Shown here one piece after another: positions 1 through 43,369 of a stretch of DNA of 43,369 nucleotides. Origin of the DNA: a virus. Taxonomy: Duplodnaviria > Caudoviricetes. A model generated the notes under the pieces. It had not been told where the DNA came from, made no database searches, and saw nothing but the letters and a program-made list of their open reading frames with translations. The stretch is from positions 1 to 43,369 of IMG/VR virus record IMGVR_UViG_3300037043_000007; one strand, written 5' to 3'. A program made the translations under genes and the position numbers. Position 1 is the first letter of the stretch; every line of letters starts with the position of its first letter.

Positions 1-2
1 CA

Positions 3-473
3 TTCCGTTCATTAGACCAGAATTGGGGTGGCAAACAAGCACATATTGTTACACATAATTACACTAATGTTTATGGGTGGCTAACACCAAAGGAGATACA
101 AATGGAAACAGCACTAACGCCAGAACAGGTAGACCAAATATATTTAATCTTTAGGGGCACACTACCAAATGCTCAAGAGAGAGTAGGCAGAACTACATCT
201 ATCTATAAAGATTTTGGAGCAGAAGTAAAAGGAACAAGAGAGTTTCTACAAAAAGAGATTCAAAGACTCGCTAATGAAAATGCAGTTCTTACACAAAGAA
301 TGAAAGACTTAGATGGAGTAGTAGTAGGACTTGAGGTTAAGGTAAAAGACTTAGAAAAACAGATTAAAGACCATAAGTGCCCAGTAGTTTCCGAAAAAGA
401 AGTTGCCAGGAATATAGCTTTAAGAGCTTGGGACAGGATAAAAGAATGGGCGAACAGTTTTTTCAAATCGTAG
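3..473 (+). CDS. C-terminal part of CHAP-domain endolysin (continues from 43071), followed by a coiled-coil domain; internal in-frame ATG at 102
   Basis: Frame from base 3 reads FRSLDQNWGGKQAHIVTHNYTNVYGWLTPK (typical CHAP C-terminal DQNW...GWL.P) and is open into ORF 102..473. Confidence 0.8.
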   Translation, partial: FRSLDQNWGGKQAHIVTHNYTNVYGWLTPKEIQMETALTPEQVDQIYLIFRGTLPNAQERVGRTTSIYKDFGAEVKGTREFLQKEIQRLANENAVLTQRMKDLDGVVVGLEVKVKDLEKQIKDHKCPVVSEKEVARNIALRAWDRIKEWANSFFKS

Positions 474-577
474 AGTTTGATGGCAGAATAACTGTTAAAT
501 ATGCAGATAGGGATAAGGGTTATTCATTCACGATTAGTAAAACTAAGTTCTTAAAGGAAATAAACAAATGGAAATAA
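446..577 (+). CDS. small hypothetical protein
   Basis: ATG at 446 inside ORF 377..577; overlaps both neighbours as in an operon. Confidence 0.45.
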   Translation: MGEQFFQIVEFDGRITVKYADRDKGYSFTISKTKFLKEINKWK

Positions 578-750
578 TAGATAAAAATATGAAACTAGAA
601 GACACAGATAGATGCACTTGTCAGCACTGTGGCTCAACCAACGCCTACGGTATATCAAGAATTGTAGGATATTATTCCCCAATTCAAAATTGGAATCAGG
701 GTAAGTTAGACGAGTTCAAAGCAAGACAACAGGGTGATTATAAATTATAA
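568..750 (+). CDS. stand-alone NrdD C-terminal Zn/glycyl-radical finger protein (60 aa)
   Basis: CQHC, then ISRIVGYY (RxxGY glycyl-radical motif) and NWNQGKLDEFKAR, matching the class III RNR C-terminus; AAGGA RBS. Confidence 0.8.
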   Translation: MEIIDKNMKLEDTDRCTCQHCGSTNAYGISRIVGYYSPIQNWNQGKLDEFKARQQGDYKL

Positions 751-759
751 GGAGATAAT

Positions 760-957
760 ATGAACGTATTTTTAAACAGTTTACTGTCAAGAAAGTTTCT
801 ATTAACAGTAGGAACAGTTATAATGTTAGTGCTAGATGCTACTAATGTTTTAAACCTTGATGAAGCAACAAGAAACCAACTATTAGTTATAGTATTAGGT
901 TATGACCTAGCTAATATTGGCTCAAAGGCTATCGTAGAATATAAGACGAATAAATAA
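760..957 (+). CDS. putative holin
   Basis: 65 aa with SRKFLL motif and two hydrophobic helices; next to endolysin; AAGGAG RBS. Confidence 0.7.
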   Translation: MNVFLNSLLSRKFLLTVGTVIMLVLDATNVLNLDEATRNQLLVIVLGYDLANIGSKAIVEYKTNK

Positions 958-2049
958 ATGCTTTATCGTGTAGAAATACTTGATACGAATGACGCAGTCG
1001 TAGACATTGTGAGGACAATGATACCATTTGATGATAATGGCACTGTCCTCCAGTTTGACGACTACCTTTCTAATTACGGACAATGTAGGTTTAGGGTTAA
1101 ATTAAAAGACCCTATGGCTTCTACAGATAAGTTTAAACCATTCCAATATAGGATTAGAATTAAGAGAGCAAACAAAACAGTATGGTTTGGCGTAATAACA
1201 GATAACCCCCAAAGAACTACTAAATATATAGACATAGAGGCAAGAACATTACTATGGTACTTTACTAGAGTACAGGTTTCGAATGATGCTAACTCAGATT
1301 ATCGTTCATTTACTACTGGCTCAATGCTCACAGCTGTGACTACATTATTCAATGAAGGCAAGAATAGGGCTAATTCTCCTATGTCAGACTTTACTGCTGG
1401 AACAATAGAGAACCCAGATTATCCTTGGCCGCCACTATCAACTACCTGGGCATTTAGCGATGTATATAAGATGGAATATACTTATGCCAACCTATTTGAT
1501 GTCATATTTAATATGGCAGCAGTCGCCAATTGCGATTTTGAAGTTACTCCAGCCAAGGTGTTTAATTTCTATAGGGATAAAGGCTCAATTAAGGAGAATG
1601 TTTCATTCCAATGGGGAGCAAACGGTGCTATAGAAGATTTTAATTCACCTTTATATGGCTCTAGAATGGCCAATAAACTAACAGTTATTGGTTATGATAA
1701 AGACTATAAGTTTATTAAATCAGACCAACAAGATACTGCATCAATAACAGCGAATAAAGAACTTTGGCAAATAGTTGCGTATAATGAGGTCTTAGCTCAA
1801 GATATACTTAACGCTAAAGCGATAGATGAACTTGAGCTTAGGAAATACCCAGATACAGAATTGAGCATAACCTTGAATGACAAGGCATTACCATTTGGTA
1901 TGTATGAGTTAGGTGATTATGTTTGGATTAAAATAAAGACAGGTATTATAAATATAAATGAGCCGAGAAGAGTAGTTGGTTGGGTTGTTAAAATTAATGA
2001 AAACGACAGAGAAACTGTCAGGCTAATAACAAATAAGAGGAAAACTTAA
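958..2049 (+). CDS. siphovirus-type minor tail / baseplate hub protein (ReqiPepy6 gp37-like)
   Basis: VWFGVI, DFEVTPAKVFNFY, MANKLTVIG and YELGDYVWI motifs characteristic of this family. Confidence 0.7.
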   Translation: MLYRVEILDTNDAVVDIVRTMIPFDDNGTVLQFDDYLSNYGQCRFRVKLKDPMASTDKFKPFQYRIRIKRANKTVWFGVITDNPQRTTKYIDIEARTLLWYFTRVQVSNDANSDYRSFTTGSMLTAVTTLFNEGKNRANSPMSDFTAGTIENPDYPWPPLSTTWAFSDVYKMEYTYANLFDVIFNMAAVANCDFEVTPAKVFNFYRDKGSIKENVSFQWGANGAIEDFNSPLYGSRMANKLTVIGYDKDYKFIKSDQQDTASITANKELWQIVAYNEVLAQDILNAKAIDELELRKYPDTELSITLNDKALPFGMYELGDYVWIKIKTGIININEPRRVVGWVVKINENDRETVRLITNKRKT

Positions 2050-2456
2050 TGGCACTACATAGTTTTGATGGTAAAATAAAAGGTGGCGACATACTCAAAA
2101 ATATGCCACAATTTTCTAATTTCTCTATAGTAAAATATGGACTCCACACTATGTGGATTACTGGGACAAACTATGAAGAAGTTATTATAGATTATGATGA
2201 GTTTCCGATGGACGCAGTATACTCACCGATTGGGTTTGTAAGCTGGAGCAATAGTGGTAGTTCTTCAGAGGTTACACAGTTACCAGTGTTGAGATGGAAC
2301 GAGGGGACTGGACACTTAACAGAATCTCTATATTTAAGAATAGAACAAGATGTGACTGGCGGTAGGCTTATACTAAAATACCAAGGTACAGCATCGGCAG
2401 ATAAGACTGCATTTGTATATTGGGCGTTGAGTAAGAACAATGAAGTAGTCATATAA
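2049..2456 (+). CDS. hypothetical beta-rich virion/tail protein
   Basis: TAATG coupling to the upstream tail gene; beta-strand-like composition. Confidence 0.55.
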   Translation: MALHSFDGKIKGGDILKNMPQFSNFSIVKYGLHTMWITGTNYEEVIIDYDEFPMDAVYSPIGFVSWSNSGSSSEVTQLPVLRWNEGTGHLTESLYLRIEQDVTGGRLILKYQGTASADKTAFVYWALSKNNEVVI

Positions 2457-2468
2457 AAAGGAGGAAGT

Positions 2469-2786
2469 ATGCCTTTAAAAAAGGAAACAGTAGGGGAGAG
2501 AATAAGTAGGCTTGAAGAAGAAGCTTCGCAAGTCTATTACCAAGAAAGGCACGACCGAGAAGACCGTGCTAGAGATATTAAAATAAAAGAGCTAGAAACT
2601 AGGATTGCAGAATCCAAGATAAATGGCGAAGTGAAAAAGGTTGCAATGACTCATCGTTGGCAATCGGTTGGAGATATATTAAAACGTCTCGTAACTTTAC
2701 CACTCTTGATTCTCTTATTCCCATTTCTAGGTTACGCACTCATTAAAGGAAATGCACTGCCAAAGTGGTTTAATGATTTATTATAA
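2469..2786 (+). CDS. hypothetical membrane protein (coiled coil plus C-terminal TM)
   Basis: GGAGG RBS; hydrophobic LVTLPLLILLFPFLGYALI. Confidence 0.6.
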   Translation: MPLKKETVGERISRLEEEASQVYYQERHDREDRARDIKIKELETRIAESKINGEVKKVAMTHRWQSVGDILKRLVTLPLLILLFPFLGYALIKGNALPKWFNDLL

Positions 2787-2790
2787 AAAG

Positions 2791-2851
2791 ATGGGGGGTG
2801 TGCCGTTGGCACTATCCTAGTGAAACTAGGTCATTTCTTTCTACCCCCCAT
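2791..2851. ncRNA. three-way-junction structured element
   Basis: ATGGGGGGT/ACCCCCCAT closes the hairpins GTGCC-GTT-GGCAC and CCTAGT-GAA-ACTAGG. Confidence 0.45.
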
Positions 2852-2864
2852 TTCAATAAAAAAT

Positions 2865-3197
2865 AGTCTACGGTCAAGAAGAAGATGAAGGAGAATACGA
2901 TGAAGAAAAAAGACGAATTGACCAAAGTAAAAGATAAGCAGATGATTTGGAGACTTGGAACATTACCAAGTGTTCTAGAAGTTACTACTCTTATTGACAA
3001 AGGAGTAATAACAAAAGAAGAAGCAAGAGATATGTTGTTTAGGCGAACTGATATTAAGGAAATGCCTAAGGAGCAAGAAGTTACAAGATTTGTAACAACA
3101 CATTATTCACCACCAGATGTAGAGGTTATTAACAGGTTTGTAGATAATTTCTTTAAACCTTTCTGGAGAATATAAGTTAATCTCTTGGCCGTAGATT
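2865..3197 (+). repeat. 15-bp inverted repeat bracketing ORF 2900..3175
   Basis: AGTCTACGGTCAAGA (2865-2879) pairs with TCTTGGCCGTAGATT (3183-3197): 13 Watson-Crick and 2 G-U pairs on the sense strand. Confidence 0.7.
2900..3175 (+). CDS. hypothetical protein
   Basis: AAGGAG RBS 6 nt before ATG 2900, within ORF 2885..3175. Confidence 0.65.
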   Translation: MKKKDELTKVKDKQMIWRLGTLPSVLEVTTLIDKGVITKEEARDMLFRRTDIKEMPKEQEVTRFVTTHYSPPDVEVINRFVDNFFKPFWRI

Positions 3198-3203
3198 TTA
3201 AAT

Positions 3204-3230
3204 AAAAAAGACCGCCCATCCCTGGCGGTC
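3204..3230 (-). terminator. Rho-independent terminator at the convergence of the two arms
   Basis: GACCGCC-7 nt-GGCGGTC followed by TTTTTT on the minus strand. Confidence 0.8.
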
Positions 3231-3253
3231 TCCTCCTTAGGCCTAGATTTATT

Positions 3254-3859
3254 CTAGGTCTTTTTTTGTTGCCAATTAAAAATATGTTTAAGGGCTAAGA
3301 ACACTACAAATGGCTCATCCATTTTCTTGAATGTATATCCCTTCTCTCTCAAATGTAAGACATAACATTCATCAATATTTAGCCCAGTCATCTCTTCGTA
3401 AGCCACCTTATATGCAGCTAACTGTAACCCATAAGTCTTCTGTATTCTCGTAGAGGTTTTAAAGTCTATTAAAACTCTCTTCTTGTCTATAAGAGCTATT
3501 AAATCGGTAGTCCCAGCGAACTCGTGGCTCTTGGAAAAAAGAGTTCCTTCTGTTTGCACAATCTGTGGTTTATATTTGTCTAACCACTTATGGAACTGAG
3601 TGACTAGATAAGGCTCATCACCCTTAAGTTCACACTTTTTATGACCTTCTAGGAGTATATTCTCTAGACAATCGTGGACTCTAGTTCCCCTCTCTCCAGC
3701 ATCTTTTAAAACCTTCTGAGAATTCTCATACCCGACATCAGCTATCCACTTTATGAGCTGTGGCGGTTTGGCCATACACGAAAGTATAGAAGTAACAGAT
3801 GGGTAAAGTTTTCCATCTACTTCGTAATACCTATAATCATTTATTTGTTTGCGTTGCAT
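3254..3859 (-). CDS. PD-(D/E)XK (Cas4/RecB-like) exonuclease
   Basis: YPSVTSIL, GTRVH, FAGTTDLI, LIDFKTS and QLAAY motifs. Confidence 0.85.
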   Translation of the reverse strand: MQRKQINDYRYYEVDGKLYPSVTSILSCMAKPPQLIKWIADVGYENSQKVLKDAGERGTRVHDCLENILLEGHKKCELKGDEPYLVTQFHKWLDKYKPQIVQTEGTLFSKSHEFAGTTDLIALIDKKRVLIDFKTSTRIQKTYGLQLAAYKVAYEEMTGLNIDECYVLHLREKGYTFKKMDEPFVVFLALKHIFNWQQKKT

Positions 3860-4106
3860 ATTCCTCGATTCTTCTTCTAATTCTATACATCATTACATCG
3901 ACCGAGTTCCTGTCTTTATACCCCATCATTTTAAATATCTCTTTTCTCTTATAGCCAAAGAGGAACAGCTTCATAAACTCCTTTTGTTTCGGAGTTAGAT
4001 ATTCTAAAATCTCATCAGCATTCTCTTGTGCTAAGACTTCTTCGTCTGGTGTTGGTTTTGTGTCAACTACATCAAAGTAGCCTGTATCTCTAGAGTCCCA
4101 TTCCAC
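3837..4106 (-). CDS. sigma-70 region-4/LuxR-like HTH transcription factor (89 aa)
   Basis: TPDEEV...LTPKQKEFMKLFLFGYKRKEIFKMMGY...SVDVMMYRIRRRI resembles the sigma region 4 HTH. Confidence 0.7.
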   Translation of the reverse strand: MEWDSRDTGYFDVVDTKPTPDEEVLAQENADEILEYLTPKQKEFMKLFLFGYKRKEIFKMMGYKDRNSVDVMMYRIRRRIEEYATQTNK

Positions 4107-4425
4107 TGACTTTCCTTTCTTCTTTCAAGTAATTAAGGATTGTTTGGCCTAAACTAATCATCATCTTTAATCCGCTTTTATAGTCCTCTAATTTATCATA
4201 CGCTTCCTGCTCTTCACGAACCTTGAAGTCTGTATGAATTTTCCTATCATTTTCTGTGACGCCCTGTGTTTTTGGTAGTTGATTCTTTGCTATTGCCTCA
4301 GTTAAAACCTTTTTAGCTGAAGTAACTTCTTCACAAACGGCAAAGTATTGACCCATTGCCTCGCTTAATTGCTCTATCAATGTGATAGGGTCGTTAGATA
4401 GATTTTGTGTAGGGATTTCTGTCAT
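4090..4425 (-). CDS. hypothetical coiled-coil protein
   Basis: 111-aa ORF with AAGGAG RBS. Confidence 0.6.
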   Translation of the reverse strand: MTEIPTQNLSNDPITLIEQLSEAMGQYFAVCEEVTSAKKVLTEAIAKNQLPKTQGVTENDRKIHTDFKVREEQEAYDKLEDYKSGLKMMISLGQTILNYLKEERKVSGMGL

Positions 4426-4539
4426 TTTTGTGCTCCTTTTTTAAATAAATGATATATATGTCCAACTATTCATTTAACACTATATATGTTGCTTAACTCA
4501 TTAAAATCGTGCTCAGAAAGTGCTGCTGCTGAGGAATTA

Positions 4540-4722
4540 TCAGACATTAGGGATGAAGCGATACCTAGACTTACTAGGTTTATCTTTAACAAACGGGCAC
4601 TCTTCCCAACCACATCCCAAGTATTCTGGGTCGCAAGATTTACAGTGTATCTCAACCTTTCTTCGGTAGGCTCTTTTTTCTGCCTCTAGCTTTTTTATCT
4701 TTTCCTGTTGACGCAAGCTCAT
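4540..4722 (-). CDS. small Cys-rich hypothetical protein
   Basis: CKSC...CGWEECP. Confidence 0.45.
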   Translation of the reverse strand: MSLRQQEKIKKLEAEKRAYRRKVEIHCKSCDPEYLGCGWEECPFVKDKPSKSRYRFIPNV

Positions 4723-5089
4723 CCTTTAGCTCCTTCCTTAATAATTTCCAATCTATTTTAGGGAATGGATTCTTGGAGTACTCCATCGCCATATATTTTA
4801 GGTCTGTGTATCTTTTTTCCCCAAACTTTTTATTAAACCATAAACCGAAACCGACACTATCTTCGTGTGCACAGTTTGGCCCCATAGAATGACAGGCCGC
4901 ACATAGACATAGGATATTTTTAGGTAGTGCCGCTGTCCTAGCATAAGTTACTGGTATTATATGGGCTCCGTGCATCGTATATCCGTTAGCTTTTGACTTA
5001 TTGCATTTTTCACAAGTCCAATTAGCTCTTTCTTTAGAAATTAACTTAGCTAACTCAACACACGCTTTTTTGTCTGCGTTCTGTTTCAC
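4652..5089 (-). CDS. NinG/Rap-like HNH-family nuclease
   Basis: CEKC...GAHII...NILCLCAACH pattern. Confidence 0.75.
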   Translation of the reverse strand: MKQNADKKACVELAKLISKERANWTCEKCNKSKANGYTMHGAHIIPVTYARTAALPKNILCLCAACHSMGPNCAHEDSVGFGLWFNKKFGEKRYTDLKYMAMEYSKNPFPKIDWKLLRKELKDELASTGKDKKARGRKKSLPKKG

Positions 5090-5304
5090 GAGTGCATCTC
5101 CCCTACATTTTCATCAGGCTCAGCTAAGGTTAATTCTACATCTTCCATACTTATAGTCTTATCTTCTGTAAATAAAGCATAATCTATAAAGGCTTTTATT
5201 GCTGCTAATTCTGTTAATATAGCATCCTTATCCCCATTAGACAGAATCATCCCTTCTAAACGAGTTACTGATTTCTCTATTAGTTCTAATATATTAGTTT
5301 CCAT
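5086..5304 (-). CDS. hypothetical protein
   Basis: 72-aa ORF overlapping both neighbours. Confidence 0.55.
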   Translation of the reverse strand: METNILELIEKSVTRLEGMILSNGDKDAILTELAAIKAFIDYALFTEDKTISMEDVELTLAEPDENVGEMHS

Positions 5305-5677
5305 CTTTTTCTCTTTCTGTTAATATCTTTAGCCATATTGCGAAGGCATTAAAAATGACACCACCAAGAGCGTCATCTATACCTTCTCTTGATTTATATC
5401 CCCTATTTTCCATCCACACATCGTGCGTGTGTCTTATTAAACTTTTAGTGCATACTTTAATATGCTCATCACCGAAGAATCCTTGCCAGTTATCTGAATC
5501 TCTTAAACCTTTAGCAGTATGTCTGTGCTTTTCCATATACTCACCAAAGGCTTTTAGTGCTAAGGGATTTAATACTCCCTCAAAATCTATCTTACCTTCG
5601 TCCGTGTCTCTTGTTGCTCCGTTCCAGCTTCTCATTTTGGGTTCTTTAATTCTTGGGTTAATTTCATAATCCTTCAT
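5294..5677 (-). CDS. dATP/dGTP diphosphohydrolase-domain (DUF5664-like) protein
   Basis: GATRDTDEGKIDF...P.AL..FGEYM...RDSDNWQ.G...SLIRH motifs. Confidence 0.75.
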   Translation of the reverse strand: MKDYEINPRIKEPKMRSWNGATRDTDEGKIDFEGVLNPLALKAFGEYMEKHRHTAKGLRDSDNWQGFFGDEHIKVCTKSLIRHTHDVWMENRGYKSREGIDDALGGVIFNAFAIWLKILTEREKDGN

Positions 5678-5688
5678 ACTTTCCTCCT

Positions 5689-6399
5689 TTAATAATTTAC
5701 ATACTTAGGTTTACTGTCTTCCCTTAATCTTTCAGATGCCCACCCACCACAGCTCTGACATTGAATGCGTCTAAATGTAGAAGTGTTTGTTTTTCTGTAT
5801 CCTCTATACTGAATATTGTTTGAACCACATTTTGGACAATTATATCCAGTTGAGACATTCGGATGATTAGAAATATATGGAAGTTCTTTTGCATAAAGTC
5901 GGTCTAATAAAACTACATCTTGCTTACAATAATCAAGCATCATTTTAATAGCCTTCTTATCTCCTTTTAAGAAGTCGTGCCATAAGTCGTGATGTTTTAC
6001 TTTACTCTTTTCCCCTAAACCAAGATGTTGGCAGAGGTTGTCTAAAGAGTTGGACGAGAACTTAAACTTGCTCCTTGCTACAGTCAAAGTATCTACAGTC
6101 TTAAATGGTGATGGTGGCTCTAAATTGTATTCTAGTATCTTGCCTAGTGAGACCTTATTATCAAATCCTTTAGCGTTGTGGGCTACTGTAATCTCTGCTT
6201 CATCTAACAAGTCTCTTAACCTCTTAACAATATCTATTTCTTCCCCATAAACGACTTCTATTTTCTTATCTCCATACCATTTATAAGCGAAACACAAAAT
6301 GACGGGTTCTGTCTCAACCTTCAATACATTGGTATTCCAGAGACCATAAGTCCATCCGAGGATAGGGCTAATCTCCAAATCATACAATAATATTTTTAT
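5689..6399 (-). CDS. RNase H-like (DnaQ/YprB-type) 3'-5' exonuclease with C-terminal Zn ribbon; probable ATA start
   Basis: LLYDLEISP (ExoI), AHNAKGFD (ExoII), YCKQDV (ExoIII), CPKCGS...CQSCG; AGGAGG lies 6 nt before ATA at 6399. Confidence 0.85.
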   Translation of the reverse strand: MKILLYDLEISPILGWTYGLWNTNVLKVETEPVILCFAYKWYGDKKIEVVYGEEIDIVKRLRDLLDEAEITVAHNAKGFDNKVSLGKILEYNLEPPSPFKTVDTLTVARSKFKFSSNSLDNLCQHLGLGEKSKVKHHDLWHDFLKGDKKAIKMMLDYCKQDVVLLDRLYAKELPYISNHPNVSTGYNCPKCGSNNIQYRGYRKTNTSTFRRIQCQSCGGWASERLREDSKPKYVNY

Positions 6400-6411
6400 A
6401 ATATTCCTCCT

Positions 6412-6690
6412 TTAATCGCATTTGGCACAAGTCCAAATTACCTCATCATTTATTACTATTCTGAATCTTTTATCTTTACATTTTGGACATTCGCACTTAT
6501 ATTTCTTAACTTCATAATCTCTCTTATCCCCTACGAGCGTCTTCTTAGCTTCTCGGCAGACCATCTTTAATTCATTCCCCTTATGTTCTGAATAATGTTC
6601 GTGCTTAGCGTGCTTCTCGTATGAAGACATATACTTAAACTCCATACCACACCAAGACTTTATCTTCGGAGCTTTTATTCCTCCACTCAT
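6412..6690 (-). CDS. Zn-finger hypothetical protein
   Basis: C2H2-like WCG...H..H plus CPKC and CAKC. Confidence 0.55.
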   Translation of the reverse strand: MSGGIKAPKIKSWCGMEFKYMSSYEKHAKHEHYSEHKGNELKMVCREAKKTLVGDKRDYEVKKYKCECPKCKDKRFRIVINDEVIWTCAKCD

Positions 6691-7862
6691 CCTTTTATTA
6701 CTGCCAATGGAGTTAATTCTACTAATACTTTCACTAGGTCTTTTTGGTTTTCCATAACGACATCAATATCTTTGTAAGCAGAAGGAGCTTCATCTAAATC
6801 TTTTACGGTTCTTACTGAATGAATTATTCCTTGCGTGTTGAGTAATTCTTGTTCGTCTTCTAAGTTAAGCGTTCTTTGTGCCTGACCTCTACCCATCTTC
6901 CTACCAGCTCCGTGTGAGCAAGATTCAAATGATTCAGGATTGCCTAACCCTTCTACGATATATGAATGAGTGCCCTGTGAGCCTGGAATTATTCCTATCT
7001 CTCCCTTCTTTGCAGAAGTAGCACCTTTTCTATGAATCATTACATTCTTACCAAAATGATTTTCCATTCTGGCGTAGTTGTGGGACATATTTATCATTTT
7101 GCCCATATCGGCTATTTCTTCCCCCGAGCCGAGACACTCTAGTATCCTCTCCATCATCAATTTACGGTTAGCTAATGCGAAATCTACGGCATACTGCATC
7201 TCCGATAGGTAGTTTCCCCCCACATCAGAGTCTATCGGTAAGAACGCTAGGTCTTGCTTTGCATCTACTGTCGAGAAGCATCTATTATTTATCTCTTTTG
7301 CCTTCTTGTTATAATACTCTGCTATCTTTAGACCAAAGTTTCTTGACCCAGAATGAACCATAACCCAAATATGACCATCTGAGCCCTTTTGTATTTCTAT
7401 AAAGTGATTACCACCACCCAATGTTCCAATTTGTTTTCGTGCAGCATTATACTGGTCGTTACATACTGGGTTAGTAAGCTGAAACAGCATCTTATCTTCT
7501 ATCTTTGGCATAAACTCAGAAGGCTGTGCTTCTTTGTGATGATTAAACCCAACTGGAACGGCTTTTCTAATTTCCCCCATAACTTCTTTTAGGTAGTCTG
7601 TAGATATATCTGTCAGAGAGGTCTTAACTGCACACATACCACAACCAATATCAACGCCTACAGCATTTGGTATTACATACCCGTCTGTTGCTAAAACTCC
7701 ACCAATCGGCATCCCATATCCTTGATGTGAGTCTGGCATAATAGCGATATGCTTATAAGCGAATGGTAAATTAGCAAGATTCCTAGTTTGTGATAAAGCC
7801 CCATCTTCTATGTCGTTTAGCCATAGTTTAATAGGTAACCTTTCTGTTGATATTACTTTCAT
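6687..7862 (-). CDS. rtcB: RtcB RNA 2',3'-cyclic-phosphate/5'-OH ligase
   Basis: MPDSHQGYGMPIGGV, VGVDIGCGM, GTLGGGNHFIE, HSGSR, HRKGAT, SCSHGAGR and DEAPSAYKDI motifs. Confidence 0.97.
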   Translation of the reverse strand: MKVISTERLPIKLWLNDIEDGALSQTRNLANLPFAYKHIAIMPDSHQGYGMPIGGVLATDGYVIPNAVGVDIGCGMCAVKTSLTDISTDYLKEVMGEIRKAVPVGFNHHKEAQPSEFMPKIEDKMLFQLTNPVCNDQYNAARKQIGTLGGGNHFIEIQKGSDGHIWVMVHSGSRNFGLKIAEYYNKKAKEINNRCFSTVDAKQDLAFLPIDSDVGGNYLSEMQYAVDFALANRKLMMERILECLGSGEEIADMGKMINMSHNYARMENHFGKNVMIHRKGATSAKKGEIGIIPGSQGTHSYIVEGLGNPESFESCSHGAGRKMGRGQAQRTLNLEDEQELLNTQGIIHSVRTVKDLDEAPSAYKDIDVVMENQKDLVKVLVELTPLAVIKG

Positions 7863-7884
7863 ATTCCTCCTATTTTATTTACTT

Positions 7885-7958
7885 TGGTCAGGGACGGAGG
7901 AATTGAACCTCCTCTTCTGGTATCCAAGACCAGCAGACTGCCGTAATCTTTGTCCCTG
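7885..7958 (-). tRNA. tRNA-Pro(TGG) with encoded CCA
   Basis: CAGGGAC/GTCCCTG acceptor, A73, CCA; CTGGT-CTTGGAT-ACCAG anticodon arm; GGAGG-TTCAATT-CCTCC T arm. Confidence 0.92.
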
Positions 7959-7959
7959 A

Positions 7960-8045
7960 TGGTGGGTGCTCTAGGTAATGCTCCTAGCGAGACCGAAGTC
8001 AACGATTTTACAGACCGTCTGCCCTCTTTAGACAAATACGCACCC
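7960..8045 (-). tRNA. tRNA-Tyr(GTA), non-canonical, with encoded CCA
   Basis: GGGTGC/GCACCC acceptor plus ACCA; ACGGT-CTGTAAA-ATCGT anticodon arm; long variable arm GAC-TTCG-GTC; CTAGG-AGCATTA-CCTAG T arm. Confidence 0.85.
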
Positions 8046-8112
8046 TTGTTAAAAAAATTGTAGAGAGAGGGAATTTGTGTTGTTGGTAACATTGTTCCAA
8101 AATGGAACGAAC

Positions 8113-8188
8113 TGGTGTGGGGGCAGTATTGGCTACCTGCGTCTTCCTTAGGGGTATCCCAAGGCTGTCTTAGTTCAAACGACCCCAC
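8113..8188 (-). ncRNA. 76-nt tRNA-like cloverleaf RNA ending in ACCA (tRNA mimic or pseudo-tRNA)
   Basis: GTGGGG/CCCCAC-A-CCA; GTTT/AGAC arm; CCTTGG-GATACCC-CTAAGG arm; GCAG-10 nt-CTGC arm. Confidence 0.65.
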
Positions 8189-8192
8189 AGGT

Positions 8193-8372
8193 CTACTTAT
8201 TATCTGTGAATGGTTTTCTCATAAGGATGACAAGGTCAGCAGTAGCTTGATGACAAGCCCAAGAAACTAGATGTGAACAAGGATGAGTGCATTCGTGATA
8301 CTTTTTGTGGTCGGTATCGTGGCATTCTCCACAAACAGGATTCGCATACTTAGATGGAACTGTGAACTGCAT
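8193..8372 (-). CDS. small Cys/His-rich protein (59 aa; not in the ORF track)
   Basis: GGAGGTG RBS, then MQFTVPSKYANPVCGECHDTDHKKYHECTHPCSH... Confidence 0.6.
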   Translation of the reverse strand: MQFTVPSKYANPVCGECHDTDHKKYHECTHPCSHLVSWACHQATADLVILMRKPFTDNK

Positions 8373-8603
8373 TTAAATCACCTCCCCATAGTTTACTTTC
8401 GTTCCGTAGTAGCAACAAATGTCCTTGAATTGACAATAGCTGTTAGGGGAACACTCTCGTTCGTGTCCTCTTTTGCAGTAACGCATAAAGTAATGGTGGA
8501 AATTATGATGGAACTCATAGTCCAGAATCATAATCCTGTTCTTACGATAGAGCTTCTTAGGAAAGAAAAAATGATGGTGGTCAGTCCTCCGTCTCCGTTT
8601 CAC
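8373..8603 (-). CDS. His/Cys-rich basic protein, possibly a minimal HNH-like or Zn protein
   Basis: GGAG RBS; DHHHFFFPK...EFHHNFHH...C..C..C..CC. Confidence 0.55.
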   Translation of the reverse strand: MKRRRRTDHHHFFFPKKLYRKNRIMILDYEFHHNFHHYFMRYCKRGHERECSPNSYCQFKDICCYYGTKVNYGEVI

Positions 8604-8928
8604 TCACATCTCCCCCTACTTCGTCTAGTGCTTCTCTCTCTGATAAACTCCCCAATTCAATCTCAAGCTGTAGGCTCTCAATAGCTTCTTGAATAGTTTG
8701 TAAGGCATCAGTAAGTCCACCAACTGGGAAATTAGTAGAAACTTGGCACTCTGAATCGTGCTGACAATTAGTATTGATTCTTGGAATTAACCCAAAAAGA
8801 ATTGTATTGTAAGCAATCATAGCTTCAGGATAAGTTACAGGATTCTTCTCCATCTGTTCTTGGATGTAGAGTAATGCCTGTGTAATCTTAATAAGCATAT
8901 CAAGGTCGTGTTCATATGCTTGGGTCAT
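8581..8928 (-). CDS. hypothetical protein
   Basis: GAGGTG RBS before ATG 8928; the ORF-track TTG start at 8961 lies inside an RNA stem. Confidence 0.6.
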   Translation of the reverse strand: MTQAYEHDLDMLIKITQALLYIQEQMEKNPVTYPEAMIAYNTILFGLIPRINTNCQHDSECQVSTNFPVGGLTDALQTIQEAIESLQLEIELGSLSEREALDEVGGDVSETETED

Positions 8929-8948
8929 CACTCTCACCTCTCTCTTGT

Positions 8949-9167
8949 ATATCGTAGGCAAATAATGTAGGAGAACTTTTAACCACCCAACTCATTGGCA
9001 TTGTTGTTTTAACCACCCCAAAATAAGTGTAGCCAAATCAATATTTCTTAGGGGTATTGGTTGGTGATGTTATGGTTAGCCTTTAGGACGCTTTAAGGTC
9101 ATCTTACGCCGTCAGCCGAGCCTGTATTGACCCACTTCGGCTCTCCTACAATAACTACCTACGATAT
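8949..9167 (-). ncRNA. stem-closed ncRNA module A
   Basis: ATATCGTAGGTAGTTATTGTAGGAGA pairs with TCTCCTACATTATTTGCCTACGATAT over 26 positions; internal hairpins; GGGTGGTTAAAA occurs twice. Confidence 0.7.
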
Positions 9168-9175
9168 TGTTATGT

Positions 9176-9302
9176 AGTAATAGGCAAATAATGAGCCACT
9201 ATCATCTTATGGAAGTCGGTATTGCTATCTTGGATTTACTTTACCGAGCTTATTTCTAATCAAGACCATATCAGATAGTGAACTCTCTAACTACCTATTA
9301 CT
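9176..9302 (-). ncRNA. stem-closed ncRNA module B with internal pseudoknot
   Basis: AGTAATAGGTAGTTAG...TTATTTGCCTATTACT, then CACTATC/GATAGTG and TATGG/CCATA; crossing stems TCTTG/CAAGA and TCGGTA/TACCGA. Confidence 0.7.
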
Positions 9303-9303
9303 T

Positions 9304-9409
9304 ATCAGACCTTCAGGCAGAAGGTAATTGTGTAGGGATGGTCGGTCTACGCAATTGTTCTGCCCAATAAATGTTTATGCAATAGTTACCTATTGCCTGA
9401 AAGCCTGAT
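9304..9409 (-). ncRNA. stem-closed ncRNA module C with two alternative folds
   Basis: ATCAGGCTTTCA/TGAAGGTCTGAT closing stem; GCAATAG-GTAA-CTATTGC hairpin. Confidence 0.6.
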
Positions 9410-9421
9410 TGTTGTAAATGT

Positions 9422-9477
9422 GCTTGGATTTCTCCAATGTAGGGGCTTCTAGAATAACCCCAACGCCAGAGCCAAGC
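9422..9477 (-). ncRNA. hairpin module D
   Basis: GCTTGG/CCAAGC, CTCT/GGAG and GGGGTT/AGCCCC stems. Confidence 0.45.
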
Positions 9478-9575
9478 TATTTATTCCTCCCAGTCTTTGG
9501 GATTATATTCTTCAAAATAACCTTTTGATTGTAGTATTAGTTCCATAGCTTTAAGTTGTGATTCAGTATGTATCT

Positions 9576-9851
9576 TCATTTCTTCATCTCTTTAAGTATG
9601 GCTTTTACCTCTGCACCAGTATATTCACCACCATCCCCAAACTCTGCCATAGCTTCATCTAATACTTGTTGGCGTTCTCCTTTTACAATTTCTTCTGCCC
9701 TACACATTGGACATAGTTGTCCCATCATAGATTCGCCCGAATACTTTGAATCACAATCTGAACATCTTAAACCATCTTTGCCACCAGAATATCCTTCTGA
9801 TTGATACCCATACATAGATTCCCTTATATTCATAATTCTTTTATCTTTCAT
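9576..9851 (-). CDS. Zn-ribbon hypothetical protein
   Basis: CSDC...CPMC; AGGAG RBS. Confidence 0.6.
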   Translation of the reverse strand: MKDKRIMNIRESMYGYQSEGYSGGKDGLRCSDCDSKYSGESMMGQLCPMCRAEEIVKGERQQVLDEAMAEFGDGGEYTGAEVKAILKEMKK

Positions 9852-9972
9852 CTATTTCTCCTTTTATAAATTCCATCAATGAACTTAACTTCTTTCCAAT
9901 AGGAAAATGGGTTTTCCACCAAGATTAGCTCTCCATTTGTAACATTATGTAACTTACCTTCTATCCAAATAA

Positions 9973-10194
9973 TCATACTTTATTCCTTATCCAATACTCT
10001 AATGTTGCCCATATCTTAATCCCTACCCAGAATAGAATAGCCCCTAACCATTGAACCAACTGCCAAGCAAGTAATAGTGTAAGTAGTATCAATGGAACAC
10101 CTACTAAAAAGAAACATAAGATACCTGCTAATAAGTCTCTGTCATCTGTTGTATGACCTGAATAAGTTTCTACTTTTGGTGGTTTTATAAACAT
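9973..10194 (-). CDS. small membrane protein
   Basis: Long hydrophobic segment; GGAGG upstream. Confidence 0.6.
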   Translation of the reverse strand: MFIKPPKVETYSGHTTDDRDLLAGILCFFLVGVPLILLTLLLAWQLVQWLGAILFWVGIKIWATLEYWIRNKV

Positions 10195-10403
10195 TATCTT
10201 ATTTCCTCCAATACTATATCTTTAGCCTTAACTCTGTATACCTTTTTTACTTCATATACAGTTAAATCTTCTGGTGAAGAGTTATGGAATATAGTGTCTT
10301 GTATCTCGTAATCTAATTCTTCTCTTGAACCACACTCTATTTGGTCTGCTGTAGAGCCATCTACCAATAGATACTTAACACCAAAATTTCTAATTTTTTT
10401 CAT
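10194..10403 (-). CDS. hypothetical protein
   Basis: AAGGAGG RBS before ATG 10403. Confidence 0.6.
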   Translation of the reverse strand: MKKIRNFGVKYLLVDGSTADQIECGSREELDYEIQDTIFHNSSPEDLTVYEVKKVYRVKAKDIVLEEIR

Positions 10404-10573
10404 TATTCCTCCTTTAATATATGCCCACACTTAGGACAATAAATCATTTTTAGTTTGTTGTTACCCATCCAGTCATACGCCATCACCTCTTGATACCTGT
10501 GTCCTTCTTTTGAACAAACATTCTCAAACACCTCTTCTATAATCGTTGATTCATAAATTACTCGTTTAGCCAT
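10403..10573 (-). CDS. small Zn-ribbon protein (56 aa; not in the ORF track)
   Basis: GGAGGAG RBS; MAKRVIYEST...CSKEGH...YCPKCGHILKEE. Confidence 0.55.
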   Translation of the reverse strand: MAKRVIYESTIIEEVFENVCSKEGHRYQEVMAYDWMGNNKLKMIYCPKCGHILKEE

Positions 10574-10836
10574 TTTATTATCTCCTCCTCTTTTAATGCT
10601 TTAAATTCTTTTATTTCTTGGGTGGTGATATAAGATTCACTAATTTCACTAATAGGTTGTATTTTTCTCTCTCCGTCAAAACCTTTGGCATTTGATTCTC
10701 CTTGTTTTAAATCAAGAAAAGGCACTTGAAAAAGGAAATCTTCGGTCATTCCTATCTCTAGTGCCTCTACTCTACTTGAAAGGTCTAATATAATATTTTT
10801 AAGCTTCTGTATAAGCTCTAACTCTTCGCTATTCAT
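10558..10836 (-). CDS. hypothetical protein
   Basis: ORF with AGGGG RBS before ATG 10836. Confidence 0.55.
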   Translation of the reverse strand: MNSEELELIQKLKNIILDLSSRVEALEIGMTEDFLFQVPFLDLKQGESNAKGFDGERKIQPISEISESYITTQEIKEFKALKEEEIIKWLNE

Positions 10837-10951
10837 TTCAACCCCTTGAAACATTTATCACAACAATCATATTCGTGCTGTTTCACTATTCTTGTTGATA
10901 TTGGTTTTTGTTTACCACACAAATCACAGATTGCCATAGCTTCCCCCAACT

Positions 10952-11004
10952 ATTTAGTTCTAGCGATTGGGTAGGCAACGCCTACCTTATCGTCAGAGTT
11001 AAAT
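10952..11004. other. long imperfect hairpin (25 positions) downstream of the transglycosylase gene
   Basis: ATTTAGTTCT-AGCGAT-TG-GGTAGGC-AAC-GCCTACC-TT-ATCGTC-AGAGTTAAAT. Confidence 0.55.
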
Positions 11005-11009
11005 CTGAA

Positions 11010-11525
11010 CTATATTGGTAAGCCAAGTTTATTGGCTGTATTCGTCCAAGGCTGCCAACCTCTAGCTTTCCACTTTCTATAAGCAATAGCTATATTGGTC
11101 TCAGCATCATAGACTACCCCGTCTAAGCAAGCAATTTGGAAAAGTCCATAAGAGCCTATGCAGATAACGTTACCATTTCTATCTCGGTGACGGTCTGTTG
11201 TATTGGCTGAATATTGATTACCACCACTTTCAAGACGCATAACGTCTAATGCAGTGTTTACTGGCCAATCATATTTAGCTACTAATGGTCTCCATTGCTC
11301 CACTCCTGGAGTTGACTTGGCTATATTTTGTTTAGGTGCAGGTGGCTTAGCTTCAACAACTGGTGCTGGTTGCTCTACCACTATTTCTTCTTTTGGTTTC
11401 TCTTCTATTTTTACTGCAGCGACAGTTTCAACTGGTGCTGTTTTGGGTAAGAAGCAAGTTCCGAGTAACAAGGGAACCACTAAGAGCTTCATTACTCTTG
11501 TAGAAATCTTCAGATAGACCTCCAT
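11010..11525 (-). CDS. secreted or membrane-anchored lytic transglycosylase (SLT/lysozyme-like)
   Basis: N-terminal hydrophobic segment, Pro/Glu linker, ESGGN, SYGLFQI and GWQPW motifs. Confidence 0.85.
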   Translation of the reverse strand: MEVYLKISTRVMKLLVVPLLLGTCFLPKTAPVETVAAVKIEEKPKEEIVVEQPAPVVEAKPPAPKQNIAKSTPGVEQWRPLVAKYDWPVNTALDVMRLESGGNQYSANTTDRHRDRNGNVICIGSYGLFQIACLDGVVYDAETNIAIAYRKWKARGWQPWTNTANKLGLPI

Positions 11526-11600
11526 TTTTAATTATTGTTTTAAACATCCGACTGATAGTGCCTTGATTATATCGTTGAGGCTCTAAGAGTTCGGCTAGTT

Positions 11601-11837
11601 TTAAGGTTCGCGAAATATTCTTTCCGCATAATCTATTAAGTTTTCGCCTGGCTTTATTTTATTCCTTTCGTCTTTTGATGTCAACTTATAATTGTATTTT
11701 GACCACCACTTCCATAGTCTTCCAGTCTGTTCGCCAGTTAGATTTCTTGTCTTTATCCACTCTCCTATTTCAAAGAAATCCATATTAAGTAATTGTTCTT
11801 TTGTTTCTTGTTTCATTAAATATTTTTTCCCCTGCAT
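11601..11837 (-). CDS. hypothetical protein
   Basis: 78-aa ORF. Confidence 0.5.
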   Translation of the reverse strand: MQGKKYLMKQETKEQLLNMDFFEIGEWIKTRNLTGEQTGRLWKWWSKYNYKLTSKDERNKIKPGENLIDYAERIFREP

Positions 11838-11865
11838 ATATAGCGGAATTAGTTATCATATATTT

Positions 11866-12050
11866 AGTAGAACAACATAGTCTTGAATGAAACGCCCCTG
11901 CTTACCTAAGTATTAGTCTATCGCCATTCATTCTATTTCATTGTATTGGTCAGAGATGTTTAAGCTTTCGCTATGCAGGTTTTTTCTCCTCCTCAAATGC
12001 TGAAGTGATTTTTGTTTCTGAAGAATCACCTAAAACTCCCTATGTCTACA
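11866..12050 (-). ncRNA. candidate structured ncRNA or 5' leader
   Basis: No long minus-strand ORF; lies downstream of a promoter; GTAGA-CATAG/CTATG-TCTAC closing stem, GAATGAA/TTCATTC, GGTGATT/AATCACT and AGC-GAAA-GCT. Confidence 0.4.
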
Positions 12051-12060
12051 TTGTAAGTTA

Positions 12061-12088
12061 ATTATACATCAAAAAGGTATGTCGTCAA
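12061..12088 (-). promoter_or_regulatory. sigma-70-type promoter
   Basis: TTGACG-16-TATAAT. Confidence 0.55.
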
Positions 12089-12368
12089 CGTCCACATCAT
12101 CAACTGCATCTGTTTGTTTTTTAGGATAGGTTTTTAAACCTTTCTCTCCCATAGTAGCCTTATCATAATCTGACACTAGGTCTAATCTCTCGGCACTCTC
12201 TAAATCCATAACTAATCTGTAGTCTGGAGAGTTTTCTGTTTTCTTTTCGTCTTGTTTAAACATTGCAGCACTTGTGTCGTTGTTAAACTTAATGGAGATA
12301 TATTTTAATCCCCCTTGAGTTTCCCTTAACCAGCCTGCTCCAATTTTAACTGATGGTTGTTTATCCAT
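12069..12368 (-). CDS. putative single-stranded DNA-binding protein (DUF736-like)
   Basis: KIGAGW...KYISIKF...NSPDYRL and acidic DDVDVDDIPF tail. Confidence 0.75.
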   Translation of the reverse strand: MDKQPSVKIGAGWLRETQGGLKYISIKFNNDTSAAMFKQDEKKTENSPDYRLVMDLESAERLDLVSDYDKATMGEKGLKTYPKKQTDAVDDVDVDDIPF

Positions 12369-12534
12369 TCTTCCTCCTTAGAAAAGCCTTGATGGCCAAT
12401 CTATTAAACTTTCTTACTTCCTTTTGTGTTAACTCTTTACAATGCTGTTTGCCTATTTGGTTATTCATTATTGAATATCCTAAAGGTTTTCCAATTGCAT
12501 CAATTAACACGTGAGCAAATCTTTTACTCTTCAT
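12361..12534 (-). CDS. small basic protein (57 aa; not in the ORF track)
   Basis: MKSKRFAHVLIDAIGKP... fills the gap between the annealing protein and SSB genes. Confidence 0.45.
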   Translation of the reverse strand: MKSKRFAHVLIDAIGKPLGYSIMNNQIGKQHCKELTQKEVRKFNRLAIKAFLRRKNG

Positions 12535-12537
12535 TTC

Positions 12538-12912
12538 TTAGATAAAGTCTTCCTGATATTTCTCTTTATTCTGTGCTATTGTTATCTCGTCTTTACTAGC
12601 TATACTATCTATTACACCGATGCCCATAAATGCTAAAGCTCTACCGACTGCACTTGTTTCGCAATTCTCAACTGCACTAGTTTTGTTGATATATCCCTCT
12701 CCCCTAATTTCTTCTGCTATGCCAGTAAAGAATACACCATCAGTTGGGGATACTGTTGCTTTAATTATTATGGATTTTTCGTCATTGTGTATAATCTTGG
12801 TAGTAATTGAACCAGACTTATATGTGTCGTTAAAATATTTAACTCTGTCTGCAACTTGCACATATAGTTTACCCTTAAAGTCTATTGCTTTCTCTTTTAA
12901 ATCTTTTCCCAT
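12538..12912 (-). CDS. putative single-strand annealing protein (Rad52/Sak-like)
   Basis: YVQVADRV...FTGIAEE...INKTSAVENCETSAVGRALA; adjacent to SSB. Confidence 0.7.
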   Translation of the reverse strand: MGKDLKEKAIDFKGKLYVQVADRVKYFNDTYKSGSITTKIIHNDEKSIIIKATVSPTDGVFFTGIAEEIRGEGYINKTSAVENCETSAVGRALAFMGIGVIDSIASKDEITIAQNKEKYQEDFI

Positions 12913-13046
12913 TTTACACCTTCTTCTTTTTGTTAGCCTTTAGTTTTAATGCTACATAATCTATCAATGCATAAACTACTACTACGGTTAGTCCGCCTAA
13001 AGCGAAGCTTCCTGTGTCGATTGTCAAAACCATTTTACCCTCCTAT

Positions 13047-13096
13047 ACTTTAATTATATCACACTTTAATTATATACCTTACACCGACTAAGTCAA
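13047..13096 (-). promoter_or_regulatory. sigma-70-type promoter with duplicated -10 region
   Basis: TTGACT-16-TATAAT; ACTTTAATTATAT direct repeat at 13047-13059 and 13063-13075. Confidence 0.6.
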
Positions 13097-13199
13097 CTTA
13101 ATTTGGCCTCTAATTCTGCCACCCTATAGGCAGTGTCACTATCTAATTTCTGCTTTATTGACAGATAATCTGCCCTGGCCTGTATTGATTTTCTCCATC

Positions 13200-13712
13200 T
13201 CATATTGTTATACCATTCTTTCTTAAAACCTGCAGTTTGCATCTTATAGAGTTTATACTTCTTCCTAACTTACTAGAGATATATTCTGCCGTTTTGCTTT
13301 TATACATTTTCTTTAAATAGTTCACCTCCCCATTAGACCACTCATTAGTTCTTGGCGTTCTCGCCTTTTTAACTTTGATTATCCCTATCCTTTTTATGTA
13401 TCTGTGGTCGTATGAATATACCAGGTTTTTTTCGTACTCCATAAACTCTTCTTTATCTAGTGTTTGTTTGCATAAGCTTATTATTCTATCCCTTATGGCC
13501 TCTTCTGATATGTCAAATAAGTCAGATGCCGTTGCTATTAAGTTTGAACCATTCTTGGCAAACCAGACATTGTCACATAGAATTTGATATTTGTATGAAG
13601 TCTTCACACTCCCTACTGTGTCAGGGTTTTCAGAAGTATCAAATGCATTGTTTAGTATCGCCCTTAATATCTCTATGTAAGGGTCTTTTCCACTTAATTG
13701 CTCAACTCCCAT
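13200..13712 (-). CDS. protein with C-terminal Myb/SANT-like HTH
   Basis: WSNGEVNYLKKMY...YISSKLGRSINSIRCKL; GGAGG RBS. Confidence 0.65.
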   Translation of the reverse strand: MGVEQLSGKDPYIEILRAILNNAFDTSENPDTVGSVKTSYKYQILCDNVWFAKNGSNLIATASDLFDISEEAIRDRIISLCKQTLDKEEFMEYEKNLVYSYDHRYIKRIGIIKVKKARTPRTNEWSNGEVNYLKKMYKSKTAEYISSKLGRSINSIRCKLQVLRKNGITI

Positions 13713-13725
13713 AAAAACCTCCTTG

Positions 13726-14115
13726 TTAGGCTTTTACTTTATTTCTTCTCCACTCTCGTATTCTTTTCAGAACCTTTTCTCTATTCTTCTGGTAGTAATC
13801 GTTACATCTTTTATTGTTCCAAGCACGACCTTCTGGCGTTTTTGTATACTCAGAAACCTTTTCATTATGACTTTTGATAGCACACTTTACTGAACAAAAC
13901 TTTCTTTGGCCGAATTTTAAAGGCCTATCACACTGCTTACATTTTAGGTTTTTCTCTAAGAATTCCTTCTTTGCTTTTTCTTGTTTTTCTCTGGTGTACT
14001 TTTTAGCTAAGTCTTTAGCTTTTTTCTGGTTATCCCAATACCATTTTCTACTTTGCTCGTTCTTTTTTTCTTTGTTCTTTCTATACCACTCTTTAAAGTA
14101 TTCATTTCTATTCAT
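13726..14115 (-). CDS. basic Zn-finger DNA-binding protein
   Basis: CKQC...KFCSVKC; YxKNKEK-like repeats. Confidence 0.6.
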   Translation of the reverse strand: MNRNEYFKEWYRKNKEKKNEQSRKWYWDNQKKAKDLAKKYTREKQEKAKKEFLEKNLKCKQCDRPLKFGQRKFCSVKCAIKSHNEKVSEYTKTPEGRAWNNKRCNDYYQKNREKVLKRIREWRRNKVKA

Positions 14116-14329
14116 TTATCATCTCCAACTCTGACATAGGAACTGCATAGCACTCTATCGTACCATTTGTCTCTTTAGGGTATTTTCTTATAACTTCGCC
14201 ACTAACCTTAAAAACCTTTCCTTTAAGATATTTAGACTTAGTAAACACTATCGTATTTGTGTCTCCAACTTTATATGTCGCAATTAATACTTTCCTATCC
14301 TTGTATCTTGGTTGCCATATTTCTATCAT
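14108..14329 (-). CDS. hypothetical protein
   Basis: AAGGGG RBS; MIEIWQPRYKDRKVLIA. Confidence 0.6.
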   Translation of the reverse strand: MIEIWQPRYKDRKVLIATYKVGDTNTIVFTKSKYLKGKVFKVSGEVIRKYPKETNGTIECYAVPMSELEMINE

Positions 14330-14500
14330 TTTTACCCCTTTCAAAAGCTATACCATCTTCATAGCCCTTTAAATAAAGTTTTAAGTCTTTCATTTGTTGT
14401 ATCTCTTCCTTACTTCTTACTTTCGTGTGTGTTAGTTTCATTTATACCTCCAATTAACCACATAACAAAATCGTCTTTGTTCTTAAATCTTTCTTCCCAT

Positions 14501-14698
14501 TTAATAGGTTGTTTTACTTTCATTTTCTTCCTCCTTATTAAATATCTTGTCATTAAATAAACTAATAAGTGAGTATTCCCTAATCAACTCATCTAGCGTG
14601 ATAGTAGTCGACTCAACTCTTCTACCTTTCCTTCTTCTTAAGGTGAGGACTACATCTTTTGGATAAGTTACTCGCGTTTCCCCATTTTTAATTTGCAT
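14501..14698 (-). CDS. hypothetical early protein
   Basis: AAGGAGG RBS. Confidence 0.55.
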   Translation of the reverse strand: MQIKNGETRVTYPKDVVLTLRRRKGRRVESTTITLDELIREYSLISLFNDKIFNKEEENESKTTY

Positions 14699-14773
14699 CT
14701 TCTTCCTCCTTTTCTAATTTTTTAACATCTTCTTCACTCATAAAGTCTATTGCATAAGGTGTATGTTCCCAAT

Positions 14774-14962
14774 TCATTTTGTGTCTCCTATTCTTATTCT
14801 TAATTCTCCCACAATATATGAGTATAACTCGTCAGCGTCTATTGTAAGGTTTTCTGCTTCCTCCTCATACTGTTCTACATAATCTAAAAAGCTTTCTAAT
14901 ACTTGTTGTTTGGCTTGTCGAATACTAGCTCTAATATCTTCATACATATCATATTCACTCAT
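14774..14962 (-). CDS. hypothetical early protein
   Basis: AAGGAG RBS; acidic. Confidence 0.6.
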   Translation of the reverse strand: MSEYDMYEDIRASIRQAKQQVLESFLDYVEQYEEEAENLTIDADELYSYIVGELRIRIGDTK

Positions 14963-14964
14963 AA

Positions 14965-15249
14965 TTATTCTCCTTTCCTTTGTTGGTCGGCATAATAGTC
15001 GCCCAAGTCTTTAAATTTATTTACTCTTTCAATTATCTCTTTATCCTCTAAGCCCTCAAACTCGTCTGGTTCAAAAAACCCCTCCTTAACACCATAATTG
15101 ATATATCTCCAAGCCTCTTTCAATTCTGAGCCAAACTGTTCAGCTTCTATTCTAGCCAAATCGTGTTGATTTTCTCTTTGAGTTTGTTCCTCGTCTTGTC
15201 TGATGTTTTGTTCAAGCTCGAAAGCTCTTTCTTTGTTTCCTTGATACAT
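14965..15249 (-). CDS. hypothetical early protein
   Basis: AAGGAG RBS. Confidence 0.6.
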   Translation of the reverse strand: MYQGNKERAFELEQNIRQDEEQTQRENQHDLARIEAEQFGSELKEAWRYINYGVKEGFFEPDEFEGLEDKEIIERVNKFKDLGDYYADQQRKGE

Positions 15250-15274
15250 AATTATCTCCTTAATCTCTTAATTA

Positions 15275-15463
15275 CTATGTTCTATACTTTTCTCTTAATC
15301 TCTCGCTTTCGTTAAAGTCCAATGCCTCAACTTTGTTATTGTCGTGGTCTTTCCATAACCTATCTGTATCGTAATTAGTCATACACTTTTGACACAATTG
15401 TATATCTGTTTCTATATCCATTTCACCCAAACAATCTAAACAAAGGCTATTTTGCTCGTTCAT
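15275..15463 (-). CDS. small Zn-binding early protein
   Basis: CLDC...CQKC; GGAGG RBS. Confidence 0.6.
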   Translation of the reverse strand: MNEQNSLCLDCLGEMDIETDIQLCQKCMTNYDTDRLWKDHDNNKVEALDFNESERLREKYRT

Positions 15464-15464
15464 T

Positions 15465-15707
15465 TTATACCTCCTTTAATTTATTTATTATTCTTTGATT
15501 ATCTTTTGGGCAAATTGTTTCATACTCTAAATAGTTTTCATTAGGGTATAGTATTACTGCTTTGTCCTCATTAGAATAACCCCACATAGTTTCTTTGCTC
15601 AATGTTCCAAACCCATTTCCCTCCTCGTCTTGACTTACAAACACCTCATAATCTCCAAATATGTCCTCTTGGCTCTTTAATTCTTTAATTAGTTCTGATA
15701 TTTTCAT
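15465..15707 (-). CDS. hypothetical early protein
   Basis: MKISELIKELK...GD.EV...QDEEGNGF pattern; AAGGAG RBS. Confidence 0.6.
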   Translation of the reverse strand: MKISELIKELKSQEDIFGDYEVFVSQDEEGNGFGTLSKETMWGYSNEDKAVILYPNENYLEYETICPKDNQRIINKLKEV

Positions 15708-15723
15708 ATTATTCTCCTTTCTT

Positions 15724-15921
15724 TTATATTATCCCATTTTCTTCAAATTCTTCTCTAATACCAAATTCATTTCCTAATTCCTCAAAATACTCATTCCACT
15801 CTAACAATTCTTTAATGCTTAAATTTCTTTCACTAGCCCATTGTTGCCACTCAATAGCCTCTTGCTTTGCCTCTTCTTTTGTTTTAGCCCTTGCCAAAAT
15901 GTTTTGTATTATAGGTCTCAT
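15724..15921 (-). CDS. hypothetical early protein
   Basis: 65 aa ending GIREEFEENGII. Confidence 0.6.
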   Translation of the reverse strand: MRPIIQNILARAKTKEEAKQEAIEWQQWASERNLSIKELLEWNEYFEELGNEFGIREEFEENGII

Positions 15922-16236
15922 TTTTCCCTTTCTTTTTACTTTCTTTTATAAATCTCACTCTATATTGTGTAAGCTTGTGCAAATATAAAGATAATCAATA
16001 TAAACACACCGACTAAACACATTTTTATTATTTCTTCTGCTCTTTCTTTTTCGTTCATCTTAGCTCCTTTTAGTTATACAATTACCATTTTCATTTCTAT
16101 ATTCATTACCACTTTCGTCATAATAGGTATTTGTTTCCTCATTTAGCACTAAATTATGCTCACTTATCTCTTTTTCGTTCATAGTCTTCACCTTTCTTTT
16201 ATTAACTCATTTTAATTGTTAACACAATTCAATAAA

Positions 16237-16324
16237 CACAAGGACAAAAGGCAGTGTTCGCTGTAAGCGTGGCAAGTCTTTTAATCTCGTTGCCGTTGCC
16301 GAGAACCTTTTGACACTTTTTGTG
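16237..16324 (-). ncRNA. stem-closed H-type pseudoknot RNA module
   Basis: CAAAAGG/CCTTTTG closes TCTCG-GCAAC-GGCAA-CGAGA-TTAAAAGAC-TTGCC and CGCT-TAC-AGCG. Confidence 0.55.
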
Positions 16325-16686
16325 GTATCGCCCACAATATAGAGGACAAGTTTAATTTATTTTGTAAGTGTTGGTAAGTTAATTTCTATCGCACCAACTA
16401 CTTCACCAAACTGAGTTACTACTTCATAGTATTTAGTTGTTTCTTCTTGTAGCCCGTTATAATCTATTTCATTTACTCCAACTATTCCTATTTCATATCC
16501 CCAATTCCAACTTGGTGCTGAATAAAACCCAGTTCTAAAAATGTTAGGTTGTTTATTTCCAAAAACTTCTTTCGCAAGTTTCTTTCTTTCGTCACTTAAA
16601 TACCAATTATTTAAGTCTTTATATTTTATAGTATTCATTTTTTTCCTTCTTTCCTTGTGTTTGCCCTCTATATTTTAGGCAATACC
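16324..16686 (-). repeat. 26-bp inverted repeat enclosing ORF 16357..16638
   Basis: Arms 16324-16349 and 16661-16686; on the mRNA strand 22 Watson-Crick, 3 G-U and 1 A.G. Confidence 0.85.
16357..16638 (-). CDS. hypothetical early protein inside a stem-closed cassette
   Basis: 93-aa ORF; AAGGA RBS just inside the 5' arm. Confidence 0.7.
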   Translation of the reverse strand: MNTIKYKDLNNWYLSDERKKLAKEVFGNKQPNIFRTGFYSAPSWNWGYEIGIVGVNEIDYNGLQEETTKYYEVVTQFGEVVGAIEINLPTLTK

Positions 16687-16689
16687 CTT

Positions 16690-16965
16690 GTTATATCCTA
16701 CAAGCTAAACATAAGTTTAGCCGTTTTTTTAATTGTTGCTTTTTACTTGTTGTTTTAGCCATTTGTAGCCTCTCCAACGCATATCTCCACCAAAAACCCT
16801 TAATACTCTATACTTTTCCCCCTCTATAAAACCACCATTTTTCATTAAATAGTTGTTGAACAAGTCCACCATATTATTAAAGAATAATACTTCACCATTT
16901 AATGTTTTTACTTGAATGCCCATTTTTCTACCTCATTTAATTATATTTAACTTGTAGAATATAAC
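16690..16965 (-). repeat. 25-bp inverted repeat enclosing ORF 16729..16923
   Basis: GTTATATTCTACAAGTTAAATATAA / TTATGTTTAGCTTGTAGGATATAAC: 22 Watson-Crick and 3 U-G, no mismatch on the mRNA strand. Confidence 0.85.
16729..16923 (-). CDS. hypothetical early protein inside a stem-closed cassette
   Basis: 64-aa ORF; GAGGT RBS. Confidence 0.7.
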   Translation of the reverse strand: MGIQVKTLNGEVLFFNNMVDLFNNYLMKNGGFIEGEKYRVLRVFGGDMRWRGYKWLKQQVKSNN

Positions 16966-16979
16966 TTGTTTTGCTTAAC

Positions 16980-17108
16980 GTCTTTTAATGTATCATTGTT
17001 GATAGCAACATAACCTAAATATGTTTTGGGTTCTTATGTTTTGCAACGTTCCTATTTTACGCTATCCCATTAATCGTTTTATGCTCACGTTTTTGAGCCT
17101 TAAAAGAC
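16980..17108. ncRNA. stem-closed multibranch non-coding module
   Basis: GTCTTTTAA/TTAAAAGAC closing stem; GATAGC/GCTATC, AACATAA/TTATGTT and GCTCA/TGAGC inner stems. Confidence 0.45.
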
Positions 17109-17117
17109 TATAAAATT

Positions 17118-17442
17118 ATAAGTACATCATCAAGCTATTAAGCTTGATTAATCAACACGTATAAACTTTACACGTTGCGGATTATTAAGATAAACACGTT
17201 TAAAGAATTGCATATTATTTACCCTTTTTTATTATTGTGATTATCGGTGCATAACCATAGATATTATCGGTATATTTATATACTTTATATAAGCCGTTAT
17301 TTAAAACACTCTTTAAAAGCCTATTTTTAACGCCTTTAATTGTTTTAAGCCTATATATTGCCGAATTATCACAACCACAACCACCATTCGTTAGATAATA
17401 CATTTTAATACCTCATATTAATTAACTTGATGATATACTTAT
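17118..17442 (-). repeat. 20-bp (extendable) inverted repeat enclosing ORF 17215..17403
   Basis: ATAAGTATATCATCAAGTTA / TAGCTTGATGATGTACTTAT: 18 Watson-Crick and 2 U-G on the mRNA strand. Confidence 0.85.
17215..17403 (-). CDS. hypothetical early protein inside a stem-closed cassette
   Basis: 62-aa ORF; GAGGT RBS; GGCGCD motif. Confidence 0.65.
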   Translation of the reverse strand: MYYLTNGGCGCDNSAIYRLKTIKGVKNRLLKSVLNNGLYKVYKYTDNIYGYAPIITIIKKGK

Positions 17443-17635
17443 TATTTATTTTTTAAGGTTCATTGTATTATATCTTTTGATGCTATCTTATATTTATACA
17501 ATGGTTAAAGTTCACTCTCCTGAGAATAAAAGCCTTAAAAGTGCTTGAGCTTAATACAATTTAAAAGTATATGTTATTAAATTCGTAAAGCTTTAAAGCG
17601 GTTAAGGTATCTATTCAATTTTTAAGGATAACTAA

Positions 17636-17664
17636 ATAATATCACAGATTAAAAACATTGTCAA
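17636..17664 (-). promoter_or_regulatory. leftward early sigma-70 promoter
   Basis: TTGACA-17-TATTAT with extended -10 TG. Confidence 0.75.
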
Positions 17665-17714
17665 TAGTTCAGAATAGCAAGTTAATAAAGCCAAAACGAG
17701 ATAATTAAAAAATG

Positions 17715-17852
17715 GCGGTAAAGATTAAAAGCCTTCAATTGCTACCTTAAAAGTATAAATACTAAATAGACTATAAAGCATTGATACATATTAACAGGGT
17801 AAAACTCGCGGTAAAAGATTAAAAGCCTTGAATTGCTATCTTAAACTATAAG
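17715..17852 (+). repeat. about 44-bp imperfect direct repeat, two copies
   Basis: GCGGTAAA(A)GATTAAAAGCCTT(C/G)AATTGCTA(C/T)CTTAAAA(G/C)TATAA at 17715-17758 and 17808-17852. Confidence 0.85.
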
Positions 17853-18145
17853 AAGCAATGTATAAACAAAAGAGTAGATACAATGTAGTTATGTTTAAAT
17901 GTTGCGTTGTGGTAGTCCCACACTATACAATATAAAGCTAAAGTATCCGATATTATCATCTATATCATAGCTCAATAGTGCCGATATACTCTTCTATCGG
18001 GTAAGAATAACAAGTCAATTGAGCCAAGAGAGAGGGTTGATATTAATATCTATCGGGTAATGGGGTAGTGGGGGTATTATATGAAGGGAGAGGGGAGGGG
18101 AGCTGTATGGGTCTACCCATTCTAACCATATTCCAGGGTAACGAG

Positions 18146-18184
18146 TTGACATTATCCGTAACAAGGATTATAATAGCCGTAACA
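18146..18184 (+). promoter_or_regulatory. consensus sigma-70 promoter with operator-like repeats
   Basis: TTGACA-17-TATAAT; CCGTAACA at 18156-18163 and 18177-18184. Confidence 0.85.
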
Positions 18185-18201
18185 TAAAGAGGAGAATTAG
18201 T

Positions 18202-18534
18202 ATGAAATGCATTAAGTGTAACAAAGAGTTTAAAGGGCGAGCTGATGCTAAGTTCTGTAGTGCAAACTGTAGGGTTATGGCCGCAAGAGAGAAAGAAGAC
18301 GTAAAGACTATGTCTGCAGAAGTGAAGCTTCCTAAGACTATGTCTGCACAGGAGCTGTATGATGGGATAGATTCATACCCTAAGGACAAGTGGGTGGATA
18401 GTCCAGAGCACTTAGAGTTGTTAAGGCGTTTAGAAGTTCTTTCTTTAGAAGAATTGAGAGCAGGGGGGTATAGTATACCTTCTAGACGATTAAATGAAGT
18501 AGCGATAGCTAAAGCAGCAAAGGCGAGAGCCTAA
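18202..18534 (+). CDS. Zn-finger protein, candidate regulator
   Basis: CIKC...AKFCSANCR; AGAGGAG RBS; sole gene between a promoter and a terminator. Confidence 0.7.
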   Translation: MKCIKCNKEFKGRADAKFCSANCRVMAAREKEDVKTMSAEVKLPKTMSAQELYDGIDSYPKDKWVDSPEHLELLRRLEVLSLEELRAGGYSIPSRRLNEVAIAKAAKARA

Positions 18535-18571
18535 CTAAATTGCGAGGTTAAAAAATAATAAACATAACAAA

Positions 18572-18604
18572 GGGGTGCGAATGTAAGGTTTTGCACTCTT
18601 TTTT
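18572..18604 (+). terminator. Rho-independent terminator overlapping late promoter 1
   Basis: GGGGTGCGAA-TGTAAGGT-TTTGCACTCT followed by TTTTT. Confidence 0.65.
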
Positions 18605-18623
18605 GATATAATTAAGGTAGAAG
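18583..18623 (+). promoter_or_regulatory. phage late promoter motif, copy 1
   Basis: GTAAGGTTTTG-N13-TATAAT-N4-GTAGAAG. Confidence 0.8.
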
Positions 18624-18625
18624 AT

Positions 18626-18847
18626 ATGAAAGAATACAAAAACACCATATTTGAACTGTCTGGGAAAGAGGGGGCAGACTTTAAGAATTTAAAGGTCTGT
18701 GGATTTAGTATTGATGGGAAGGAGCAGTATGGTTTTCACATCATACATCATCCTAAGAATCATTCACAAACATACTATGTTAGGGTAGTTGGCTTTGTAG
18801 ATAAACACAATACAGACAGAAATTGGGGATATACCAAGAAAGGATAA
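18626..18847 (+). CDS. hypothetical protein
   Basis: 73-aa ORF immediately after the promoter motif. Confidence 0.55.
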   Translation: MKEYKNTIFELSGKEGADFKNLKVCGFSIDGKEQYGFHIIHHPKNHSQTYYVRVVGFVDKHNTDRNWGYTKKG

Positions 18848-18849
18848 TT

Positions 18850-19386
18850 ATGTATTGGAAACCTGATTTAAGATGTGTTGTTTGTAAGAAAATCATAGAG
18901 GGAGACTCTAAACTCCAGCGAAGATTAAATGAATGTTCACGCTTTGTTAAGGGGGGTGAGCCCTGGTCTCGTATAGCGAAAGATATTGGCTGTACAAACA
19001 AGTCCCTAGGAAACCACCTAACTAAACATCAAAACCCTGACCAAGTAGCAGGAGCCATAATTAAGGGTGAGATTATACAAGGTGATGTGGTTAAACAGAG
19101 GATGAGAGCACAGGATTACACAGATAAAATACTAGAAGCTGCATTAGATGAAGATGGAAACCTAAAACAGCACATAATAGACAAGATGACACCAACAGCT
19201 GTTACACAGGCAACTAAACAGAAATTTGAATACGAGAAATGGGATGATAAGAAGTCAGCATTTGAAATGATTATGTATGCTATGGTAGCTGATTCTAGGA
19301 AGCCTGAATTAGAGAAGGAACAAAATGACAGACTTGAGTCAGGAACAACAGAGCCTACTAAAGCTGAAATTTCAGAAGGGGTATAA
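18850..19386 (+). CDS. putative terminase small subunit
   Basis: Directly upstream of the large subunit; CVVC and HTH-like WSRIAKDIGCTNKSLGNHLTKH; AAGGA RBS before ATG 18850. Confidence 0.65.
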   Translation: MYWKPDLRCVVCKKIIEGDSKLQRRLNECSRFVKGGEPWSRIAKDIGCTNKSLGNHLTKHQNPDQVAGAIIKGEIIQGDVVKQRMRAQDYTDKILEAALDEDGNLKQHIIDKMTPTAVTQATKQKFEYEKWDDKKSAFEMIMYAMVADSRKPELEKEQNDRLESGTTEPTKAEISEGV

Positions 19387-20860
19387 CGATATACCTTATT
19401 TTGCTAAAGAGTTTCTGGGCATTACGATGCACCCAGGGCAAATTGAGTTCCTAAAAAATTCCAATGAAAAGATAAATGTTTTAATACCAGGTAACAGGTG
19501 GGGTAAGACAGTCTCAGTAGCGATTAAACATATCCACCACAATTTTTATAAGTTTGGGATAAAGGTAGATGGGCCAGAAGAACTCCTTAAAGCAAGATAC
19601 GAGACCTGCAATCTATCCCCAGATTCCAAACAAGCAGAAGAAGTATTTAAAGTAGTAGTATCTATTTTAACTTCTGCATTTGCAATACGTTCAGAAGACG
19701 GGACGACCAAACCTAATAAGTGTTTATTAGAAGGATTTATCCTAACGGCGACAGAACAACCCACTATGCAAGTAGGGTTTAAGAATAACTCGCTTCTACT
19801 TATTAGACCGACAGAACACGATAAGGCTAAGTCAATAGCGGCTAAGCAGTTCGCTTATATCTCTTATGACGAAGGTTGTAAATCTAACCATTTAGAATAT
19901 GAGGTTATGTCTACTATTTTACCAAGGCTCGCAGACCTTGGTGGCACTCTAGACATACTCTCAACACCAGACGCTGAGTCACCTTCACTCATCTATTATA
20001 GGGAACTATTTTGGAGAGGTGGCGGAGATAACCACCCTAAACAGGAAGGCTATTACTCACAAGAAGGCTCAGCATTAGAAAACCCATACCTACCCAAGGA
20101 CTATGAGTATCAAATGAAACTACAATATGGTAAAGACCCATTATTGTTACAGGTAGTTTATGGTAAGTTCGTTATCACTGGCTCTAAAACCTTTGACGAT
20201 GAAGATATTTTAAACGCAGTTGATGAGAGTATGGAAGATTTTATACAGTTTAAGCCAGGGCATAAGTACACTATGGGGGTAGATACTGCTGCTGGTGGAG
20301 ACTTTTTTGTAATATGCGTCATAGACGTATCAACTAACCCGCTTGAAATAGTTAGATGGTCACGGAAAAAAGGTGCCGAACAACCTCCTACTCTCCATTT
20401 GCAGGACATAGTAGACATATTCGACCACTACAATCAAGAGAGCCAAGTTGAATTTATAATGGATTCCTCTAACGAGGCTGGTCTTTTATGGCAAGATATG
20501 CTTCCAGATAGGATTAAGAACCTTGCAACCTTCTATGGGTTCGGTAATAGAAGAAGAATAGAGGGGCTCCCTACTGACCCTAGGTTTAATCCGATGATAA
20601 ATACAAAAGAACAAATAATACTTTCAATAAAAAAAGCATTGTCAGATGGTAAGGGCGAACGAAAACCATATGGCAAAATTAGATACCCAAGAATTAAAGA
20701 ACTAATTAACGAGTTATCTATCTACAGAAAACGAGAACGAGGTAAGCGTGATGATAAATTCACGACTGACTGCGTAATCGGCTTCGGTTTAGCTCTCTAT
20801 CAGGCAACTGATGGTCAGCCACAGAACACCGAAATGGTTGCTGTAGGAGTAAACTGGTAA
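19325..20860 (+). CDS. terminase large subunit
   Basis: HPGQ, GNRWGKT (Walker A), YISYDEG (Walker B), STP, MGVDTA (RNase H nuclease) and DCVIGFGLA motifs. Confidence 0.92.
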   Translation: MTDLSQEQQSLLKLKFQKGYNDIPYFAKEFLGITMHPGQIEFLKNSNEKINVLIPGNRWGKTVSVAIKHIHHNFYKFGIKVDGPEELLKARYETCNLSPDSKQAEEVFKVVVSILTSAFAIRSEDGTTKPNKCLLEGFILTATEQPTMQVGFKNNSLLLIRPTEHDKAKSIAAKQFAYISYDEGCKSNHLEYEVMSTILPRLADLGGTLDILSTPDAESPSLIYYRELFWRGGGDNHPKQEGYYSQEGSALENPYLPKDYEYQMKLQYGKDPLLLQVVYGKFVITGSKTFDDEDILNAVDESMEDFIQFKPGHKYTMGVDTAAGGDFFVICVIDVSTNPLEIVRWSRKKGAEQPPTLHLQDIVDIFDHYNQESQVEFIMDSSNEAGLLWQDMLPDRIKNLATFYGFGNRRRIEGLPTDPRFNPMINTKEQIILSIKKALSDGKGERKPYGKIRYPRIKELINELSIYRKRERGKRDDKFTTDCVIGFGLALYQATDGQPQNTEMVAVGVNW

Positions 20861-20868
20861 GGACTAAA

Positions 20869-22743
20869 ATGGCAATACTAGATGTATTCAAAAAGAAAAA
20901 AGAAGTTAAAGTAAAAGAAGAAAAAGACGCTAAAATTATCCACGTTATAGAGGGTGAGATTGCTAAAGGTAAACAAGATGTAGTTGAACGAAATGACTAC
21001 ATTACATATAGACACGAGATAGTCTACGGCGATAAGATGATGGAAGAAGCGAACCTTCCTAAAGATTTCGATATGACAGACTTCAACTTCGCACCGAGAA
21101 TCCTTGATATACATACATCTCAGTTAATGGGTAAGGGTTTCTTTATTGGAACTAATTATGACAAGATTGACACATCTATTATAGAAGACCAAAGAATGGA
21201 TAAGACTTCTGGGCAAATGCTAGAAAACCCAGAGAAGAAAGAAGCATTCCTAACAAACGAGGCTAGGAAAGCTAAGGCACAGGCAGTTAAGAAGTTGGTA
21301 GATGCTATCATTAAAGACAATGGTGGCTACTCACTATTTAAAGATGGCTCTAGGATAGGCTCAGCTTACGGAACTACAGTTATGAAATACTGGGTTGAAA
21401 AAGAGAATGGACAAGTAAAGCCTAAAATCAAACTAATAGAGAAACTAAAAAACTATTATGCTATATGGAAACAGGATGACTTCAGAGAAAGAAGTGCTGA
21501 TGTTTTTAGATATAAAATGGAACTTGATGAGGCTAATAGACGCTACGCAGAGTTCTTAGGGAAAGATGAATCATTTTCCGCTGATGTAATAACTGAAGAC
21601 AACACAGAAGACGAGACTATACCTATGTGTACTATCACAGACTACACTGGAGTACACCCACTAGGGCTTAAAAAGGATGGCGAACCGATTATAGTTAATA
21701 TACTTTATATCGGGAACAAAGTTATTCAGTCAATAAATATGGATGGAAGTGAGCCAGCTAAAGTGCCTGGTTATATTTTAGTTAGAAATAAAATAGAATT
21801 AGGTGAAGCTTGGGGACTATCTGACCTATCTGCTCAATTCATATCACAAAACATAGGCTACATTGAGAGAATGTCAGAAGAAACAACTAAAGTGCAGAAA
21901 TTCCACTTTCCTATCGGTCTTGCTATTGGTTATAACCAAGCAACAATCCCCAAAAAGAATAAAAGAGAAACTACAATTATACCAGCTAACCCAGGGCAAG
22001 ATATTAAATTCGTTCAGCCACCTGTTGTATCATACGAATATCCCAAGATTATGGATGAGCTTAAAGAAGCTATGGCTAAGTCATCTGGTGTTGGTAGAAT
22101 TATGTTTGAGAACCCACAGATTAACTATGACTCAGCTGAAGCATTAATGATGGGTATGAAATCCATACTTGATGTTGTTGAAGAGAAACAAGACAGATGG
22201 ACACCAGAACTTATTAAAATGTTCTCTGATTTAATTTATAAGATGAGACAGCTAGATAGAGCTGTTCGTGAAGCAATACCAGAAGATATAGAAATATATA
22301 TAGAGTGGCCATCAGTCCTCCGAAAAGAAAGTGCCGCTTATAGAACTATGCTTCTAAATGACTTACAGCGTGGAGCTATGTCACTTGAAACCTACCTAGA
22401 GAAAACTGGAGTTCAAGACCCATCTGAAGAATTAGACAGGATTAGAACTGAAGCTACAGATGATGTCATTGGCCCAATAGTATTCCCACAAGCCTACCAA
22501 ATGATGAAAGCACAAGATATGCAAGACAAACAAGAAGATATGATGGAAGCACAGCAAGCTCAAATGGGTATGCAACCAGAAATGGAACAGGGTGGTGAAG
22601 GATTGCCTGGAGTAGGCTCACAGCCTAACCCAACATTAACTCCTGGACAAAACCAAGAAAACGCACAACCATTACCTCAGCGTGGGCAGATGCCTACAGC
22701 GACACCTGAGGGAGCAATAGCACAAAAGAACTTTGTAGGTTAA
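20869..22743 (+). CDS. portal protein
   Basis: Follows the terminase; 624 aa; WGLSDL, IEWPSVL and Q/M/P-rich C-terminus typical of portals. Confidence 0.8.
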   Translation: MAILDVFKKKKEVKVKEEKDAKIIHVIEGEIAKGKQDVVERNDYITYRHEIVYGDKMMEEANLPKDFDMTDFNFAPRILDIHTSQLMGKGFFIGTNYDKIDTSIIEDQRMDKTSGQMLENPEKKEAFLTNEARKAKAQAVKKLVDAIIKDNGGYSLFKDGSRIGSAYGTTVMKYWVEKENGQVKPKIKLIEKLKNYYAIWKQDDFRERSADVFRYKMELDEANRRYAEFLGKDESFSADVITEDNTEDETIPMCTITDYTGVHPLGLKKDGEPIIVNILYIGNKVIQSINMDGSEPAKVPGYILVRNKIELGEAWGLSDLSAQFISQNIGYIERMSEETTKVQKFHFPIGLAIGYNQATIPKKNKRETTIIPANPGQDIKFVQPPVVSYEYPKIMDELKEAMAKSSGVGRIMFENPQINYDSAEALMMGMKSILDVVEEKQDRWTPELIKMFSDLIYKMRQLDRAVREAIPEDIEIYIEWPSVLRKESAAYRTMLLNDLQRGAMSLETYLEKTGVQDPSEELDRIRTEATDDVIGPIVFPQAYQMMKAQDMQDKQEDMMEAQQAQMGMQPEMEQGGEGLPGVGSQPNPTLTPGQNQENAQPLPQRGQMPTATPEGAIAQKNFVG

Positions 22744-22753
22744 GGAGCACTAA

Positions 22754-24613
22754 ATGCCAGCAAATTCGAGGTATTTCTCTAACTCATACACATCGCCTTC
22801 ATCTCTATTAAAGACGATACAAGCAGCTCGTAATAAGCAGGAAGCCATTGAAGATAAAACAATGGACTTCTATTATGATTTTGACCAGATTTCCAGAGAC
22901 GAATATAGAGCTTTCGTTAAGAAAAGACAAGAACAATATAAGGGCGACCCAACCCAATCTATTAATTGGGAAAGAAAAGCATTTCAGGTAGAGAAAGACG
23001 ATAGGGCAGATTATAGAAGAAATACGATGCTTGAAGCTTCATTTTTAGGCAATGACACTGACGCAAAAAGACAAAAGTCTTTAAAGATGTATGAACAGCT
23101 ATATTACTCAGCATTAGAAGATGGTGATAATAACGCAGCAATAGCAGCTATGACCTCATATAATAATACTTTAACTGCGATACAAAGTGCTGCACAAAGT
23201 GCATCCGACAGTGCTGGTAAAAAAGCAATAGCAGCACAGAAAAAATATGTATCACAAACGGTTAAAGATTGGAAAGCCTACGAGGCATATGTTGCGAGAA
23301 CTACGAAAGACCCATATGAAGCAAGGGCAAAATTACAATCAGCAGCACTAAATGGTGTTAATGATGGTAAGTTCAGCTTTGATTCTCCAATGTCAGTCCT
23401 AGAGAGTGCACAGTTTATGACTGATGCTGACGGTAATCCATTAATTGCAGAAGATACAATCAACAAAAACTCACAAGACTTCTTAGACTTAAATCTAATG
23501 GACTTAGATGATGCTGGGAATTTTGTCCCAAAAGAGTTTGGAGACCAAGCAGAAGTAGATAAGTTCAACCAACAAGAGTCAGAGATGGTCAGGGTTTATG
23601 ATAAAGACGCAACTGATAAACTAAGAAGCGATAAACCTATTTATAAGCTAGTAAGGCCTAGCCAAATTAAAGATAACCAAGCTATTATGGGTAGAACTGT
23701 TTATGATGTAGCTGATGACGATAAGAGCGGGATTAAAGTAGCTACGGGTGGAACGAGAACATTACAGAATAACGGGCAAACCATACTTAAAGATGGAAAA
23801 CCTATTAGGGTAGATAACCAATGGGCCCTTATAAATAGAATGAAAGAATCAGATATGCCAGCAGACCAGGCCGAGTTCCTTGAAAGGACTGGAGTTACCA
23901 ATAATGGCAGGTTCTTAGTTGAACAGGCAGTATACAACGATAAAGGTGAAGTAGTCCGTAAGCCAATGAATATAAAAGACCAGTTAAAAGTTGCAACCAC
24001 TAATGCACAGTTCCAAGAAAACCCATTTAATCCATTTTCTAGCCCACTAAGCACAGTCACGGGAGAAAAGATAAGTGGTGGAAACATATTCACAGATGAT
24101 AAAGCTTTCAAGCAGGGAATAAAGTCTATAGTAGATAGTAAAACTGCACAAAATATTGGACTAAAACTTTTCGGTGGCGGTGGTACAGCCCAGGGTGGTA
24201 TATATACTGATGCTAAGAACAAATATATGGCTGGTATGCAAGATTGGGAAAGACAAACACTATCAAAGGCTGGGTATAGTCCAGAACAATGGTTCAATAT
24301 GAATACTGCATCTAGGAAAAAAGCAGCAGAGAAATATGGTACTATTAAACCAGCCCAACCTATGGCACCAATAAAAAGTGTAGGTAATTTAGCAATGAAC
24401 TTAGCACCGCAAATGAAAGTTCCAGTATTAAATAAGGCTATGCAAACAGTCGGTAGAATGTTTGGTGGTGGTAAACAGCTTTTAGGTAAAAAGGGCGGAA
24501 TAGACTACTATAGAGTGAAAAAAGCTGACGGGGGATATGACTTTATTAAGGGGAATAACTTTAAGCTTAGCGAATTAGATGCCATAAAAGAACTTGGTAG
24601 AAAGAGTTGGTAA
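22754..24613 (+). CDS. putative internal virion (ejection) protein
   Basis: 619 aa, A/K/D/Q-rich, lacks Cys; lies in the structural operon. Confidence 0.5.
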   Translation: MPANSRYFSNSYTSPSSLLKTIQAARNKQEAIEDKTMDFYYDFDQISRDEYRAFVKKRQEQYKGDPTQSINWERKAFQVEKDDRADYRRNTMLEASFLGNDTDAKRQKSLKMYEQLYYSALEDGDNNAAIAAMTSYNNTLTAIQSAAQSASDSAGKKAIAAQKKYVSQTVKDWKAYEAYVARTTKDPYEARAKLQSAALNGVNDGKFSFDSPMSVLESAQFMTDADGNPLIAEDTINKNSQDFLDLNLMDLDDAGNFVPKEFGDQAEVDKFNQQESEMVRVYDKDATDKLRSDKPIYKLVRPSQIKDNQAIMGRTVYDVADDDKSGIKVATGGTRTLQNNGQTILKDGKPIRVDNQWALINRMKESDMPADQAEFLERTGVTNNGRFLVEQAVYNDKGEVVRKPMNIKDQLKVATTNAQFQENPFNPFSSPLSTVTGEKISGGNIFTDDKAFKQGIKSIVDSKTAQNIGLKLFGGGGTAQGGIYTDAKNKYMAGMQDWERQTLSKAGYSPEQWFNMNTASRKKAAEKYGTIKPAQPMAPIKSVGNLAMNLAPQMKVPVLNKAMQTVGRMFGGGKQLLGKKGGIDYYRVKKADGGYDFIKGNNFKLSELDAIKELGRKSW

Positions 24614-24616
24614 TAA

Positions 24617-27600
24617 ATGGCTATTGTAAGAAAAAATAAGGCAGTAGGTAATGTGTCTTCTGGCCTCAGCTTTGCTGGGACTAAAAAATATGCAGACTAT
24701 GGAGAATTTCAGAAGACAAACCTAAGTGTACCGAATTATCCAGTATCGAACGCTATGCGTTCTATTGGTATTGGTGGAGCTGGGGTCTTAGGATTCTTAG
24801 GCAACGCACTTAACCCAGTTAAAGCCACGGAAGCAGTCTGGGGTGCAATACAGGGGACTGGTAGATTTGTTAAAAACTTAGCGGAAGCCTCTTCACAACG
24901 TGCACTTACAGATATACAGCTACAAGATAAGTCTAGAGAACGTGCCGATATGGAGTTTAATCAACTCAGAGATAGATATAAGAAGGGTAAAATAAGCCAA
25001 GCAGAATTTAAAGCTGGACTTAAATCAGTTCAAGCACAATACGCTGGACAATCACAAGAATTACAAGATATAGAAACTAAACTCCCATCAGATAAGGAAG
25101 TAATGGACAACGCACTATCTGCTATGTCTGTAGCCTCAATGGGGTTAAAGTTTGGACCTAAGAACAAGTCAGCACTAGGGCAACAGCTAACGAGAGAGAC
25201 TAGAATGGCACAAAAAGGCCTTTCTAAAGGATTACTAGGTGTAACGGCTAAGGCACCAGCTAAATCATTTGTAGGTAAGGCTATAAATGCTCTTAATGTC
25301 TTAGAAAGAACTAATGTTGGTAGAATTGCTGGGACTGTCGGAGAATTAGCACTTAGAAAACAAATAGCACCTAAGATTGGTGCAGAAATAAGTAAAAACT
25401 TCTTATCTGGTGATTTAGCTAAGGGAGTCAACGAAGAACAAATAATTAAAGGCCCAGCAAGGGATGTTCTAGATATAGTTTGGGGAACTGTTACTAATCT
25501 ACCAATGACAGCTAAATTTTATAATAAAGTAGGTAAATTTGTTCAGGGGGCTAAAGAAACTGTTGGATATAAGAACCTAAGCTCTGCAGTAGATAAAGTA
25601 TGGGGGAATTCTAAATTGTTGAACCGTTCAGAGAAGATTTCCAGTGCTTTATCTGGACTCACCAAGGATACTAAAATAACAAACAAAGAACTCTTAATGA
25701 GAGGTATTGTGAATTGGGCGGACGAACGAGGGATTAGGTTACAAGATATAACAGAAAAAACAGTTATAGACTTTCAAAAACATTTAGAAAGGTCTGGCGG
25801 TTGGATTCAGCTTAACAATAATCCAGAAGCACAATTACAGCACTTTATAGTAGCAAATAGAAGAGGTACTTGGACTAATAAGGCACCAAATGCTGATGAA
25901 GTATCAAAAGCTTTTAATAAGTCGGAGTCTGGGCAAGACCTATTTGGCCCTAAACCTAAAGTCAGCGGAACAATGCCAAAGACAACTAAATATGTAGACG
26001 ATAAGCTTGGGTTCGTTGGTGATGACTTAAAACAATTAGGTTCACCCAAAATTGCAGGTAAGACAGTATCTCCAGCAATAAAAACAAGAAAAGATGGAAC
26101 TAAATATATTAGCAAGAGGACTGTAGTTCAAGAAGGTTCTGCTATGCCTATCGGTAAACCAGTTAAGGGTGGGGTAGATATACCAATTACTAAACAAATA
26201 CCTATAACTAAACTTAAAAAGGTAGAAGATGTGTCAAAACAGTTACAATTAGAAGGGCCCTCTGCGTTTAAAACGGTTAGTGAACCAGAAATAGGTAATT
26301 TTATTAAAGTAATGGCGGAAAAGGGTAAACCAACACAGTTTGCCAACATTACAGATATGATTACTAAAGTAAGGCCGAAGCTGATGCCTGGGATAACTGG
26401 AAACCTGCAAAAAACATTAGCTAACCAAATAATAGGCCCACTAGCTAAGACAAAGCTTGGCGGTAAAATGCTAACCAAGATAAATACATACACATTATCG
26501 TTAGAAATGAACGACAACATTAAATATGCCTTAGAAGATAAGTATGGTGTTTCTGATGCTAGGAAGATACAAGCCGCTATAGACAAAGAGATGTCAGATA
26601 TGTCTGCATTTATGCCAGCACATACAGCTCAAGATGTTTCGAATAAGGCACTTGCTAGAATTGCTAAAGACTTAAAAATACCTGGACTCAAAGGTCCAGA
26701 GCTAAGAAGCCTTGTAGCTAGTAGTATTTACGACACACTAAAAGCTAATAATATATTCTCTATCAAACAAAAATTATACACAAAGATACCAGCATTAACT
26801 AGATTAGAGAAATTATACCAAGCTGGTAGGTTTACAGCTAGACCATCTTTCTTACTACAACAAACACCCGAAACATTTATCTATGGAATGATGGATGCTG
26901 CTGGAATGAAAGGCACTACTAGAAAAATCGGGGAGAGGATTGCCAAAGCACCAGTTGTTGGTGAAAAAGCTTCTTCATATATAAGGGCAGCTGGAGATGC
27001 TGGTGTTATGGGAAGAACTGGAATAGATGTAGAAAAATCAGGATTCAAGTTTGAGTTAGCTGGTAGAGTTAAATCCGCTTCCATACATTATTTGGATGCT
27101 TATAAAGATGCAGTAGCTAAGACACCATTAGGGAAACAAGCTATTAAGCAATATGGTAATATTGATAAAGTCCCACACATAAAAGAGTTTACGAAACGGT
27201 TAAATAATGCAGATGACCCTGCACTAGAAATACTTTCATTTATAAAAGAGAATAAAGGACTTAGAAATGAAGAAGGTAGATTCCTATTTAAGAAGGCTGG
27301 AGTTACTGGGGCTACTGACCCCTGGAAACAAGTAGATATGGCATTAGCTAATAAAGCTTGGGATAAGGCAAGAGACGCTGGAGCTGGAATACAATTATAT
27401 AACCCCTATAGGAGTGCTTGGGAAAGACAGTTACACAATGTTGCATTCCCTTACTCTTATGTTAAGAAATTTACTACTAAGGTTGGTAAATATCTAACCA
27501 CAGGTAAGGCAATACGACCTATAGCGGCAGAGAAAGTCCTAAAGACTTATACGGCCACTAGAGATGAGATGGAAAAACGGGCAGTGAACGAACCGCAGTG

Positions 27601-28093
27601 GAGACCACTATTATTTGCTATGAGTGTCTTTGACCCATTCTCAACAGAATACCCAATAACAGCTGGTGGACTAACACCGTTCTGGCGAACTATAGAGAGA
27701 ATGGCGTTTAACCCAGACTCATATAATATGACTACCGATTCTGGGAGAAAGCTTGTTCTGAATAATTTAGTTCCTGCGCTAAAAGAAGCGAATAGATATA
27801 TGGGCTTCTTAGAAAATGCAGCTGGAAGGGAAGAGAACTATCTACAAAAATCTTTCTACCCTGAATATAACGAAGTAACCAAGAAGATGGTTGAAGACAA
27901 GAAGAACGTTAAAAAGATTAAGTCGTTCAGTAAGGAAGACCCAGAAGTGCTGTCAAGGATAAGAAAGCTTGGGCCATATAAGCCACTACAATCATTTGCT
28001 ACAGGAAAATCTAAGACATTATCAGAAATATCTGCTAAGTATGCCAAGAAGAAAAAGGGTAAAAAGATATTCCATTTAGGGAAGACATTGTAA
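24617..28093 (+). CDS. large putative internal virion/ejection protein
   Basis: 1158 aa, K/G/A-rich, lacks Cys; C-terminal FPYSY..K motif reminiscent of phage DNA-transfer proteins. Confidence 0.55.
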   Translation: MAIVRKNKAVGNVSSGLSFAGTKKYADYGEFQKTNLSVPNYPVSNAMRSIGIGGAGVLGFLGNALNPVKATEAVWGAIQGTGRFVKNLAEASSQRALTDIQLQDKSRERADMEFNQLRDRYKKGKISQAEFKAGLKSVQAQYAGQSQELQDIETKLPSDKEVMDNALSAMSVASMGLKFGPKNKSALGQQLTRETRMAQKGLSKGLLGVTAKAPAKSFVGKAINALNVLERTNVGRIAGTVGELALRKQIAPKIGAEISKNFLSGDLAKGVNEEQIIKGPARDVLDIVWGTVTNLPMTAKFYNKVGKFVQGAKETVGYKNLSSAVDKVWGNSKLLNRSEKISSALSGLTKDTKITNKELLMRGIVNWADERGIRLQDITEKTVIDFQKHLERSGGWIQLNNNPEAQLQHFIVANRRGTWTNKAPNADEVSKAFNKSESGQDLFGPKPKVSGTMPKTTKYVDDKLGFVGDDLKQLGSPKIAGKTVSPAIKTRKDGTKYISKRTVVQEGSAMPIGKPVKGGVDIPITKQIPITKLKKVEDVSKQLQLEGPSAFKTVSEPEIGNFIKVMAEKGKPTQFANITDMITKVRPKLMPGITGNLQKTLANQIIGPLAKTKLGGKMLTKINTYTLSLEMNDNIKYALEDKYGVSDARKIQAAIDKEMSDMSAFMPAHTAQDVSNKALARIAKDLKIPGLKGPELRSLVASSIYDTLKANNIFSIKQKLYTKIPALTRLEKLYQAGRFTARPSFLLQQTPETFIYGMMDAAGMKGTTRKIGERIAKAPVVGEKASSYIRAAGDAGVMGRTGIDVEKSGFKFELAGRVKSASIHYLDAYKDAVAKTPLGKQAIKQYGNIDKVPHIKEFTKRLNNADDPALEILSFIKENKGLRNEEGRFLFKKAGVTGATDPWKQVDMALANKAWDKARDAGAGIQLYNPYRSAWERQLHNVAFPYSYVKKFTTKVGKYLTTGKAIRPIAAEKVLKTYTATRDEMEKRAVNEPQWRPLLFAMSVFDPFSTEYPITAGGLTPFWRTIERMAFNPDSYNMTTDSGRKLVLNNLVPALKEANRYMGFLENAAGREENYLQKSFYPEYNEVTKKMVEDKKNVKKIKSFSKEDPEVLSRIRKLGPYKPLQSFATGKSKTLSEISAKYAKKKKGKKIFHLGKTL

Positions 28094-28130
28094 GGTTTTG
28101 GGCATAAAATTGGTATAATTATAGTAGAAG
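28090..28130 (+). promoter_or_regulatory. phage late promoter motif, copy 2 (upstream of scaffold and capsid)
   Basis: GTAAGGTTTTG-N13-TATAAT-N4-GTAGAAG. Confidence 0.8.
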
Positions 28131-28138
28131 GATAAATA

Positions 28139-28285
28139 ATGAGCCCACACTACAATTTCCAATGCCCTAGTAAACATAAATTCAATGAATTGGCTTTGCC
28201 TGGGACTAAGTATATGAAATGTGATTGTGGAAAGGCTGCTAAACGAACTTATGACGAAATGCGACCACAAGAAAAGAAGAGCTAA
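28139..28285 (+). CDS. small FmdB-like Zn-ribbon protein (48 aa; not in the ORF track)
   Basis: AAGGA RBS; MSPHYNFQCPSKHKFNE...KCDCGKAAKR. Confidence 0.6.
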   Translation: MSPHYNFQCPSKHKFNELALPGTKYMKCDCGKAAKRTYDEMRPQEKKS

Positions 28286-28388
28286 CAATATGATGTACTG
28301 TGATGTATGTGGCGTTAAGTTATTTAATGATAAGGCACCAGGAATGTTATCCTTTGAAGGCTCGTATAATGCTACAAGAGATAAATAA
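28251..28388 (+). CDS. small Zn-ribbon protein (45 aa; not in the ORF track)
   Basis: MTKCDHK...YCDVCGVKL... Confidence 0.45.
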   Translation: MTKCDHKKRRANNMMYCDVCGVKLFNDKAPGMLSFEGSYNATRDK

Positions 28389-28416
28389 AAAGAAAGTAAT
28401 TAAATAAGGAGTGTAT

Positions 28417-29124
28417 ATGTCAGAAAGCTTGCAAAATGCTCAGGACACTACAGCGGAAGTTGTAGAAACAGAGGACGCACAAGAGAACAAGACTATTAAC
28501 CAGGAAGACACTACTAAGGTTGAAGAACCAAAAGTAGAAACAGAACCAAAAGAGGAAGTTTTCTCAAAAGAGGAGCTTGAAGCGGCTAAACTAGCAGCAG
28601 ACAAAGCCCAAAAAAGAGCAAACCAACTTGAACACGAACTAAAGGAAGCTCTGTCATCAACAGAATCCAATAGTGAAACAGTTGAGCAACTAAAGGCTCG
28701 TTTAGAGGCTATAGAAGCTGAACGTGAGGCTGATGCTACAGCAGAAGCCACAGCAGAACAGGAAAAGATAATGACTCAAAAAGCTAAAGAAGTTTTTGAG
28801 AAAGGATTATCTAAATATCCTGAACAAGTCCAGAAAATAGCGAAAGCTACTTATGGCGATGACCCTTGGAGTGCTTTTGGTCAGGTGGACACCTGGTTTG
28901 ATGCCGAAAGTAATCTAGTCGCAAAACTTAATGCTATTGAGGATAACCTCGATACCACTAATGTTAGGGTAGATAACAATAATCCTATCGAACCGAAAGA
29001 TAAACCCAAAGATATTCAGTTTGAAGGCGATGGAGTCCCAACAGACGATGTCGTCGAACTACTCTCTAAGAGAGCAGCAGAAGACTTTAAAAAAGAGGGC
29101 ATAAATTATCCTTTCGATAGATAG
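28417..29124 (+). CDS. capsid scaffolding protein
   Basis: Acidic coiled coil directly before the capsid gene; AAGGAG RBS. Confidence 0.75.
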   Translation: MSESLQNAQDTTAEVVETEDAQENKTINQEDTTKVEEPKVETEPKEEVFSKEELEAAKLAADKAQKRANQLEHELKEALSSTESNSETVEQLKARLEAIEAEREADATAEATAEQEKIMTQKAKEVFEKGLSKYPEQVQKIAKATYGDDPWSAFGQVDTWFDAESNLVAKLNAIEDNLDTTNVRVDNNNPIEPKDKPKDIQFEGDGVPTDDVVELLSKRAAEDFKKEGINYPFDR

Positions 29125-29143
29125 ACAATAATGAGGTAATATT

Positions 29144-30049
29144 ATGGCAATAGGACTACAAAGTTACCAAGACGGAGTTCGTAAAGATGACGTTTTAGAT
29201 TTAATCACAAACGTTGACTACAAGAACACCCCACTTTACAGTGGTCTTGGAACAACTACAGCATTTAACACTTACCACGAATGGCCAGAAGATACTTTTG
29301 ATGCTGCTGCACACAATGCAGTCATCGAAGGTGCTGACGCTACAGTGGTTGACCATACGACTGCAACTCGTAAAGGTAACATAACACAAATCTTTAGAAA
29401 AGTGTTACAAGTTACTGATACTGAAAGAGCAATCGATATTTATGGAATGAAAGACCCTTATGCATACCAGCAAATGAAAGCTATGGTTGCTTTCGCTAGA
29501 GACGTTGAAAATGCTCTAGTAGCTGGAACAACTGCATCAGGTTCATCTGGTGTTGCTAGAAAATTGAGTGGAGCAATTCAGCAAATCTCTACAAACAAAA
29601 CAGCAAGAAACTCAGGTACATCCTTAACTGAAGTTGAGTTCAATGATATCTTCCAAGGTATTTATGACTCAGGTACAGAAGATGTAGCTAATGAAGTATA
29701 TGTAAACTCTTATTTGAAGAGAGCTATATCTCGTTTAACAGGTGGTGCAACTAAACAAGTTGACGCTTCTGACAAACGTCTATGGAACTCTGTATCTGTA
29801 TATGAAGGTGACTTCGGTACAGTAAGAGTATATCTTTCAAGAGTTATGCCTAACGCTGCTGCTGCTTGTGCATTACTTGCTATTCGCCCAGAATACTTAA
29901 AAGTTGCCTACCTAAATGGTAGAAAACCTAAACATACTCCTTTAGCAAAGACTGGTTCTGCTACTAAAGGTATGATAGAAGGTGAACTAACTCTAGAAGT
30001 ACGTGGTGAAAAGACTTGTGCATACAGAAGTGGTTATGTAAGAAGTTAA
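29144..30049 (+). CDS. major capsid protein (SU10/DUF5309 family)
   Basis: DVLDLITNVD..NTPL, HEWPED, GNITQIFRK.LQVT.TE.A, YEGDFG and LAKTGSA.KGMI.GE.TLE motifs. Confidence 0.9.
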   Translation: MAIGLQSYQDGVRKDDVLDLITNVDYKNTPLYSGLGTTTAFNTYHEWPEDTFDAAAHNAVIEGADATVVDHTTATRKGNITQIFRKVLQVTDTERAIDIYGMKDPYAYQQMKAMVAFARDVENALVAGTTASGSSGVARKLSGAIQQISTNKTARNSGTSLTEVEFNDIFQGIYDSGTEDVANEVYVNSYLKRAISRLTGGATKQVDASDKRLWNSVSVYEGDFGTVRVYLSRVMPNAAAACALLAIRPEYLKVAYLNGRKPKHTPLAKTGSATKGMIEGELTLEVRGEKTCAYRSGYVRS

Positions 30050-30051
30050 TT

Positions 30052-30093
30052 CTTAGTTCTGATGGGAGCCGACACTTCGGCTCTCTGACTGAG
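30052..30093 (+). other. hairpin after the capsid gene (mRNA stabiliser or attenuator)
   Basis: GGGAGCCGA-CACT-TCGGCTCTC inside CTTAGT/ACTGAG; no U tract. Confidence 0.55.
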
Positions 30094-30103
30094 AGGAGAA
30101 TTT

Positions 30104-30421
30104 ATGAGAAACTATGGGAAAAAGGTTTTTGACCGAACGGACAAAGACAGGGATTTAATCAAACTAATGATTGAATCTTGGGTAATGTCACATCAAGCAG
30201 AGATGGCTTATCATCTAACTCAAATAGAAGAGATAAGAAACAATTTAAGGGATAAGGACTTAGCTAGGTCTGAAAGTAAATATGGAAGACACGCGTTAGA
30301 GATACCAGAAGATTTATTCTTAAAGATTAAGAAAATCGCACCAGACTTTTTACAAGATAAAAGAAGCTTAACTTGGTTTATGAGGGAATTTCCAATGTTT
30401 AGAATTGGATATTTAGTCTAG
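30104..30421 (+). CDS. hypothetical virion-associated protein
   Basis: GAGGAG RBS; lies right after the capsid gene. Confidence 0.6.
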   Translation: MRNYGKKVFDRTDKDRDLIKLMIESWVMSHQAEMAYHLTQIEEIRNNLRDKDLARSESKYGRHALEIPEDLFLKIKKIAPDFLQDKRSLTWFMREFPMFRIGYLV

Positions 30422-30428
30422 GAGGGTT

Positions 30429-31046
30429 ATGAAAGAAGAAAGAGAATGTCTAGTTTGCCATAAGATTTTTCATATTTTCAAATGCCACCTAAGAAAGGGC
30501 GGGGGGAAATATTGTTCTTATAGGTGTATGGGTGATGATAGGCTTGGCAAAAAGAGTTATATACGCACCGAGGAACATAGAAAAAAGATGAGTGATATTA
30601 TAAAAAACCATCCCGTGGCCGAAAAACAAAGAAAGAGGTTTTCTGAAATGAACAGTAGTCGAAAAGGAAAGACTATAGAAGAGATATTTGGTGCAGATAA
30701 GGCAGAAGAGATAAGAAAGAAACATAGTAGGTTTGGTAAAGACAATCACAACTGGAAGGGTGGTAAATCTTTTCTACCATACAGTTATGAGTTCAACATA
30801 GAAAAGAAGTTAACCATCAAAGATAGAGATGGTTATATTTGTTTATTGTGTGGTGTTGAGGAAAATATTGTAAGAGACGAAGACACTCTTAATAGAGGAC
30901 TTACAATACACCATATAGATTATGATAGAAATAACTGTGATAACAATAATCTAATAACATTATGCAAAAGATGCAACTCTATAGCCAATGGTGACAGAGA
31001 TTTTTGGACTAAATATTATAGGGAGGTGTTACTGTGTCTCGTATAA
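30429..31046 (+). CDS. HNH homing endonuclease with NUMOD3-like motifs
   Basis: NHNWKGG, RDGYICLLCG and IHHIDYDRNN...NLITLCKRCN motifs. Confidence 0.88.
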   Translation: MKEERECLVCHKIFHIFKCHLRKGGGKYCSYRCMGDDRLGKKSYIRTEEHRKKMSDIIKNHPVAEKQRKRFSEMNSSRKGKTIEEIFGADKAEEIRKKHSRFGKDNHNWKGGKSFLPYSYEFNIEKKLTIKDRDGYICLLCGVEENIVRDEDTLNRGLTIHHIDYDRNNCDNNNLITLCKRCNSIANGDRDFWTKYYREVLLCLV

Positions 31047-33340
31047 AACTTGCGTGGTGCGTGATAGTTAAACCAGACGACAATGAGGCAAAGCTCTTAG
31101 ATAGGTCTTTACGGTCGTTCAAGGGGAATGTTGATAAATTTTTTATAACAATTACTGGAGAAAATAGTAAAGTAGAAGAAGTAGCTAAGAAGTATAATGC
31201 AGATATATCTTATATAAAATGGGGAAAAGACTTTTCCAAGGCAAGGAATTTTAATTTCAGTAGAGTAGATAAAAGTTTTGATTTTATCGGGTGGAGTGAT
31301 GCAGATGACATTGTAGAGAATCCACAGAACATTAAAAATGTGCTGGCTAAAGCAAGCCCAAAAGTTGGTGGTATAGTTGTTAATTATGACTATGACCACG
31401 ATGAGTATGGAAATGTGACTGTTAGTCATCCGAAACTTAGAATAGTCAGGCGAGAAGCAGACTACGAATGGGTAGGAGTAATCCACGAAAACTTAATGGA
31501 TGAAGTAAATACCCCAATAGCCAAAACTGACCTTATAAATATAGTTCATAAATCAGAGAATTCTGACAAAGCAACAACTAGAAACCTAGAGATTATAGAA
31601 GCCGAAGTGAAAAGACAAAGAGACGAGGGAAAAGAAGTAGACCCAAGACTCACTTATTACTTGGGGATTACATATAAAGCATTGGGGATACATAACGTTG
31701 CAGAAGAGATATTGAGAATATTTACAAGAATGTCTGGATGGGATGAGCAGAGATATGACGCTTACTTAAATTTAGCAGAGATTGCACTAGAGGCGGGTAA
31801 AGAAAATGCAGCCATAGATTATGCCTTACTCGCAGTTAAAGAGAAACCAGAGTTCCCAGATGCCTGCTATCTATTAGGGAAAATATATAAAACATTCAGC
31901 AGGTGGGAAAAAGCTAGAGATTGGATATTGTTAGGCTTTAATAAGAAGGCAGTATATGGTGATTGGATTACAGTCGCTAGGAAGCCACAAGCTTTGGGTG
32001 ATATAGCAGAGGCATATACTAATCTTGGCCAATTTAAAGAAGCTAATAAATACTTGTTGAAACTACAGAAGTTAATGCCTAAAGAAAAGGCGATAACTAA
32101 GAACATTGATTTAAATAATAAGCTACAAAAAGAAAAAGATGTAGTAAATGCTTTCTTTAAAATAGAAAGATATAATAGAAAAAGTAATAAGCTGAAGAAT
32201 AGGAAATTAGTTCAAGCTATTCCCCAAAACTTATTTGATAACCCAGCATTACTGCGATTAAAGTGGAAGTATCAGAAACCAGAGCAATGGGCTGATAACT
32301 CTATAGTTATATACTGCGGAGAGAGCTGGGAAGAATGGAACCCTACAACTATTGCAAGTGGTATAGGCGGTAGTGAAGAAGCAGTTATATACCTTTCACA
32401 GGAACTTACTAAACTCGGATATAAGGTTACAGTATACAATTCTTGTGGTGAAGATAAAGACTATGACGGAGTGACTTATAAAAACTATTGGGAATTCAAT
32501 GGTGGAGATAAGTTTAACATTTTAATAGGGTGGAGAACTCCTGGGTTTTTCTCAGATGAGTTTGACACTAAAAAGAAATACCTTTGGTTACACGATGTCT
32601 ATCCAGATAAAGCGTTCTCAAAGAATATTCTAAAGAACCTTGATAAGGTTATTGTCCTTTCAAAATATCATAGAAATCTATTCCCTAGTATACCAGAAGA
32701 TAAAATACTGTATTCTGCTAATGGGATAGTTCAAGAACAATTCAGTGTTCCAGAAAAGAAGCAAAAGAATAGAATGATTTATGGCTCTTGTCCTTCAAGA
32801 GGATTAGAGATATTAGTTGATGCTTGGCCAAAGGTCTTAGAAAAAGACCCCAATGCAGAGCTTCACGTATTCTATGGGTGGGATAATTTCATTAAGGGAA
32901 ATAATAATTATCCTCATAAAATGCAATGGATGGAACAGCTGAAAGAAAAGATGAAACAGAAGAACATCTTTGACCACGGCAGAGTTGGGCATAAAGAAAT
33001 AGCCAAAGAATACCTAAAGGCAGACCTATGGCCTTACCCTTGCATATTCCCAGAGATTAGTTGTATATCCGCAATGAAAGCACAAGTCGCTGGAGCAATA
33101 CCTATTGTAGTCCCATTCGGAGCAGTTGATGAGACGGTTCAGTATGGATACAAAACAGAAGGCTTAGATGCTTTACAACAAGAAGTGGTAGATGAATATG
33201 TTGCTAACCTATTAGACGCTATGGATAAGCCAAGAGATAAAGACTTTGACGCAGCAAGGGCAGAGATGATTGACTGGGCAAAGAAAACCTATAACTGGGG
33301 AACAGTCGCTAAACAATGGTCAGAGGAATTCAATGCGTAA
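31034..33340 (+). CDS. multidomain glycosyltransferase: GT2 (GT-A), TPR repeats, GT4 (GT-B)
   Basis: DFSKARN/WSDADD/W.G.IHE (GT2); TPR repeats; GIGGSEEA, LWLHD and EISCISAMKAQVAG (GT4). Confidence 0.9.
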   Translation: MSRIKLAWCVIVKPDDNEAKLLDRSLRSFKGNVDKFFITITGENSKVEEVAKKYNADISYIKWGKDFSKARNFNFSRVDKSFDFIGWSDADDIVENPQNIKNVLAKASPKVGGIVVNYDYDHDEYGNVTVSHPKLRIVRREADYEWVGVIHENLMDEVNTPIAKTDLINIVHKSENSDKATTRNLEIIEAEVKRQRDEGKEVDPRLTYYLGITYKALGIHNVAEEILRIFTRMSGWDEQRYDAYLNLAEIALEAGKENAAIDYALLAVKEKPEFPDACYLLGKIYKTFSRWEKARDWILLGFNKKAVYGDWITVARKPQALGDIAEAYTNLGQFKEANKYLLKLQKLMPKEKAITKNIDLNNKLQKEKDVVNAFFKIERYNRKSNKLKNRKLVQAIPQNLFDNPALLRLKWKYQKPEQWADNSIVIYCGESWEEWNPTTIASGIGGSEEAVIYLSQELTKLGYKVTVYNSCGEDKDYDGVTYKNYWEFNGGDKFNILIGWRTPGFFSDEFDTKKKYLWLHDVYPDKAFSKNILKNLDKVIVLSKYHRNLFPSIPEDKILYSANGIVQEQFSVPEKKQKNRMIYGSCPSRGLEILVDAWPKVLEKDPNAELHVFYGWDNFIKGNNNYPHKMQWMEQLKEKMKQKNIFDHGRVGHKEIAKEYLKADLWPYPCIFPEISCISAMKAQVAGAIPIVVPFGAVDETVQYGYKTEGLDALQQEVVDEYVANLLDAMDKPRDKDFDAARAEMIDWAKKTYNWGTVAKQWSEEFNA

Positions 33341-33914
33341 CGATGAAGCTTTTGCAAACCTATTAGAGATGAAAGAAGTCTTAGACGAGTTAGGAATAGT
33401 TTATTGGTTAGATGGTGGAACAATCCTTGGAGCACACAGAGATAAAGACTTTTGTGAAGATGATGAAGACGATATAGATTTAGCCAGCTGGGCAAATTAT
33501 CAGCACGCAATTCCTAATATCATAGAGGGTATGACTAAAAAGGGGTATGATGTCCATATGTGGTGGCAAGGTGACGACAGAGCAAAAAATCGTGCTCAGG
33601 AAGTGGCCTTCGTGAAGAATAACTTGAAGATAGACTTGTTCTTCTATGAGAAATCAGGACATTTGGCTTGGGCAGGTACTTATGACAGTCCAACAACACT
33701 TATTCCACAAGTTGTACCAGCACATTTCTTTGAATTATTAGACGAAATAGATTTTAGAGGAACTAAATTTAATGTCCCAAAAGACATAGAAGGGTATCTA
33801 ACATATAGATATGGTGATTGGAAAACTAAAATACATTCTAGCCAGCATAGTTGCTATAATCCAGAACAGCTACTATCACTTAAGCCAGACTTTAAATTCT
33901 ATCAGCAAGACTAA
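33333..33914 (+). CDS. licD: LicD/fukutin-family phosphotransferase
   Basis: YWLDGGTILGAHRD...DDIDL, IDLFFY and YLTYRYGDW motifs. Confidence 0.88.
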   Translation: MRNDEAFANLLEMKEVLDELGIVYWLDGGTILGAHRDKDFCEDDEDDIDLASWANYQHAIPNIIEGMTKKGYDVHMWWQGDDRAKNRAQEVAFVKNNLKIDLFFYEKSGHLAWAGTYDSPTTLIPQVVPAHFFELLDEIDFRGTKFNVPKDIEGYLTYRYGDWKTKIHSSQHSCYNPEQLLSLKPDFKFYQQD

Positions 33915-34320
33915 GGTAGTATTCTTGGCTGCGATAGCTGACGGTTGCCACAAAGGGCATTTAAATCTGTTGCGGAAGATGCGTGATACTGGTAGAAAAA
34001 CAATCGTTATATTACACGATGATAAGTCTTGTTACTTAATTAAAGGCAAGATACCATTTCAGCACTTGAAACAAAGAATAGAAAACTTAAAGATTACTGG
34101 ATTAGTAGATAAGATTTATATAACGAGAAGCATAGACCCAGAAAAGATATTCAAGAAGATTGCTAACAAGTATCCAGACAGATTATATATGCGAGGTGAT
34201 GACACCAAAGACTTTCCAGGTAAGTGGAGATTACAGGTTACAAATACCCCAATCGAGTATGTAAAATATACAGAAGGTGTCTCAAGCACATTTATTAGGG
34301 AGCAATTAAATGATAGATGA
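33811..34320 (+). CDS. HxGH cytidylyltransferase (TagD/RfaE-like); start uncertain
   Basis: ADGCHKGHLNLL, HDDKS...KGK.P, RGDD and YTEGVSST motifs. Confidence 0.85.
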   Translation: MVIGKLKYILASIVAIIQNSYYHLSQTLNSISKTKVVFLAAIADGCHKGHLNLLRKMRDTGRKTIVILHDDKSCYLIKGKIPFQHLKQRIENLKITGLVDKIYITRSIDPEKIFKKIANKYPDRLYMRGDDTKDFPGKWRLQVTNTPIEYVKYTEGVSSTFIREQLNDR

Positions 34321-34498
34321 CCAATTTATACTTTCATACTTAAAGAAATGGCCAAGAACGTGGGAGCCAGAGTATAGGGAGTTTGTATGTGGAATGTGCG
34401 AAAAGAAAATAAGGAAAGCGTGGCATTGTTGGGTTAAGGCAGAAGGATATAATGCTGAACTACATTTATGTGCTAAATGTGGGAAGAAAGTTTTATGA
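34310..34498 (+). CDS. small Zn-finger protein
   Basis: CGMC...HLCAKC. Confidence 0.55.
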   Translation: MIDDQFILSYLKKWPRTWEPEYREFVCGMCEKKIRKAWHCWVKAEGYNAELHLCAKCGKKVL

Positions 34499-35214
34499 GT
34501 TATAAAGTAACTGCAATAATACTTAGTTGGAATACTAATAAGATAGTAGAAGACTCTGTTATGAGACTTTTAAGAGAAGGCCATAAAGTTGTAGTTGTGG
34601 ATAATGGCTCAATGAAGCCACTTAAAAAGCAAGATGGTGCTATATATATTGAGAATAAAACTAACTTAGGGTTAGGTGTTGGAAGAAACCAAGCACTTGC
34701 TCATCAAGAAGGAGATGTGTTCTCGCTAGACGGAGACATATTATATGTTCCTGGTTCCATAGATAAGATGAGAAAGTATTTATATAAAAAAGAAGAAGTT
34801 GGATGTGTGGGATTTGAAGGAGATTATAATCGTTGTGGCGTTCCTATAAGAGATATGGCTGATAGGAAGGCCTACAGAGTTTATTTCAGAAACAATAACT
34901 CGGATTGGGCTTGGGGAGCATACGGACTCTATAAAGAGAAAGCCGCTAAGCAATGCTGGTATGACGTTACTGGCCCGATGGGAGTCCCTGGATATGGATG
35001 GGACGACCACGACCAACTACAGTGCCTACTATATAATTGCTGGGAAGTATGGACGCTAGGAGGATTAAGATTTTATCACCAAGCACATTCTTCTAAAAAA
35101 GAATTAAATAATGATTTACACGAAGATGAACGAAAGGAATATATACAAAACAAATGGAAAAGAATATGGGCAGGGGAGACTAGCCTAGAGGAAGAACAAA
35201 ATGGAAGAAAGTAA
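34495..35214 (+). CDS. GT2 glycosyltransferase
   Basis: VVVVDNGS, NLGLGVGRN, LDGD and GYGWDD motifs. Confidence 0.88.
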   Translation: MSYKVTAIILSWNTNKIVEDSVMRLLREGHKVVVVDNGSMKPLKKQDGAIYIENKTNLGLGVGRNQALAHQEGDVFSLDGDILYVPGSIDKMRKYLYKKEEVGCVGFEGDYNRCGVPIRDMADRKAYRVYFRNNNSDWAWGAYGLYKEKAAKQCWYDVTGPMGVPGYGWDDHDQLQCLLYNCWEVWTLGGLRFYHQAHSSKKELNNDLHEDERKEYIQNKWKRIWAGETSLEEEQNGRK

Positions 35215-35590
35215 AATAGTAGAACAATTAAAGGCTCAACAAGCACCAGAAGAAATCAGAGAAACTCCTTCTGCTACAGAAGTTGAGACAATAGTTAAAG
35301 AGTCTGATGAAATAGATTTAGCTACTAAATTAAAACTATATTCATTCTTTGAATTAGAGCTTGGGCAATTTGACGATACAGAAATACAAGCAAAAATAGT
35401 AGACATAATGAAATGGGCACAAACACAAAAGCCTAACGCTGATGTGTTTGATGCAATTTATATGATAAAAGGTGTAGATGCTAAGATAGGTAGAACAGAC
35501 TATCCTTCCTTAGACAAAATTTGGCAGTATGTAAAACTTGCTAACCAAAAAGAAGATATAGATAAAGAACTTAAACTAATGGAGAAATAA
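35201..35590 (+). CDS. hypothetical protein
   Basis: 129-aa ORF in the structural operon. Confidence 0.6.
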   Translation: MEESKIVEQLKAQQAPEEIRETPSATEVETIVKESDEIDLATKLKLYSFFELELGQFDDTEIQAKIVDIMKWAQTQKPNADVFDAIYMIKGVDAKIGRTDYPSLDKIWQYVKLANQKEDIDKELKLMEK

Positions 35591-36021
35591 TGCCACACTC
35601 TGGTAATGTACAAAACTCGGTCATAATGGCTGAACACGATGACCTTTCCCCTACACCAGTGAAAAAGACTGGTAATTATGTATGGAATCAAACATTGAAT
35701 GGGGGTATAGGTGACTGGGAACGATGGGATGGTGGAGTTGATATTGATATGGCCACCGAAGGTATCGCTACCGAAGCAACCCTTGCCCAGATTCGTGATG
35801 AAGAATATGGTCTAAACGACCTAGAAGAAGCCTCAGCCACAGTTACTTACGCTGGATATGAGAAATCTACAGGAGAGTGGTTACTTAAAAAAATAGACGA
35901 AACAACTGGTATGGCAATAGGCTACGCCACAATTACAAATAACCCTACAAGAACTACCTATACTTTGGGGTGGACAAATAGAGCAACATTAACTTACGAA
36001 GATTATTCTTCAGCCTTATAA
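35590..36021 (+). CDS. hypothetical virion protein
   Basis: TAATG coupling; ATEATL and WTNRATLTY motifs. Confidence 0.6.
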   Translation: MPHSGNVQNSVIMAEHDDLSPTPVKKTGNYVWNQTLNGGIGDWERWDGGVDIDMATEGIATEATLAQIRDEEYGLNDLEEASATVTYAGYEKSTGEWLLKKIDETTGMAIGYATITNNPTRTTYTLGWTNRATLTYEDYSSAL

Positions 36022-36029
36022 GGAGAGAT

Positions 36030-36245
36030 ATGACAACAGCAACTTTAACAAATGTAATACAAGATGGTGATACAATCAGGGTCTTTCTTCACTTTTCAAA
36101 TGACAGAGATGAACATTTTAATTTTAAGACTGATGTAAGTATTGCCGAGATTAAGACTGTGGTAAAGACTAGATTAGCCGAATTTAACGCAGTCCTTTCT
36201 AAAGTAGATACATTAAAACAATACATAGGTCAGGAGATTAAGTAG
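36030..36245 (+). CDS. hypothetical protein, possibly a tail-spike chaperone
   Basis: AAGGAG RBS; precedes the tail spike gene. Confidence 0.55.
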   Translation: MTTATLTNVIQDGDTIRVFLHFSNDRDEHFNFKTDVSIAEIKTVVKTRLAEFNAVLSKVDTLKQYIGQEIK

Positions 36246-39064
36246 TGGCAGTAGTCATTAATAAACCAGCAGCAACCAATACATCTGATGTAAATGGGTT
36301 TCTTAGAGTAGAGGCACATAACCTTTCTGCTATTTCTGATACTGGTCTTTTGGCTACAACTATAAGGCATTGGACTACTACTTTTGCTAATGCTTGTAAC
36401 TTACAAGGGATTGGGTTCTTTTTAACGAACTCAACTTATGAGAGTGATAGGTCATTACAAGTTTATATTCAAGAGTCACTTGGGACTTTTACCTGCACCA
36501 TTGCCTCACCAACAGTTATAACCAAAGCTGCACACGGACTCAATGACGGCGATATGGTATTTTTAGCAACGACTGGAGCATTGCCTACTGGTTCATCACT
36601 TGCTTCACCTTTTTATGTTCGAAACAAAACAGCAGACACTTTTAATATTTCACTTACACCCACGGGTTCACTAACGGCATTTACTGGCACACAGTCAGGC
36701 ACTCATACCTTATGGGCAATAAGAATAAATGAAACATTTACACATACACAAATCTCAAATGCTTCGACTAAGTTTCTATGGTCTGGAATACCTAAGTTTA
36801 ATTTCACTACTCCATATGCAGTAACAACTGCTGCCGATGGGTGGAGAATTAGTCTTTACCAGACTGGTGGAACAGTCGGAACTTGGAGTATAAGAACATC
36901 AAATACAACTGCACCAGGCTTCTTTGCTTGGGGTGATAATCAACTATCTCTCTCATCTGGAGATACACTTATTGCAGGAAACGCTGATTATCCAGTAACA
37001 ATAGATGGGGCAATTACATTAAATGGTGTCTTAGGAACTGGAGATACTGTTCAGGCGAATGCTTGTATTATAACCTCAAATCAATCAGACCAAACACTTG
37101 ATAATGTAGCACTATTAAAGTGGGCAGCTACACCTGCATCTTCTTATACAGCAACTTTTAATGGGTGTATTGTATTTGGTTCACACTCTGGGATGAGAGT
37201 GGGAACTTCTGCAGCAAGAATACCTTTTTCAGAACAAGCCAACATTGTATTCGGGACACCAACAGCAGGAACTATGCAACCAGCATTCAGGCATTATAAC
37301 GCTTCTTCAACTTACACTTTTGGTAAAGCATCACTCTTCTTATACGGAGAAATTCCAACTACTCCAGTTTATGTAACCCTAAATGGTGATGCTGCTATTT
37401 CACAGAACCAAATTACAGTAACTGGAGATATAACAGGTTGGGCAATAGGGGATGAAATAACAGTTGGCAAGGCAGATGTAAGAGGTCAAGGGGCTTTAGC
37501 AGTTTATACAATAAATAATATCTCTGGACAAGTTATAACTCTTAGCTCAAATCTCTTAACAGATGTCCGTAAATCTGGTGGAACTGTCATCAACTTTAAT
37601 CGACACGGGATTAAAGTATCTTATACTGGCTCAACTTATTCAATATCTAACCTATTCTATGCAGATGGAGAACAATTTAGTGGGGTTTATTTCTTAACAG
37701 TAACTTTTGGTAACTCTGCTGTTTCAAACTTTAACTCAGTAAATCCAAACAGGGCAGCAAAATTTGTATCAGATTGTGTCTGCCGTTCAGTTACTTCATC
37801 TTGTTACTCACTAATGCAGGGGCTTACTGTGCCACCTGCTGGGTATACTATTGAAAGAGTTTATGGACACAGGATGCTACCATTTTATGTTCCTTATTCT
37901 GCATTTTCTTCACTTTATAAATCAGGTAGGTTTGTTTGTAATGATACACGCTGTGGCAATATCTATACTGGTGGGCTCTTCAGCACTACTGGTTCTTTCA
38001 ACTGTAAGGGCGAGATGAAGCGTAATGTAGTCGAGAACTCAAGAGCGTCTGGTGTTGCTCTAATGTATATCTCAGGTATCAATATGGTTTATGAAGACAA
38101 CTACTTCTGGGGAGTTGCCAATACAGTGAACCAACTTAGTGCTATATGTGTAGATAAAGCAATCAACGCAACAGTTACAAGAAACACAATTGAGAATTGT
38201 TTATCTGCCTATACTTTCCAGAATACCCTTTCAATAAACAGCATAGACACAGATACTACTTTTATAAACAATGGAACTGATGTATTTACTGTTGCTGGTG
38301 GATTACACGATTATAGATTTCACTCCCCAACAGATGTAGCAACTTTCGACTGGACTTATTTACCAGACCAAACTCTCGGAACTAATATAAAATTCTCAGA
38401 CTTTAACGGAACTACTAATGATGACAGAGGTTACCTAACTTATGGGTATTACCAAAGATGTGGTGATTCTCTTGCAGATACAACTGCTCATACATCAGGA
38501 ACTGGTAAATTCTCACTTAGGTTACAACCAACAGATTCGACAGAACAATTAACTTGGTCACAAACAATTCCAACAGGCAATATTCAGAATAAGGATATGG
38601 CAGTAGAAGTATGGGTTAAACTAAACCACACTAATTACTGGGCAGGAACTCATCAGATGCCACGCCTTACTATAACTTATGATAATGGCACAACTGCATA
38701 TGCACAGGCGACACAGACTACTGACTGGCAGAGGTTATTTGTTCCAGTTACACCAACCACTACGGCAGGGTCAGTAACTGCTACTGTATCAGGAATGACA
38801 GATGCACTAACAACAGATGCTTACATATACTTTGATGACTACTCAATATTCTACCCAGTAGATATAACTTTAGATTTGGGTGGGCTTGATGACTGGGCAA
38901 ATGCAGAACCAGTAGCACCGACTATTGCTACACTTTTATCAGGTAAATCTATTGCTAATGCAGTTTGGGATGATATGACCACTGACCATACAATGGCAGG
39001 TAGTTTTGGAGAAAAGGTAGGCAAGAAACTATTAACATTAGCCAAATTTTTGGGGCTGAAGTAA
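36245..39064 (+). CDS. tail fibre / tailspike (T/S/G-rich, probable beta-helix and carbohydrate-binding domains)
   Basis: 939 aa; AHGLNDGDMV.L.TTGALP, Asn-ladder-like region, YIYFDD and ANAVWD motifs. Confidence 0.7.
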   Translation: MAVVINKPAATNTSDVNGFLRVEAHNLSAISDTGLLATTIRHWTTTFANACNLQGIGFFLTNSTYESDRSLQVYIQESLGTFTCTIASPTVITKAAHGLNDGDMVFLATTGALPTGSSLASPFYVRNKTADTFNISLTPTGSLTAFTGTQSGTHTLWAIRINETFTHTQISNASTKFLWSGIPKFNFTTPYAVTTAADGWRISLYQTGGTVGTWSIRTSNTTAPGFFAWGDNQLSLSSGDTLIAGNADYPVTIDGAITLNGVLGTGDTVQANACIITSNQSDQTLDNVALLKWAATPASSYTATFNGCIVFGSHSGMRVGTSAARIPFSEQANIVFGTPTAGTMQPAFRHYNASSTYTFGKASLFLYGEIPTTPVYVTLNGDAAISQNQITVTGDITGWAIGDEITVGKADVRGQGALAVYTINNISGQVITLSSNLLTDVRKSGGTVINFNRHGIKVSYTGSTYSISNLFYADGEQFSGVYFLTVTFGNSAVSNFNSVNPNRAAKFVSDCVCRSVTSSCYSLMQGLTVPPAGYTIERVYGHRMLPFYVPYSAFSSLYKSGRFVCNDTRCGNIYTGGLFSTTGSFNCKGEMKRNVVENSRASGVALMYISGINMVYEDNYFWGVANTVNQLSAICVDKAINATVTRNTIENCLSAYTFQNTLSINSIDTDTTFINNGTDVFTVAGGLHDYRFHSPTDVATFDWTYLPDQTLGTNIKFSDFNGTTNDDRGYLTYGYYQRCGDSLADTTAHTSGTGKFSLRLQPTDSTEQLTWSQTIPTGNIQNKDMAVEVWVKLNHTNYWAGTHQMPRLTITYDNGTTAYAQATQTTDWQRLFVPVTPTTTAGSVTATVSGMTDALTTDAYIYFDDYSIFYPVDITLDLGGLDDWANAEPVAPTIATLLSGKSIANAVWDDMTTDHTMAGSFGEKVGKKLLTLAKFLGLK

Positions 39065-39085
39065 GAAATTAACTAAGGAAAAACT

Positions 39086-39361
39086 ATGTCAACTAAAAAT
39101 GAAAGGACAGAAATAGCCGTGTTACAAGAACAAATGAAGCGGGTAAAAGATGATGTCAAACAAGTATCAAGCGATGTTTGCTCGGTTAAGGATGACATTA
39201 AAAGCCTGGATATAAAATTAGATGAGAAGTTTGACGCATTAACTGCAAGTTTAGACTCAAGATATGCAGAAAAGAGAGTCGAAAGAATGGTTGATGCTAT
39301 CGTTTGGCTTATTGTCATAGCAGTTTTTAGTTCATTAGTCGGATTAGTAATAATAAAATAA
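39086..39361 (+). CDS. coiled coil plus C-terminal TM protein (holin/XhlA-like)
   Basis: IAVLQEQMK... heptads, then AIVWLIVIAVFSSLVGLVII. Confidence 0.6.
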   Translation: MSTKNERTEIAVLQEQMKRVKDDVKQVSSDVCSVKDDIKSLDIKLDEKFDALTASLDSRYAEKRVERMVDAIVWLIVIAVFSSLVGLVIIK

Positions 39362-39372
39362 GGACAAATACA

Positions 39373-39438
39373 ATGCCACAATACATATGGATTTTACTAG
39401 GAATAGTATTAGTAATAGTAATAATCAAGAAGTTATAG
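39373..39438 (+). CDS. 21-aa single-TM peptide
   Basis: AAGGA RBS; MPQYIWILLGIVLVIVIIKKL. Confidence 0.45.
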   Translation: MPQYIWILLGIVLVIVIIKKL

Positions 39439-39478
39439 TAAGGTTTTGACAATAAAAACAGTATAATATAAGTAGAAG
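39438..39478 (+). promoter_or_regulatory. phage late promoter motif, copy 3 (tail and lysis operon)
   Basis: GTAAGGTTTTG-N13-TATAAT-N4-GTAGAAG. Confidence 0.8.
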
Positions 39479-39509
39479 GTAATCTATTGATTACTCAAAA
39501 GGTAAAACA

Positions 39510-40064
39510 ATGACAATAGCAGAATTAAAAGCTAAGTTACAATTGAGATTAAGAGACACAGCGGATAATAAGTGGACATCACAAGAGAAGGATGAATATT
39601 TACTAGAAGTTGTGGATTATGACCCTATTTTGTCGTATGAAAAAACTGATACTAGCCTAACGGCGAGTACATCAACGCAATCATACACACTACCAGCGAC
39701 AATAGATAATATCAAGAAGATATTGGTTACGGTGGGGACAAAAACAGTAGAATTAGATAAATCTAGCTGGAAGGAAGAAGCTGGAACTATCTATTTTGAA
39801 GATTGCCCAGCATATTCTGGGACAATGACATTAATTGGTAGGGGGCAATACGATAATGATGACACTATCCCAGCTAAATATACCAACTATATAATTGCAG
39901 CCTCAATAGTTAAAGCATACGAAGACCTAATGGTTAAATATCAATCAGGTATTTTAATGTCAGATGTAACTCAGGCGGAGATATTAACAGCCCTTAACCA
40001 CTGGGAACAAAAAAGAACAGAAGAAGAAAGAAAACTAGACAATAAGACAATGGTTTCTTACTAA
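39510..40064 (+). CDS. head-tail adaptor protein
   Basis: MTIAELK..LQLRLRD....WT, QSYTLP.TI..I and IPAKY motifs seen in short-tail adaptor proteins. Confidence 0.65.
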   Translation: MTIAELKAKLQLRLRDTADNKWTSQEKDEYLLEVVDYDPILSYEKTDTSLTASTSTQSYTLPATIDNIKKILVTVGTKTVELDKSSWKEEAGTIYFEDCPAYSGTMTLIGRGQYDNDDTIPAKYTNYIIAASIVKAYEDLMVKYQSGILMSDVTQAEILTALNHWEQKRTEEERKLDNKTMVSY

Positions 40065-40981
40065 TGCCAGCACCTATTATATCAACATTTACATATGGTT
40101 CTTCGACAAATTTTGTAACTTTCAATGACGAAAGTGCCGACTACGTTATAAAAGCGTCAAGAAGAACAGCTACTCGTAGAGACTTACGAGACTTTGATAT
40201 GCCTATTCCAGATGAAGCAGGTATAACGGACTTTCAAACCCTAATAGGTAAGACACATTATATGATAGAGGGTAGGGTTTATTCCGAGACTGACGAAGGA
40301 AGATATACGGGCATAGATAAACTACGTTCAGTGTTTAACCCTATGGTAGCACAAGAAGACGCAGAGTCGGATTACGGCTATTTACCTATGAAATGGACAG
40401 AGAACGAAGCCAGACAGTTAATGATGAAACCTTTATATGTAGATATAGATGAGAGTAGAAAATCAGCATTTAAGCCTACATTTAGGGCTTTAATGAAGAT
40501 TAAGTACCCAGTTATTACAACACAAGCATCAGTACAGACCAACTTCGCCCCTACTTCTTATGGAACTTCAGATGGAGTAGAAATACCAGCAGCAGGTCTA
40601 TCAATACCATCAACAGGTATATCAATGGGACAGAACTCTGGTGCTACAGGAAGTGGGCTTTTAGTAAATCGTGGTAATTATCCAGCTTGGCCAGTAATTA
40701 AGTTTACAGGCCCAGTTACTAATCCTTTAATATCAGATGGAACTAACTACATACAAGTAAACACCTCAATAGATGAAGGTGAAGAAATAAATGTTCTATA
40801 CGACCAAGACACACTAGAGATACTTAAATCTGACGGGACAAACTTAACACAATACCTAGACTCTGGCTCTACATTATTTAAAGTAATGCCAGGTAGCACA
40901 CAATTCACATTTTCAGCACAAACAATGAACAGTCCAGCAGACTGTCAAATAACAATATTTAGCACCTGGGCCCTTTCTTAG
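40064..40981 (+). CDS. distal-tail (Dit)-like protein
   Basis: VNRGNYPAWPVIKFTGPVTNP.I and FKVMPGST.F motifs. Confidence 0.75.
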   Translation: MPAPIISTFTYGSSTNFVTFNDESADYVIKASRRTATRRDLRDFDMPIPDEAGITDFQTLIGKTHYMIEGRVYSETDEGRYTGIDKLRSVFNPMVAQEDAESDYGYLPMKWTENEARQLMMKPLYVDIDESRKSAFKPTFRALMKIKYPVITTQASVQTNFAPTSYGTSDGVEIPAAGLSIPSTGISMGQNSGATGSGLLVNRGNYPAWPVIKFTGPVTNPLISDGTNYIQVNTSIDEGEEINVLYDQDTLEILKSDGTNLTQYLDSGSTLFKVMPGSTQFTFSAQTMNSPADCQITIFSTWALS

Positions 40982-41000
40982 AGCTCAAAAGGAAAAACAA

Positions 41001-42011
41001 ATGGCAACTAATGTAAGTTTATTGACTACAGGCACCAACACTCATAAAGAAACAGTTGAGAAATTCAACCTACCACTGACATACACATTTTCAGATGGTA
41101 TTTTACCTCAATCTGGAACTATTGCTAACGCAACGCCAGACACAGGCCCATTTGCAGTACAGGAGCAGGGAACACCTGATATGACTGTTCTAGTTAAATC
41201 AACTGGTACTCCATACGCAGCTGCGTTAATTACAGGTACTCCTACTTCAGGCTTATCTCAAAAGATGATAGTCCAACTAACCGCTGACGAGAATGTAACT
41301 ATAGCCTCGAATACTTCTGGTTCTACTAAATATGACTGGGTGTATATTAAACTCGACCCAGACAAAATGGAGAACCCTGCAGCTGACTCTTCAGATGTAG
41401 CCACACTTGTAACATCTAGGTCTAGTTCTGCGTCTACAGATAATGGAACTCCACCTACTTACGGACTTAATATAGCAGTAGTAACAGTAGCCAATGGGGC
41501 TTCAAGTATTACTAATGCAAACATCACTGATGCGAGAGCATACTCTAAAGTTGGTAATGGCGGTGTAAATACTGCATCTATAGATGACTCTGCTGTTACA
41601 ACAGCTAAAATAGCGGATAATTCTGTAACGGCCGCTAAAACAGAAGAACTGCCGAAACTTATAGACATACAGAACATAACAACCAACACAACGACTTCCG
41701 ACGTACTTATACAAAGAGGCTGGAATTATAAGGTTGGCGTAGCCAGTACAACATTAGAAGCAGATACTATAACTTTTCCAGTTGCTTATGATAGCCCACC
41801 TATAGTTTTATGTAGTACTATTGGTGCTAGATTAACTTCAGCTGGTACACCAACTAGCCCAGCCTGGTTTACGGCCAGTAATCCAACGATAGCGGCTCCA
41901 TCAATAATTACAGCAACGAACTTCAAGGCATATATGAGAGATATAGGTAACTTCTCAACATCATATAATTACGGATATGCTTGGATAGCTATCGGTGTAA
42001 AGGCAAGATAA
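41001..42011 (+). CDS. tail fibre/receptor-binding protein 1
   Basis: VTTAKIAD repeats; C-terminal ITFPVAYDSPP.V...WIAIG domain. Confidence 0.75.
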   Translation: MATNVSLLTTGTNTHKETVEKFNLPLTYTFSDGILPQSGTIANATPDTGPFAVQEQGTPDMTVLVKSTGTPYAAALITGTPTSGLSQKMIVQLTADENVTIASNTSGSTKYDWVYIKLDPDKMENPAADSSDVATLVTSRSSSASTDNGTPPTYGLNIAVVTVANGASSITNANITDARAYSKVGNGGVNTASIDDSAVTTAKIADNSVTAAKTEELPKLIDIQNITTNTTTSDVLIQRGWNYKVGVASTTLEADTITFPVAYDSPPIVLCSTIGARLTSAGTPTSPAWFTASNPTIAAPSIITATNFKAYMRDIGNFSTSYNYGYAWIAIGVKAR

Positions 42012-42012
42012 T

Positions 42013-43071
42013 ATGGCAACGACAGTAAGTTTATTAAATACAGGCACCAATACCCACAAAGAAACAGTAGAAAAGTTTAATTTATTAAACACCTACTTTG
42101 CTTCTGACGGTATACTCCCACAATGTGGAACTATTGCTGACGCTACCCCTGATACAGGGCCTTTTGCTATTCAAGCACAGGGCACTCCTGATATGACATT
42201 AACAGCTAAGTCTACTGGAACACCTTACGCAGCAGCACTTATTACAGGAACTCCTACAAGCGGAGTTTCACAAAAAGTTATCGTTCAATTAACAGCAGAT
42301 GAAACTATTACGATAGCTTCTAATACTTCTGGTTCTACAAAATATGATTGGATTTATGTAAAATTAGACCCAGACAAAATGAAAGACCCCAACGTAGCGG
42401 CAAGTGATGTTGCTTCATTATATGTTTCTAGGTCTACATCAAATTCGGTTGATGCTGGAGCCCCTACACACGGATTACATATAGCTACAGTTACAGTTAC
42501 AAATGGAGCATCATCTATAACAAACGCTAATATAGTTGACCGTAGAACATATGCTAGACAGAGTATAGAAATACTCGCAGATTCAGCAATCACTACTGCA
42601 AAAATAGCTGATGAAAATATTACTTTAGCAAAAATGGCACCAGGCGGTATGTTCTTTAAGGGTGCTGACACAAGGACTGCCGACACTCAAAAGGCTGTAG
42701 CTAACTGTCTAGTCAGCACCTATTATTATTTCAGAAACACTGCCGATAGTGCAGACCTGGCAATAACATTTACAAAAGAGCTGGGGGCAGATGACTCCAA
42801 TCTCTTGATTGAATATAGTGCCTCTTTATGGTATCCATCTGGCAATGCGAACTTATATATCGCACCAGATTTAGATGGTACACTATTAAATAGTTCTCCA
42901 ACACACGCTACTTATCCTGCCAATTCTCCCACTGGAGCAGCTGGGCATTTATTGATAACAAACTCAGCGGCAGGCTCTCATACTGTGAAGTTAAAATTTG
43001 CAAATACTGCTGGTACCATAACAATAACTTATGATTCTGTTTATTTCAGAGTATATGAGGTAAGAAAATAA
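42013..43071 (+). CDS. tail fibre/receptor-binding protein 2 (paralogue of 41001..42011)
   Basis: First about 180 aa highly similar to the preceding gene; different C-terminal domain. Confidence 0.75.
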   Translation: MATTVSLLNTGTNTHKETVEKFNLLNTYFASDGILPQCGTIADATPDTGPFAIQAQGTPDMTLTAKSTGTPYAAALITGTPTSGVSQKVIVQLTADETITIASNTSGSTKYDWIYVKLDPDKMKDPNVAASDVASLYVSRSTSNSVDAGAPTHGLHIATVTVTNGASSITNANIVDRRTYARQSIEILADSAITTAKIADENITLAKMAPGGMFFKGADTRTADTQKAVANCLVSTYYYFRNTADSADLAITFTKELGADDSNLLIEYSASLWYPSGNANLYIAPDLDGTLLNSSPTHATYPANSPTGAAGHLLITNSAAGSHTVKLKFANTAGTITITYDSVYFRVYEVRK

Positions 43072-43369
43072 TGAACATACAAGAGGTAATAAATCGTTAT
43101 CAAGGCAAGACATTAGGTTTCCCAGATGGACAGTATGTAGGGGAATGTTTGAGCCTTGTCAAGCACTATATCAGAGATTATTTTGGTATAGCCCCACCAG
43201 CATCAGGAGTAAATGCTGCTTATGGATACTGGACAAACTTCCCCAATCCATTAGGAACTAAATTTAATAAAGTGCCAAACACACCAACTGGTGTTCCTAA
43301 ACCTGGGGATATAATGATATGGAACTCAAAAACAGGTGCAGGATATGGACATATAGCAATAGTGATAGA
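43071..43369 (+). CDS. N-terminal part of CHAP-domain endolysin (runs off the window end)
   Basis: MNIQEVINRYQGK...YVGECLSLVKHY...PKPGDIMIW...GYGHIAIV, with CHAP catalytic Cys and His. Confidence 0.88.
   Translation, partial: MNIQEVINRYQGKTLGFPDGQYVGECLSLVKHYIRDYFGIAPPASGVNAAYGYWTNFPNPLGTKFNKVPNTPTGVPKPGDIMIWNSKTGAGYGHIAIVI

Follow-up and report, generated by a model that had tools for sequence, protein, structure and literature searches.

The window, i.e., the whole analyzed stretch of 43,369 nucleotides, is a 43.4-kb record of an uncultured, groundwater-type phage with a completeness rating of 100%, and its contents include an SU10-type capsid protein, a portal, a terminase-like gene, RtcB, and a tRNA-Pro. 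The structural genes are located on the plus strand with a promoter at 18146, and a cluster of small genes on the minus strand is preceded by a predicted sigma-70-type promoter at 17664-17636 (TTGACA-17-TATTAT with an extended -10 TG; consensus match of 11/12). From its position and promoter type, we infer that the minus-strand cluster consists of early genes. The AT-rich gap between the divergent promoters harbors a 32-nt direct repeat (17720-17751 and 17814-17845, 94% identical), which may be an origin or serve in packaging.

The first 1.4 kb of the leftward transcript, in a region with a GC content of 28 to 31%, is occupied by an array of minus-strand modules, three of which carry a gene. 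The cargo of module 1 is a 62-aa orphan ORF (17215-17403) with no homologue but itself, and that of module 2 is a 64-aa ORF (16729-16923); both have the Shine-Dalgarno (SD) sequence GAGGT, and neither has a match in Pfam or PHROG. Module 3 contains the gene of a 93-aa protein (16357-16638) from a conserved family of unknown function, with 48 homologues besides itself, no named family in Pfam, PHROG, and Atlas searches, and no member found in genome bins. Genes and enclosing arms lie where the first-pass annotation had placed them, with helices at 17442-17423/17137-17118 for module 1 (20 bp with two G-U pairs, extending to 17447/17113 and thus to arms of 17423-17447 and 17113-17137), at 16965-16941/16714-16690 for module 2 (25 bp, three G-U pairs), and at 16686-16661/16349-16324 for module 3 (26 bp, three G-U pairs and one A.G). 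In each case, the two flanks of the unit are predicted to form a long duplex of at least about 20 bp, which is what characterizes an RNase III stalk. As had been claimed, eight of the nine non-Watson-Crick positions are G-U pairs on the coding strand, an SD-like sequence stands between the 5' arm and the ATG of every module, and successive modules are separated by approximately 9, 14, 3, and 0 nt, i.e., by the proposed 0 to 14 nt. In modules 1, 2, and 3, the distance from the 5' arm to the start codon is 19, 17, and 22 nt and that from the stop codon to the 3' arm 77, 14, and 7 nt. The notion that the arm pairs are unrelated in sequence did not hold for modules 1 and 2, whose arms have CAAGTTA / TAGCTTG in common, with 8/15 pairs identical in register; the 5' arm of module 2 is also related to an arm of the relative L006. 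Self-duplexes of the three gene modules amount to -24.8 to -36.6 kcal/mol and cross-duplexes to no better than -12.2 kcal/mol, and each 5' arm is predicted to pair well with its own 3' arm only.

A genome-wide helix scan with loops of up to 1,500 nt assigned scores of 50.5, 49.5, and 45.0 to modules 3, 2, and 1, which ranked first, second, and fourth on the minus (coding) strand. Shuffling of the AT-rich sequence gave nothing comparable, since the best helix in 300 dinucleotide shuffles of 16200-17630 scored at most 37.5 and none reached 40. The flank-pairing z values of the three cargo genes were -6.5, -5.6, and -2.8 (ranks 1, 2, and 5 of 66 genes tested). Flank pairing of a further ORF (10558-10854, z -4.5) was rejected as a module, because it involves the coding sequence of its neighbors. 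In RNA ensembles of the 1.4-kb region, the arms of modules 1 (20-bp core), 2, and 3 pair with probabilities of 0.96, 0.99, and 0.94 on the coding strand versus 0.78, 0.03, and 0.06 on the other strand. The earlier suggestion of selection on a single-stranded fold of the mRNA is strengthened by the leaders of the phages compared, in which the ratio of G-U to A.C was 55:24 in 25 helices (p 6e-4) versus 93:99 in 64 background helices; all were picked by a strand-symmetric score, and a few of the 25 leader helices are probably due to chance or over-extended.

The interspersed non-coding modules that had been described as stem closed (16237-16324 and 16980-17108) are both present, but their closures are weaker than the gene stems. 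Module A (16980-17108, minus strand) has a folded interior and a closure of about 9 bp (-9.2 kcal/mol, p 0.68), and module B (16234-16324, minus strand) is an interrupted helix with a self-closure of -13.6 kcal/mol. The 3' strand of module B (16251-16234) is complementary over 18 bp to the ribosome-binding region of module 3 (16662-16645), including the SD sequence; this pairing amounts to -22.9 kcal/mol, versus -13.6 kcal/mol for the self-closure, and is excluded as long as stem 3 is intact (p ~2e-5). An antisense action of module B on the ribosome-binding site of module 3 after cutting is a speculative prediction from these folding energies. The inner part of the helix 16645-16662/16234-16251 matches an arm bracketing the homologous gene in L006, and the helix may therefore be an older module boundary.

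A second array, outside the coordinates of the first-pass annotation, accounts for ranks 3 and 5 on the minus strand. It spans 8949-9409 (minus strand) and comprises three tiled non-coding stem modules (9409-9304, 9302-9176, and 9167-8949) with related arms (z -6.1 in 20 shuffles), folded loops of 58 to 163 nt, four compensatory pairs between two of the modules, and a boxA-like site 12 nt ahead of the first arm. These modules are candidate phage small RNAs. The non-coding modules of both arrays had no match among the Rfam covariance models, which in the whole genome recovered the tRNA and one chance-level match elsewhere. In two sparse groundwater metatranscriptomes, which cover small shares of the region only and have no contig on 1-3200, eight short contigs matching at at least 99% and one partial contig were placed on 3000-22000; joints were absent from them and none was informative over 16237-17447, and one 151-nt RNA contig (8989-9139) falls within a loop of the second array.

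Terminase searches identified 13 distinct loci, seven of which include the early leader in their sequence, the remaining six being too short. All seven have a stem of 22 to 34 bp in the leader after a sigma-70 promoter. ORFs are enclosed in L008, L010, and L129, with head-to-tail tiling in the first two: in L008, a stem around one ORF is separated by 3 nt from a second stem with a non-coding loop of 80 nt, and L010 has a run of three modules, two with an ORF and one non-coding. The stem around the ORF of L129 measures 34 bp, and L001, L002, L014, and L131 have non-coding loops only. Loci found via the early genes add gene modules in L006, L184, and L203 and tiled non-coding stems in L004. The non-coding loops enclosed by stems are 40 to 160 nt long, and the enclosed ORFs of the relatives have no evident mutual likeness when compared by eye. 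That arms should covary while the cargo is exchanged had been proposed as a check, and both were found. Compensatory changes affect 6/23 pairs between the non-coding stems of L008 and L010 and 4/24 pairs between module 2 of the window and L006, with four to seven such pairs per homologous stem pair in a comparison of few sequences registered by hand. Judged by the sequences compared, the stems are real and selected at the RNA level.

The 93-aa cargo lacks an enclosing helix in four of its five other loci (L001, L004, L005, and L007), and in L006 the flanks of the gene do not pair significantly (flank test z -1.4). The stem is hence not needed for this gene, given its homologues without an enclosing helix. 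Most of the 80 loci with a homologue of the neighboring ORF 15724 also have no such helices. Arms like those of module 2 were sought in viral contigs by a DNA pattern scan, and all 113 resulting loci were judged to be chance matches (best helix, 31). The 13 loci of capsid-protein relatives end before the early regions, the small-terminase alignment was too diverged to serve as a search query, and the terminase search found no cultured phage relative. Three observations on individual relatives may be added. L006 has a strand-symmetric 22-bp inverted repeat (4391-4412/4656-4677) without G-U bias upstream of its early promoter, possibly a DNA-level site. The enclosed ORF of L129 (655-1030, minus strand), located on a contig binned with Absconditabacterales, contains in-frame TGA codons, which would fit a reassignment of TGA in this group. 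The perfect inverted repeat of 44 to 47 bp at the contig end of L131 (1-150) may be an assembly artifact.

Three of the five terminase matches in genome bins are from Saccharibacteria, Levybacteria, or Absconditabacterales bins, and on account of these bins and the likeness of a leader motif described below, the phage hosts are likely Patescibacteria. RNase III is encoded in 78/81 and NusB in 75/81 Patescibacteria genomes; in many of the genomes G006 to G093, nusB and the RNase III gene share a contig and strand and lie no more than about 1 kb apart. Leader-trailer stalks of the 16S rRNA gene, with 18 to 39 bp (mean, 27), were found in 20 of 30 Patescibacteria loci, and the 23 phage stems (mean, 23) are similar in length and build; host stalks often have a mismatch 5 to 11 bp away from their outer end, in a build resembling that of the phage stems. 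Most host stalks start with a motif resembling the boxA consensus of Escherichia coli and Bacillus subtilis (published in PMC13753749, from an excerpt of that paper). A matrix built from 18 Patescibacteria 16S leader sites gave a summed best score of 107 for 13 phage leaders, whose limits and start sites were fixed after the stems had been seen, whereas downstream windows gave 4.5 ± 13 and the reverse strand 19. Individually, 9 of the 13 leaders have a boxA-like site at ≤0.05, and those of L002, L005, L008, and L010 have no significant one. The motif occurs upstream of or within the first stalk, with the best site 108 to 121 nt into the leader in five terminase-family phages, and since the best sites of all 13 leaders lack a -10 partner, they are more than mere -35 elements. 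In the window, the best leader match (17500-17511, minus strand; score, 10.0) exceeds all same-length downstream windows and is flanked by weaker copies at 17617-17628 and 17448-17459. The genome has 14 other sites scoring at least 10, so that the site at 17511 is unexceptional in this genome alone and the support for boxA comes from the set of 13 phages rather than from 17500-17511.

Overall, we consider it probable that the early operon starts with an arrangement resembling that of a host rRNA operon, with stalks that likely serve as host RNase III sites for the release of separate units. This interpretation is drawn from sequence features, namely, the helices and their mRNA-strand bias, partner specificity, and covariation, the recurrence with unrelated cargo, and the enrichment of boxA-like sites, and cleavage of the transcript into monocistronic units would explain them best. 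Host RNA polymerase would start at 17636-17664, NusB/S10 would load at boxA and favor read-through and long-range pairing, and each stalk would close once its trailer is transcribed. RNase III, for which no gene was found in the phage genome, would then cut near the middle of the stalks and release messages of roughly 300, 250, and 340 nt, whose ends would be guarded by the remaining clamp of 10 to 13 bp in modules 2 and 3 or by a local 3' hairpin in module 1. Since the arms are private, copies of the scaffold of stem and ribosome-binding site could take up new cargo without pairing across modules. A precedent comes from B. subtilis, where RNase III cuts mRNA duplexes of 10 to 36 bp with up to 505 nt between the sites (passages of PMC11780869).

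The idea that the products are end paired was only partly upheld in simulations of a central cut, with a clamp of at least 0.7 predicted for 7 of 12 coding modules and of less than 0.4 for the other five, the loss being mostly in favor of a local 3' hairpin. Such a hairpin of -9 to -14 kcal/mol lies directly past the stop codon in 7/12 coding modules and can capture the inner 3' arm; it reaches p < 0.05 in 6/12 modules, and 11 of the 12 5' arms have no equivalent. In module 1, the hairpin at 17129-17148 (minus strand; -10.0 kcal/mol, p 0.015) is able to sequester the inner half of the 3' arm, and in module 2, a hairpin at 16703-16722 (minus strand; -9.5 kcal/mol, p 0.015), which is terminator-like on the plus strand, covers the inner half of the 3' arm.

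The main rival explanation, to which we assign a low but appreciable probability, is that the helices form in the mRNA and stay uncut, i.e., that they are structural clamps, whose role would be to insulate genes, to stop exonucleases, to keep stop and start codons near each other, or to hold RNase III without cleavage. It fits the pairing, strand-bias, and covariation results equally well. The full proximal/distal box (pb+db) motif of E. coli RNase III sites (rule taken from passages of PMC1540722) was found in 0/23 phage stems (null, 0.7), although the rule also misses the host stalks, with 1/20 recovered; a symmetric pb site is present in 8/23 phage stems (null, 3.6; p 0.017, uncorrected, for one of nine spacings, with spacing 6 alike). 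According to the portions of the sources consulted, cleavage-resistant RNase III binding sites exist (PMC1540722), and the leader-trailer helix of E. coli matters even without RNase III (PMC10250234), which means that a stalk may function without cleavage. Unit release is nevertheless the simplest account of the head-to-tail tiling, stems also surround non-coding loops of 40 to 160 nt, where ribosome recycling would be meaningless, and both the resemblance to host 16S stalks and the presence of RNase III in nearly all sampled Patescibacteria argue for cutting.

Far less credible is the proposal that another nuclease cuts the stems and that the phage RtcB ligates the units into circular RNAs. 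The RtcB gene is intact (6687-7862, minus strand; Pfam E 7e-113) and the stems bring both ends together, but RtcB was found in none of 10 related records, three of them at least 90% complete, and it is missing from the complete record L010 with its three tiled modules including genes. This absence makes RtcB circularization unlikely. The gene is located 8.5 kb from the modules and adjoins the tRNA-Pro (7885-7958), a position that presumably fits tRNA repair, and it was judged to be outside the module system. Moreover, RtcB does not ligate the 5'-P/3'-OH ends that RNase III produces. Archaeal pre-rRNA, which undergoes bulge-helix-bulge processing with RtcB circularization, shares with the phage array a long-range stem around the unit and an RtcB in the genome, but the phage differs by its bacterial promoter and host and by the stem-bearing relatives in which RtcB was not found; an archaeal splicing endonuclease is not expected, because the promoter is bacterial.

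Marginally less probable still is that the arms are single-stranded DNA hairpins or inverted-repeat ends for the excision or exchange of gene cassettes. The cargo varies between relatives, a given cargo has a stem in some loci and none in others, and with DNA parameters, modules 1 and 3 can form (pair probabilities of 0.79 and 0.75). Module 2, however, drops to 0.19 and is unstable as DNA, which speaks against the single-stranded DNA alternative of the first-pass annotation, as do the lack of a recombinase or transposase among the 65 ORFs in Pfam searches, the bias toward the mRNA strand irrespective of its orientation in the genome, and the start of the arrays right past the promoter and boxA-like motif. 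As the arms differ between modules, they do not represent a shared recombinase site. Chance pairing, conceivable at such a low GC content, is refuted by the shuffles and by the recurrence and covariation of the stems in relatives, and its remaining probability is negligible.

Returning to the release of units by host RNase III as the favored reading, its ingredients are known one by one, i.e., rRNA stalks with boxA, long-range RNase III sites in mRNA, and the processing of T7 early RNA. The RNase III sites of T7 are local hairpins between genes, whereas the phage helices of this study are made from both flanks of a gene. In T7, host RNase III splits the phage early transcript and single cuts stabilize it (as cited in the available part of PMC5389636); the cutting proposed here is inferred. 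Bacterial rrn leader-trailer stalks with boxA and Nus factors (mechanism from parts of PMC10250234 and PMC6614801) resemble the array in that complementary flanks loop out a whole unit, but the phage cargo consists of small protein genes and small RNAs, arranged as three to five short modules with gaps of 0 to 14 nt, private arms, and variable cargo, and its cutting and Nus binding are predictions. In the excerpted text of PMC11780869, the B. subtilis priA, yqeU, atpA, and asnB mRNAs form intramolecular duplexes of 10 to 36 bp across spans of up to 505 nt that are cut with a 2-nt stagger, and these sites are scattered in host mRNAs without described serial brackets around whole genes. A search of open-licence PMC and bioRxiv texts, with subscription journals largely outside its scope, found no description of tiled gene-enclosing stalks in phage transcripts.

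If this interpretation is true, phages would use the host rRNA transcription and processing pathway to obtain individually stabilized messages from one early transcript, and the range of RNase III stalks would include serial mRNA cassettes in addition to rRNA. The brackets would mark first-expressed accessory genes and unannotated small RNAs, which are good candidates for host takeover or antidefense in Patescibacteria, whose phages have barely been studied, and the design could be borrowed for polycistronic constructs that yield separately tunable messages. A bolder version, which we put forward tentatively and hold to be possible yet distinctly short of probable, is that phages of Patescibacteria pass off their first transcript as pre-rRNA. 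In this general plug-in cassette for accessory genes, boxA would recruit a Nus complex that chaperones the private stalks, RNase III would excise swappable, stabilized mini-messages and small RNAs, and module B would act in trans on the ribosome-binding site of its neighbor.

Two observations concern other genes of the window. Glycosyltransferase, LicD, and cytidylyltransferase genes (Pfam) form a cluster within the structural genes (31034-35214) and suggest virion glycosylation. The last late gene (2885-3175, plus strand) lies between the arms of a helix of 13 to 15 bp (2865-2879/3183-3197) and is preceded by a hairpin.
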